A DNA stretch of 49,662 nucleotides, the filler included, from Jimgerdemannia flammicorona (taxonomy: Eukaryota), in the NCBI GenBank assembly GCA_003990765.1. It is 2 parts of 2 records of this genome, joined end to end, with 100 filler letters (N's around TTAATTAATTAA, not from the genome) between each part and the next. Parts side by side here need not be neighbours in the genome. Positions count along the whole stretch, not along the records: positions 24,883 to 49,662 come from RBNJ01000925.1; 1 more part is not named here. One strand, given 5' to 3'. Within the stretch, counting starts at the first letter, position 1. The number at the start of each line of letters is the position of its first letter. Of the stretch, positions 1-49,662 are shown in pieces. The notes under the pieces are model-generated. The model saw nothing but the letters and a program-made list of their open reading frames with translations, was not told the origin of the DNA and did no database searches. A program made the position numbers and the translations under genes.

Positions 1-229
1 AAAAAAAAAGAGACAAGAAGGTGAGTTGAGGAGGTTATGGCAGAGTATGGAGAGGTGGTAGATATTGGATTCAGAGTCTGGGAGGGGACCTCACTCAGGA
101 CTGGGGATGTGAATGTGAGGATTTGGCTGACAGAGAAAGAAGCCACCAGGAAGGTGAGAGACTGGCCTTTGGAGATGGTCTGGGGGGCGATCTTGTGCAA
201 GGTAATGAGGGTGAAGGGGAGTGAGGAGG
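1..229 (+). mobile_element. 5' part (ORF1 region) of the LINE, split off by insertion of LTR element A
   Basis: Same purine-rich, CpG-depleted composition as 19983-24782. It ends in GGAGG (225-229), which is duplicated at 19983-19987, so the two pieces were contiguous before the insertion. Confidence 0.65.
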
Positions 230-1021
230 TGTAATAACTCTCACTTCTACCCCTCTCTTATTCTTAAGATAATTAGGGAAGTGGACTATTACTTAGGGAC
301 TTAGTACACAATGTGTACCAAGAAGCCTTCAGTTGAGGAAGCACTTGCTTAAAGTAGTTTGTAGCAGCAGTGTCTTCTATTTTAAAGGTCTTTCTCTTAT
401 GCCCTATTTCAAGAGTCTTGTTCTTTGATATGCACAGACTGAATTTGCCTTGGAATTCAGGTTCAATGGGTTTACTTAAGTCTTTGTGATTTGTATACCA
501 GTCTCAGTTCTGGCAGAAGTTAGCTAGGCTTCTGGAGTTTAGTCAGAAACACTAAAGTCACTTAGATGTCATTACTAAGACTCAGGGGAATGTGTGTGTG
601 TGGGGGGGACTTGATTCTTGTTATCAAGGACTGAACTAAAACTGCTTTATTTCGGATAGAAACTGGGGGGTATTTATATAAGTTGGTCTGTGATTTCTGA
701 CTAAGTATGATTGACTAATTTGGTAACTATAATGAGGTTTGTGATTGCAACCTTTGTCAGGTAGTTTTTGACAAAAAACAACTTTATGATCAGGACCTTA
801 ATTACTAGGCAATGATCAGCTGCTGTGGCAATAGTTGCTGCAGTGCCAATTGTTGGGGATAAGCTGAATATCATTTTCCACATCATTTTTGCATCATTCA
901 TTCATTCGTCATTCATTATTTATATGCCATGCTCAATTGTATGATGACATCATCACCACTGGGTCATGTGATTGCTCATCTCATCATGTCCCATCTGTTC
1001 ACACTTTTTCATTCTATTACA
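230..1021 (-). repeat. 3' LTR of element A (~790 bp)
   Basis: Direct repeat of 19202-19982 with TG...CA ends. On the minus strand it has TATAAATACCCC near 665-680 and AATAAA near 646-651. Confidence 0.95.
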
Positions 1022-1034
1022 TCCTTCCCCCCTT
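1022..1034 (-). promoter_or_regulatory. Polypurine tract of element A
   Basis: Minus strand AAGGGGGGAAGGA immediately precedes the 3' LTR. Confidence 0.9.
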
Positions 1035-1874
1035 AGAAATCAATGTCCTCATTGATTCGGAAATTGAGAACCAGGGGAGAAAAAGGTAGAGAATCCTCCT
1101 CAGGGTTGTTGCCATCTTCTTCAGTGGCAAGGGGGGTGGTTGCTGATGGCTTGCCATCCAGGATGGAGAAGTCAATGAGGTCTACAAATGGTTCTTGCAT
1201 TGGGATGGATGCTGGTGTAGGTGTTCTCCATCTGATGTGGTTGGGGCCATCCAAGTAGGGTTCTTATTCCTCATGCCTGGGAATATCCATTTGGATAGGC
1301 AGTCCTTTGAAGAGGTCAGATAGGTCTTGGAGCCATTGGTCAGAGTTATCATTCAGGAGGGGGCTCCAGTAGGGTTCACAGTCAGTAGACTGGAGGGTGA
1401 TCCAGAAGTTGGCTTCTTGGGCTACCTTGATCTCTAGTTTGTTAACCTTGAAAAAAGAGAGGTTCTGGAAGTCCTTCAGTTGGACATAGATGAGGTTGGG
1501 GATTGCAAAGGGTGTATGGTATATGATTGATGGACCTTCTTGGCAAGTCTTTGCTCATTCCTATCCAGGTGGGTCCAATCAGAGACTTGGTCCATGGACA
1601 GATCCTTCACCCATTGGAGGAGTTGATGACCAATCTCATATTCATGTCAGATCTCTAGGCAGCTGGTGACAAGATAGGCCCTTTTAATAAGTTCATGGCA
1701 GTTGAGGACATAATGTCCTAGGTCCTGGCTGGAGAGGTTAAGGGCCTCTGAGCAGTGGTTTCTTCCTTGGATAGCAACCTGGATGTGTCCAAAGAGGTGG
1801 TTAACCTGGCTTGGGAGGGGCCAGCTATGGTGGGCAGTTTGGCAGCAGGTAGCTTGGTTGTGGGTAGCAGGCAT
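1033..1874 (-). pseudogene. Degenerate accessory ORF (~280 codons) of element A between pol and the PPT
   Basis: ORF-track pieces 1647-1874 and 1033-1254 are joined by protein-like sequence with stops and at least one frameshift. It starts at ATG 1874 and stops at the PPT. Confidence 0.6.
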
Positions 1875-1936
1875 TCTTGTCTTATCTTTTCTGTGAGGAG
1901 AGGGGGATGAGGGTTGCAGAGTATTCTTGCCTTGGG

Positions 1937-1984
1937 TATTTATACTTATTCACTCATCTGGTGTGACCTTCCTTTGGTCACACC
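1937..1984 (-). promoter_or_regulatory. Putative internal promoter of element A: TATA box plus 9-bp palindrome
   Basis: Minus strand GTATAAATACCC (TATAAATA 1944-1937) is the same motif seen in the LTRs. A perfect inverted repeat GGTGTGACC-7nt-GGTCACACC lies at 1960-1984. The TATA is ~60 nt upstream of ATG 1874. Confidence 0.5.
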
Positions 1985-2336
1985 TTTTCAGCAAAATGTA
2001 TGATCTGTTGCTGTAAGTGGGACATGTGCTGGTTACCTGAGAAAATCCTGATTTCAAAGATATCATCACTTGTAGTTGTAGTTATACAGGGTTAACAGGT
2101 CTTGGTCCACTTTTTTTTTATCTAGTTGGTACATTTGCAAGGACTGGCCATTCTTGTCTAGGGTGAGGGCTCCCATTGTCACAGCTGGGGGTTCGAACCT
2201 CTTGGAAATAGACTTTTCTTATAATCTGAGGCAATTCCTAGTAACAATATCTGTCATGCAGATGGACTTAGACTGGTTTCGACACCATCAGCTTTCCTAA
2301 GTTCCATATGAAGTGTCCATCATCATCCAGCAGAGA

Positions 2337-4373
2337 TGTAAGAGGGTTGCTTTTTATGGTAACTGTTACGTAGTTCTGGAAGGGTTTTCTAGAAGTTCTG
2401 GATATTCTGGAAGACCGTTTTTTCTTATGGTCAAGATCAATTTCGTATGGAGTATATCCTCTATGCTTATTGATTTCAAGATTGAGTTGATGTCTCAACC
2501 AAAGTCCTTTTTTCAGACTAGTTCTGGATGTTCAGGATTTCCGTATTTCAGGAAGTTCAAGAAACTAAGACCAGCTTAGTTTAATTGGCTTATCGCTGCA
2601 GACAATACCCAATTAGGAAATTTCGTAAGGGAGTTAGAAGTAGTACCTAACAGGGAGTGGATTTACTTAAGAGTGGTTTGGGGGTTATTGAATAGGTTTA
2701 TTTGCTATTCATAATATTACTATATTAGGAGTAGTTGTGTGAAGGGATATTGTAGGGAAGTATTCAGGAATGTTCTTGTGTGTTCGAGTCTGAGATTCTG
2801 AGGTCTGGGGGAGGGGGTATTTATACTGGTGAGGGGCTATCTGGACTATGCTAAATATGGATATAGCACTAAGTGCCTTGCTGAGTCAGAATGCAGTCAC
2901 ATAGTACAAGTATGATCTGACATATCAAGAGATCATCTGACTGCTGAGTCAGTTCATAGTCACGTCATATAAAGCTAATCTAACTATACTATGACTGCTA
3001 GGATATTTATAGGTTTAGGTGCTGTCTGGATAGTCCTCGATAACATCACCATCAATTACATCATCTCTGATAAAGTAGTTATCTAGGAAGAGTGGTTTGC
3101 AGATTACTTCTCCTTGTTCACTGAGATAGTAATATATTGGGACTTCGTCTCTATCCCACAAGATAGCATCATCTGTCTCATAGGCTGGATAAGGTGTTGG
3201 TGGATGAAGGATGGGTGTATCATCTTCGCTTTTATTGGATTCACTGTCTGCATACCTTCTATAGGTTACAGCACTATGAGTTGCAGGATTGTAGTAAGCT
3301 GGCAGCTGTGGTTCATGTCGCTCATACTTAGGTAGTGGAGTGGTTGGTTTGATCTCAAGGGTTGTCTGGAGGTACAGGTTGTGTTCTCTGGTCTCTTCAT
3401 TGTAGTTGAAGTAATCAGGGATGAATGCTGGTTGGTATTCATGCCAGTGGTCATTGTCCTAATAAGTCTCGTATGTAGTTATGAACTGTTGTAAGTTCAT
3501 CGGCAAGGTTGGCGGTGTGATCAGGGTTGGCAGAGATTCTGGACTAGAGGTCATGTTGGCATCAGAGGGATCATTGTCTTCTGCTTCATCTTCATTGAAG
3601 TGGATTATATTGTAGATGTCTTTCATGGTATATCCAACTTGGGGCATTTGCAGGATTTGGTCATTGGGGTGTAGGAAGGTTCTGTCTGTGGTTTCGACGT
3701 ACTTGAGGTACTTGTGGTTGAGTTCTTGTATCATGTCATTGATTTGGCCATAGAACAGGGTAGCAACCATTTCGCTAGTAGTAACTCGGAGGCAGGGAAT
3801 AAAGGTACTATACTCATAGAAGAGTTCTCGATGTTTGCAGGTGATGAGCTTCTGGTGTTGAGACATCTGGGCAATGTCTGTGTCATGGTGGTATTCAACC
3901 ATGTCTTCCAGGAGGCAGCTGATCTAGTAGTAGCTTGAGATTTGTCTGATTCGATGGACCTTGCTAAGCATGTTCAGAGCATTCTATCAGGCTTCCATGA
4001 AGTAGAGGGGTGCTAGGCTATGGATATTCATGAGGGGCAGAGGGGGTGTGGCTTGGTTGATAATGGCATTCCAAATATCAGCGTGGATATGGTTGTAGAT
4101 CTCAGTGGTCATGTTTGTGTATTTGGAAGTTTGTAGTTGTTGTTGTTTGTTTTGGTTTTCTGTTTCGACGTGTCTTAGTACTTGGTATATATGCATTTGG
4201 TCCTGATTGGTAAGATTCCGTTTGTGTAGATCTTGTGTTCTGTGACTTCGGTTTGACTTAGCTTCATGATCAAGCAGGTGATTTCCAGATTTGTTCGGAG
4301 GTCATGTGAGATTTCAGTGGCCTGTTCAGAGGGTGATATGTAATTTCGGTGGCTTGGAGGTTGTGCACTTACA
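2337..4373 (-). repeat. 3' LTR of element B (~2.04 kb)
   Basis: Direct repeat of 10849-12908. On the minus strand it has GTATAAATACCCC near 2814-2826 and AATAAA near 2697-2702. Confidence 0.95.
3015..4112 (-). pseudogene. LTR (U3)-encoded ORF of element B, 3' LTR copy, ~365 codons (the frame is open to ATG 4196)
   Basis: ORF pieces 3987-4196 and 3459-3902 and the run down to TAA at 3015 are all in one frame. Each internal stop is a single transition away from a sense codon present in the other LTR copy. Confidence 0.75.
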
Positions 4374-4374
4374 A

Positions 4375-4387
4375 CTCTCCCCTTCTT
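4375..4387 (-). promoter_or_regulatory. Polypurine tract of element B
   Basis: Minus strand AAGAAGGGGAGAG, 1 nt before the 3' LTR. Confidence 0.88.
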
Positions 4388-7300
4388 AGCTTTCGACATC
4401 CTTGTCAGGGCCTTCTAATTTGTTCTAGTGTTGTTACACCATTTGGGAGGTCAAAAGTCTGGTAAGGTCCATATTTCTCAGAAAGTGGCATGCTTATAGT
4501 ATAGTTGTCTAACGTGTTGGATTCACATATTAAAGGGTCATGTGTTCAATGCCATGCACCGGAAGTGATTCTGATGTCATTTACTGCTGGAGAATTTCCT
4601 CTAAGGAATCTTCTTAAATGTCTACACCTTGTTTCCCACCAGTGGTACAGGGAGAATAGGCTTGCTTTCAGTTTTGCTATTTTTTCCAGGGGTTCGGTGT
4701 TCTTGTCTTGTTTTGCTGAGTTCTTGGTTTGGTTCACAATAATTATAATGTTCGAAAGGATAATATATAGTATATGGATAGGTATAGAGTATTTGGTTCT
4801 AGTTATTCAAGGAATCATATTCCTGAACTAGGTCAGTAGCATTCTGAAGATTGGTCTTGGGTTCACAGGTTGTATCATGGATTGGGTAACCTTTCCACTT
4901 GACAAGGTACTCGGGGTGGTTCTTGTTGCCATGTTTGTTGAGGATTTGTTCAACTTCATACTCTTCTTGGTCATTAATGATGACAGGTGCAGGTGGTTTG
5001 GTGGTCTGGTTTGGAAATAGCTCGTCATCATTGTCATTGTATTGCTTGAGACATTGAACATTAAAGACTGGGTGAATCTTAATGGTATCTGGTAGCACCA
5101 ATTTGTAAGAGGTTGGAGAAACTTGTGCAATGACTTCAAATGGTCCAATGAACTTGCTGTTCAACTTTGTCAATGGTCTATGCTTGAGGTTGTCAACTCG
5201 GTATCCTCTGATGTCTAGTAGAACCTTTTCTCCAATATCAAAGGTTTCTTCTCAGTGGTATTGATTAACATACTGTGACTGTTGTTCTTGCACTTGTGAT
5301 AAATTCTCAATGGCAATCTGGCTTAGATTGCACATTTGGAGTAAGAATTCTTCAACAGCTTTGACTGTGGAGGGTTCTTCAGTAGTTCGGATGAGTGTCA
5401 AAGGGGTGTTTGGGTTTTGTCCAGTGTTGGCAAAGAATGGGGTCATTCCAAGAGAGGCTTGCTTGCTATTGTTATAGGCAAACTCAACTGTGGTGAGGTG
5501 TTCATGCCAGTCATCTTGTCTATAGGAAATATAGTTCCTTAGCATTTGTTCCAGAGTTTGGTTCATTCTTTCAGTTTGGCCATCAGTTTCTGGGTGAAAG
5601 GCTGTGGATAGTGCAAGTTTTGTTCCAAGGTGTCCATGGAGGGCTTTCCAAAAGTGGCTGGTGAATTTCGGGCCTCAGTCACTAACAATGATCTTGGGAA
5701 GACCATGATAGTGGAAGATGTTGTCAAACAAGAGTGTGGCTATGTCTGGTGCTGTTGCAGTAGTGGTAGTAGGTACAAAGTGGGCTTGTTTGCTGAGATA
5801 GTCTACAAAGACAACAATTGCATCTTTCCTGTTCTTGGTTAGGGGTAGTTGTACAATGAAGTCTATAGAGATTTGTTCCCAATTTGCAGATGGTACTGGG
5901 ATAGGGTGTAGTAAGCCAGGTTTTGCTAGTGTTGAGAACTTGTTTCATTGGCAGGCATCATAGGAAGTGATGTAGGTTTTGAGCTGATCTGCCATACAGG
6001 GCCAATAGAAGTTTTGGGAGATAACTTTGTAACATTTATCAAATCCTAAATGTCCAGCTGTAGGGGCATCATGACATTCGAATAGGATAGTCCTTTGGAG
6101 GTCTCGGTTGTTTGGGACATACAGTCTGTCTTTGTAGTAGATAGCATTGTCCTTGAGTTGGTATTGATTGTACTGGTTATGTTTGTTAGCATCATCACTG
6201 TTCAGGATTTCATGGAGTGCTTGAGCTTCTTTATCATCAGCATATGCTGTGATAATTTGTTCCATGATGGAGTTTGTAACCAAGGTGAGAGTTTGGATAA
6301 TCTCTTCAATTGGTGGTCTGGAGATTGCATCGGCAATGATATTTTCCTTGCCAGGATAGTACTAGATTTTGTAGTCAAAGTTGGTGAGGACTTTCATCCA
6401 TCTGGCTTGCTTTTGAGAAAGAGTAGCCTGTGTCTTGATATTGACTAATGATTTGTGGTCAGTCAATATGGTAAAGTGTACTCCTTCTAGGTATGGTTGC
6501 CATTTGATCAGAGTGTCTACAATGGCTAGCATTTCCTTCTTGTGAGTTATGTAGTTGATTTCGGCATCATTGAACTTGCAGGAGTGATAGGCCACAGGGT
6601 GTCCTTCTTACATGAGCACTGCTCCAAGAGCTAGGTCAGAGGCATCAGTAGTAACTTCATATGGTAGGGCAGGGTTTGCCGCTTGAAGTACTGGTGTGGT
6701 TATCAGGGCATCTTTCAGTGCTTGAAAGGTAGTATCTTGTTCAGGTCTCCATGTTACAAGATTGTTGAAGTCTTTCTCTTGTTTCATGGTCCAGGGTTAT
6801 TCTTGTTTCTTGCTGTGCTTGGTCATTTGGGTGAGGGCAGTAGCAATTTTAGCAAAGTTGGCAACAAATCACCTGTAGTAGTTTGCTAATCTCAGGAATG
6901 ACTGGAGGTCCTTCAGCTTCTTGAGTCTGGGCCAATCCTTGATTGCAGAGATTTTGCTGGGGTCCACTTTGATTCCATTTGGAGTAACTATGTGTCCAAG
7001 GAATTGAATTTCTTTCAGGAGGAATTTGCACTTGCTGAGTGTTGCAAAGAGTTGGTTTTCTCAGAGTTTCAGTAATACTAGTTCAAGATGTTCAAGATGT
7101 TCTTCCAGGGTTTTACTGAAGACTAGGATGTCATCAATATAGATGACAACGAATTTGTCCAGGAATGGATGCAGAATGGTATTCATCAGTATCTGGAAGG
7201 TTGCTGGAGCATTAGTTAAGCCAAAGGGCATAACTAGGAACTCAAAGTGTCCATAGTGAGTTTGAAAGGCTGTCTTGTAGATGTCTTCTTCTTTCATGGC

Positions 7301-8455
7301 AATTTGCCAGTAACCATTTCACAGGTCAAAGGAGCTTATAAATTGTGGGTTGGTCAGCCTATCAAATATTTCATTGATCCTTGGTAGTGGGCAATAGTTC
7401 TTGATGGTCTGTTCATTGAGATCATGGTAGTCAATGCACATTTACAGGTCTCCTCCTTTCTTAACAACAAAGAGGACAGGTGCACCATAGGGTGATACAC
7501 TGGGTCTGATGAATCCTTGTTCTAGGAGTTCATCGATTTCCTTCTTGAGTGCATCAATTTCTCTCAGAGACATGTGGTAGATTGACTTGAAGGCTGGTTT
7601 GGCATCTGGGATAGTCTTGATAGCATGGTCTACTGCTTGTTTTGGGGGTAGGCCTTTCGGGAGCTTCTCTGGGAATATGTCCCGGAATTTCTGGAGTAGT
7701 GGTCTGACTTGGCTGTCAATTTTGGAGAAATCTTCTTCAGAGTTCTCGGGTTCTCCTTTGGATGGATGGATGGAGATAGCAAAGAGAGGGCATTTCTTGG
7801 CCAATTTCTTGAGTTGTAGCTTGTTGATGTGGGTGATCTTTGGTCCAGGGTCACTAGAGTTGAGTGGTCCTTTTTGCCTTACAGTTTGAAGTTGTGGTGT
7901 CCTTTCTTGATGGTCAAAGAATGGTTTACCCAATTGATCATAGGGTTCTCTTGTTTTAACCATGGAGTCTCAAGGATGATTTCATTGTCAGGAAGTGGTA
8001 CAATTTGAAGGGTAACATGTACTCAGTAGTCGCCAATTCGGAGGGGTAGGTTGTGGACTTCTTTGCTAATAACATGTGAGGTCCCATCAGCTGTAGCAAC
8101 TGCTTGAGTTTGCTGTACTGGAGAGGTAAAGACCTTGAGTCTGTTGGCTGTCTCTTTATTGATAAAGTTGCCTGAGGCACCACTGTCTATCATAATCTTG
8201 ACAGGTGCTCGATTGACAAAAGCCTTAAGTGTGAGTAGTTTGTCTGATCCAATGGTAGAGATTTCAGTTATAGGAGCTTTCCTTCTGTTGGTTATTCTTT
8301 GAGCCAGTTCATTGACACAAGAGAAGCAATCATCAATCATTCGGGAAGAGTACATTCCAATGCCATGGGGACATCGGCCACTTGGTACATATCCATCTTC
8401 AATCTTCTTGTAGAATTGTTCTTCTTTGTTCATGGTAGGTTGGGCTGGGGCCTTG

Positions 8456-8860
8456 TTGGATGAGCCAAATCCTTTAGATTCTCAGATGGTGGGCAGTAGT
8501 TCAGGGACTTCCTTAACTGTCAGGGTTGACTCAATTTTTTCAAATAGGATCTGGGTGATGCAGAAACCAATAGAGATCTTGAAGGGTGGTTTCAGATGAG
8601 AACAATAATTTCGCCTGTATAATCCTCATCAATGACTCCTCCTTCTACTGAGAGTCCTTTCAATGCTAGGCTGCTGTGACAGCATATTCTTTCAACATGT
8701 CCTTCAGGGATTTGGATACTAATTCCTGTGTAGACTTGTTTGACTTCTCGGTTGGAAACTGTAGCTTCTTCAGCTGCATACAGGTCATATCCAGCTGCTT
8801 TTGGACTTCCTTTGGTTGGGGCCTTAGTGGTTTATCTTAACTTGACAAAGTCCAGTATTC
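8456..8860 (-). pseudogene. dUTPase domain of element B
   Basis: Trimeric dUTPase motifs: PTKGSPKAAGYDLYA (I), HSSLA (II, degenerate), GGVIDEDYTGEI (III), CITQI (IV, degenerate), ESKGFGSS (V). Confidence 0.9.
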
Positions 8861-10833
8861 TGGTGGTCAGGTTGTTGAGGTGGTGCAGAGTGGTAACAGT
8901 TGCTCAGATTGCTGTTTGGGGTTTTTGGTTAGGGCAGGTACTGGCCATGTGTCCTGTCTTCTGGCAATAGAAGCATGCTCTGCTTCTTCGAAGTTCATTC
9001 CTTTTGCCTTCAGTGAGTTTCTTGAAGGTGCTCGGCTGGGTAGGTTCATGATTTCTGAGTGTCTAAGAGGTGGATGTGGAGGGAACTCGGGATGCTTCAT
9101 GCTTGGGTTCTTCTTTCTTGGTCCAAGTCTTTTTCTTGTTGTTAAATTGCCTTTGGGGCAGAATGGGTCCAGCTGTTAGGATTCACTTGACCATGGTCTT
9201 GATTCTTGCTAGGCACCATTGTTGGTGATCACAACCAACTGGGTGGCCTTATTCTCAGATTTTTCTAGTAAGCCATTCAGGCAGTGCATCGAATAAGTGG
9301 TCTGCTCTTGTACCATTTCGTGCTTCATTGTTGGTGATATATCCTAGGCCAACAGTGTTCAGGAGTGATTCGAGTTTTGTACAGAAGGTTTCGAATTCTC
9401 CTTTGCCATGTACATCAAATTTGAGGTTGTGGAGTTTTACTCAAGATTCTGCAATCATGGTTTCGCTGCGGTATTGAGCAATCATCCATATCCTGGGGCA
9501 TTATTTGCTGCATTCTGAGCAACTACTGCAGGTCAGGTATCCCATATGAGGGGTTTTTCAGGAAGGGTTCACCACCATTCTTCGGCAGGTCCTCAGAAGA
9601 ATGTAACAACTTGGCGGACATAGGCTATAGTGGTAGCAAAGAGTTGTTCCAGAGTGTGATCTTGATTGTTTGTCAGAATGCAGTCAGCAACTTGCTCATT
9701 GGTCCATTGATTGGCTTTGAAGTTGGTGTCAACTACATTAATGAAGCTTTGGACTTCCTGTGCAGTACCATTGAAGGTAGGTAGGCTCAGATTTTTGGTA
9801 GGTCAGATCTGTTCAGCTAATGCAGTAATGGTTGCTGCCATTATAGCTACTTGAGCTGTGAGGTCTAGAATCTGTTGGTTCACTATGTTGTTTACTGGAG
9901 GCAGTTGGACTGCTGGTGGTGGTGTTACTGATACTACTTGAGGTACTGGTGCAGAATGTGATGGAGTTCTTTGGGTCTGTGTAAGTTGCTGGAGTAGTAG
10001 TTGTGGATCTGGAGTAAGGGCTTAATAGATAACTGTTTGTTTCTGTGTAGGTGTATTCTGTCCTGATGGAGGTGTGTCTCCTTCAGTGGTGTATCTGGGA
10101 TCGAATTCAGTGAGATACTCCTCCTCCTCTTTGGTTTGGTCCCCATGTAATTGGGTTTGCTTGGCGTCGAAGTAGACAGAATCAGTTGTATATCTGATTT
10201 CAGATAGACTTAATTCAAAGTCAAGTTCAGGTTCAGTGTTAGTTGCAGATTCAGGTAGGGCTGTAGCAGGGCCTGCTTCAGGTTCGGGGTCAGGTAGTTG
10301 ATGAAGGGTTTCTCTTGCTTCTTCTTTAAGAATATGGCAGACCTTGCTGTTCTGGAATCGATAGTATAATGCGGTCTTGGTCCTGGTACAGTGAAAGTCG
10401 GTTGAGTTGAGCCACTTGGCTACAGAGGCTTGGGCTTCATGAGGAACTAAGGCTAGAAAGACTGCTGCTGGTTGTCCTAGGTCGCTCAGATTTATAGAGC
10501 TGACAAAACTCTTATTGAGAAGAGTAAAGAAGGCTTCAATAAGACCTTCTTCGTCTTGACTTGCTGGGTGTAGTGCAAGGAGTTTGGTGAATAAGGTTTT
10601 GCCTATTTGCTGATTTAACTGGAGTATTTCTTTCTTTAAATGAAGTTTGTCCCACTTGTTACAGGTGTGGAGGTCAAATTGTCCTTGTACATCAGGTTCA
10701 ATTCTCTCCAGATTGTCAGATGGTTCAGGATAAATTCCAGTTTAGAGGTTGGGCTTTATACCAACTTGTAGGAATTCACAGAGGGGTTTGTAGTGGGGTG
10801 AGGAAGCATCTTGAAGCAGAATTGGATTGTAAA

Positions 10834-10845
10834 CCACTGCTACCA
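10834..10845 (-). promoter_or_regulatory. Primer-binding site of element B (initiator tRNA-Met-like)
   Basis: Minus strand TGGTAGCAGTGG, 3 nt after the 5' LTR and identical to the PBS of A. It is complementary to a tRNA 3' end ...CUGCUACCA; the tRNA identity is inferred. Confidence 0.8.
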
Positions 10846-10848
10846 AGT

Positions 10849-12908
10849 TGTAAGAGGGTTGCTTTTTATAGTAACCATTATATAGTTCTGGAAGGGTTTT
10901 CTGGAAGTTCTGGATATTCTGGAAGACCATTTTTTCTTATGGTCAAGATCAATTTCATATGGAGTACATCCTCTACACTTATTGATTTCAAGATCGGGTT
11001 GACGTCTCAACCAAAGTCCTTTTTTTGGACTAGTTCTGGATGTTCAGGATTTCCATATTTCAGGAAGTTCAAGAAACTAAGACCAGCTTAGTTTAATTGG
11101 TGTATCGCTGCAGACAATACCTAATTAGGAAATTTCGTAAAGGAGTTAGGAGTAGGACCTAACAGGGAGCGGATTTACTTAAGAGTGGTTTGGGGGTTAT
11201 TGAATAGATTTATTTGCTATTTATGATATTGCTATACTAGGAGTAGTTGTGTGAAGGGATATTGTGGGGAAGTATTCAGGAATGTTCTTGTATGTTTGAG
11301 TCTGAGATTCTGAGGTCTGGGGGAGGGGGTATTTATACTGGTGAGGGGCTATCTGGACTATACTAAATATGGATGTAGCACTAAGTGCCTTGCTGAGTCG
11401 GAATGCAGTCACATAGTACAAGTGTGATCTGACATATCAAGAGATCGTCTGACTGCTGAGTCAGTTCACAGTTATGTCAAATAAAGCTAATCTAACTATA
11501 CTATGACTGCTAGGCTATTTATAGGTTTAGGTGCTGTCTGGGTAGTCCTTGATGACATCACTATCAATTGCATCATCTCTGATAAAGTAGTCATCTAGGA
11601 AGAGTGGTTCACGGATTACTTCTCCTTGTTCACTGAGATAGTAATATATTGGGACTTCATCTCCATCTCACAAGATAGCATTGTCTGTCTTGTAGGCTGG
11701 ATAAGGTGTTGGTGGACAAAGGATGGGTGTATCATCTTCGCTTTCATTGGATTCACTGTCTGCATACCTTTTATAGGTTACAGCACTATGAGTTGCAGGA
11801 TTATAGTAAGCTGGCAGCTGTGGTTCATGTTGCTCATACTCAGGTGGTGGAGTGGTTGGTTCAATCTCGAGGGTTGTCTGGAGGTACAGGTTGTGTTCTC
11901 CGGTCTCTTTATTGTAGTTGAAGTAATTGGGAGTGAATACTGATTGGTATTCATGCCAGTGGTCATTGTCCCAATAAGTCTCATATATAGTTATGAACTG
12001 TTGTAAGTTCATTGGCAAGGTTGGCGGTGTGATCAGGGTTGGCAGAGATTCTGGACTAGAGGTTATGTCGGCGTCAGAGGGATCATTGTCTTCTGCTTCA
12101 TCTTCATCGAAGTGAATTATATCATAGATGTCTTTCATGGCATATCCAACTTGGGGCATTTGCAGGAATTGGTCATTAGGGTGTGGGAAGGTTCTGTCTG
12201 TGGTTTCGATGTACTCAAGGTACTTGTGGTTGAGTTCTTGTATCATGTCATCGATTTGGCCATAGGACAGAGTAGCGACCATTTCGCTGATAGTAACTCA
12301 GAGGCAGGGAATAAAGGTACTGTACTTGTAGAAGAGTTCTTGATGTTTGTGAGTGATGAGCTTCTGGTGTTGAGACATCTGGATAATGTCTGTGTCATGG
12401 TGGTGTTCAACTATGTCTTTCAGGAGGTGGCTGATCTGGTAGTAGCTTGAGATTTGTCTGATTTGATGGGCCTTGCTAAGCATGTTCAGAGCATTCCATT
12501 GGGCTTCCATGAAGTAGAGGGGTGCTAGGCTATGGATATTCATGAGGGGCAGAGGGGGTGTGGCTCGGTTGACAATGGCATTCCAAATATCAGCGTGGAT
12601 ATGGTTGTAGGGTCATGTTTGTGTGTTTGGAAGTTTGTAGTTGTTGTTGTTTGTTTTGGTTTTCTATTTCGATGTGTCTCGGTGCTCAGTATATATGCAT
12701 TTGGTCCTAATTGGTAAGATTCTGTTTGTGTAGATCTTGTATTCCGTGACTTTGTATTGACTCAGCTTTGTGCACTGTGACTTCGGTTTGACTCAGCTTC
12801 ATGATCAGGCAGGTGATTTCCAGATTTGTTCAGAGGTCATGTGAGATTTCAGTGGCTTGTTCAGAGGGTGATGTGTAATTTCGGTGGCTTGGAGGTTGTG
12901 TGCTTACA
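10849..12908 (-). repeat. 5' LTR of element B (~2.06 kb), containing the second copy of the U3 ORF (~11527-12616)
   Basis: Direct repeat of 2337-4373. ORF-track pieces 11668-12282 and 12298-12543 match the 3' LTR ORF. Confidence 0.95.
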
Positions 12909-15900
12909 AGAGATGACACAGATGGTGTGAAATGGAGTTGTTCAAATGCATTTTGCTATAATATGTTAGACTCTCCTTTACTTGGGCCTCTTCTTGTTGG
13001 TTATCCATAGTGTTTCTTTTTTACTGCAATGTTTGGTATTATATGTTTCCAGATAAAATATGTAGTCTTCTTTTGTTTATTATATATTCTGAAATCTCAG
13101 AGTTGCAAGTCCTTCCTTTGCTGGGGAGTAAGTGTTTCCATGTAGTTCTGGAGGGCTTCATATGCATTCTTCAGAGCTTCTTCTTTTTCCCAAGTGGCAT
13201 CATAGGTGGGGTAACCCTTCCACTTGATCAGAAAAAACTGCTTGACTGTTTTGGGATATTTGTAGATCTTGTGGTCAAGTACTTCCTCAATTTTGAATTC
13301 CTTGTGATCATTGATCCTAATTGGGGGTGGTGGTGGAACTATATGCTCAGAGAATGGGTTCTCATGGTAGTCCACCAATTGGCTGATATGGAATACTGGG
13401 TGTACTCAGATATTGTGAGGGAGTTGCAACTTATAGTTGACTTCGCTGATCTTTTCCACAATCTTGTATGGTCCAATTCTTCTAGTATAGAGTTTTTTAG
13501 CTAGTTATTGTGCTAGGGTATTCAGGTGGAGGTGATCTGTTCTAAGCATGACCATGTCACCAATATTGTAGGAGACTTCTCTTTGCTTCAGGTTTGCATA
13601 CTTGATCTGGTAGTCTTGTATTTCTATGAGAGTATCTCTTGTCATTCGGATAAGATTGGAAATGATCTTAGCCAAATCTTGGGCTGCTGGGACTGCTGAT
13701 TTTGTGGTAGTACTTGGGGTCCTTGGGTGTTAACCATGGTTCAGGAAGAATGGAGTCTTCTTCATAGAGGTTTGCTGACTATTGTTGTAGGTAAACTTGG
13801 CATGGGCTAGGTACTTGTCCCAATCATTTTGCTTGTAACAGCAGAAGATACTAAGCATCTGTTAGAGAGTTCTGTTGATTCACTCAGTTTGACTGTCAGT
13901 TTGAGGGTGGTAGGCAGTAGAGAACTTCAGCTTGGTTCCATGGAGGGAAAAGAATGCCTTCCAGAAGTTGCTTATGAACTTGGTATCTTGGTCAGATACA
14001 ATGGTGCTAGGTATGCCATGTAGTCTGAATACTTGATTGAGAAAAATCTCAGCAATCTCTGGTGCTGTAGTGGTGGTCTTGGTGGGTACAAAATGGACTT
14101 GTTTACTTAGGTGGTCCACAAATACCACGATGGCATCCTATCCTGCCTTGGTCTTGGAGAGTTGGACAATGAAGTCTATTGCAATCTGATCCCAGTTGTG
14201 ACTCGGGAATGGTAGTGATTGCAGAAGTCCTGCTGGTAGCTTGTTACCACTTTTGAACCTTTGGCACATCTCACAAGAGGCCACAAAGTCTTTGATATCC
14301 TTGGTCATCTTTGGCCAGTAGAACTCTCTTGAGAGGAGGTTGTAGGTCTTTTCGAAACCAAAGTGTCCTACTGTAGGAGTATCATGGAGTTCCTACATGA
14401 TCTTGAGTTGCAGAGTATTATTATTGGGTACAACCACTCTGTAATGGTCCCTGTAGATAAGTCCATCATGATAAGTGAATCTCTTGGCCATTTGCCTCAT
14501 GGGTTCTGGGACCTCGGCCTCTGGGTCTTGGCAGAATTGAAGGAAATTCATCAGGGGGCTATCTTGCTAGTAGCCTTCCTTGATCATCTGGGTGAGGTCT
14601 TCAATTACTTCAACCATAAAGACAAGTTCATCTTCCATGTATCTGGAGAAACCATCAGCCACACAGTTGGTTTTGCCTGGGATATACTTGATTTCCATAT
14701 CAAAGTTAGCAATGATTTCCATCCAGTGGGCTTGTCTGTGGGTCAGCATAGGCTGTGTGTGAATATACCACAGTGTATGGTGATCAGTATAGGCTACAAA
14801 TGGCTGTCCTAGGAGGAAGTGGCACCATTTCTGGAGTGCAGTGACAATAGCCAGAAGTTCCTTCTTATGGGTGATATATCGGGTCTCAGCTGGCTTGAGC
14901 TTTTGGGAAAGGTAGGCCACCGGGCAGTCTTCTTGGCTGAGTACTGCTCCAATAGCAATATCAGAGGCATCCATGGTCAGAGTTAATGGCCTGGTAGGGT
15001 CAGGTGCAATTAGCACTGGGGCCTCAATAAGGAGTCTCTTGAGATAGTCCATAGCCAGGGTGCATTCAGGGGTCTATTCAGTTTTGATGTTTACTCCTTT
15101 GCAGGCCAGGCTGGTCAGTGGGGCTGCAATAGCAGAGTATTCTTGGATAAACCTTCGGTAATAACCAGTAATACCCAGAAAGTACTGGAGTAGCTTGAGG
15201 GTTGTAGGGATAGGAATATCCTTGGGGGCTGATACCTTTTGGAGGTCCACATTGATACCTTCAGCAGAGATGATGTGTCCTAGATATTCAATCTGGTCTT
15301 GATAGAACTTGCTTTTGCTCATCTTGGCATAGAGCTGGTGTTCTCACAGAAGGGTCAGTACTTGTCTGAGGTGGGTGTAGTATAGCTCTACTCTCTCACT
15401 GTAGATTAGTATATCATCAATATACACAAGGGCACAGATGTTGAGAAGTGGTCCAAAGATGTTATTTATCAGATATTGGAATGTTGCTGGTACATTGGTC
15501 AATCCAAAAGGCATGACTCAGAACTAGTAGTGTCCAAACTGTGTTTGGAAAGCTGTCTTCTCAATGTCCTTCTCATCAATAAGAATCTGGTGGTAGCTAT
15601 TTTGCAAGTCTAGTAGGGAAAAGATCTTGGCCTTGAAGATTTGGTGTAGCAACTCATCAATCCTAGGCAAGGTATACCAGTTCTTGATGGTGACTTGTTG
15701 AGGACTCTGTAGTCAATACACATTCGCAGAGAGCCATCCTTCTTCTTAACAAATAGAATAGGGGCTCCAAATAGAGGGCAGCTGGGTTCAATGTATCCTT
15801 GGGCCAGTAGTTTGGTCAATTCATCTTTGAGGGTCTTGAGCTCAGGTTGGGCCAATTGATAGATACTTTTGTATGGGGGTTCAGATCCCAGAATAAGATC

Positions 15901-16814
15901 AATTCCATGTTGGATTTGGCACTTGGGTGGAAGTTCTTGGGGGTCTTGGAATATATCTTAAAATTCTTCAAACAGTTCTTAAGCTTCTGTTGGAATTGGG
16001 CTACTTGTAGCTTCAGTGACTTCTTGTACTATACAGATGAAGTAGGTGTTTCTCTTTTTTTGAGAGAGTCTCTTCATTTGAATGGCAGAGATGATTTCAA
16101 TTCTCTGGTGGTTGGTACCTTCCTGGGGTGTCAGAGTAATCTTTTGGCCTTCATGGGTCAGGTTAACCTTGTTGGTTCTCCAGTTGATGTCTGGGTTGTG
16201 CTGGGTCAACCAGGCTTTTTCTAGGATGATGTCTTGTCCTGGGAGGTCTACAATACTGAAGTCTAACTTCTCTTGATATTTGCCAATCTTGAGCAAAAGA
16301 TCTTTACAGATCTTGGTCAATGGTGCAGTTTTACTATCACCAAAGGTAATACTTCTTTTCTTGGTGGCTGGCCTGCTTTGGGCTCCAATCCTCTTAGCAG
16401 TCTTGGTGCTGATATAGTTTCCAGTAGCACTGCTATTAAGCAAGACATTGACATTCTGTCTGTGGACTTGGCCTGTAAACTTGATACAACTGTCCTCTTT
16501 CTTGATGGTATTGAGCTCTTCATCTTTATTATTGTCCCAATTGCTGTCAGTCTCCTTGAAGTCAGTTTCTCCCCATCCTTTACAAGGAGGGTTGTCTTGT
16601 TGGGGTTCCTCAGTCTGTTGGACTTGGCACTTCTCAGATTGAATTTTGAAAACTTTGGAGAGACATGCATGGCATTCACCAATATGTTCCATGCAGTACA
16701 TTCGAATAGAATGAGGGCATCATCCACATGGTGCATAACTATCTGCAATTCTCTTATACCAGTTTTCATCATCTTCCTTCATAGTAGTGACCTTTTGACT
16801 GAGAGGTTTGTTGG

Positions 16815-17200
16815 TTGATCCAAACCCTTTCTTGCTACGGTCTATCTGGGAGAGCTCGGGGACTTCTTCAATGGTGAGATCTTGACAGATTTCTTCAACA
16901 ATTGCTTGGACAATCCTTTGGTCTGTTTTGACTTCAAATGATGTGTCTCCAAAATTTCGCAAGATAATGTGGATTTCACCAGTAAATCCTTGATCAACTA
17001 CTCCTCCTCCTAGCCCAATGTTGAACTCTTTGACTAGGCTGCTTCACTCAGCAAGGCAGATGTATGTACCTTTGAGAGCTTGTATTGCAATTTCTGTTCA
17101 CACTATAGCATTGGTACTTGGTAGAATGGTGAGGTCTTGGCTGCTGTAGAGGTTATATCCAGTATCGGTTGGGTGGGCCTTAGTGGGAATGGTAATCTTA
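16815..17200 (-). pseudogene. dUTPase domain of element A
   Basis: PTKAHPTDTGYNLYS (I), E*SSL (II), GGGVVDQGFTGEI (III), QRIVQ (IV), DRSKKGFGST (V). Confidence 0.88.
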
Positions 17201-19186
17201 TATCATATCTTCTGTACTTTGATGACATTCTCAGGGTTCTTCTTTCCTGGGCCTTCTCCAATAACAGTAATGTTCTGATTACTGGGTTTGCCTGATCTGT
17301 TTCCCTTCTCAGGGAATTTGACTGAGATATGTCCTGCCTTTTTACAGATGAAGCACAATTCCTTTTCACAAAGCTGCTTCTTTTCATCCTCAATGGAAGG
17401 TCTGGGTCCTCTGGGGTTTCGCTGGTTCCTTTGATCATTCCTTTGATCATATCTTTGGTTATTCCTTTGATCATATCTTTGGTCATTCCTTTGATTATTT
17501 CTCCAGATAGGATTTCTCCTATCTTGGTTATCCTTCTTATATTCTTGATTTCATGGGGCTTGTGCAGCAAGAATTTCATGGGCTCTTCTTTGTACTTAGG
17601 CAAAGTACCATGAATAGTGGGGACATCCTTGGGGAAGACCTTGTTCCTTGATCTTCTGGGTAAGCCAGTCTGGTAGAGCTGCAAAAAGATGGTTGGCTCT
17701 GGTACCATTGATGGCCAAATTGTTCTCCTAGTAGGTAAGTTCAACAGTTTTGAGATAGGCATCCATTCTGGTGGCAAAGGTCTCTAGATCCTCTTTGCCA
17801 TTCTTGTGGAACTTCATCTGGGATAGTTTGTTCGAAGTTTCTTATATATAGGCCACATTTCAGAATTTGGTCAGTAGTAAGGCCTTAAGTCCTGGGCCTG
17901 CTTCATAGTCATCCCAACCTGGTCTATTGTTGGCAGGTGCTTGTCTATTGACTTGAGGGCAGGCTTCCCAAGTTACTGGGTGTTGTTCCAAGGTTTGCCA
18001 GAATTCGGCTACTGTTCCTGTAAAGAATGTGGCTACTGTTTCTACTTGTGCTGCTGATGTGGCAAACAGCTATTGAAGGGTACTGTTCTGGTTGTTGGTG
18101 AGCATTCCTATAGGCACTCGGTTGTCATTCCATTGGTTTGCTTGGTAGCCTGTATCAACTGCATTGATGAAGTTTTTGATGTTGCTATTTTTTCTACTGA
18201 ATGTTGGAATTCGCAAGGTCTTGATTGGTTTGTTTTGCTCAGTAATCTGTCCTACTATCTCTGCTAGTACTGCTAGCTGGGTAGTCAGTGCTACAATGTT
18301 GGTATCTACCATTATGTTGACTATTGGTGGTGGTCCTATTGGGGTAGATTCTTCTGAAGATTGTTCTGCTTGGTGGAGTTGTAGTACTGTATGACTTGGG
18401 GTTACTTGATTCCTGGATATCAAGTCAAAGAGTCCTATAAGAGAGGGTAAACTGAATCTCTGTATAGGTGGCTGGGTTGGTTCTGGGGTCTGATCTTCTT
18501 GACCTGTGATTTCTTGATAAATTCCTAGACCTGCTATTCCTCATTGGCTATCATCAGACTGGTAACCTGTAGAGTCTTTGTCTGACTCCCTTCCCTGATG
18601 AGATAGTGTGTCCTCATACTAACTAGGTCCTTCAAAAAGGATATCTGTCTCTGGCTGGATGGATGGGCCTGCTCCTTGTTCAGTAGTAGGGGATGGTTGG
18701 CCTGCTTGCTCATTCTTGTACCTGGTAATGGCAGAGGTGTAGTATACAACTAGCCTGTAGTAGATGGAGGTCTTGGTAGGGGTATGATGATATCTGTCAG
18801 AGGCAATCCACTCAGCAGCTGCTTCTCTTGCAGCAGGAGATGTGATATAATCTAGAAAATCCTGGGTGACTACAGCAGTAGATTCTGGGGTCCTAGTGAT
18901 TCCAATGTGTTCTTGGAGGAGTTCATAGAACCTACGGCAGCTAACAATGTTCCTAAGTCCTGGGTGGTATATCCTAAAGGCCTGGTATAGATTCTTGTAA
19001 GCCTGGTCAATTATAAGCTAGTGGGTCCTTGGGTCTGTAGTTTCCTGATACCACCTGGTCCTAATGGCAAGGGCTTCTCTGGCTCTGGTTTGAGGATCCA
19101 CAGTTGATTCTGGGGGTTACTCCTGTTCAAGGTTGGTCTTGTTCCAAATTCAGGAGTGTGTTCTTGATACCTTCTTGGCTGGTAAT

Positions 19187-19198
19187 CCACTGCTACCA
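19187..19198 (-). promoter_or_regulatory. Primer-binding site of element A (initiator tRNA-Met-like)
   Basis: Minus strand TGGTAGCAGTGG, 3 nt after the 5' LTR. Confidence 0.8.
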
Positions 19199-19201
19199 AG
19201 T

Positions 19202-19982
19202 TGTAATAACTCTCACTTCTACCCCTCTCTTATCCTTAGGATAATTAGGGAAGTAGACTATTACTTAGGGACTTAGTACACAATGTGTACCAAGAAGCCT
19301 TCAGTTGAGGAAGTGCTCACTTAAAGTAGTTTGTAGCGGCAGTGCCTTCTATTTCAAAGGTCTTTCTCTTGTACCCTATTTCAAGAGTCTTGTTCTTTGC
19401 TGTATACAGACTGAATTCGCCTTGGAATTTAGGTTCAATGGGTTTACTTAAGTCTTTGTGATTTGTATACTGGTCTCAGTTCTGGCAGAAGTTAGCTAGG
19501 CTTCTGGAGTTTAGTCAGAAACACTAGAGTCACTTAGATATCATTACTAAGACTCAGGGGAATGTGTATGTGTGGAGGGGACTTGATTCTTATTATCAAG
19601 GACTGAACTAAAACTGCTTTATTTTGGATGGAAACTGGGGGGTATTTATACAAGTTGGTCTGCAATTTCTGACTAAGTATGAGGTAACTATAATGAGGTT
19701 TGTGATCGCAATCTTTGTCAGGTGGTTTTTAGCAAAAAACAACTTTGTGATCAGGACCTCAATTACTAGGCAATGATCAGCTGCTGTGGCAACAGTTGCT
19801 GCAGTGCTGATTGTTGGGGATAAGCTGGATATCGTTTTCTGCGTCATTTTGGCATCGTTCGTTCATTTGTCATTTGTTATTCATATGCCGCACTTGATCA
19901 TATGATGACATCATCACCGCCGGATCACGTGATCACTCATCTCGTTACATCCCATCTGTTCGTGCTCTTTCGTTCTATTACA
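19202..19982 (-). repeat. 5' LTR of element A (~780 bp)
   Basis: Direct repeat of 230-1021, followed by the TSD GGAGG. Confidence 0.95.
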
Positions 19983-22900
19983 GGAGGAGGAAGAGGACTT
20001 GTTGGAAGCACTGGAAGAGTTGAGTGGTGCTGTGGAGCAGCAGGCGAAGGCTTGGAAGGCCTTTGAAGGGGTGACACACTTGGAGGTGGTGGATGGGAGG
20101 TGGGTTCAAGTGAACAAGGAGCAGTGGGAATGAGATCAGGGACATAAGAGATAGAAGGAACTGCTGGCAAAGATAGCAGGCAGATCTCCAAAGGATATGA
20201 GCAGAATGGTGGATGCAGGGGGTACCAAAGTGAGTGTCTGGGCAGGTGAGGGCAGTGGGAGTGCTGGGAAGGGGACCAGCGAGAACAGGGAGATGACTGG
20301 CAATGATCCATATGCTGATTGTATGTTTGAGGTATGGGAGGAGGTATGGGAGGATTCCCCTACCCCTACTCTCCTTATCAGGTGAGGCCCAGCTTCCTGA
20401 AGCAGGGTGGTGGAGGATGTGCCAATGTGGGGGGCCCAGCGAGTGCAATTTGGAGTTCCAGAGGTAGCAAAAGGGGGACAAGTAGTGGTGGCTGGTGAGG
20501 AGGAACTGGTAGACATCCCAGAGGAGTGAGATGAGGCTGCAAGTGCTGGGGCTGATACCACAATACTGGATGGTGGGAGGCTGGTGACTCTGGGAGGAAA
20601 GGAGGTGGGGAGCCTACTTTGGATATGCAGGATGATGAACAACCTAGTAGCCAAGGAGCTGAGAGGGTGAATCTCAGGGTAATGAGTGACAAGTATTAAA
20701 TGTGGATCCTGCAGGGGGATGAGATGGTGATGGCATTGAAGGTGGAAATTCTTGCAGTATATCTGGAGGAGGAAGGCTATGAGGTAGATAAGGAGCGAGA
20801 GGCAGAGCTAGTGGGAGTCACTGGAGAGAGGGCAGAATACTGCTAGACCAAGTATCATAGATTGCAGCTCTGGCAGAAAGCCTGTCTGGAGTACTGAGAG
20901 GAATTCAAGGAGAAGGCAGATGGAGAGATGAATGAGCTGTTGGCTGGATTGAAGGCTCAGAGGGCTGAAGAGGAGGTAGTGACTGTGGAATATAATCTGG
21001 ACTTGATACAGGAGGAGATGAATATAGAGCAGTAGAAAAGAGCTTGACAATACACTATTCTTTATTATGAATAGTATAACCAATGAATGTAAATGGGTTA
21101 CAGGATACTTATCAATGTAAGAACATTTTTACTTAGCTGAAGGAATTGGAGGTTAATCTCTTTCTCTTGCAGGATGTCAGGTGTGAGGATGATTTGGATG
21201 GACTGAAATGGATGAAGGAATGGAGAGGTGAGGCAGTTTGGAAGGGCAAGGTTGGGATTCTGGTATGGAAAGGCAGAGGGGAGATAAGGGATATGCAGGG
21301 CTGGGGGGATAGATTGGTCTGGGGTGAGTGGATATGCACAGGTTGAGAGCCAGTAATAGTGGGCTCCTACTACTGCTCTGCAGTATAGGGTGAGCATATG
21401 GATTGGGTAAAGGGCCTACAGGAGAGTAGGATTCTTATAGAGGTTGGGGTAGATATGCTCAGTGGGGACTTCAATATGGTCTGAGATGTATTGATGGATA
21501 GAACTGATAGAAGATGGGGAGCTGAGGGTTGGAGTGGAGGACTGGTAGTATGGGTGAAAGTGGAAAGACTGAGTGCTCTGGTAAATGTGGATAGAGAGTG
21601 TTGGGGGGATAGGAGGATGTACACACACTGGGCAGGGGGCCTGGGGATGAGAATTGATTGGATTCTGACAGCCAGCTGCTGGAGCTTGGATGTTTGGAAG
21701 TCACTGGAGGTGGAATGGTATCCATGGTCAGATTATTGGGGGCTTTTAGGGCAGGGGCATTTTAGAGAGAGTGGGGATGGGCCTGGACATTGGCATCTCA
21801 ATTCTACCTTATTAGATGATAAGATCCAGTGGAATGAGTGGGCTGCAGACATTCAACTAAGAGTGGAGTACTGGAGGCAGGAAGGTGCCCCAGTTGGTAT
21901 TCGGTAGATGAGGATGAAGGAGATGGCCAGGACCTACTGGAGTGAGGCTGGCAAGGAGGCTGGGAAACAGAGGAGGTGGCAGGTGAGATGGACTTCTAGT
22001 AGATTGTCTAGACTCTTGGAGGACTGGGTGAGACTGATGACATTGGAGGGGGAGGAGGATTGGAGATTGATAAGGGTGAAAATAGAGGTCGATGAACTAC
22101 AACAGGTGTTGCAGAATGAGGAAGAGGCAAGGGTACAGGGTTTAGTGGTGTGGCTTCATTGGCAGGGGTTGAAGGAAGGGGAGAGACTCTCAAAGTATCT
22201 CACAAGAGCCCTTCAGGTGAGAAGAGTGCAACAAAGGTAAGAGGGAGTAGTTAATGCTGATGGTATATTGGTGCACAGTGTACAAGACATTCTTGGATCG
22301 CTAAAGGAGCATTGGAGTGAATTGTAGAGTGAGGAGGAGGGTGGGGCAGATGCCGAAGCCATTGACTGAGCATTGGAGAATTGGCACCCTACATGAGTAG
22401 ATGGGCTGGGTGACTTGGTGCTGCCAGTACAAGAGGAGGAGATCCACCAGGTTCTTGCCATAACAATGCTGGGTATGGTGCCTGGGGAGGATGGTCTGCC
22501 CTGGGACTTCTGGAAGAAGATGGTAGGAGTTCCAGGAGTACTGGGTGAGATGATGGCACTGTGTGATTGGATTCTACAAATGGAGAGATGGGTGGGGGAA
22601 CAGGATCTGGGGCTGGTGACATTGCTTTATAAGAACAAAGGAAGGTGAGAGGACTGGAAGAACTGAAGGGTGTTTATGCTACTGGATATGGACAGAAAGT
22701 TGGTTACCAAGGTAGTGGTTGTGAGGCTGCAAAAGGTGGCCCAGAAAGTCCTGGGTATTGAGCAGAGGAGCTTTGTAAGAGACTGGCTCATTAGAGATGG
22801 CACAGCCTGGATTCATGGAGTTATTGAAGGGGCATGAGCCAGTGGACTGGATGGGCAACTGGTCTTTCTGGACCAGGAGAAAGCTTATGACTGGGTGCAG

Positions 22901-24782
22901 TGGGTCTGGCTGGTGAAAGTATTGGATAGAATTGGGGTCCCACACCAGTTCAGGTCAGCGATGGTCAATCTACTGGAAGGAAGTAGGGCTGCACTCATGT
23001 ATAATGGATACAGAGGGGTAGCATTTCCCCTAGGTAGGGGGGTGCCCCAGGGGGACCCATGTCCCCCATTTTGTATATGCTTTCTCTGGAGCCCTTTATG
23101 GATAGAATTAGGCAGAAGATAGTGGGGCTCTCTATCTTTGGCATTGGGTGGAAAGTAGGAGCCTTTGCAGATGACATAGTGGTCAGTCTGGGATCAATTG
23201 TGGATGTTGAGGAGCTCAAGGAAACTGTGGAGTGGTATGAGGAGAACTCAGGGGCTAAGCTTAATTAATATAAATGTGAAACAATGGTGTTAGGCAATGG
23301 TCTGATGAGAGGGGAAATTATTGGAACCATCGTCTCTGCTGGTGAGATGGTGTGGTACTTGGGTATTTATCTGTCAGTATATGGGTCAGTTTTATCCAGA
23401 CTTTGGTGGGAGCAGTGGGTTGGAATCTGGGAGGAGACCCTGCAGAGTTGGGGGGGGTGCCAATTGTCTCTGGCAGAGTGTGTTTTGATTCTGAATGTCT
23501 ATTGGCTGCCAAAGTTGTGGTATCTGGCTTATCATCTGGACTTCTCAGCTTGGGTGGTGAATCAATTGATGAAGCTGGCCAAGGGGTGGATATAGGCTAG
23601 AAGATGGAGTCAGATCAGCTAGGAGGTCTTATCCTTACCAGTGGTGAGGAGTGGACTTGGGCTGGTTGACTTTCCTAAGAGGCTGTACTGCTTGAGAGCA
23701 TGGTGGCTGAAGAGAGCAGTGGAGTTGAGAGGGGGAGGTTGGGTCTCCCTATTGCAGAAAGTCTGGGAGATGAAGTCCTCACCAAGAGATTCAACTGGTG
23801 ATCTCCTGGCATTTGTTGGCCTTCAGAATACTGAACAATTGTGATACAAAGGCTTCTGATGGAGGGTGGTGGAGGGGGTGCACTGCATTGGAATTCAGTG
23901 GCAGGGAAATAAAGGGGAGGTGGCTTGGGACCCAGCAATGTAATGATGGGACCAAGTATTGCTGGGAGGCATTCTCTTAATTGAGTTTGACATTAGTGAT
24001 GGGATAGAATGCCAATGGGGACCAGGCCAGGACCTGTGGCCTAGCAGTTGGCAAGGGGTTAGAATTAGTAAGGAGTGGGACTGGTATTGCATTTGGGTCT
24101 AGAGTGCTGAGGTGAGGAGGTGGATGCTGCCAAAGTACTGAGTGGCCTGGTGGTACATGCTGAGGTGGAATGTCATGCTCAACTTCTGCTCAGGTCATCT
24201 TGTCAAGAGAGGTTTCTTTGACTGTGAAGAGTGCTATAATATAGAGCAGGAAGGGGGATATGTGCAGATGCCTGAACATTGGCTAGAAGAGTGTGAGGTA
24301 CTTAGTACCTTTTGGCAGACCATTGGGGATCATTTGGGGGTAGGGTGTAGGGGAGTTGGAATGCAGGGGCAGTGGGAGGATTTGAGGGATAGATTGGTGG
24401 GATGGGTGGGGAAGGAACAGCTTACATTGGGCTGGGCTTTGGCCATTTGGGTGGGGCTGGCCAGTCACTGGTTATTTGTTTTTGAGAATGGGAGGAGACT
24501 AGGCTTAGAGATCTGACTGTTGCAGTGGAGTAGCCTCATGGAAGACACCTTGACAGGCTGGTGGCTTGGTTGGGGGTTGCAGGGGGGTCAAAGATGTCAG
24601 TTGGTGGAGAAAATCTGTAGGCAGAGTGGGGGGAGAGTTGGAGTTATGGGTGAGAGAGTGGTCTTTGTTTGTGAGAGTATAGAGAGTGGCCCCCCTATGG
24701 GGATTGGGTAGTGGGAGGATATACTGTAAACTTATTAATAGACTGGTAATAAATGGCAGAGTCCAAGTGACTATAAAAAAAA
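19983..24782 (+). mobile_element. Degenerate non-LTR retrotransposon (LINE; L1/Tx1-like APE-RT architecture), 3' part
   Basis: ORF2 remnants listed in the next feature. AATAAA lies near 24748 and an A-run at 24775-24782 reaches the contig end. Confidence 0.9.
21068..24711 (+). pseudogene. LINE ORF2 (AP endonuclease - reverse transcriptase - Cys/His C-terminus)
   Basis: Endonuclease: NVNG, LLQD, SGDFN, YTHW..RIDWIL, WSDY. RT: PGEDGLPWDFW, LLYK, FLDQEKAYDWVQW, GRGVPQGDP/SPILY, AFADD, SGAKLN, YLGI, GLGLVD. C-terminus CEEC...EHWLEEC. Many stops. Confidence 0.9.
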
Positions 24783-24882
24783 NNNNNNNNNNNNNNNNNN
24801 NNNNNNNNNNNNNNNNNNNNNNNNNNTTAATTAATTAANNNNNNNNNNNNNNNNNNNNNNNNNNNNNNNNNNNNNNNNNNNN
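24783..24882. other. Artificial contig-joining spacer (44 N + TTAATTAATTAA + 44 N)
   Basis: Symmetric N runs around a linker with stops in all six frames. The flanking contigs have nearly equal lengths (24782 and 24780), as expected for length-sorted concatenation. Confidence 0.93.
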
Positions 24883-25478
24883 GGAGGATAGTCGATCCGG
24901 CCGTAGACACCCGTACGGTGACTATCCTCGTCAAAGGATCGGGAAATACCGACGTCGATCAGAACCGGCGGGCCTTGGTGAACGTGCTGGTGTGGAAGTC
25001 GTGATAAACTGTAGCCAAAGCGGTGTGGGTCGGAGAGCCGTTGCCGAGGAGCGTGGACTTGTGCGCTTGGTGCGTAGGAGGAGCTTCGACAAATGCTGAG
25101 GTCAAGAGATTTCGCTTGTATAAGCTCAAATTCCAACAAGTGTAGCAATGCGTCGCGCGATCCCCGTTGTTCACCTATCGGTAAATTTTTCGGCGGGAAA
25201 CTAGGAGAGATGGTCAATGAGTTTCGGTACGCCAAGCTGAGAGAGATGAGCGTGAAGGTTGTGACGAAGATATTAGAATACAAGTATAGGCATAGGCAAT
25301 CGAAGCAGATTAGCATGATTTCACGTCTTCCTTATATTACGTGACGTGATCATATAAGATTTAAATATACATGTGACTTTTCTATTTCCAGGCTCTCATA
25401 ATAGTATAATGCGAATTGTTCATTACATAACCCTCTACCGAATTGGCTGAGGGTGTATGTGCTCCACATACAAAATGT

Positions 25479-26012
25479 CTATCGAAAGTCGTGGAATTGG
25501 AGTTGAAAGCGAATCAACCGCATGTTGGGGTCCTTCGAAGGCCAATATACCGATGGATTCGCCTTTGTAATGATATGGTCGACTGTGAGCGGACCTCTAT
25601 TAACTTTTGTCACCAGCTCCAATTTGAATCTTTCAAAATCCGCCTCGGTCTCGCCAAAGCGCTCTTCGACGAAGTCCCAGAAAGTTTCCCAGTTCAATCG
25701 GTCGCAAGCGCTGCGCTCCACGGATTTGAGCTTTTTCAACATCTCCTTTCGATTCTTGCTGTCCGCGGGGCTCTTTGCTGTTGCCGCCACCAGCCTCTCC
25801 GGCTCTGAGTTCGAGAATCGCATGTCAAGCACCACTAATCTGTTCCAGTTTTTTCGGTTCTTCACTAGGACGTTGTCGTGGATCAGCTGGATGAAGCACA
25901 CAATGAACATACCGTACACCTCCATCATCGGGCTAAGTCTGGATACTTCATCTTCACGAGGTGCGCGGGACCGACGTTTTGAGGCACGACAGCGAGAGAA
26001 TGCGTTGCCCAT
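25479..26012 (-). CDS. Small hypothetical protein (MGNAFSRC...), possible 48-nt in-frame intron; paralog of 28718-29044
   Basis: Open frame whose C-terminal ~105 aa are highly similar to the + strand copy. It has an N-terminal MG plus a nearby Cys and a basic patch, and a GTATGT...CTAG intron candidate at ~25865-25912. Confidence 0.6.
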   Translation of the reverse strand: MGNAFSRCRASKRRSRAPREDEVSRLSPMMEVYGMFIVCFIQLIHDNVLVKNRKNWNRLVVLDMRFSNSEPERLVAATAKSPADSKNRKEMLKKLKSVERSACDRLNWETFWDFVEERFGETEADFERFKLELVTKVNRGPLTVDHIITKANPSVYWPSKDPNMRLIRFQLQFHDFR

Positions 26013-28717
26013 GTTGGCTTGGCTGAAAGGACAGCAAACGCGTTGGGTTAAGGTGTAAAAATGAATGGATTCAAGTTGTTTCATACCCGACTGGAACGGT
26101 TTATATAGTTGGTCATTTTAGACTGTGAACCCTTTATGACATATCCCTCAACCCGACTTTCTCCGGCACTGGATTTTTTCAGAAGACGAGTTTTTACCGC
26201 ATCAAACACGTCCTTTTGTCTTTGTGGAGCGCCCACCTCTGGGATCATCGCTATCGCTATCTTTGTTGATAAAATGCATGGACACATTCACAAATCTTTT
26301 TGCTCACAATATCTGGTCTGGATTCACAATGGATAAATAAACGGTTGTGGGTGGAAAAACATCGTCGTTACTGTATGTACATGGCCGTTTGGGAGTCCAG
26401 AGTTAGAGAACGGATGCTATAAGGTACCCCAGAATTGTGAAGGCTGATAGGCGAGCAAATTTTGCTCCACTCGATAGGCGAGGCTGTTCACGTGGTCTCG
26501 CATCTCCTCTCCGATAGGCAATTTGCGAAGCCACGTGGCCTTTCATCTCCGCGGAGGCTTAGTCAACCTGTCATGCACATACCACTCCGCATTCATCATT
26601 GACCCCGAGGATGAGAAAGTACTAGGTTCAAAGGACAACATGTTAAATGGTTTAAAAAAACCTTTTACAAGAAAGTATCCACGATGCCTTCACAAAAAGG
26701 ATCCACCAGCACTGCACCACGAGGATCGGAGGTACAAAATATGCCAACGGGACCCATCAAGACATCCACGACACAAATTGGTGGGGCAACCTGTACCTGG
26801 ACGCCTGGCAGTATGAATATGCGATCATCTCCTCAACCGAATGGAGGCTGTTTATCTCTCAGGTTCCATGAACATATAATGTATATAACTATCATCCATT
26901 CTATGTAAATTATGGAAGTCTGTTAAATCTTCATGACTACTTGACCACCGTATCGAGTTTCAATGTCGAACCGAAAGTGGAGATCTTTGGTCACACCTCA
27001 ATTCAGATTTAATGGGTGTTCAACGAATGAGGCTGTGATTCGAGATCCATTATCAACGTGGAATTCATAGTAAACCTCCCCACAATTTAATTAGCTATCG
27101 TGTCCGGCCCTGAAAAGATGAACCAATAGTTGAATATGCGATATATCTACTACTGTTGTAGGATTTCCTGGTGCGCCAAGGATACTTTTAAGGAAGTTGG
27201 CTTTATTGACGGTTTCTATGTAGAATTTACCATGGTTATAAGAACAAAGGGGCTGGCTATTTTGGAGTGCACTGGTCGTGCCGTCTAAATCGAGGTATTG
27301 GACGAGTTCAGTAAATGTTTACAACATATATGATATGTATTTCCGAGAAAGAATCCCCCTAACACGATCAAGATAATTCAAGTTAGTCTTTTACAACCAT
27401 CTACAGCGTATACTCACCGTGGTTTCAAATCGGAATTTCTACACCGCATAGCCCGGCGATAATGTCTCTATGATTATCCACGGCCTATCCATAGCATCAA
27501 GTAGATTTTGAGTTAGGAAACGAAAGATGAGGAAAAATACAATTGCGACTCAGTGGCCATTGGCAAGTATACTCATATCGTCTTTGAAATCTAAATAGCA
27601 AACTACTGTTAAAATTGGTTAATTAGGATATTGATTGTCATTTCGTAACGATTGAGTCATGAATGTGTGCAAATGCCTATTTCCCATCACTATCATTTGT
27701 AATATATATTCTTTATGCTCTGATGGAAAGAGGATAAATAAATCTCTCAGAACCTCCAAAAATTGGTTTAATTAATTTATCTTATTGACTACGCATGCAC
27801 CTTCACGACCAATAGATACGACCAGCACTTCTCTGAAAACAATATTTTTTTTCATTTTTTTTTTTTTTTGTGACATTTCATAAATGTGTTGTGGAAAAAA
27901 GACTGCGCCATTTCGACACGAATGTCAGGTGTTCAATATTCACTTTCTACCAAATGATGCCCTCGCTCATCATTCCCACGCCCACCACTAGCTTTGTCAT
28001 CCGCATTTTACAGAAACAGGAAATGCACTGTCTTATGTAATGCTGGAATCCCAAGCAGTTTACAACTCATAATCCTGATCGATGGTAAACCCGATAACTT
28101 GATCTATGATAACGAGGAAGTGCTCGCTCTCAAAATTAATCACACACCAAATCTCTCCCCTCAAAGGCTCTTACTCAGTTGAAAGCCAGAGCATTGGCTT
28201 TTGTCTGCCGCAGATGTGTGCTCAGCTGCCTTCAGCGTAAGAGAACAGATTCGTTTATTAGATATCGATAAATTATTAAGAACCTGGATGAAGGAGCTGC
28301 AAATTCTTGGAGTGGCTTTTCAAACCCTTTTCTCTGAAGATTTGCTACAACAACTGTTCCATAACGAAACGATCTTGCATATTCCAGTTCCCCTCATTTC
28401 AATGGAAATCTCTACCGTCGGGTTCACCGTTTTTTCAAATTGAGCTTCTCAGCAAACTCGAACCTTGTGTTGTCAAGAGAACCTCGGAGCGGTCCATTTC
28501 GGTCCGGTTTGGTCCCAAACAAGAATTTGAAAATCGAAACAAATAAGCTAGAGCTAGCCTGAAACTTGAAATCCATGCTACTCTGTCTCCTTAGTATAAG
28601 ATAGAGAATATGTGATTAGACATCAAAAACATATGCCTGCTACCAGAGAATGACGCCACATTATCAATTGCACGCACGCATTGAATCTGACGCTCGTGCC
28701 CGTGACGGGGGTTTCAG

Positions 28718-29044
28718 GTGGTGGTGGAGAGGCTGGTGGCGGCCACGGCAAAGGGTCCCACGGACAGCAAGAATCGAAAGGAGATGTTGAAAAAACTCAA
28801 ATCCGTGGAGCGCAGCGCCTGCGACCGCCTGAACTGGGCAATTTTCTTTGACTTTGTCGAAGAATACTTTCAAGTCGAAGAAGAGTTGGAAATATTCAAG
28901 TTGGAGCTGATAACAAAAGTTAATAGGGGCCGGCTCAGTGTGGACCACATTGATGCAAAGGCGAATCCTTCGGTATACTGGCCCTCGAAAGACCCCGACA
29001 TGCGCTTGATTCGCTTTCAGCTCCAATTCTGCGACTTCGAATAG
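28718..29044 (+). CDS. Paralogous exon of the same hypothetical protein (5' exons not resolved)
   Basis: ERLVAATAK..DSKNRKEMLKKLKSVERSACDRLNW..ANPSVYWPSKDP.MRLIRFQLQF matches 25479-25800. It is preceded by CAG (possible splice acceptor). Confidence 0.55.
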   Translation: MVVERLVAATAKGPTDSKNRKEMLKKLKSVERSACDRLNWAIFFDFVEEYFQVEEELEIFKLELITKVNRGRLSVDHIDAKANPSVYWPSKDPDMRLIRFQLQFCDFE

Positions 29045-31123
29045 ACATTTTGTGCCAATTTGAGTTATTGTACAAACAGCATCATGAACAATTCGCATTA
29101 CACTGGAGAAGTTCGCATTGTGCTAACATTCCTATGATTGTATTTGTACCGTACGACAATCCTGCGCTTATGCCTTCCCTTTAAGTCTTCTGATATTTCC
29201 TATACGCAACAAGCACATGGTGCGCAGTTATGCCATGAATCTCTATATATCAATGGTGTTCGCGCTGGCAGTGCCATATGCTGAGAATATGTAAAAACAA
29301 TTTTCTCTCACAATATTTTTACAATATGCTTAAAGTCAATGTCAAACTATGCAACTCAGCATTTTCGAAATAGCGGGGACAAAAATATGGAGTTTTATGG
29401 TCTGAGTTCATTATAAGCATTAGTAATATCTACCAATAAGTTGTATAATAGACTTTAGCTGTTATGTGCAATTCTGAGACATTTTCCCTCACAATGAAAA
29501 GGTAATTCAAGCAGGTGCCAGTTTTTGTCTACATTTTTCGGTCAGGAATACATCGGCACGGATCCGCAGAATCTCATACCAGCTATTGTAATCAATGTAA
29601 TCACACTGTATGGAGAACAATAAAATTGTGAAATAGTGGTGGACTGTACATTATATATATATATTTTGGGTACCTTGGTGCCCCTACTGGATGATTCAAT
29701 TCTTATCCCAAACAGAAATAAGAACATATGGGCACTCAACTTCAGAAGCATCCGAACTCTGGCAGATAGCTTATACAACCTCAAGCAGCACTGTGACCCT
29801 TCTTAAAAAGTAACGCGTAATCGCATGTTAGTCGTTATTGACATAGCTCTATTGACCACCATATTAATTTGTTGTAAAAACTCTGCTGTGAACCAAGACC
29901 GCTCTACTGTTCGTAAAACAGTAGTAGATATATTGAAAGCTGGCGCATAGGTTATTTCCTATCCATTACAATTTTATCAATAAAATAACCTATCTGCGGA
30001 CTTGGCCCTCATATGACTATTTGAATAATACAAACGACCATAGATGTTCATATGTCAACACACACGGACTCCGAGATGCGCGAGCACACGGGTAGGACCA
30101 ATGTTCGTGAGGTGGACCAGTCAGTACTCGATCCCTATGGAAGCATGAGAACTTATTTACCAAGGAATGACGGAATGATGTCAAAAGGCCACGTAGCATG
30201 CGAAGATCATTAATCGCGACACACCGGCGTGTCAAGTGTTTGAGTCATGAAGTCGGTTTAGAATATTCGGCATCACCGTCCGAGAGTTGGTTAGATTGAC
30301 GATCTGTGTTCCATATTAACGGCTCGACAAGGGCACCTCATCACAGATACGGAATTGCCACGCAAACTGTTGGTGTTGCACATTCGCCACGAAACCTGAT
30401 CCGAGTATTTGATGCCAAATCTGAGACAACCGAAATCATCCCATGACAATTAGCCAAAATCATCGCCCAGCGCCCAATCATCGCCCCGCCGCTAATCGTC
30501 AACAATTTCGGTTCTGTTTAGGTCTGGAACTTTAAATCAGACCATGCGCCATGTGGATCGACAAAATCGGAAATTGGATTAATGAGAAAATTGGATCGAC
30601 GACAAAAATAAGATCGACGCTTTTACACGTCATAGCCCGAGCTCTTCCGTAAACCATGATCTAGCATTTTTGAAATGACAACTATGATGAGATGTCACAC
30701 GAATTTATGAAATATTCCATCTCCGATCCCCCCTGCTCTTTGTTCCGTTTGCTCTCATTCATCCGAACCACGTCTTCATTCCGAACTGCATCTGCAAGAT
30801 TTGCTGCGACAACACAACGAGAAATCGCTCTGTCAGGCTCTCCACCAAAATTGCTTGGATCCACCAAATTTCTTAGATTTTCTACTCCTGTCAATTTTTC
30901 GTTTGCTACTGTTTTCCTCCCCCACCAAATTTCTGTTTGGTAAAGGGAGGCATCTAAGAAAAGTCCAAAAACATATTATCATTTACGTAATATATATACA
31001 TTTCAAATCGGAATATCAAATCGGAACGTTATTCCATCCATGCAACTTGATTGTTGAGGTGAATTTAAAATCATCATGTTGATCCAATTTTTTTTTTGAC
31101 GATCCAATATTTTTGTTGTTGAT

Positions 31124-31197
<74 letters not shown>

Positions 31198-31776
31198 CGT
31201 TGACCGAATGTTTGTCGAGTGTTGATCCAATCTTGTTGATTCACCCTTTAAAGGTTTGACCGGGATGGCGCGCCATATCAAAATGTCAAAGTGTCGATAC
31301 AATTTTTGTAATGTCAATCCAAAACCGTCGATCCAATCTTGGCGATCCACGATTTGAAGGTTTGACCCTGATGGCGCGTCATATTCTCATAATCTATCTA
31401 TTTATCCCATCCCGAGCTACAAAGGGTGTGTTATATTCGCTAGCGACGTTCTTTTATTTTATTTTATTTGTTTATTTATTTATTTTAAAAATGCTTCATG
31501 TTTTACCACACTAGGACGTGCATCAATAGCTATGCACTCAGTCGCGGCCGTGCCCGGTGTGCTGGGATTAAACGACGACGAGAAAATGATGGTAGTACTG
31601 AGCGACGGACGTTTATGTATAGCGCGGGTACCTTACCGCCGATATTACTGTACATAGAGGAACAAATAATATATATATATATATATATATCGTTGTTAGC
31701 TATAAAATGCAAAAACAATATGTGTTCCATTTCTACATTTTATTAGAGAGGCTCGTGCTCATTTTCTGTACTTCGG

Positions 31777-33369
31777 CTAGAGCGCTGGCCCCCTTTTGCC
31801 AATGCCATTGCCTGCAGAATATATATATATGCATTGTTGTCAGCGAGAACACTAAGCAGATGAATGCAAAATATAATGCACTTCATTTCTACATACAGGA
31901 TACATTCGGGCTCGTATTCATTTTCAGTGCTTCGGCTAGTGCGCTGACTCCCTTCTCGCCTAAAGCATTGGCTACAGAAAAACGCATAATATATATATGC
32001 ATTTTTGTCAGCGAGAACACTAAACAGATGAATGCAAAAATAAAATGCACTTCATTCCTACATACAGGATACATCGAGGTTTTGCAGGCCTTTGTTCATT
32101 TTCAGCGCTTCGGCTAGTGCGCTGGCTCCCTTCTCGCCAATGGCATTGCCTACAGAAGAACACACAAAATGTGTATGCATCGGTGTCAGCGAAAACACCA
32201 AAAATATGAACGCAAACATATATTGTATTTTATTCCTACATACAGGATATATCCAGGTTTTGTAGGCTCGTGTTCATTTTCAGTGCTTCGGCTAGTACGC
32301 TGGTTCCCTTGTCGCCGATACGATTGGCTACAGAGGGGCACATAAAATGTATACGCGTTGTTATCGGCTAGAACACCAGAAATATGAATATTCGCTTCAT
32401 TCCTACATACCCCATAGCTTCAGGTTTTGCAGGCTCGTGTTCGATTTCAGTGCTTCGGCTAGTGCGCTGGCTCCCTTCTTGCCAATACCATTGTCTACAG
32501 AGGATCACATAAAATATATACGTGGTTGGCGGCTAGAAAACTGAACATATGAACGCAAAAATAAGTGCGCTTCATTCCTATATACCTTCTAGATTTAGGT
32601 TTTGCAGGCTCGTGTTAATTTTCAGTGCTTCGGCTAGTGCGCTGGCCCCCTTCTCGCCAATGCCATTGTCTACAGAGAAACACATTGTATACGCGTGGTT
32701 GTCAGCTAGAACACTAAACAGATGAATACAAAGTATAATGTGCTTCATTTCTACACACCTTCTAGATTCAGGTTTTGTAGGCTCGTGTTCATTTTCAGTG
32801 CTTCGGCTAGTGCGCCGGCTCCCTTCTCGCCTATACTATTTTCTACAGAGAAATACATTTGTATACGTACGCGTGGTTGTCAGCTAGAGCACTAAACAGA
32901 TAAATGCAAAAACATAATGCGCTTCATTCCTACGCACCTTCTAGATTCAGGTTTTTCAGGCTCGTGTTCATTTTCAGTGCTTCGGCTAGTGCTGCGGCTC
33001 CCTTCTCGCCAATTTTATTGCCTACAGAGGAACACAAAACGTATACGCATTTTTTTCAGCTATAACAATAAACCTATGAATCCAAAATTACAATGCAATT
33101 CATTCCTACGTACTGTATAGATTCAGGCTTTGCAGGACCGTGTTCATTCCCAGTCCTTCGGCTAGGGCGCTGGCTCCCTTCTCACCAATACCATTGTCTA
33201 CAGAGGAAAATATAAAATACATACGCGTGTTGTCACTAAACAGGTGAATGCAAAAATATAATGCGCCTCATTCCTACATATATACCTTCTAGACTCAGAG
33301 TTTGCAGTCTTGTGTTCATTTTCAGTGCTCCGGCTAGTGCGCTGGCTCCTTTATCGCCAATATAACTGT
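31777..33369 (-). repeat. Tandem exon+intron array (~175-bp period); each exon encodes one 28-aa LRR
   Basis: Exons 33369-33286, 33197-33114, 33021-32938, 32842-32759, 32669-32586, 32494-32411, 32327-32244 and 32149-32066 are all 84 nt; 31971-31897 is 75 nt; 31811-31777 is terminal. Consensus xNxIGEKGASALAEALKMNTSLQNLxLx. The introns are also homologous. Confidence 0.93.
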
Positions 33370-36140
33370 CTGTAGAGACACACAAAAATGTTATACACAG
33401 CTGAAATTAGAAACCAACGAGAAGATGATATAGTATGTTCTCAAGGTTTATGACTTCCGCTACAGTCATGAAATTTCCACTGAAGAAAATCTCGAACGTG
33501 AGGCGTAACTACCTGAAAGATGGAATTCTCTAAGTTGAAAACACATCTGAAGAATATTTTTAATCCTGCAAATAGGTAAAGGTCAGTTTCATTAGCCAGT
33601 ATTATCATGGGGATTTCTGGTAATCAGACGAAAATGTTAAATAAATGATGATCTTACCGAATATTCTTCATCTTATTTAGCCTTAAGTAAGCATACCAAA
33701 AGTAAGATATGTTAGCATTTAAAATATCAAATTCATCAAACAAAAAATTTCAATATAACTTACAAAAGGATTTCATTGGAGGTTATGGCATTATTAAGAG
33801 CTTTCACATCTTCTGAACTAGCCCTTTCACAATCTACAAAGCTATTATTTTATTATTCATTCATTAGTCATTCTAGGCAAGTGAAGAACAATTGAAGTCA
33901 GACTGATTACCTGATTTTACGCAGAGGAACGCCAGACAGAATACGCGTCACCGAATTTCGAAATGTACGCAGAGAACCCCTTGACACGTTCTGGATCCTG
34001 ATATTAAAATAAAAACAGTCTTGAGTACAATACAGTATAGAATGAATGCACGAGTTGAATATTGAAGACCAGAAATAATGCTAACGTTAGCTCCCAATTC
34101 TCGTCGTCAAACTTAATACGGCCATCTAAGGCATTGTTCTTGATAGCTGTATGAAGCTTCTGAATAGCGTTTGTCGACTCCCATTCCGAGGCATGATTCT
34201 CGCAAACCCATCGCACTGTTATACTGCTGTTTTCCCCATGACGGAGCACGCGCTGCAGATTCCCAAGTCGGTTGGCGTTATCCAAGCACTCAAGATAAGC
34301 TATAATCGAAATTCGGGAGATATCATGAGCATATATCGACATCAGCGCATACACACTTGAACAGAGAAACTGCACCTTGAAGTTCTCGTAGATCAGGCCT
34401 TTCCATCAGGCCTGGGGTTCTTCCTTGCGTTTGATCTGACGGCGGAGCATCAGTCGTACATTGCTTGACCTGGTCATCGGTAGCCTCGAGCTTGTCTCCA
34501 AACATCTTGAAAAAATTTTCAGTCTGCGCACAAAACTCAAGTTCGCGGCCAGTAAAGATCGATGATTCTGTTGCCCCGTATGCCGTCGAAGCAACTTGAC
34601 CGACAGCCCGTAGGACCCCTGCTGCCGCTTTCCCAAATGCAGGAACACATTCCAATAGCCTTCCTCCCAATCGTACAGCCAGTAATAGACAGGGCATGAT
34701 CTATTTTGAGCGAAAAATATTAGATGGTGTGCCAAGCGAGTTTGGACGCCCAAGCCGAACAGATGACATACCGTACGTATGTATGGTCCATATTTAGTTA
34801 CAAACTAAAATACATTTAAGTTCAGAAAAATAAGTACAAGCGTTGGAGCGCATGTCATAACAAAAATCGAAATAACATACCTCGCGTGGCCGGGTGACAC
34901 GGTAGCCGTTGTGGATTGCCAGATGGAAGTGTTTCTTTGTGCTGCCGTTTTCGATGGTTTCGTGCTCGCAGAGAAAGTATAGACGGAACGTTTTAGTGAA
35001 GAGGATGTCAAGTGATGGCGCCCAATGGCCATCCTCGGGGAATATGAAGAACAGTCGTGGAACTGTATCCTCATGGAGATCAAGCATAAGCTTGGGCAAA
35101 CTGTCGACCTTTCCATGAAGTTCGTTGAGGCTGCTGAGGATGTCTCCCGTGTCGTTCTTTATGTCTCCCGTGTCGTTCTTTATGTCTCCCATGTCGTTCT
35201 TTATATCTCTCGTGTCGTTCTTTATCTTTTCTGTATCATACTTTATATCCTGTATAATCTATGTACACGTGCAGAAAAAAAAACCATTAAGTCTCTTAAA
35301 CGTCGTATCAGGACAATCTAACACCACAAAATATCGATTTCAACTAACCGACGCCAGATCCGAAGACGGTGCTGAGATAAAAAAGGGTATATTATTATCA
35401 GTAACATTCCTGCGGGTTTTCAGTAGATTTTCCTTGCAAAATACAACTGCATAATTCACTAACCTCGCAGTTGTTCTTTCTGGAGCTTGAGGAGTAGGCG
35501 CTCTTTTTCGCGAAGTTCTGTTCGTTCTTTGAAAAGTCGTTCTTTCTCTTTCTCGTCAGCTGTCGATTCAATCCTCTTCGTCACCAGTTCAATTTCGCCT
35601 TCAACGTTCTTGATTCTAGCTTCGCAGGTGGACTGGGTAACGGCTGTCAAAAAATTAAAAACGCAAGTTATAATACGATCCCAGACGACAGCGTTGCATG
35701 TTGCGCCGAGCGAGCCAATAATTATCCAAAGAAAAAATCTTATACCTTCCGTAGATTCCTGTTGGCCGCCTGTTCCTAATCAGACCCAAAAAAAGAATGT
35801 TCATGACCGACGGTATGACCATTTACCGGACGGAATACCATATTTGATTATATTTACCTTTCAATCGAGTAATCTCGTTCATAATTTTCGCAACAGGTCC
35901 ACCTCGTAAGTTATACGGAGGTCTCAGTAGGGCTTTTTCGGTGAGTAGAAAGAGAGCAGCTCCGTCCGTTTCCTGATCACGCAAGATGGTTATATGGTCG
36001 GGTTTCAATCCAAGAGCAGGGTGTTGAAAGTGTTCAAAAACTCTGTGTTCATCCCAGGTCTTGATTTCGTCGAGCGAGGGGGTTGGAAGTTTGAAGGAGA
36101 ACATTTTGACGGAGGTAGAGGCTATACTGCGGAACTGCAT
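31777..36140 (-). CDS. ~826-aa multi-exon protein: SAM-like domain, coiled coils, Roco/TORNADO1-C-terminal-like domain, and RNI-type LRR array
   Basis: An in-frame GT-AG model can be built by hand from exons 36140-35858, 35775-35746, 35643-35464, 35371-35349, 35249-34881, 34804-34772, 34700-34376, 34299-34086, 33997-33911, 33841-33764, 33681-33658, 33565-33513 and then ten LRR exons. The SAM signature is W..V...L...IL..QETDGAALFLLT...L..PPY.L.GGP..KI. Confidence 0.8.
35140..35249 (-). repeat. 21-nt coding tandem repeat (DIKNDTG heptads, coiled coil)
   Basis: About five copies of GACATAAAGAACGACACGGGA variants in exon 5 of the LRR gene. Confidence 0.8.
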
Positions 36141-36399
36141 TTGGTCTGAACCCCAAAGCTTTCAGTGAGAACGGTATCGGTCGGAGCTTTAAGCAAGAAA
36201 CAAAACCAAATTCATGGTAGCAAATTATAAGCGAGTTTCTGTTGTTTATTTAGACTCCGAAATAACATGCGGACCCTAGACTAGCTCAACCGCCCGGAGC
36301 AACAAAATGGGAACAGAACATAACAGAGCTGTAGCGCATCACATCGGGTCAGTATCCGACAGCTGGTGGCCCGATCTCGACAACGCCGATGACTTGCCC

Positions 36400-39300
36400 A
36401 AACAGTCGTTTTTCGAAATGAGGCATGGGACCAGTCATCATGCCTAAGAAAAGACGATTCCAGTAGTGGAAGGCCCATGACTGTCTGGATCTTGTTAGTA
36501 TCCAGAACCCCTTTTTTTTTTTTTTTTTTTTTGGGTGGCGGTGGCGCGCTGACGGCTGTGGCGGTATACCACGTAAGGTCCTTGTTGATATTAATAGATC
36601 CCGAGATGCAGCGACGCTTTCCCGGACGTCTGACAGGTGTGGCTGCGGCCGGTATGACAGTTTAGAAGGCCGACGAACCGATCTTCCCCACTTTATTTCC
36701 CAATAAGGTTAACTCTGAATCTGAACGCACCCTGTTGACATGCTCGTTTTTTTCCGTGGACTGCGAGTTGTTGAATGTGAATATTTTTTCCCAACTGACA
36801 CAACGAGCCCATGACGTTTGCTTTTTGGGAACCAAAATTCGCGTCTGTCCTCAACGCACTGGCCTTCACCGTGGTTTTCATTCGAGGAGGTGGTGTGAGT
36901 GTGCTCTCTCGTCAGGCAAACAACCGAGCGACGCAGTCTGGTCATCTGATAAGATGTGTGGTTCGAACCAATTCATTGTAACCTGATCAACAATGTCTAA
37001 ATAAGAGATCGGTGTCATAAGCGCTGCGGAAACTTGATGCGAGATTGTTATCTTATCAATAGCTTGAGGTTTTTATGGTAAGGGCTCAGCAACCAAGGGT
37101 ATTTCCTAAACATATGCGAAATATAACTTTTTACACACTATACCTTTTACATATGACATAACTGTCCCTATCTTGTGGGTGCAGAAATTGACCACTTTTA
37201 ATTTGGGGAGCGTAAATGACATGACACTTGGCTTTGCGCCATCCCGAAAGGTTGTTTAAAGATAAACATTTCTTCTATGACAATCGGATCTGAAGAGATA
37301 ACTGAGACATGATATTTAGCATAGCCCTGTCATAGATTCGAGCATGAGAAGCGTCCGAGTTCTCGTGATCTTCCTTTCTCAAATAAGATTGAACGCACTC
37401 CACCACGTTGGGAAATGGCTTGGCAATGCTCGTTTTGCCGGCTCCGATTTCCGTTTCCGCGGGACGCGGCCAATCGAGGATTACCGGCTGATGGTGGGCA
37501 TGGAAATGTCTAACAGTTGATAAAAGGCTATGGGCGAGAATGCCTTCGCTCGGCTGTAGAACAGGATGACTATATTTTTAAAATACATTTTCGCGGTTTG
37601 TCGGTCGCTTTTAGATGGAAAGCTGACGGCGTGATTGCTGCCAAACAATTGTTTTTCGAATGAGACACGGGATCAATGTCATGACGCGGATGATTCCTAG
37701 AACTAGCCATCGCGCTTAAGAAAGGAAGATTCCGGAGGACAGTGGTGGAAGTGTCCGGATCTTGGTTAGTATCCAGATAACCCATTTGGAATTGTGCGGA
37801 AAATCTCAAAATTAGATGTCTCTCCTTATTTATTTATTTATTTATTTATTGGTGCCGTGTTGACGGCCGTGGTGGTATACCATGCAAGGTGCTTGTTGAT
37901 GGCAACGTTACTAATAGGTCCTGAGGTGCAGCGACGCTTTCCCGGACGTCTAAACGGGCTGCGGCCGGGACGACAGCCTAATTCTCGTTTGGAAGGCCGA
38001 CGAACCTATCGTCCCCACTTCATTTCCCCAATAAGGATTGGCTTTGAATCTGAACGAACTTCACCCTGTTGACATGCTCGTTCTGTCGGCCCCGATTTCC
38101 GTAGGCTGCGAGTTGTTGAATGTGAATATATTTCCCCAACTGACACAACGAGCCCATGGCTTTTGCTTTTTGGGCGCCAAAATTCGCGTCTGTTCCCAGC
38201 GCACTGGCCTTCACCGTAGTTTTCAAGTGAGTGTGCTCTCTCGTCAGACAAATAATCGAGCGACGCAGTCTGGCGATCTGATGAATTGCGGACGCTTCTC
38301 ATGCTCGACTCTGCAAAATTGTCATGGGGCATGACAGGGTTGACATCTTGCGAAAAACTGGAAAGGATATGCACAGGGCTATGCTAAATATTATGTCTCA
38401 GTCATCTCTTCAGATTCGATTGTCGTAGGGGGGTTGTATGTCCTTAAACAACCTTTCGGGATGACGAAAAAGGCCATCGCTCACAACAAACGTCATGTCA
38501 TTTATGCTCCTCCAAATGAAGAATTGTCAGAGAATGATGCAGCAGCTTTTAAAAGTGGTTTTTACGTCAGCATGATTTAGTTCTGGCTTCCAAATATTGA
38601 AGTCTATTTCTGCACTCACAAGATAGGGACAGTTATGTCATGTAAATTTTTTTTCTTTTTGGGAGTGTGCAAAAAGTTATATTTCACATATGTTTAGGGA
38701 ATATCATTGGTTGCCAAGCCACTACCATAAAAGCCACACGTCATTGATAACAACCCTGCATCAAGTTTCCGCAGCGCCTATGACGCCGATCTCTTATTTA
38801 GACATTGTTTATCAAGTTCTCGTGAACTTCCTCTATCCTTTCCCAAATAAGATTGAGCTTAGATCTGAACGCATTCCACCGCGTTGGGAAATGGCTTGGC
38901 AATGCTCGTTTTGCCGGCCCCGATTTCCGTTTCTGCAGGACGCGGCCAATCGAGGATTACCGGCTGGTGGTGGGTATGGGAATGTCTAACAGTTGATAAA
39001 GGCTATGGGCGAGAACGCCTTCGCTCGGCTGTAGAAGAGGATGACTATGTTTTTAAAATACATTTTCGCGGTTTGTCGGTCGCCTTTAGGTAGAAGGCTG
39101 ACGGCGTGATTGCTGCGGTTGGAGCGCCAAACAGTTGTTTTTCGAATGAGATACGGGATCAATGTCATGACGCGGATGATTCCATAGAACTAGCCATCGC
39201 GCTTAAGAAAGGAAGATTCCAGAGGACAGTGGCGGAAGTGTCCGGATCTTGGTTAGCATCCAGAAACTCCACAAAATTGGATGTCTCTCCTTTATTTATT

Positions 39301-42300
39301 TATTTATTTATTGGTGCCGTATTGGGCCGTGGTGGTATACCATGCAAGGTGCTTGTTGATGGCAAAGTTATTAATAGGTCCCAGGGTGCAGCGACGCTTT
39401 CCCGGACGTCTAGACGGGCTGCGGCCGGTACGACAGCCTAATTCTCGTTTGGAAGGCCGACGAACCGATCGTCCCCACTTCATTTCCCAATAAGGGTTGG
39501 CTTTAAATCTGAACGCACTTCACTCTGTTGATATACTCGTTCTGTCGGCCCCGATTTCCGTAGGCTGCGAGTTGTTGAATGGGAATATATTTCCCCAAAT
39601 GACACAACGAGCCCATGGCTTTTGCTTTTTGGGAGCCAAAATTCGCGTCTGTTCCCGGCGCACTGGCCTTCACCGTGGTTTTCAAGTGTGAGAGCGTTCT
39701 CTCTTCAGGCAAACAACCGAGCGACGCAGTCCGGCGATCTGATGAAATGCGGACGCTTCTCATGCTCGACTCTGAAAAATGGTCATGGAGCATGACAGGG
39801 TTGACGGCTTGCGAAAAACTGGAAAGGATACACATAGGGGTATGCTAAATATCATGTCTCAGTCATCTCTTCAGATCCGATTGTCATAAGGGAGTTGTAT
39901 GTCCTTAAACAACCTTTCATGATGGCGCAAAGCCATCGCTCACAACAAACGTCATGTCATTTATGCTCCTCCAAATGAAGATTTGTCTGATGCAGCAGCT
40001 TTTAAAAGTGGTATTTGCATTAGCATGATTTGGTTCTGGCTTCCAAATATTGAAGTCTATTTCTGCACCCACAAGATAGGAACAGTATGTCATATGTAAA
40101 ATTTATTTCTTTTTGGGAGTGTGCAAAAAGTCATATTTCACACATGTTTAGGGAATACCATTGGTTGCCAAGCCACTACCATAAAAGCTACGTCATTGAT
40201 AACAACCCTGCATCAAGTTTCCGCAGCGCTTGTGACGCCAATCTCTTATTTAGACATTGTTGATCAAGTTCTCGTGAACTTCCTCCATCCTTTCCCAAAT
40301 AAGTTTGAGCTTAAACCTGAACACATTCCACCGCGTTGGGAAATGGCTTGGCAATGCTCGTTTTGCCGGCTCCGATTTCCGTTTCCGCGGGACGCGGCCA
40401 ATCGAGGATTACCGGCTGATGGTGGGCATGGAAATGTCGAACAGTTGATAAAAGGCTATGGGGCAAGAACGCCTTTGCTCGGCTGTAGAATAGGATGACT
40501 ATGTTTTTAAAATACATTTTCGCGGTTTGTCGGTCGCTTTTAGGTAGAAAGCTGACGGCGTGATTGCTGCCAAACAATTGTTTTTTCGAATGAGACACGG
40601 GATCAATGTCATGACGCGAATGATTCCATAGAACTAGCCAGAAAGGAAGATTCCAGAGGACAGTGGCGGAAGTGTCCGGATCTTGGTTAGTATCCAGAAA
40701 ACCCATTTGGAATTGTGCGGAAACCCTTAAAATTGAATGTCTCTCCTTTATTTATTTATTTATTTTTTGTGCCGTGTTGACGGCCGTGGTGGTATACCAT
40801 GCAAGGTGCTTGTTGATGGCAAAGTTACTAATAGGTCCCGAGGTGCAACGATGCTTTCCCGGACGTCTAGACGGGCTAGGGACGACAGCCTAATTCTCGT
40901 TTGGAAGGCCGACGAACCGATCGTCCCCACTTCATTTTCCCAATAAGGATTGGCTTTGAATCTGAACGTACTTCACCCTGTCGACATGCTCGTTCTGTCG
41001 GCCCCGATTTCCGTAGGCTGCGAGTTGTTGAATGTGAATATATTTCCCCAACTGACACAACGAGCCCATGGCTTTTGCAAAAATTTGCGTCTGTTCCCAG
41101 CGCACTGGCCTTCACAGCGGTTTTCAAGTGTGAGTGTGCTCTCTCGTCAGGTAAAAAACCGTGCGACGCAGTCTGACGATCTGATGGAATGTGCTTCGAA
41201 CCAATTCATTGTAACCTGATCAACAATGTCTAAATAAGATATCAGCGTCATAAGCACTGCGGAAACTTGATGCGTGGTTGTTATTTTATCAATTGGCTTG
41301 TGGGGCTCGGCAACCAATGGTATCCCCTAAACATATGCGAAATATAACTTTTTGCATACTCCCAAAAAGAAATACCTTTTACAATATGACATAATTCTCC
41401 CTAACTTGTAGGTGCAAAAATTGACCTCAATATTTGGAGGCCAGAACCAAGTCATGCTGACCTATAAGACCACTTTTAAAAGCTGCTGCATCATTCTCTG
41501 ACAATCTTCATTTGGAGGAGCATAAAGGACATGACGTTTGGTGTAAGCGATGGCTTTACACCATCCCGACAACGAAAGATTGTTTAAGGATATATATTTA
41601 TTCCATGACAATCGGATCTGAAGAGATGACTGAGACATGCCATTTAGCGTTGCCCTGTGCGTATTCTTCCCAGTTTTTCGCAAGAATATTTGAGATGTCA
41701 ACCCCGTCATGGTCCATGACCGTTTTGCAGAATCGAGCATGAGAAGCAATCGAGTTCTCATTTTGAAGGTTGACGAACGATCTTCCTCTTTCCTTTCCCA
41801 AATAAGTTTGACTTTGAATCTGAACGCACTCCATCACGTTGGGAAATGGTTTTGGCAATGCTCGTTTTGCCGGCCCCGATTTCCGTTGGCCGCAAGTGCT
41901 TAATGTGAATATTTTCACCGACCGACGCGTATTTCCCTCTTCCTCATCTTGCAGTATCTCTTTAGCAGTGCTTGGGCGGCCAGTAGTACGTAAGCAAGGC
42001 GCTGTATTTTCCGTTCCTGCAGGAAGTGGGCAATCGAGGATTACCGGCTGGTGGTAAGCATGGAAATGTCTAACAGCTGATAGAGGCTATGGGCGAAAAC
42101 ATCCTCGCCCGGGTGTAGAACAGAATTGCTATTGTTTTTGAAGTATATTTTCGCGGTTTGTCGATCGCCTTTAGGTAGAAAGCTGACGGCGTGATTGCTG
42201 CGGTTGGAGCGCCAAATAATTATTTTTCGAATGAGACACGGGATCGATGACATAACGCCGATGATTCCATAGAACCAGCCATCACACTTAAGAAAGGAAG

Positions 42301-43350
42301 ATTCCAGAGGACAGTGGCGGAAGGTCCATCTGACTGTCCAGATCTTTTTTTTTTTTTTTTTTGGTAAGAAATACCATTTGGAATTGTGCGGAAAATCTCA
42401 AAATTGGATGTCCTTTTTTTTGCCGTGGTGGTATACCATGCAAGGACCTTATTGATGGCAAAGCTATAAGTCCCGAGATGCAGCGACGCTTTTCCGGACG
42501 CCTAGACGCTGCGACCGGTACGACAGTCTGGTTCTCGTTTGGAAGACAAACGAACCGATTTTCCCATTAAGGTTGGCCTTGAATCTGAACGCACTCCACC
42601 CTGTTGACATGCTCGTTTTGCCGGCTCCGATTTCCGTAGGCTGCGAGTTGTTGAATGTGAATATTTCTCACCAACTGACACGTCGAGGCCATGGTCTTTG
42701 CTTTTTGGGAGCCAAAATTCGCGCCTGTCCAGCCACATCACCAGTGCACTTCACCATAGTTTTCATTCGAGGAGTGTGCTATCTCTCGCCAGGCAAACAA
42801 CCAAGCGGCGCACCTGCTATCTCTCTGCCGTCTCGCAATCTGGTGATCTGATGAGTTGTGATTCGAATAACCTATCAACAATGTCTAAATAAGAGATCGG
42901 CGTCATAAGCGCTGCGGGAAATGATGCGGGGTTGTTACCTTATCAATGGCTTGTGGCTTTTATGGTGGGAGACTGGGCAACCAAAATGCCTCAAAATCAA
43001 AGGCGGTCGTAATCCCTAAACATATGTGGAATATAACTTTTTACACACTCCCAAAAAGAAATATGACATTACTGTTGCTATTTTGTGGGAACAATATTTG
43101 GAGAACCAAATCATGCTGTTAGCAGTCCGTCTGGAAATCGCTGGGAGGCCAGTAGTATGTAAGGCGCTGTATTTTCCGAACACGGCCAATCGAGAATTAC
43201 CAGGCTGGTGATGGGCATGGGAATGTCTAACAGCTAACAGAGACTATGGGCGAGGGCGTTGTTGCTCGGCTGTAGAACTGGATGACTATTGTTTTGTTTT
43301 TAAAATATCTTTTCGCGGCTTGTCGATCGCCTTTATGTAGAAAGCTAACA
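36400..43350. repeat. Degenerate tandem array of ~1.45-1.5-kb units (about 4.5 copies)
   Basis: The marker GGAAATGGCTTGGCAATGCTCGTTTTGCCGG recurs at ~37411, 38888, 40339 and 41842. Other modules recur in the same order, with many indels. Confidence 0.88.
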
Positions 43351-44464
43351 GTGGGGATGAGTTGGCTGCAGGCCAGTCCCATGGTCGTCGACACAGCATA
43401 TGTGGTTAGCAACCTTTTGAGCCACCCGGTAAAATCGCCAACGCAAAAAAATCCTTTCCCATCATCAGGGCATTAGGGGCTAACAGCTCTTCAAAACGTC
43501 GATACAGGTCATACGTTTGCTCGATATCTGCAGCGACGACCTCTTGCACGGCCTGGATGGACCTGCCATTGGCAAAAGGCTTTGGGTCAGCGTCAGAGCC
43601 AGTCGTTTTGGGTTCGTCGGCGTAGTTCCAACTGCCCTTGTTGAAAGGCCTCGAGAGCGCTGATTGACAGCTCGTGTTCTGCTCCCAGCGTGCCGTCTTT
43701 ACTCGAATCGTTGATCCAGACCCCCTGGCTTCATGAGCGCTTCAGGCGATTTGGTACCCACACCCCTCTTGGCCTATCGTCCATTTCAACATGTGATGAG
43801 GGATATCAGGCGTAACCTGGGTGATCTCGAGAATTTTATGAGCCAAGGCGTTTGGGTCGACTCTGATAAAACCCAAACCAGCGGGCGTGATCTTGAGGCG
43901 TAAGCAACCTTTGGACATGAGACTCTGGAGTCTTGCGAAAGCGCTCTTCGTGGTCCAAGTGATCACTGAAAAATGAGTCAATCGATTACGATTCTCTCAC
44001 TTTATATCCCCTTGGAAATCCGTGGCCTAATGAACATTCATCGGGAAAGAGGGCTAAGTATGGAATAATCCCGAGGGTAGTAGCATCGCGGCTATGTACA
44101 ACATTGCACATGTGCCCCGTAAGTGGGACACAAAACCAAATCATGGTAGAGAGTTTCACTATTCTGTTTGTTTGTTTAGATGACGTCTAGTAGAATCATG
44201 CCGCATCGGGTCAATACGGTATCAGCGTCAAACTAGATTCTAATTATGATTGATCCGCAGCAGGTGGATGGTGTTCGATAAACCCCAAAAAGTTATTTTT
44301 CGAAAATGAGACAACTAGTGATGTACAAATACGTATTGGTCACGTTGGTCAAAAGGTTGGGCAAACAATACAGGCTTTTTCATTACGATTTTTGTATCCA
44401 CACAACTACAGCGAATCATCACAAAGTGCGCGTCGTTAGTTCAATACCCACACAACACTTCGCC

Positions 44465-45617
44465 TTAATACTCCACCAGATTTCCAATACTCAATTCCTC
44501 CGCCCTCCCGAGCACCCACGTGGCAATCGCACAATCCTGCACACTAATCCCAACGCTCTTAAAGATAGTCACATCCTCCTCTTCCTTCCTCACCCCCCTG
44601 ACCACCCCTTCAACGATCTTGCCCTCCGCATCCACCAATCTCCCAATCTCGATCCACCCGTCGTCATACGTCCTCCTCCCTTCATTCACTTCACGTATAA
44701 ATTCCCCTGCCTCTAACTTGCACGCCTCCACCGAATCAACCACAACCATCCGCGCCTTCCCAACCGTCACTTGGTCCACCTCCTCCATATCTGGCGTGTA
44801 CGAGCCAACGCAATTCAGATGTGCACCAGGTTTTACGTCCGCGCCGTTGAAGAGCGGGGTCGACGTGTTGGTGCACGTGCAGATAATGTCCGCCTGGCGA
44901 ACGGCGGAGGCGATGTACGCGCTGCCGGACCCGACGATTGTGCGGAAGGTAACGGAGGGATGCAGAGTACGAAGCTCGGATACCATAGAGTCGAGACGAC
45001 CAGCGGTGCGGTTCCAGATCGTCACGTGCGTGAGCGTGGGGCGGATCGCGAGGATTAGGTCGATATGTGAGCGGGATTGGGCGCCAGAGCCGAAGATCAG
45101 GAGGTGCGTCGAGGTCGGAGAGGAGAGGTGGAGGGTTGCGAGGGCGGAGCCTGGAGTGAAATGGAGCACAAGTAGGGAAAGTGGGTTGTGAGGTCAGTGT
45201 CACGGTATAATTAATCTCACCAGCATAATATCAACCATGTGGTTTTTAGTTGAGCTCAAGCTCACCTGCCGCGGTCCTCACCGCCGTCAACGCTCTGGCG
45301 TTCACAACAGCCTTCACCTCGCCGGTTTCCTCGTCAATGACCAACGTCGTGGCCGGTATACCACTCGTCTGGCCTTTGGTGGGTACGCTGACGATCTTGA
45401 TGGCTGTTCCCACGTCCTGCAGGCTCGACGGCATAAATAGTACTTTGTGGGCGTCCGTCTTCACGGTCATCCGGTGCGGGACCTGGGTGGCGCCTGGGAC
45501 GTTGCTAAAGGTGTGGAAGGTGCGCGCCATGAGCTCCAGGAGGGACATGGGCGAGGCGGCGTTCAGAAGAGAGGTCACGTTGGAGTGCGAGAGGATGCGG
45601 ACATTGAGGGTGGCCAT
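44465..45617 (-). CDS. Ornithine cyclodeaminase / mu-crystallin (ketimine reductase) family protein, 345 aa, 2 exons (45617-45266, 45150-44465)
   Basis: Motifs LFMP, IKIVSV, LTAVRTAAGSALAT, Rossmann IFGSGAQ, IWNRT, ADIICTCT, PGAHLNCVGSYTPDMEEVD, EAGE and TIFKSVGISVQD. The GTGAG...CCAG intron keeps the frame. Confidence 0.95.
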
Positions 45618-46464
45618 GGTATGGTGCGGTGGGTGGGGAAGACAGGTAAATGAGGGCGTGAGAATTACATCGCTCTAAGATACTTTTGTCCTTAACGCAA
45701 TGAAATCGAAATTAAACTAGGGTTAAAATCAATATACCTGAACAGCATAAAATTAATGCCTATACATCCAGTCACGAGCTGTTTTTTTCCATTTTAATTC
45801 ACGCTAAAATCAATTAATCGTTCATCGAAATCATAAGGATCAACCCTTTCCATGAGCTCGGCCAAATGCCAGTAAAAATGCAAAACACAATATAACTGTG
45901 AAATCACATGCACCGGCGCCGTCGTTGCTCACTTATCGGAAAGTTGTTCGCCTCTATCTACAATTTGGTAAACTATGCATTCCAATATTTTAGTTTCCGT
46001 ATTAAATGCACAACAGTCGAGACTGTTCTTTGTGACCAAATTGACTTTAAAAGATAATTAGCAGGTATATAGAAACCGCTATTTATCTCACGCGAAAAAT
46101 CAAAATAACCTGTTGTGGAATTACGATTACCATCTCATTTACATTTTCATTTATCAGCATTATCCAAATCAATTCCACCCAAGCATTGTGGGACGTTGTC
46201 AGGCTTTGGTTGCGAATATTCTCCCTAATTCGTATGGGAGCTAAGAGTTTTCTGCGTTTTGGAATTTTGAAACGAAAAATCAGCGCTCGAAATCGCTGGT
46301 TACATAGACTTACATAGACGCTGTTGTGCTGCTGTACCTTTGTTATTATGTATATGAAATATTTAGAGATGCTATCGATCGTGTAAGAAACAACAACCAA
46401 AAAAAGGGACTGTTGTGGCACTGCTGAGATCCGGAACATGTCCACAACAATGAATCACCACAGT

Positions 46465-46671
46465 TCACATTGTTTTCAATGCTCGTACCAAGTTATTTAC
46501 ATCCCACCCTCCGTTTCCTCCCTTTCGGCAAACACAACCATGGCAAAAATCGTGGGACTGGGGGCAGATCAGCGACTCGGTGGGAGAGGGTTCGTCGGCG
46601 CAGGCGTAGGCGTCGGGGATGGGCAGAGACGCGACGAGGGTATCGAGGATGGCGAACAAAAGCGAGGACAT
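46465..46671 (-). CDS. Possible small Cys-rich secreted peptide (3' end may be spliced)
   Basis: MSSLLFAILDTLVASLPIPDAYA is followed by five Cys. A TATAAATA lies upstream at ~46744-46751. Confidence 0.3.
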   Translation of the reverse strand: MSSLLFAILDTLVASLPIPDAYACADEPSPTESLICPQSHDFCHGCVCRKGGNGGWDVNNLVRALKTM

Positions 46672-47129
46672 CGTTTTTTTGTCGGTCACGTGTTCCGTCA
46701 ATCGTTGCTGTCATTATGTCAGTATATACATATATAATTGTGGCTATTTATAGAGCACGTAAATAAATTTGCTCATTTAGCATGTTTGGGGCGCCCGACG
46801 ACGAATGTGTCATCCGGATTGGCAGGTCGTCTCGTGTGTTTGGTTTTGTTGTTCCACGTATTCTTTGAGCTATCTCAACGGAGTCTTCAGCGGAATACGA
46901 TCAGCCAATAAATATCGCCAGAAGGACTCTTGCTTTCCTCTATTGAGCGGCGATCCGCGAGAATTTCGTCGCTTGTTTCGTTCCGCATTAAATCACGGTG
47001 AAATCGGCGCGCTGGCTTATATCCTGTCGTCAGCACGCATGCCCACTACGTGATTTCGTTGCCCTGGTTCTTTTTTTTTTTTGTACTCACATTCATTTGG
47101 GTTGGATTCGATGGAATGCAGTTACCGCT

Positions 47130-47636
47130 TTCACAGAGGCTAATATTTCCGACAGGCTTGAGTAGTGGGGTATTGGGGGTCTCCTCCCACCTCACATGTA
47201 AGTCCTTTACTCACCTCAACTTGGAGAACCCACCGTGTTGTGCTTTGATGAGGGTTTTTCTTTGCCTGTCATTCTCTTTGGGGTGGTAGGGGCTTTTCTA
47301 TTTGGCTCAGGCATAGCCTTGTACATACATTAGGTTCTCGGGCATGCGCTTTCGGTCGTTGGCATATGGTTGGGTTTCCCCTTGTGGTAGGGAGAGCATG
47401 GTGCGCAGAATGAGGTGCTAACCACCATAGGCCCTGCTGTGCCTGGCATGGTCGAGCTGCTGGACAATAGATAGCCTAGGTTAATGGGGGGGCAGTGCTT
47501 GATGGGTGGTGGGGGAGGGTTTTGGCCTATATAGTCTAGGTTCCCTTCCAATAAAAATCTGCGGGACATAGAGTCCATAAAATAAAAAAAAAGAGAGAGT
47601 AAAGGTCCCTCAAAAAAAAAAAAAAAAAAAAAAAAA
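47130..47636 (+). mobile_element. Possible 3' fragment of a retroposed element ending in poly(A)
   Basis: G-rich, low-CpG tract with AATAAA (~47549, ~47582) and a 25-nt A-run at 47612-47636. No TSD found. Confidence 0.3.
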
Positions 47637-47740
47637 GTGCAGAGAGTGGTCACAATGGTATCTTGAATAAGGTAGATTGCTATCCATGATATATCTGACT
47701 CCCAGCTCAAAAAGGCTGCTATTTCTCACAGCTCAACTCT

Positions 47741-49662
47741 TAGAGATACATCCGGTAAGGTACATTCAGTAAGGTGCATTCATGTCTGGTAAGGTGCATC
47801 CATATTCAGTAAGGTATATCTGGTAAGGCACATCTATGTCCAGTAAGGTATATCTATATCTGATAAGGCATATCTGCATCCAGTAAGGTGTATCTGGAGT
47901 GAGGTACATCTGGAGCAGAGAAATGATATATATAATTACCTGTTTTCCAGATGTCCATTTGCTGAATATACCTTACCAGATGTATCTTACTAGATACATC
48001 TTACCCTGCTTTCTAGTAATAAGCTAAATTTGTTAAAAAATTAATTCAATATTATTTATTGAATTAATTCAACTTCTTCAAACAATTTTTTACTAGATAT
48101 TATATAGTTACAATAAGTTGAAATCAAGATACTGAACTCCACCAAGATTTCAGACATATGTATGCTTGAATAGTCTCAGCTTTAAGAGAATATCTCCTCA
48201 GTACAATAAGCTCTTTACTATCAGAAAACACCTGTTCAACTGGTGCACTTGTTGCCAGAATAGCTAAATAATCTCAGGCCATATTACTTAAATTAGAAAA
48301 GTTCATTTGATGACTTTCTAAATTTAAAGAATTTTGGAGCTAAAAACTTGAGATATTTAATAAAAATAATTATAAAAATTCTTACCTTCCACCAATCTAA
48401 TATATCAATACTCTCTAATAAGACTACTTGATCAGTAGATAAATACATTATAAGCTCATCTATTGAAGATTCTCTTTTTCTTTTTTTACTATAAAGATGC
48501 TATATAATAGAATTATTTGTATAATTATCCAAACCATAGTCAGAACCTAGTGTAGGTATATAGTTTTTCTGATATATATTGGTAATTGATTGCTCAGTTT
48601 CTTCAATAAATTCCTTTTCTCAGCCTTGATCTTTATGATATTGAAGCTTTAATCATGGATCTAAAACTAATTAAATATTCAAATTATAATCAAAATAACG
48701 AAATTTCTCATTTTAATTTATAAAAAATAATACTTTACTCACCAGTACTAACAGAAAATATAGAAGTACTTGTTTTTGAATAATATTTTTTAAGCTTCTT
48801 CAAAGCTACTTCAATAGCTTCTTTTTGTCTTGAGAGGGATGTATCTTCATTCTTCAATAAGTCTAGCAGATCTTTAAGTTGATCAATCAAAAGATTGTAT
48901 ACTAAAATTTATTGGAAACTTTTGCTGAACAACTTCTTTTGTATATTCATTAAAATACTAGAGAAAAATAAAGAGTAAAAATATAAAAAAAGATAAATAA
49001 AATAAAACTAAATCTATAAAAATATTAATAAATACCTCTCTACTTATCTCTAAAACTTTAATAACTTCTCTCAATTTTGCCCACTCATTCTCTTCAATTA
49101 TCATATTCTGCATTTCTTTATCAGTGGCAGCTGTAGGATCTAATGCCTAAATTATATATATTTAAATAAGTTAATATTAATTAATAAGCTAAATACTATT
49201 TTATATTATTATTATTAGTAATCTACATACTACAGTAAGTATTAGTACTCATTCAATCATTGTAAATATCAAGTTCCACTATGTACTAATATCTAAAATA
49301 AGTTCTTTTGAATTGAGATTGATTGCTTTATACTATTCAGTAAGTTTTTTTTCGCCATTATAGTGATGATTGAATTATAACAATCAATTTGCATAACTTT
49401 GAAATAGTATTAGAGCTCTTACTAGTTTTACTCCAATTATCAAATAGTTGTATAAGATAATCTTAAGCAGTAAGATTCAGAACATGGGCTTGATACCATA
49501 TATGATTGTTGTTAGCATCAAAGATTAGATTTTCTTATTGAAGTTTAGTTGCCAAAATGTGGAGAAATGTGATATTGTTGGAGGTGTTGTCTGTTATAAT
49601 GGTTAATATCTATATTTCAAAATTTTAATATATAGAAAATAATTAATAATTAAAAGTAAAAA
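47741..49662 (-). mobile_element. Degenerate hAT DNA transposon (3' part), intron-containing transposase, truncated by the contig end
   Basis: hAT C-terminal dimerisation motifs: DILDWWK, LAILATSAPVEQVFS, RYSLKAETIQAYICLKSWW (stop ~48124). Also LDP.LKL and LILDIST.WN remnants. Subterminal CCRGTAAGGYRYATC repeats at 47752-47890 with inverted copies at ~47965-48005; candidate terminus TAGAGAT at 47741. Confidence 0.82.

Follow-up and report, generated by a model that had tools for sequence, protein, structure and literature searches.

A protein-coding frame lying wholly within the LTRs of a chromovirus in Jimgerdemannia flammicorona

Retrotransposon LTRs are commonly regarded as modules that supply a promoter and a terminator but no coding sequence, and they are masked by annotation pipelines. 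MMTV sag is the 'LTR ORF' in the U3 of a betaretrovirus, a complete gene upstream of the LTR promoter, and its product, the Sag protein of this vertebrate retrovirus, is made from spliced mRNAs and is a membrane glycoprotein of type II. In complex retroviruses, accessory genes at the 3' end (nef, bel/bet and the tax-type genes) also reach into U3, but these genes only overlap it and start in unique sequence. Among plant elements, excerpts of two reports describe extra ORFs, namely ORF0 of rice Retrosat2, RIRE3 and RIRE8 and the 5'aORF of sunflower Tekay, which are conserved within a family and diverge fast between families (PMC3485330; PMC11728184). Fungal chromoviruses with an 'add. ORF' of unknown function, some of them with a dUTPase, appear in the excerpted part of Novikova et al. 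2010 (PMC2864245), where dUTPase-bearing chromoviruses are listed for the fungi Postia, Phanerochaete and Tuber. The term 'LTR ORF' as used in PMC12037069 refers to the polyprotein ORFs of LTR elements, and the variable U3 of crapaud is under 200 bp and non-coding according to an excerpt of PMC10787394. A full-text literature search for non-retroviral LTR retrotransposons with a protein ORF inside their LTR found no paper, while a figure in PMC2864245 might bear on the question of novelty.

Here we describe such a frame in a window from Jimgerdemannia flammicorona, by which we mean the whole stretch of 49,662 nucleotides (filler included) that was analysed. The window contains a minus-strand chromovirus, a Ty3/Gypsy element with a chromodomain (element B), nested in an older chromovirus (element A; Table 1). 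The domains identified with Pfam in the interior of element B follow the order RVP_2, RVT_1 (5.5e-31), RT_RNaseH, Integrase_H2C2, rve, SH3_Tf2-1 and Chromo (1.5e-12), and this set, running through to the chromodomain, identifies the element as a chromovirus. A dUTPase domain is located upstream of the PR, and env is absent. The two LTRs, which have the termini TGTAAG...CTTACA, are 91.2% identical over 2073 columns (self-BLAST and alignment). Element A has the same PBS as element B and also a dUTPase, and the pols of the two elements are 42% identical. The observed/expected ratio of CpG is 0.10–0.20 in the first 25 kb of the window, which hold the retroelement nest, and 0.88–1.11 across 25–49.6 kb. 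A neighbouring ornithine-cyclodeaminase gene is interrupted by a ~55-nt gap that resembles a short intron; this gap and the dUTPases of the two elements point to a fungal host. An ESM Atlas search with an exon of the ornithine-cyclodeaminase gene gave bacterial clusters only.

Table 1 Positions of the LTR frame, LTR signals and element landmarks, counted from the first letter of the window.
Feature	Position	Strand	Remarks
3' LTR of element B	2337..4373	-	TG...CA ends; self-BLAST, LTR alignment, end sequences
5' LTR of element B	10849..12908	-	self-BLAST, alignment, end sequences
TSD TCTCT, 5 bp	2332..2336 and 12909-12913	.	flanks element B
PBS TGGTAGCAGTGG	10834..10845	-	3 nt past the 5' LTR of element B
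PPT AAGAAGGGGAGAG	4375..4387	-	directly precedes the 3' LTR of element B
Element B gag, dUTPase, protease, RT, RNase H, integrase, SH3, chromodomain	4802..10741	-	decayed; Pfam
RT-to-chromodomain (pol) frame	7702..4802	-	10 stops in 967 codons
LTR frame, copy 1	4112..3015	-	365 sense codons and stop
Internal stops of copy 1 (four)	3989-3984 (two adjacent), 3926-3924, 3461-3459	-	
Alternative in-frame ATG, copy 1	4196	-	
LTR frame, copy 2	12612..11527	-	stops 12300-12298, 11670-11668
TATATAC, candidate promoter of the LTR gene	4185..4191	-	identical in both LTRs; alignment
Two tandem ~31-nt modules, TGASTCA each	12745..12795	-	5' edge of the 5' LTR
Two TATAAATA boxes of the LTR promoter zone	3011-3004, 2825-2818	-	canonical, directly after the frame stop
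TGASTCA sites between the TATAAATA boxes	2945-2951, 2882-2888	-	
AATAAA	2697..2702	-	downstream of both TATAAATA boxes; read from the alignment
Element A LTRs	227-1021 and 19199-19982		self-BLAST

The frame under study opens 262 nt into the LTR, and 681 nt separate its end from that of the LTR. A preliminary description of this DNA had reported the same long frame in both LTRs, with stops at differing positions, and we recovered both observations: the six sense stops over the two LTRs (four in copy 1 and two in copy 2) include none that is common to both, and the three codon examples quoted there (TGA-TAG versus CAA-TGG among them) are present in the LTR alignment. The length it gave, 365 aa, also stands, but it counts from the ATG at 4112, and the start assigned to it, 4196, is an upstream ATG. 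The intact ancestral ORF proposed there agrees with the lack of a common stop, but copy 2 also has a frame-shifting 8-nt deletion that had been missed, located just 3' of an ATG at 12616-12614, which it throws out of frame. The stops and the deletion are each private to one LTR. When P0001 and P0003, two protein relatives introduced below, were used as tblastn queries on the window, matches were found in LTR copies 1 and 2 only.

Other copies of the element were sampled by placing contigs (of DNA or unspecified kind) from four public runs on the window at a likeness of at least 80%, which gave 8184, 968, 997 and 828 contigs; in each of the four runs both LTR and interior were covered. Public soil-metagenome runs and runs of an organism coded A thus contain an abundant and diverse family. 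The nine sequencing runs listed as containing this sequence included no RNA run. Contigs in X1, X3 and X5 bridge the LTR-PBS junction (joints 10845>2337). The frame belongs to element B, as is seen from its TSD, PBS, PPT and TG..CA ends and from the LTR-interior junctions in other copies. Position 3460, within a copy 1 stop, is the sole stop of the frame among the 40 rows of the contig table that were listed, and there a letter other than that of the window was found in 33, 3, 18 and 6 contigs of the four runs (all contigs of three runs and nearly all of the fourth, among the rows listed). Since other copies carry the other letter, that stop is private to copy 1.

Stop content and codon usage were then compared with random expectation and with the pol of the same element. 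In the LTR frame, 5 of 366 codons are stops, versus an average of 23.3 +/- 4.4 (sd) in 2000 dinucleotide shuffles (minimum of 9), and the counts for the remaining two sense frames are 15 and 37. Because pol was certainly coding when the element moved, it provides an internal control for stop density: the two LTR frames, with 4/365 and 2/361, compare with 10/967 (1.0%) in pol, versus 50–71/966 in the pol off-frames, with an off-frame stop density of 5–10%. Base composition at codon positions 1, 2 and 3 of the LTR frame nearly equals that of pol. A codon-usage log-odds score, for which element B pol was the training set, reached +0.20 and +0.22 per codon in frame versus -0.27 to -0.30 off frame, while a score of +0.03 or less was obtained for the rest of the LTR. 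The in-register antisense frame scored +0.19 and +0.18, about the same as the sense frame, so that the strand assignment rests on stops and protein relatives. A gene on the antisense strand was rejected as four antisense stops are common to both LTRs, meaning that the antisense frame was already closed at insertion. We conclude that this is a genuine protein-coding frame located wholly inside a chromovirus LTR.

After insertion, the two copies decayed. The LTR pair differs by 137 transitions versus 6 transversions, together with indels of 31 nt and 8 nt. The simple CpG-type transitions invoked in the preliminary description are thus right as to transitions, but an ancestral CpG is compatible with just 70 of the 137, the remainder being mostly CpA/TpA or TpG/TpA; the decay pattern is RIP-like or that of 5mC deamination, and not pure CpG decay. 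Differences between LTR1 and LTR2 amount to 82/1080 (7.6%) within the frame and 61/953 (6.4%) elsewhere. Between copy 1 and copy 2 they are distributed over codon positions 1, 2 and 3 as 34, 21 and 27, and 53 codons differ non-synonymously versus 21 synonymously. Both LTR frames have therefore drifted neutrally since insertion, which is expected at this stage and lends no support to selection. Both frames in this window are pseudogenes, decayed by C>T/G>A hypermutation like the pol of element B.

Evidence from before the insertion comes from relatives of the protein. A profile search against 1.84 billion representatives of ~15 billion proteins returned two relatives only, P0001 and P0003, with none of the plant ORF0/5'aORF proteins among the matches; both are fragments of the LTR frame itself and originate from short metagenome contigs (998 and 1180 nt). 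Protein searches restricted by length gave 1 match among 230 candidates of near lengths and 1 among 11 of shorter lengths. P0003 (128 aa) begins at the Met of ATG 4112 and spans the N-terminal third. Single C>T/G>A steps in the window codon account for 20 of its 24 residue differences from copy 1 and for 20 of its 23 from copy 2, and the stops within its span (four in copy 1 and one in copy 2) are all among such steps. As its differences mostly reflect C>T/G>A decay of the window copies, P0003 represents the same subfamily in a little-decayed form. P0001 (247 aa) aligns with residues 115–365 at 66% identity (165/250; 209/250 positives), two 2-residue gaps, zero stops in 247 codons and the same end point. 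Only 23 of its 81 differences are compatible with decay of the window copy, and P0001 thus represents a truly diverged subfamily.

To place P0001 against a neutral background, simulations were run down to its identity (400 runs x three transition biases). The simulated frames contained 2.8–4.8 stops and were stop-free in 0.5–3% of runs, and the fraction of positives was 0.75–0.77 (maximum of 0.82) versus 0.836 observed for P0001. These comparisons suggest purifying selection at the protein level between subfamilies, as judged from a single diverged relative that owes its detection to its open frame, which introduces an ascertainment bias. The evidence set consists of four sequences, two of which are the non-independent LTRs of one insertion; none of the four is an intact full-length copy, and the P0001 lineage is known from its C-terminal part. 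Searches for the DNA of the relatives gave 198 and 248 pattern matches in metagenome_contigs (alignments A1 and A2), 130 in genome_contigs and 106 in viral_contigs, with 0 confirmed. The gene was intact when this copy of element B inserted: the depletion of stops, the absence of shared stops and the relatives together lead to this conclusion, and they also indicate that the frame was kept open between subfamilies.

The encoded protein has no described family among the resources searched. Pfam returned a single row for the frame, RAMP (E = 0.02; 15.4 bits versus a cut-off of 27), which we treated as noise under the cut-off and rejected as the family of the LTR protein, and it returned no family for P0001, P0002 or P0003. 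The best match in a PDB sequence search with the LTR protein had E = 0.22, and the ESM Atlas contains P0001 itself as a poor model (pLDDT 0.39) with no usable neighbour. AlphaFold2 modelled the whole protein with a mean pLDDT of 31 and the N-terminal 128 residues with a pLDDT of 53.5 and a pTM of 0.44. The preliminary description had seen an N-terminal half that looked helical and a tail rich in Pro, Tyr and acidic residues, and as a prediction this agrees with the five helices of the N-terminal model and with the 187-residue tail of P0001, which has a pI of 4.05, 37 Asp+Glu versus 7 Lys+Arg, 20 Pro, 18 Tyr and zero Cys. The AlphaFold and Foldseek comparison it had suggested for fold identity gave no fold match: in Foldseek against PDB with the N-terminal model, the best hits were generic helical bundles (best E 0.93) and none reached E <= 0.001. 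Neither the sequence searches nor this fold search linked the protein to Sag, Nef or another described accessory protein. The product is an orphan of ~365 aa with an N-terminal half (~140 aa) that is helical in the model, and its tail (~190 aa) is acidic, Pro/Tyr-rich and probably disordered. The protein contains no hydrophobic segment (maximum 19-residue Kyte-Doolittle mean of 0.97), basic cluster or zinc knuckle. Late-domain, NLS-like and zinc-knuckle motifs were considered and rejected, since none is conserved across the relatives; PPEY and LPAY motifs occur in copy 2 only. With an orphan protein that lacks a fold match, its role becomes a directly testable question, and it could serve in activation, in counter-silencing directed at RIP or methylation, or in particle assembly.

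The signals around the frame define its place within the LTR. The frame had been described as lying upstream of the LTR TATA and AATAAA, and this was confirmed: its stop is followed after 3 nt by the first of the TATAAATA boxes, with the AATAAA downstream of them, and by this layout the frame would lie in U3. A second set of signals precedes the frame. The TATATAC is located 75–80 nt 5' of ATG 4112, overlaps ATG 4196 and is followed by an A/C-rich (CAA-like) leader. The 3' LTR has one ~31-nt module, with a decayed TGASTCA, and other copies have a variable module number, with loose contig ends at 4233 and 4264. TGASTCA, which we take to be an AP-1/Gcn4-like site, has 10 matches window-wide versus 9.6 expected (no enrichment), and 5 of the 10 fall in element B LTRs, which is a post-hoc observation. 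Together, the upstream TATATA and the modules suggest a second promoter, which would make each LTR a self-contained gene.

These upstream signals can also be read in another way, in which genomic RNA would start at the TATATA (4191-4185) and the same gene would lie in R instead of U3, as the first ORF of the genomic RNA and a counterpart of the plant ORF0/5'aORF shifted into the repeat. We regard this placement as unlikely. The identity of the TATATA in both LTRs and the TGASTCA modules before it, which are like those of the downstream promoter, are consistent with it, as are the conserved orphan 5' ORFs of ~400 aa, with helices and disordered Pro-rich stretches, that excerpts of PMC11728184 and PMC3485330 describe for plant chromoviruses. 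However, two perfect TATAAATA boxes followed by an AATAAA are the usual U3-R layout, and R would measure ~1.45 kb with the poly(A) signal 1.5 kb from the cap, so that most transcripts would end in the 5' LTR.

If the gene is placed in U3, it may still be asked whether the element profits from it. The frame could be a passenger, a host mRNA captured into U3 by template switching and of no benefit to the element. Capture of genes by LTR elements is a known phenomenon, and the frame is compact and intronless and has its own ATG in good context within a regulatory region. Nevertheless, we consider a passenger quite improbable because no host homologue was found in the 1.84 billion representatives (~15 billion proteins), Pfam or PDB, its codon-position composition equals that of element B pol, and a frame that is open and conservatively substituted at 66% identity is unlike a useless passenger. 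The preliminary description had raised a host gene fragment captured recently in this one copy; there is no host paralogue in the 1.84 billion representatives, and P0001 and P0003 exist as relatives. Homology of the frame to a part of element A was also considered and rejected, with just a 14-nt match shared by the LTRs of elements A and B; in element A, every frame of the 3' untranslated region contains 14–28 stops per 500 codons. That the frame is not a gene at all, being open by chance in a T-/G-poor strand (its A/C-rich sense strand does lower the stop frequency) or conserved as DNA or RNA only, is extremely improbable given shuffles that average 23 stops and never fall under 9, the 15 and 37 stops of the other sense frames, protein-level conservation above the neutral expectation and an LTR that scores as non-coding outside the frame.

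Our preferred reading, which we hold to be probable, is that of an element-borne accessory gene which a fungal-type chromovirus carries entirely within its LTR. As both LTRs are rebuilt from a single template during reverse transcription, the gene would be duplicated at each transposition. It is possible, and we propose this tentatively, that the LTR gene is self-contained, with the TATATA and TGASTCA modules as promoter and the LTR AATAAA as 3' end; either LTR, or a solo LTR, could then express a 1.4-kb mRNA. A wider proposal, in which each LTR is a complete gene (TATA, AP-1-like enhancer modules, 365-codon ORF and poly(A) signal) that encodes a family transactivator or silencing antagonist, is more doubtful. 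Under this proposal two copies would spread per insertion and an expressible copy would persist in every solo LTR, which would amount to a retrovirus-like 'complex' regulatory layer in an env-less fungal retrotransposon. As for the protein itself, its acidic, aromatic tail might allow it to work in trans as an adaptor or activator for the element, a specific role that we rate as rather improbable, with a silencing antagonist or an assembly cofactor as alternatives.

A selected gene inside an LTR would have consequences for how these repeats are interpreted. Solo LTRs could be coding genes, and dating by LTR divergence would include codon constraints during the activity of the element. Fungal chromoviruses would gain a layer of accessory genes for which the only known precedents so far are the U3 genes of complex retroviruses and the genes that plant chromoviruses carry outside the LTR.

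Compared with described systems, element B resembles the 'add. ORF' elements of PMC2864245 in being of the fungal chromodomain type and in having a dUTPase, a likeness drawn from a legend that gives no place for the ORF. With the plant ORF0/5'aORF elements, as far as the excerpts of PMC3485330 and PMC11728184 describe them, it shares a chromodomain Ty3/Gypsy element with long LTRs and an orphan protein of ~400 aa that has no known domain, few helices and long disordered Pro-rich regions. It is unlike them in position, since these excerpts place the plant ORFs between the 5' LTR/PBS and gag, whereas the frame in element B lies inside the LTR, with the PBS after it. The frame is also unlike the nef, bel/bet and tax-type genes, as its start is already 262 nt within the LTR and its stop precedes the TATA boxes. 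MMTV Sag differs in its protein and its element, given that the LTR protein has no hydrophobic segment and no similarity to it and that element B has no env. In arrangement, the frame is like MMTV sag: it is a complete protein gene within the LTR and, being inside the LTR, is present in both LTRs of the provirus.

The outer, older chromovirus (element A) encloses a second minus-strand chromovirus (element B), whose insertion point is the 3' untranslated part of element A. The primer-binding sites of the two are identical, and their pol regions share only 42% identity. Both nested elements have the order gag, dUTPase, protease. Each LTR of element B carries a frame of about 365 codons; the 0.8-kb LTR of element A contains no long frame of any kind.

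On the minus strand at 4421-4917, between the end of the element B chromodomain and its polypurine tract, contigs of other family copies (from public sequencing runs, aligned at at least 80% likeness) skip 218, 287 or 470 nt. The skips reflect variation among copies in how long the 3' untranslated region is; none of them is a GT..AG intron.

The sequence that holds the decayed reverse transcriptase is strongly enriched in G, with GC skew reaching 0.49. Chromovirus domains are absent from this plus-strand remnant, which is probably derived from a non-LTR retroelement.

Features in the nested elements and the remaining window
Feature	Position	Strand	Details
Element A, outer chromovirus	227-19982	-	LTRs 227-1021 and 19199-19982
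dUTPase domain, element B	8571-8825	-	Pfam E = 7.9e-20
dUTPase domain, element A	16723-17043	-	Pfam E = 3e-13; ahead of the element A protease
Decayed reverse transcriptase	22655-23364	+	RVT_1 match with E about 1e-8, divided between two frames
Internally repetitive stretch	31749-33396		Self-matches 75-79% identity, offset about 160-1000 nt
Tandem array, units about 1.46 kb	36540-42966		4-5 copies, 76-91% identity
Ornithine cyclodeaminase/mu-crystallin family gene	44468-45674	-	Two open pieces, about 55 nt between

CpG observed/expected ratios are 0.10-0.20 in the retroelement nest (1-25 kb) versus 0.88-1.11 in the remaining window, changing sharply at about 25000, the position where the window's two records are joined. 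The decay, by hypermutation or methylation, is restricted to repeats. Two runs of 44 N each (24783-24826 and 24839-24882) stand at the edge of the nest, at the coordinates of the inter-record filler.

In the part with the higher CpG ratios, the tandem array contains an inverted piece (38294-38818 versus 41747-41213), and TATATA microsatellites adjoin the internally repetitive stretch. The gap in the ornithine cyclodeaminase/mu-crystallin gene looks like a short intron of the fungal type.

What the first reader, a model, noticed from the sequence alone, without database searches (positions are those of the whole stretch)
31777..33369. One-LRR-per-exon cassette array: candidate shuffling-based variable receptor
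Seen: ten near-identical exon+intron units, all phase 1-1, so any exon can be skipped, duplicated or swapped in frame. The helix (IGEKGASALAEALKMNT) is almost fixed. Variation clusters around the splice junction (LSLE|DSY, LNLY|SNK, LNLE|ENS, LKLW|ANR, LDIS|CNA), and one variable codon is split across two exons, so new exon pairings create new residues. The last two units are decaying (9-nt and 1-nt deletions), as expected at the edge of an array under unequal crossover. Known: the x positions of LxxLxLxxN form the ligand-binding concave face, exon-per-LRR shuffling is described for brown-algal ROCO genes, and Dikarya NLRs typically use WD/ANK/TPR rather than LRR sensors. Inference: a diversifying non-self recognition system.
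Basis: partly seen in the sequence, partly recalled or inferred. Interest (0 to 1): 0.75.

Follow-up and report, generated by a model that had tools for sequence, protein, structure and literature searches.

The report
One-exon-per-repeat LRR gene in Endogonales fungus
A gene of a Jimgerdemannia-like fungus builds its leucine-rich-repeat domain from tandem copies of an 84-base exon plus a short intron, as vertebrate NOD/NLRC genes do, but nothing here shows that the cassettes are shuffled to make variable receptors.

Summary
On the minus strand, 33369-31777 carries eight 84-nt exons, one 75-nt exon and a frameshifted terminal exon. Each encodes one 28-residue ribonuclease-inhibitor-type LRR. 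All are phase 1-1 and separated by homologous 83-95-nt GT-AG introns. "Near-identical" overstates it: exons are 74-89% alike and introns 68-93%.

The array is the 3' end of a 22-exon, 829-aa gene (36140-31777): a weak SAM match, a coiled coil, a conserved domain with no Pfam or PDB fold match, then the LRRs. No NACHT, NB-ARC or Roc was found. A neighbouring gene is 96% identical to Jimgerdemannia flammicorona, so this is Endogonales, not Dikarya. Mortierella antarctica has a collinear homologue.

Change is concentrated at the exon ends, which encode the x positions of LxxLxLxxNxI (P about 0.0003). At four such codons it runs about twice the intron rate, but I picked that subset after seeing the data.

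No relic or inverted exons occur. Skipping and repeat-number variation could not be tested.

Best reading: tandem exon-plus-intron duplication by unequal crossover in a cytosolic binding or sensor protein. An immune role is possible but unshown.

The parts
31777..36140 (-). Whole gene model: 22 exons, 2490-nt coding sequence, 829 aa, a single terminal stop
   Evidence: Hand model checked by script. All 21 introns are GT..AG and 69-143 nt long, and the frame is open from ATG to TAG. The product aligns collinearly with Mortierella antarctica P0044: residues 212-762 against 201-717, 33.6% identity, E 4.5e-74. One contig of run X1 joins 34259..34085 to 33996..33911 with 0 differences, which removes intron 8.
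35858..36140 (-). Exon 1: N-terminal domain, probably SAM
   Evidence: Pfam SAM_1 E 0.0023, 18.7 bits, below the 23-bit cut-off. By their molecule names, all 23 PDB sequences matched at E<=1 are SAM-domain proteins (L3MBTL3, polyhomeotic, Scm, SARM1, SAMD1/atherin); best E 0.0027.
35464..35643 (-). Exon 3: charged helical, coiled-coil-like segment
   Evidence: Translation. The equivalent part of homologue P0044 is modelled as one long helix, residues 123-221. No Pfam family matched.
35140..35225 (-). 21-nt in-frame tandem repeat in exon 5, encoding DIKNDTG heptads
   Evidence: Tandem Repeats Finder: period 21, 4.1 copies, 93% matches. Translation.
34086..35258 (-). Exons 5-8: conserved domain X of unknown fold (VPRLFFIFPED...FRLYFLCEH...HLAIHNGY...RPREF..KYGPY, then a helical part and LGNL...VRWVCENH)
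   Evidence: 398 cluster representatives match exon 5 at E<=1e-3. The named ones looked up are from Endogone, Mortierella, Dissophora and Gryganskiella, all labelled 'hypothetical protein'. No Pfam family matched at E<=0.001 on exons 5, 7 or 8; exon 5 had only two weak coiled-coil-type matches, E 0.08 and 0.24. The domain modelled alone from P0044 (pLDDT 76) has best PDB Z 3.0, and Foldseek finds nothing at E<=0.001. Invariant Pro/Arg/Phe/Cys/Glu/His columns are listed.
33513..33997 (-). Exons 9-12 (87, 78, 24 and 53 nt): irregular leucine-rich lead-in to the array, with different intron phases (2-2, 2-2, 2-2, 2-1)
   Evidence: Exon 9 is bounded on its 5' side by the contig joint. These exons are not homologous to the repeat unit: local alignment score 15, against a shuffle mean of 16.7 taken from the downstream flank.
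33286..33369 (-). LRR unit U1 (84 nt, phase 1-1), the most divergent full unit
33114..33197 (-). LRR unit U2 (84 nt, phase 1-1)
32938..33021 (-). LRR unit U3 (84 nt, phase 1-1)
32759..32842 (-). LRR unit U4 (84 nt, phase 1-1)
   Evidence: U3-U5 are the most alike, at 87-89%.
32586..32669 (-). LRR unit U5 (84 nt, phase 1-1)
32411..32494 (-). LRR unit U6 (84 nt, phase 1-1)
32244..32327 (-). LRR unit U7 (84 nt, phase 1-1)
32066..32149 (-). LRR unit U8 (84 nt, phase 1-1)
31897..31971 (-). LRR unit U9 (75 nt): a 9-nt in-frame deletion removes part of the LxxL strand motif; still phase 1-1
31777..31811 (-). Terminal unit U10: a 1-nt deletion shifts the frame and gives TAG at 31779-31777. Homology to the unit runs on to 31756.
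   Evidence: Alignment to U8: unit positions 1-57 against window 31811-31756, one 1-nt gap.
31739..31744 (-). AATAAA, 32 nt after the stop; candidate polyadenylation signal
   Evidence: The function is inferred only.

Best explanation
The array is the C-terminal domain of an intact gene of a Jimgerdemannia-like (Endogonales, Mucoromycota) fungus. The gene is probably transcribed. Its 829-aa product has no predicted signal peptide or clear membrane span.

Domain order:
- a SAM-like N-terminus, probably for self-association;
- a coiled coil;
- a conserved Mucoromycota domain of unknown fold;
- a horseshoe of about ten ribonuclease-inhibitor-type (NOD2/RI/RanGAP-like) 28-residue LRRs.

How the array arose and evolves:
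- It grew by repeated tandem duplication of one block, an 84-nt exon plus an intron of about 90 nt. Unequal crossover between units is the most likely process.
- Every unit exon is symmetric (phase 1-1), so gain or loss of units keeps the frame.
- After duplication the helix and the leucine scaffold stayed under purifying selection.
- The solvent-exposed x positions of LxxLxLxxNxI, which lie on either side of the splice junction, changed at or above the neutral rate. Each repeat therefore presents a different surface.
- The 3' edge of the array has decayed. One unit is shortened, and the next is frameshifted and now supplies the stop codon and the 3' UTR.

What is shown: the anatomy, the phases, block duplication, the site pattern, family membership, and the lack of an NTPase domain.

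What is inferred: unequal crossover as the process; that the LRR face binds a protein or other ligand; that SAM and the coiled coil oligomerise; and that the protein acts as a cytosolic sensor or adaptor.
For: - Exon coordinates, lengths, phases and splice sites.
- Block duplication: introns align along their whole length at 77% identity against 81% for exons. Exon dS is 0.255, against an intron distance of about 0.27 worked out by hand.
- Scaffold constraint and surface change: dN/dS is 0.57 for 22 scaffold codons, 1.00 for the six x positions and 1.54 for the four junction-flanking codons.
- Parsimony steps per site are 2.12 at first and second positions of those four codons, 1.06 in intron interiors and 0.44 at other first and second positions. 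Mann-Whitney P is 0.002 and 0.0001.
- Steps cluster at exon ends, P 0.0003.
- The frame is open over 829 codons.
- A contig of run X1 bridges intron 8 with 0 differences, and three more contigs match exons with 0 differences.
- For all 11 of the 15 listed joints on the array whose intervening letters are given, the letter count exactly fills the distance to my exon ends. Related sequences in that run therefore carry units joined in 84-nt register without introns (my arithmetic).
- RI-type LRR: 28-residue period and consensus. Homologue P0044 has Pfam LRR_6 at E 5.5e-44. My model aligns to its LRR part at 46% identity. The modelled P0044 LRR matches rabbit NOD2 (Z 29.6, rmsd 3.0, 281 aligned), ribonuclease inhibitor (Z 27.9) and NLRP3 (Z 27.9).
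- Organism: the neighbouring ornithine cyclodeaminase is 96% identical to Jimgerdemannia flammicorona. Exon 5 is 63% identical to Endogone sp..
- Cytosolic: the N-terminus is not hydrophobic, and the highest 19-residue Kyte-Doolittle mean is 1.55.
Against: - The function is wholly inferred. No ligand, partner or phenotype is known for any member, and every named homologue is 'hypothetical protein'.
- The excess over the neutral rate rests on eight nucleotide sites in four codons that I chose after seeing the data. The pre-defined six-codon set gives exactly 1.0. Comparing repeats within one protein is also not a proper test of positive selection.
- Run X1 is only guessed to be RNA. Two of its exact contigs run into what I call introns 4 and 6 (records 6 and 4). 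It therefore holds unspliced RNA or DNA, or those two introns are wrong.
- Splicing of the array in this very gene is not shown. The listed contigs on the array that can be checked differ from the window.
- The last intact-looking units carry a 9-nt deletion and a frameshift, and the gene lies beside retroelements. A gene on its way to decay is not excluded.
- The SAM assignment is below Pfam's cut-off.
Confidence: 0.65

Rival explanations
1. The cassettes are used combinatorially, by regulated or stochastic exon skipping or by frequent germline or somatic recombination among units and paralogues. This would generate a diversified repertoire of non-self receptors.
For: - All nine internal unit exons are symmetric with lengths divisible by three. 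PMC6642158 (passages) calls this the precondition for functional LRR splice isoforms in human NLRs.
- A codon at a variable position is split by the intron.
- Variable residues lie at the presumed binding positions.
- Run X1 holds many related LRR contigs: 135 of 222 laid contigs are 90-95% alike. Only 2 of the 15 listed joints pair units that are neighbours in this gene.
Against: - No isoform of this gene was seen. The out-of-order joints are what paralogues with similar units would give, and none could be assigned to this locus.
- No relic, inverted or intronic exons occur, unlike Ectocarpus (PMC3341825 passages).
- Units differ by about 0.26 per silent site, and only 3 of 28 unit pairs reach the 85% amino-acid identity used as the mark of highly conserved repeats in fungal NLRs (PMC4986451 passages).
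- Splice signals of all units are strong and alike, so none looks like a weak, skippable exon.
Confidence: 0.08
2. An ordinary, non-immune LRR scaffold or regulator, in the way RanGAP, ribonuclease inhibitor or axonemal LRR proteins use the same fold. Its repeats simply tolerate change at exposed positions, and the exon-per-repeat layout is only a trace of how the domain grew.
For: - dN/dS at the six pre-defined x positions is 1.00, as expected without constraint and with no need for positive selection.
- The RI-type fold of the homologue matches non-immune proteins as well as NLRs: axonemal doublet-microtubule proteins Z 26-29 and RanGAP Z 25-27.
- No death, TIR, NACHT or other known immune module was found.
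Against: - The four junction-flanking codons change about twice as fast as intron interiors.
- The domain-X family is large and varied in architecture in Mucoromycota: 398 representatives, 47 loci of which 44 come from one metagenome, and lengths of 83-2562 aa among those listed. That pattern is more typical of conflict-related families than of housekeeping genes.
- Many related sequences occur in run X1.
Confidence: 0.22
3. A young or decaying gene in a transposon-rich region. The array would be a recently amplified minisatellite-like block whose coding capacity is being lost, starting at the 3' end.
For: - The last two units are damaged.
- Retroelement ORFs fill 3-20 kb of the window.
- Scaffold dN/dS is 0.57, only moderately constrained.
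- The closest named relative of exon 5 is a 192/226-aa fragment.
Against: - The reading frame is open over 829 codons and 21 introns with canonical ends.
- Scaffold first and second codon positions change at less than half the intron rate (0.44 against 1.06 steps per site, P 0.0001).
- The architecture is collinear with a Mortierella protein from a different subphylum by standard taxonomy (recalled), so it is old.
- An exact contig lacks intron 8.
Confidence: 0.05

Closest known systems
Vertebrate NOD/NLRC genes (RI-type LRR, one 28-aa LRR per exon) and NLRP/RNH1 genes (two per 171-nt exon)
   Same: - Same LRR class. The homologue's modelled LRR matches NOD2 best, at Z 29.6 and 34% identity.
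- Same unit size: 28 aa, 84 nt.
- One repeat per exon, with every border at the same place in the repeat, in or next to the beta strand. Exons can therefore be removed in frame (PMC6642158, passages).
   Different: - No NACHT domain. The N-terminal part is SAM-like, coiled coil and an unknown domain.
- The host is a fungus.
- The introns here are short (83-95 nt) and still homologous to each other, so the duplications are much younger.
- I did not test whether the intron sits at exactly the same codon and phase as in the vertebrate genes.
Ectocarpus ROCO (LRR) and NB-ARC-TPR genes with exon-per-repeat shuffling
   Same: Each repeat is encoded by one exon of fixed length divisible by three, in candidate receptors, and the repeat domain varies (PMC3341825, passages; PMC11378527, search listing and start of abstract only).
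   Different: - Those LRRs are 24 aa (72 nt) and of the plant-specific type, attached to Roc-COR.
- Shuffling there was argued from relic and inverted exons inside introns and from paralogues with 13 against 17 exons.
- Here no relic or inverted exon exists, and paralogues could not be read.
[quoted passage not shown]
   Same: Tandem arrays of equal-length LRR exons, all introns in one phase, and a 'junction' amino acid encoded across two exons (PMC6564038, passages).
   Different: - Their exons are 90 bp and the introns phase 2.
- They number thousands of genes, linked to a LINE-like element and to particular chromosome regions.
- Here the exons are 84 bp and the introns phase 1. One array was seen, and the family size in the genome is unknown.
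Fungal NLR repeat domains with high internal conservation (HET-E/D/R type WD40, ANK, TPR)
   Same: Tandem repeats in a multidomain cytosolic fungal protein, with change concentrated at exposed positions and a repeat number that can change by unequal recombination (PMC4986451, passages).
   Different: - Those proteins have NACHT or NB-ARC. The cited surveys found no LRR in fungal NLRs, and the repeats classed as highly conserved there are at least 85% identical.
- This protein has LRRs and no NOD, with mean repeat identity 70%.
Mortierella antarctica hypothetical protein KAF9989650.1 (P0044) and the Mucoromycota domain-X family
   Same: Collinear coiled coil, domain X and RI-type LRR: 33.6% identity over 565 aligned positions and 46% over the LRRs. 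The helix consensus is the same (GAxALAEALKxN).
   Different: - P0044 lacks the SAM-like N-terminus.
- Of 18 family members scanned, 2 had LRR_6 and 2 more only a weak match to another LRR model (E 3e-5 and 5e-4, below its cut-off).
- None of the 47 metagenome loci carried the helix motif.
- The intron structure of the Mortierella gene could not be read here.

Membership tests
RI-type (ribonuclease-inhibitor-like, Pfam LRR_6) leucine-rich repeats | Repeat length of 28-29 residues | tested here: met
   Eight units of exactly 28 codons.
RI-type (ribonuclease-inhibitor-like, Pfam LRR_6) leucine-rich repeats | Consensus LxxLxLxxNxIGxxGaxxLaxaLxxN with an alpha helix on the convex side | tested here: met
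   The column table fits it. The consensus itself is recalled, not taken from a call. Helices alternate with short strands in the model of homologue P0044.
RI-type (ribonuclease-inhibitor-like, Pfam LRR_6) leucine-rich repeats | Significant match to the Pfam LRR_6 profile | tested here: inconclusive
   Single exons of 27 aa give E 0.16 and 0.78, below the cut-off. The spliced product could not be submitted. Homologue P0044 scores E 5.5e-44, and the model protein aligns to its LRRs at 46% identity.
RI-type (ribonuclease-inhibitor-like, Pfam LRR_6) leucine-rich repeats | Horseshoe fold like RI or NOD2 | tested here: met
   Tested on the homologue only. P0044 residues 421-719 match NOD2 5irm_A (Z 29.6, rmsd 3.0, 281 aligned) and RI 4per_A (Z 27.9).
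NLR / STAND receptors | Central NACHT or NB-ARC NTPase domain | tested here: not met
   No such Pfam match on exons 1, 3, 5, 7 or 8 at E<=1, nor on 18 of 18 homologues at E<=0.001. Domain X modelled alone has no fold match above Z 3.0. Caveat: the window's exons were scanned one by one.
ROCO proteins | Roc GTPase plus COR domain next to the LRRs | tested here: not met
   Same scans as above. Among the fold matches, the Roco protein 8r4b_A aligns only to the LRR part, Z 16.9.
Exon-per-repeat LRR arrays that evolve by exon duplication or shuffling | One repeat per exon, equal exon length, one intron phase throughout | tested here: met
   Eight exons of 84 nt and one of 75 nt, all phase 1-1.
Exon-per-repeat LRR arrays that evolve by exon duplication or shuffling | Introns duplicated together with the exons | tested here: met
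   Nine introns align end to end, at 68-93% identity excluding gaps.
Exon-per-repeat LRR arrays that evolve by exon duplication or shuffling | Relic, inactivated or inverted repeat exons within introns (the Ectocarpus criterion for ongoing shuffling) | tested here: not met
   All 10 motif matches are on one strand, one per unit. Introns are 83-95 nt with no inserted unit. Beyond U10 nothing aligns except an AT repeat.
Exon-per-repeat LRR arrays that evolve by exon duplication or shuffling | Different repeat number or order among paralogues, alleles or isolates | not testable with these tools
   No genome is held. A 20-mer scan of the metagenomes found 0. The last protein search found nothing.
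Exon-per-repeat LRR arrays that evolve by exon duplication or shuffling | Alternative use of repeat exons in transcripts | not testable with these tools
   Only assembled contigs of one run were available, and the joints could not be assigned to this locus.
SAM domain | Match to SAM profiles or structures | tested here: inconclusive
   Pfam SAM_1 E 0.0023, 18.7 bits against a cut-off of 23. By their molecule names, all 23 PDB hits at E<=1 are SAM-domain proteins, best E 0.0027.
Lamprey VLR-type somatic cassette assembly | An incomplete germline gene flanked by banks of donor LRR cassettes | tested here: not met
   The gene is complete and spliceable. No LRR units lie elsewhere in the 49.7-kb window. 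The rest of the genome was not seen.

The most novel reading that the evidence does not exclude
The SAM-like/coiled-coil/domain-X/RI-LRR proteins of Endogonales and Mortierellomycotina would be a fungal class of LRR-based intracellular sensors that work without a NOD module. This would fill the gap noted since surveys found no LRR among fungal NLRs. Domain X would be a new oligomerising or effector module, with conserved Cys/Glu/His and an amphipathic hydrophobic hairpin. The LRR surface would be diversified among many paralogues by gain, loss and exchange of 84-nt phase-1 exon cassettes, the same exon logic as vertebrate NOD/NLRC genes, arrived at independently or inherited.
Probability: 0.18. 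Interest if true: 0.8.

Novelty: new variant of a known kind. Interest (0 to 1): 0.45.

Why it matters
Exon-per-repeat LRR arrays are known from vertebrate NOD/NLRC genes, brown-algal ROCO genes and Tetrahymena. My six literature searches listed no paper describing one in a fungus, though the library holds only open-access papers and preprints.

Surveys of fungal NLRs report no LRR sensors (PMC4986451 and PMC10197012, passages). A conserved Mucoromycota family that couples NOD2-like LRRs to an uncharacterised domain and a SAM-like module would therefore be a concrete candidate for asking whether early-diverging, plant-symbiotic fungi use LRR-based recognition.

The introns are still alignable. 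The locus therefore keeps a readable record of how a solenoid domain grows exon by exon. Silent, scaffold and surface sites can be compared within one gene.

If it proves to be an ordinary scaffold protein, the value is limited to annotation of an unannotated gene family.

Tried and rejected
- Sequencing runs: no RNA holder listed. One run (X1, guessed RNA, assembled contigs, share 0.17) was laid. It cannot give levels, strand or isoforms of this locus, and parts without cover mean nothing.
- Whole genome: none is held, so there is no census of paralogues or of 84-nt phase-1 exons.
- Metagenome scan with a 20-mer of the helix-coding part: 0 matches.
- Metagenome scan with the exon-5 alignment: 47 loci, 44 of them from one metagenome, at 30-59% identity. 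None of the 47 carries the RI-LRR helix motif, while the same scan finds 8 in the window. An earlier, stricter pattern also listed no locus with two or more matches. The loci say nothing about LRR exon structure in relatives.
- Protein searches: exon 5 with 'longer' lengths gave one hit, from Endogone. A single 27-aa LRR exon was below the 40-aa minimum. Exon 8 with 'longer' lengths gave none. No annotated close paralogue with LRRs was recovered, which is weak evidence only, given the word-based search.
- ESM Atlas on P0044 residues 205-470: best score 0.78, all LRR clusters, below the level that shuffled sequences reach. Uninformative.
- Fold of domain X: VIA wide best Z 3.0 (Drp1 stalk, HIGD1B, GLTP-fold rows, all tied). 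Foldseek against PDB gave nothing at E<=0.001. This shows neither a new fold nor a known one.
- Search for further decayed units beyond U10, or for homology of the unit to exon 12 and intron 12: only an AT-repeat match, and a score of 15 against a shuffle mean of 16.7 taken from the downstream flank.
- A two-unit higher-order period, suggested by the Tandem Repeats Finder row with period 348: identity at distance 1, 2 and 3 units is 0.830, 0.823 and 0.824, so there is no such structure.
- Earlier findings of this scan: four look-ups, nothing held.
- Considered and rejected: NLR, ROCO, VLR-type cassette bank (see the membership tests), and a transposon-borne repeat. The array lies inside a spliced open reading frame and its units occur nowhere else in the window.
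Full report
**1. What is in the sequence**

The array is on the minus strand. Tandem Repeats Finder reports a period of 178 nt, 9.5 copies and score 1481 over 31749-33396. A 20-mer from the helix-coding part matches ten times with up to three mismatches. All matches are on one strand and inside the array, and none of 100 shuffles gave a match.

Reading the minus strand and checking by script gives ten units:
- U1-U8 are eight exons of exactly 84 nt, with high ends at 33369, 33197, 33021, 32842, 32669, 32494, 32327 and 32149.
- U9 (31971-31897) is 75 nt, after a 9-nt in-frame deletion.
- U10 (31811-31777) has lost one base and runs into TAG after eleven codons.

The nine introns between them are 83-95 nt and all GT..AG. 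Their 5' ends (GTATGTAGGAATGAAG-like) and 3' ends (CTCTGTAG) are conserved.

Every internal unit exon begins with the last two bases of a codon and ends with the first base of the next, which is phase 1-1. Each unit encodes one 28-residue repeat: x-N-x-I-G-E-K-G-A-S-A-L-A-E-A-L-K-M-N-T-S-L-Q-N-L-x-L-x.

**2. How alike the units are**

The exons of U1-U8 are 74-89% identical (mean 81%). The introns are 68-93% identical excluding gaps (mean 77% over I1-I8), or 70% if gaps count. At the protein level the units are 57-86% identical (mean 70%), and 3 of 28 pairs reach 85%. "Near-identical" is therefore too strong.

Synonymous divergence between units (dS 0.255) matches the intron divergence of about 0.27, which I obtained by hand with a Jukes-Cantor correction from 77% identity. 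Exon and intron were therefore copied together and have since drifted at the same silent rate. Nothing shows that exons are homogenised more than introns. No two-unit higher-order period appears.

**3. Where the differences lie**

Unit positions 1, 3, 26 and 28 have 4-6 different residues among eight units, and position 21 has 4. No other position has more than 3. In the register LxxLxLxxNxI these are x5, x7, x8 and x10. From general knowledge of LRR structures, they lie on the strand and the loop after it, on the concave side. They also sit on either side of the splice junction, and position 1 is the split codon.

On a neighbour-joining tree of the eight units, 26 of 64 parsimony steps fall in the 18 terminal bases of the exon (binomial P 0.0004, permutation P 0.0003). 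Steps per site compare as follows:

| Site class | Steps per site |
|---|---|
| First and second positions of the four junction codons | 2.12 |
| Intron interiors | 1.06 |
| Other first and second codon positions | 0.44 |

The first class exceeds the intron rate (Mann-Whitney P 0.002, Poisson P 0.007). The third lies below it (P 0.0001).

Pairwise dN/dS values are:

| Codon set | dN/dS |
|---|---|
| All 28 codons | 0.80 |
| 22 scaffold codons | 0.57 |
| Six x positions defined beforehand | 1.00 |
| Four junction-flanking codons | 1.54 |

I picked the four-codon set after seeing the table, and it holds only about two synonymous sites. The honest statement is that the scaffold is constrained, that the surface is unconstrained or better, and that the excess over neutral is suggestive only.

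The intron ends next to these codons are the best-conserved part of the introns. The variable patch is therefore not a local mutation hot spot.

**4. The gene around the array**

I built a model by hand and checked it by script. It has 22 exons from ATG at 36140 to TAG at 31777. All 21 introns are GT..AG and 69-143 nt long. The coding sequence is 2490 nt (829 aa) with one terminal stop.

- Exon 1 gives a weak SAM_1 match: E 0.0023, 18.7 bits against a cut-off of 23. By their molecule names, all 23 PDB sequences it hits at E<=1 are SAM-domain proteins, including L3MBTL3, polyhomeotic, Scm, SARM1 and SAMD1.
- Exons 3-5 encode a charged helical stretch. It includes a 21-nt in-frame tandem repeat (35140-35225) that spells DIKNDTG heptads.
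- Exons 5-8 encode a conserved region that I call domain X.
- Exons 9-12 are short, leucine-rich and irregular, have other intron phases, and are not homologous to the unit.
- AATAAA lies 32 nt after the stop.
- The N-terminus is not hydrophobic, and the strongest 19-residue hydropathy window is 1.55, inside domain X. I therefore take the protein to be cytosolic.

**5. Evidence on transcription**

The search for sequencing runs listed one run, X1. It is kept as assembled contigs and is only guessed to be RNA. When laid on 31000-37000:
- One contig joins 34259..34085 to 33996..33911 with no differences. That removes exactly my intron 8 (GT at 34085, AG at 33998), as a spliced transcript would.
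- Three other contigs match exons with no differences. Two of these (records 4 and 6) run on into what I call introns 6 and 4. The run therefore also holds unspliced RNA or DNA, or those two introns are wrong.
- On the array, most of the 222 laid contigs are only 90-95% alike (135). A further 56 are 95-99% alike and 31 are 99% or more.
- Fifteen joints are listed and 41 more are not shown. For all 11 listed joints whose intervening letters are given, the number of letters equals the distance from the aligned ends to my exon borders. Those contigs therefore carry units head to tail in 84-nt register without introns.
- Only 2 of the 15 joints pair units that are neighbours in this gene.

I read these contigs as transcripts of related genes. 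They support the exon borders and the existence of a family. They do not show skipping in this gene.

**6. Organism and family**

A neighbouring ORF (44468-45193, ornithine cyclodeaminase family) is 96% identical to a Jimgerdemannia flammicorona protein. The next named hits are Bifiguratus and Mucorales at 38-45%. Exon 5 is 63% identical to a fragmentary Endogone sp. protein.

An exhaustive profile-free search with exon 5 found 398 cluster representatives at E<=1e-3. I looked up 20 of them. The nine clusters with an organism name come from Endogone, Mortierella, Dissophora and Gryganskiella, all labelled "hypothetical protein". The rest are unnamed environmental fragments.

Several short fragments end by reading through into an intron at the same place as my exon 5/intron 5 border.

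Pfam finds nothing in domain X. Among 18 homologues scanned:
- 2 carry LRR_6 (P0022, P0044);
- 2 have a weak match to another LRR model;
- 1 has only a weak coiled-coil-type match;
- 13 have no family at E<=0.001.

My model protein aligns collinearly with P0044 of Mortierella antarctica (719 aa):
- residues 212-762 against 201-717, 33.6% identity, E 4.5e-74;
- the LRR parts at 46% identity.

That fits an architecture of coiled coil, domain X and RI-type LRR older than the Endogonales.

**7. Structures**

The AlphaFold model of P0044 (35-row alignment, mean pLDDT 71, LRR part 88-97) matches solved LRR horseshoes over residues 421-719:

| Solved chain | Z | rmsd (Å) | Residues aligned | Identity |
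|---|---|---|---|---|
| Rabbit NOD2 | 29.6 | 3.0 | 281 | 34% |
| Axonemal LRR protein | 28.7 | 2.5 | 272 | 31% |
| Chicken ribonuclease inhibitor | 27.9 | 2.7 | 286 | 25% |
| Mouse NLRP3 | 27.9 | 2.7 | 289 | 22% |
| RanGAP (two entries) | 25.1 and 27.4 | 2.8 and 3.7 | 278 and 291 | 20% and 28% |

Domain X was folded alone from a 59-row alignment (235 residues, pLDDT 76, pTM 0.71). The model is a small sheet followed by a long helical hairpin and a second small sheet with a helix. It has no match in 48,161 PDB representatives above Z 3.0, and none by Foldseek at E<=0.001. Invariant or nearly invariant columns include P-R-x-F, F-x-C-E, several His, and Y-G-x-Y. What the domain does is unknown.

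**8. What it most likely is and how it works**

Shown:
- An intact gene whose LRR domain is made of one-repeat exons in a single phase.
- Introns that were duplicated with the exons.
- A constrained scaffold and a fast-changing surface.
- A decayed 3' edge.
- RI/NOD2-type repeats.
- No NTPase domain.
- Membership of a Mucoromycota family.

Inferred:
- The array grew by unequal crossover between units.
- It can still gain or lose units in frame.
- The horseshoe binds a ligand on its variable face.
- SAM and the coiled coil assemble the protein.

I put about 0.65 on this package as a whole. Most of the doubt lies in the functional part.

**9. Rivals**

- Combinatorial use of cassettes by splicing or frequent recombination: about 0.08. 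The preconditions are met, but the locus has none of the relic or inverted exons that carried the Ectocarpus argument (PMC3341825, passages). The units are 0.26 apart at silent sites, and no isoform was seen.
- An ordinary non-immune LRR scaffold: about 0.22. The pre-defined x positions give dN/dS exactly 1, and the fold is shared with many non-immune proteins.
- A decaying gene in a retroelement-rich region: about 0.05. This is opposed by the open frame, the scaffold constraint and the conserved architecture.

**10. Comparison with what is known**

The nearest described layout is that of human NOD and NLRC genes. According to PMC6642158 (passages), most of them encode one 28-aa RI-type LRR per exon, with the border always at the same place in the strand. 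That paper presents this modularity as the precondition for alternative splicing, as shown for NLRP3. NLRP genes use 171-nt exons of two repeats.

Other described arrays:
- Ectocarpus ROCO genes use 72-nt exons of a different LRR type.
- Tetrahymena has tens of thousands of 90-bp LRR exons with phase-2 introns and a junction amino acid (PMC6564038, passages).

Surveys of fungal NLRs found WD, ANK and TPR repeats and no LRR (PMC4986451, passages; PMC10197012, passages). PMC12258605 (passages) reports few NLRs in the Mucoromycota proteomes it sampled.

My six literature searches listed no paper on exon-per-LRR arrays in fungi or on this family. The library holds only open-access papers and preprints, so that absence is weak evidence.

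The locus is not an NLR, a ROCO protein or a VLR-type system (see the membership tests). It does work like the NOD/NLRC LRR domain in exon logic and fold.

**11. Verdict**

I rate it a new variant of a known kind: an exon-per-repeat RI-type LRR array in a fungus, attached to an undescribed domain. Interest is moderate at 0.45. It would rise sharply if paralogues or isolates differ in cassette number or order, or if the family proves to act in recognition.

Noticed in passing
window 35140-35225 (-): A 21-nt in-frame tandem repeat (4.1 copies, 93% matches) in exon 5 encodes DIKNDTG heptads just before domain X. It is a second, smaller length-variable element in the same gene.
   Followed up: partly
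window 34086-35258 (-); proteins P0044, P0022, P0028: Domain X has no Pfam family and no PDB fold match (best Z 3.0). It has invariant P-R-x-F, F-x-C-E, His and Y-G-x-Y columns across 59 sequences and an amphipathic hydrophobic helical hairpin. P0022 carries the domain twice.
   Followed up: partly
loci L003-L047 (all except L043, from one metagenome): A single soil-type metagenome holds 44 distinct loci encoding domain X at 30-48% identity to the window's exon 5. None has the RI-LRR helix motif. This looks like a large, architecture-variable expansion in one Mortierella-like genome.
   Followed up: partly
window 3000-20000, mostly (-): ORFs resembling a retroelement polyprotein (protease-like, reverse-transcriptase-like, and integrase with chromodomain-like motifs, judged by eye) occur in at least two related copies. 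The plus strand here has a strong positive GC skew (0.15-0.28) and negative AT skew. The skew rises to 0.41-0.49 at 20-24 kb, where the ORFs are low-complexity and proline/serine/histidine-rich.
   Followed up: no
window 31127-31197: An uninterrupted run of 71 T on the plus strand lies about 580 nt beyond the gene's stop, flanked by short GATCCAATTTTT-type repeats.
   Followed up: no
window 24783-24826 and 24839-24882: Two runs of 44 N (assembly gaps).
   Followed up: no
window 44468-45193 (-): An ornithine cyclodeaminase / mu-crystallin family exon is 96% identical to Jimgerdemannia flammicorona. This places the window in Endogonales.
   Followed up: yes
window 34701-34754 and 35259-35315 (-): Two exact contigs of run X1 continue from exons into what I model as introns 6 and 4. 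This could be retained introns, unspliced RNA, DNA in the run, or errors in my model at these two introns.
   Followed up: no
window 32444 and 32451 (U6): Most related contigs in run X1 carry other letters here than the window does: 21 contigs at 32444 and 8 at 32451. The unusual Lys-Ser-Asn of U6 therefore seems to depart from the family's usual Lys-Met-Asn.
   Followed up: no
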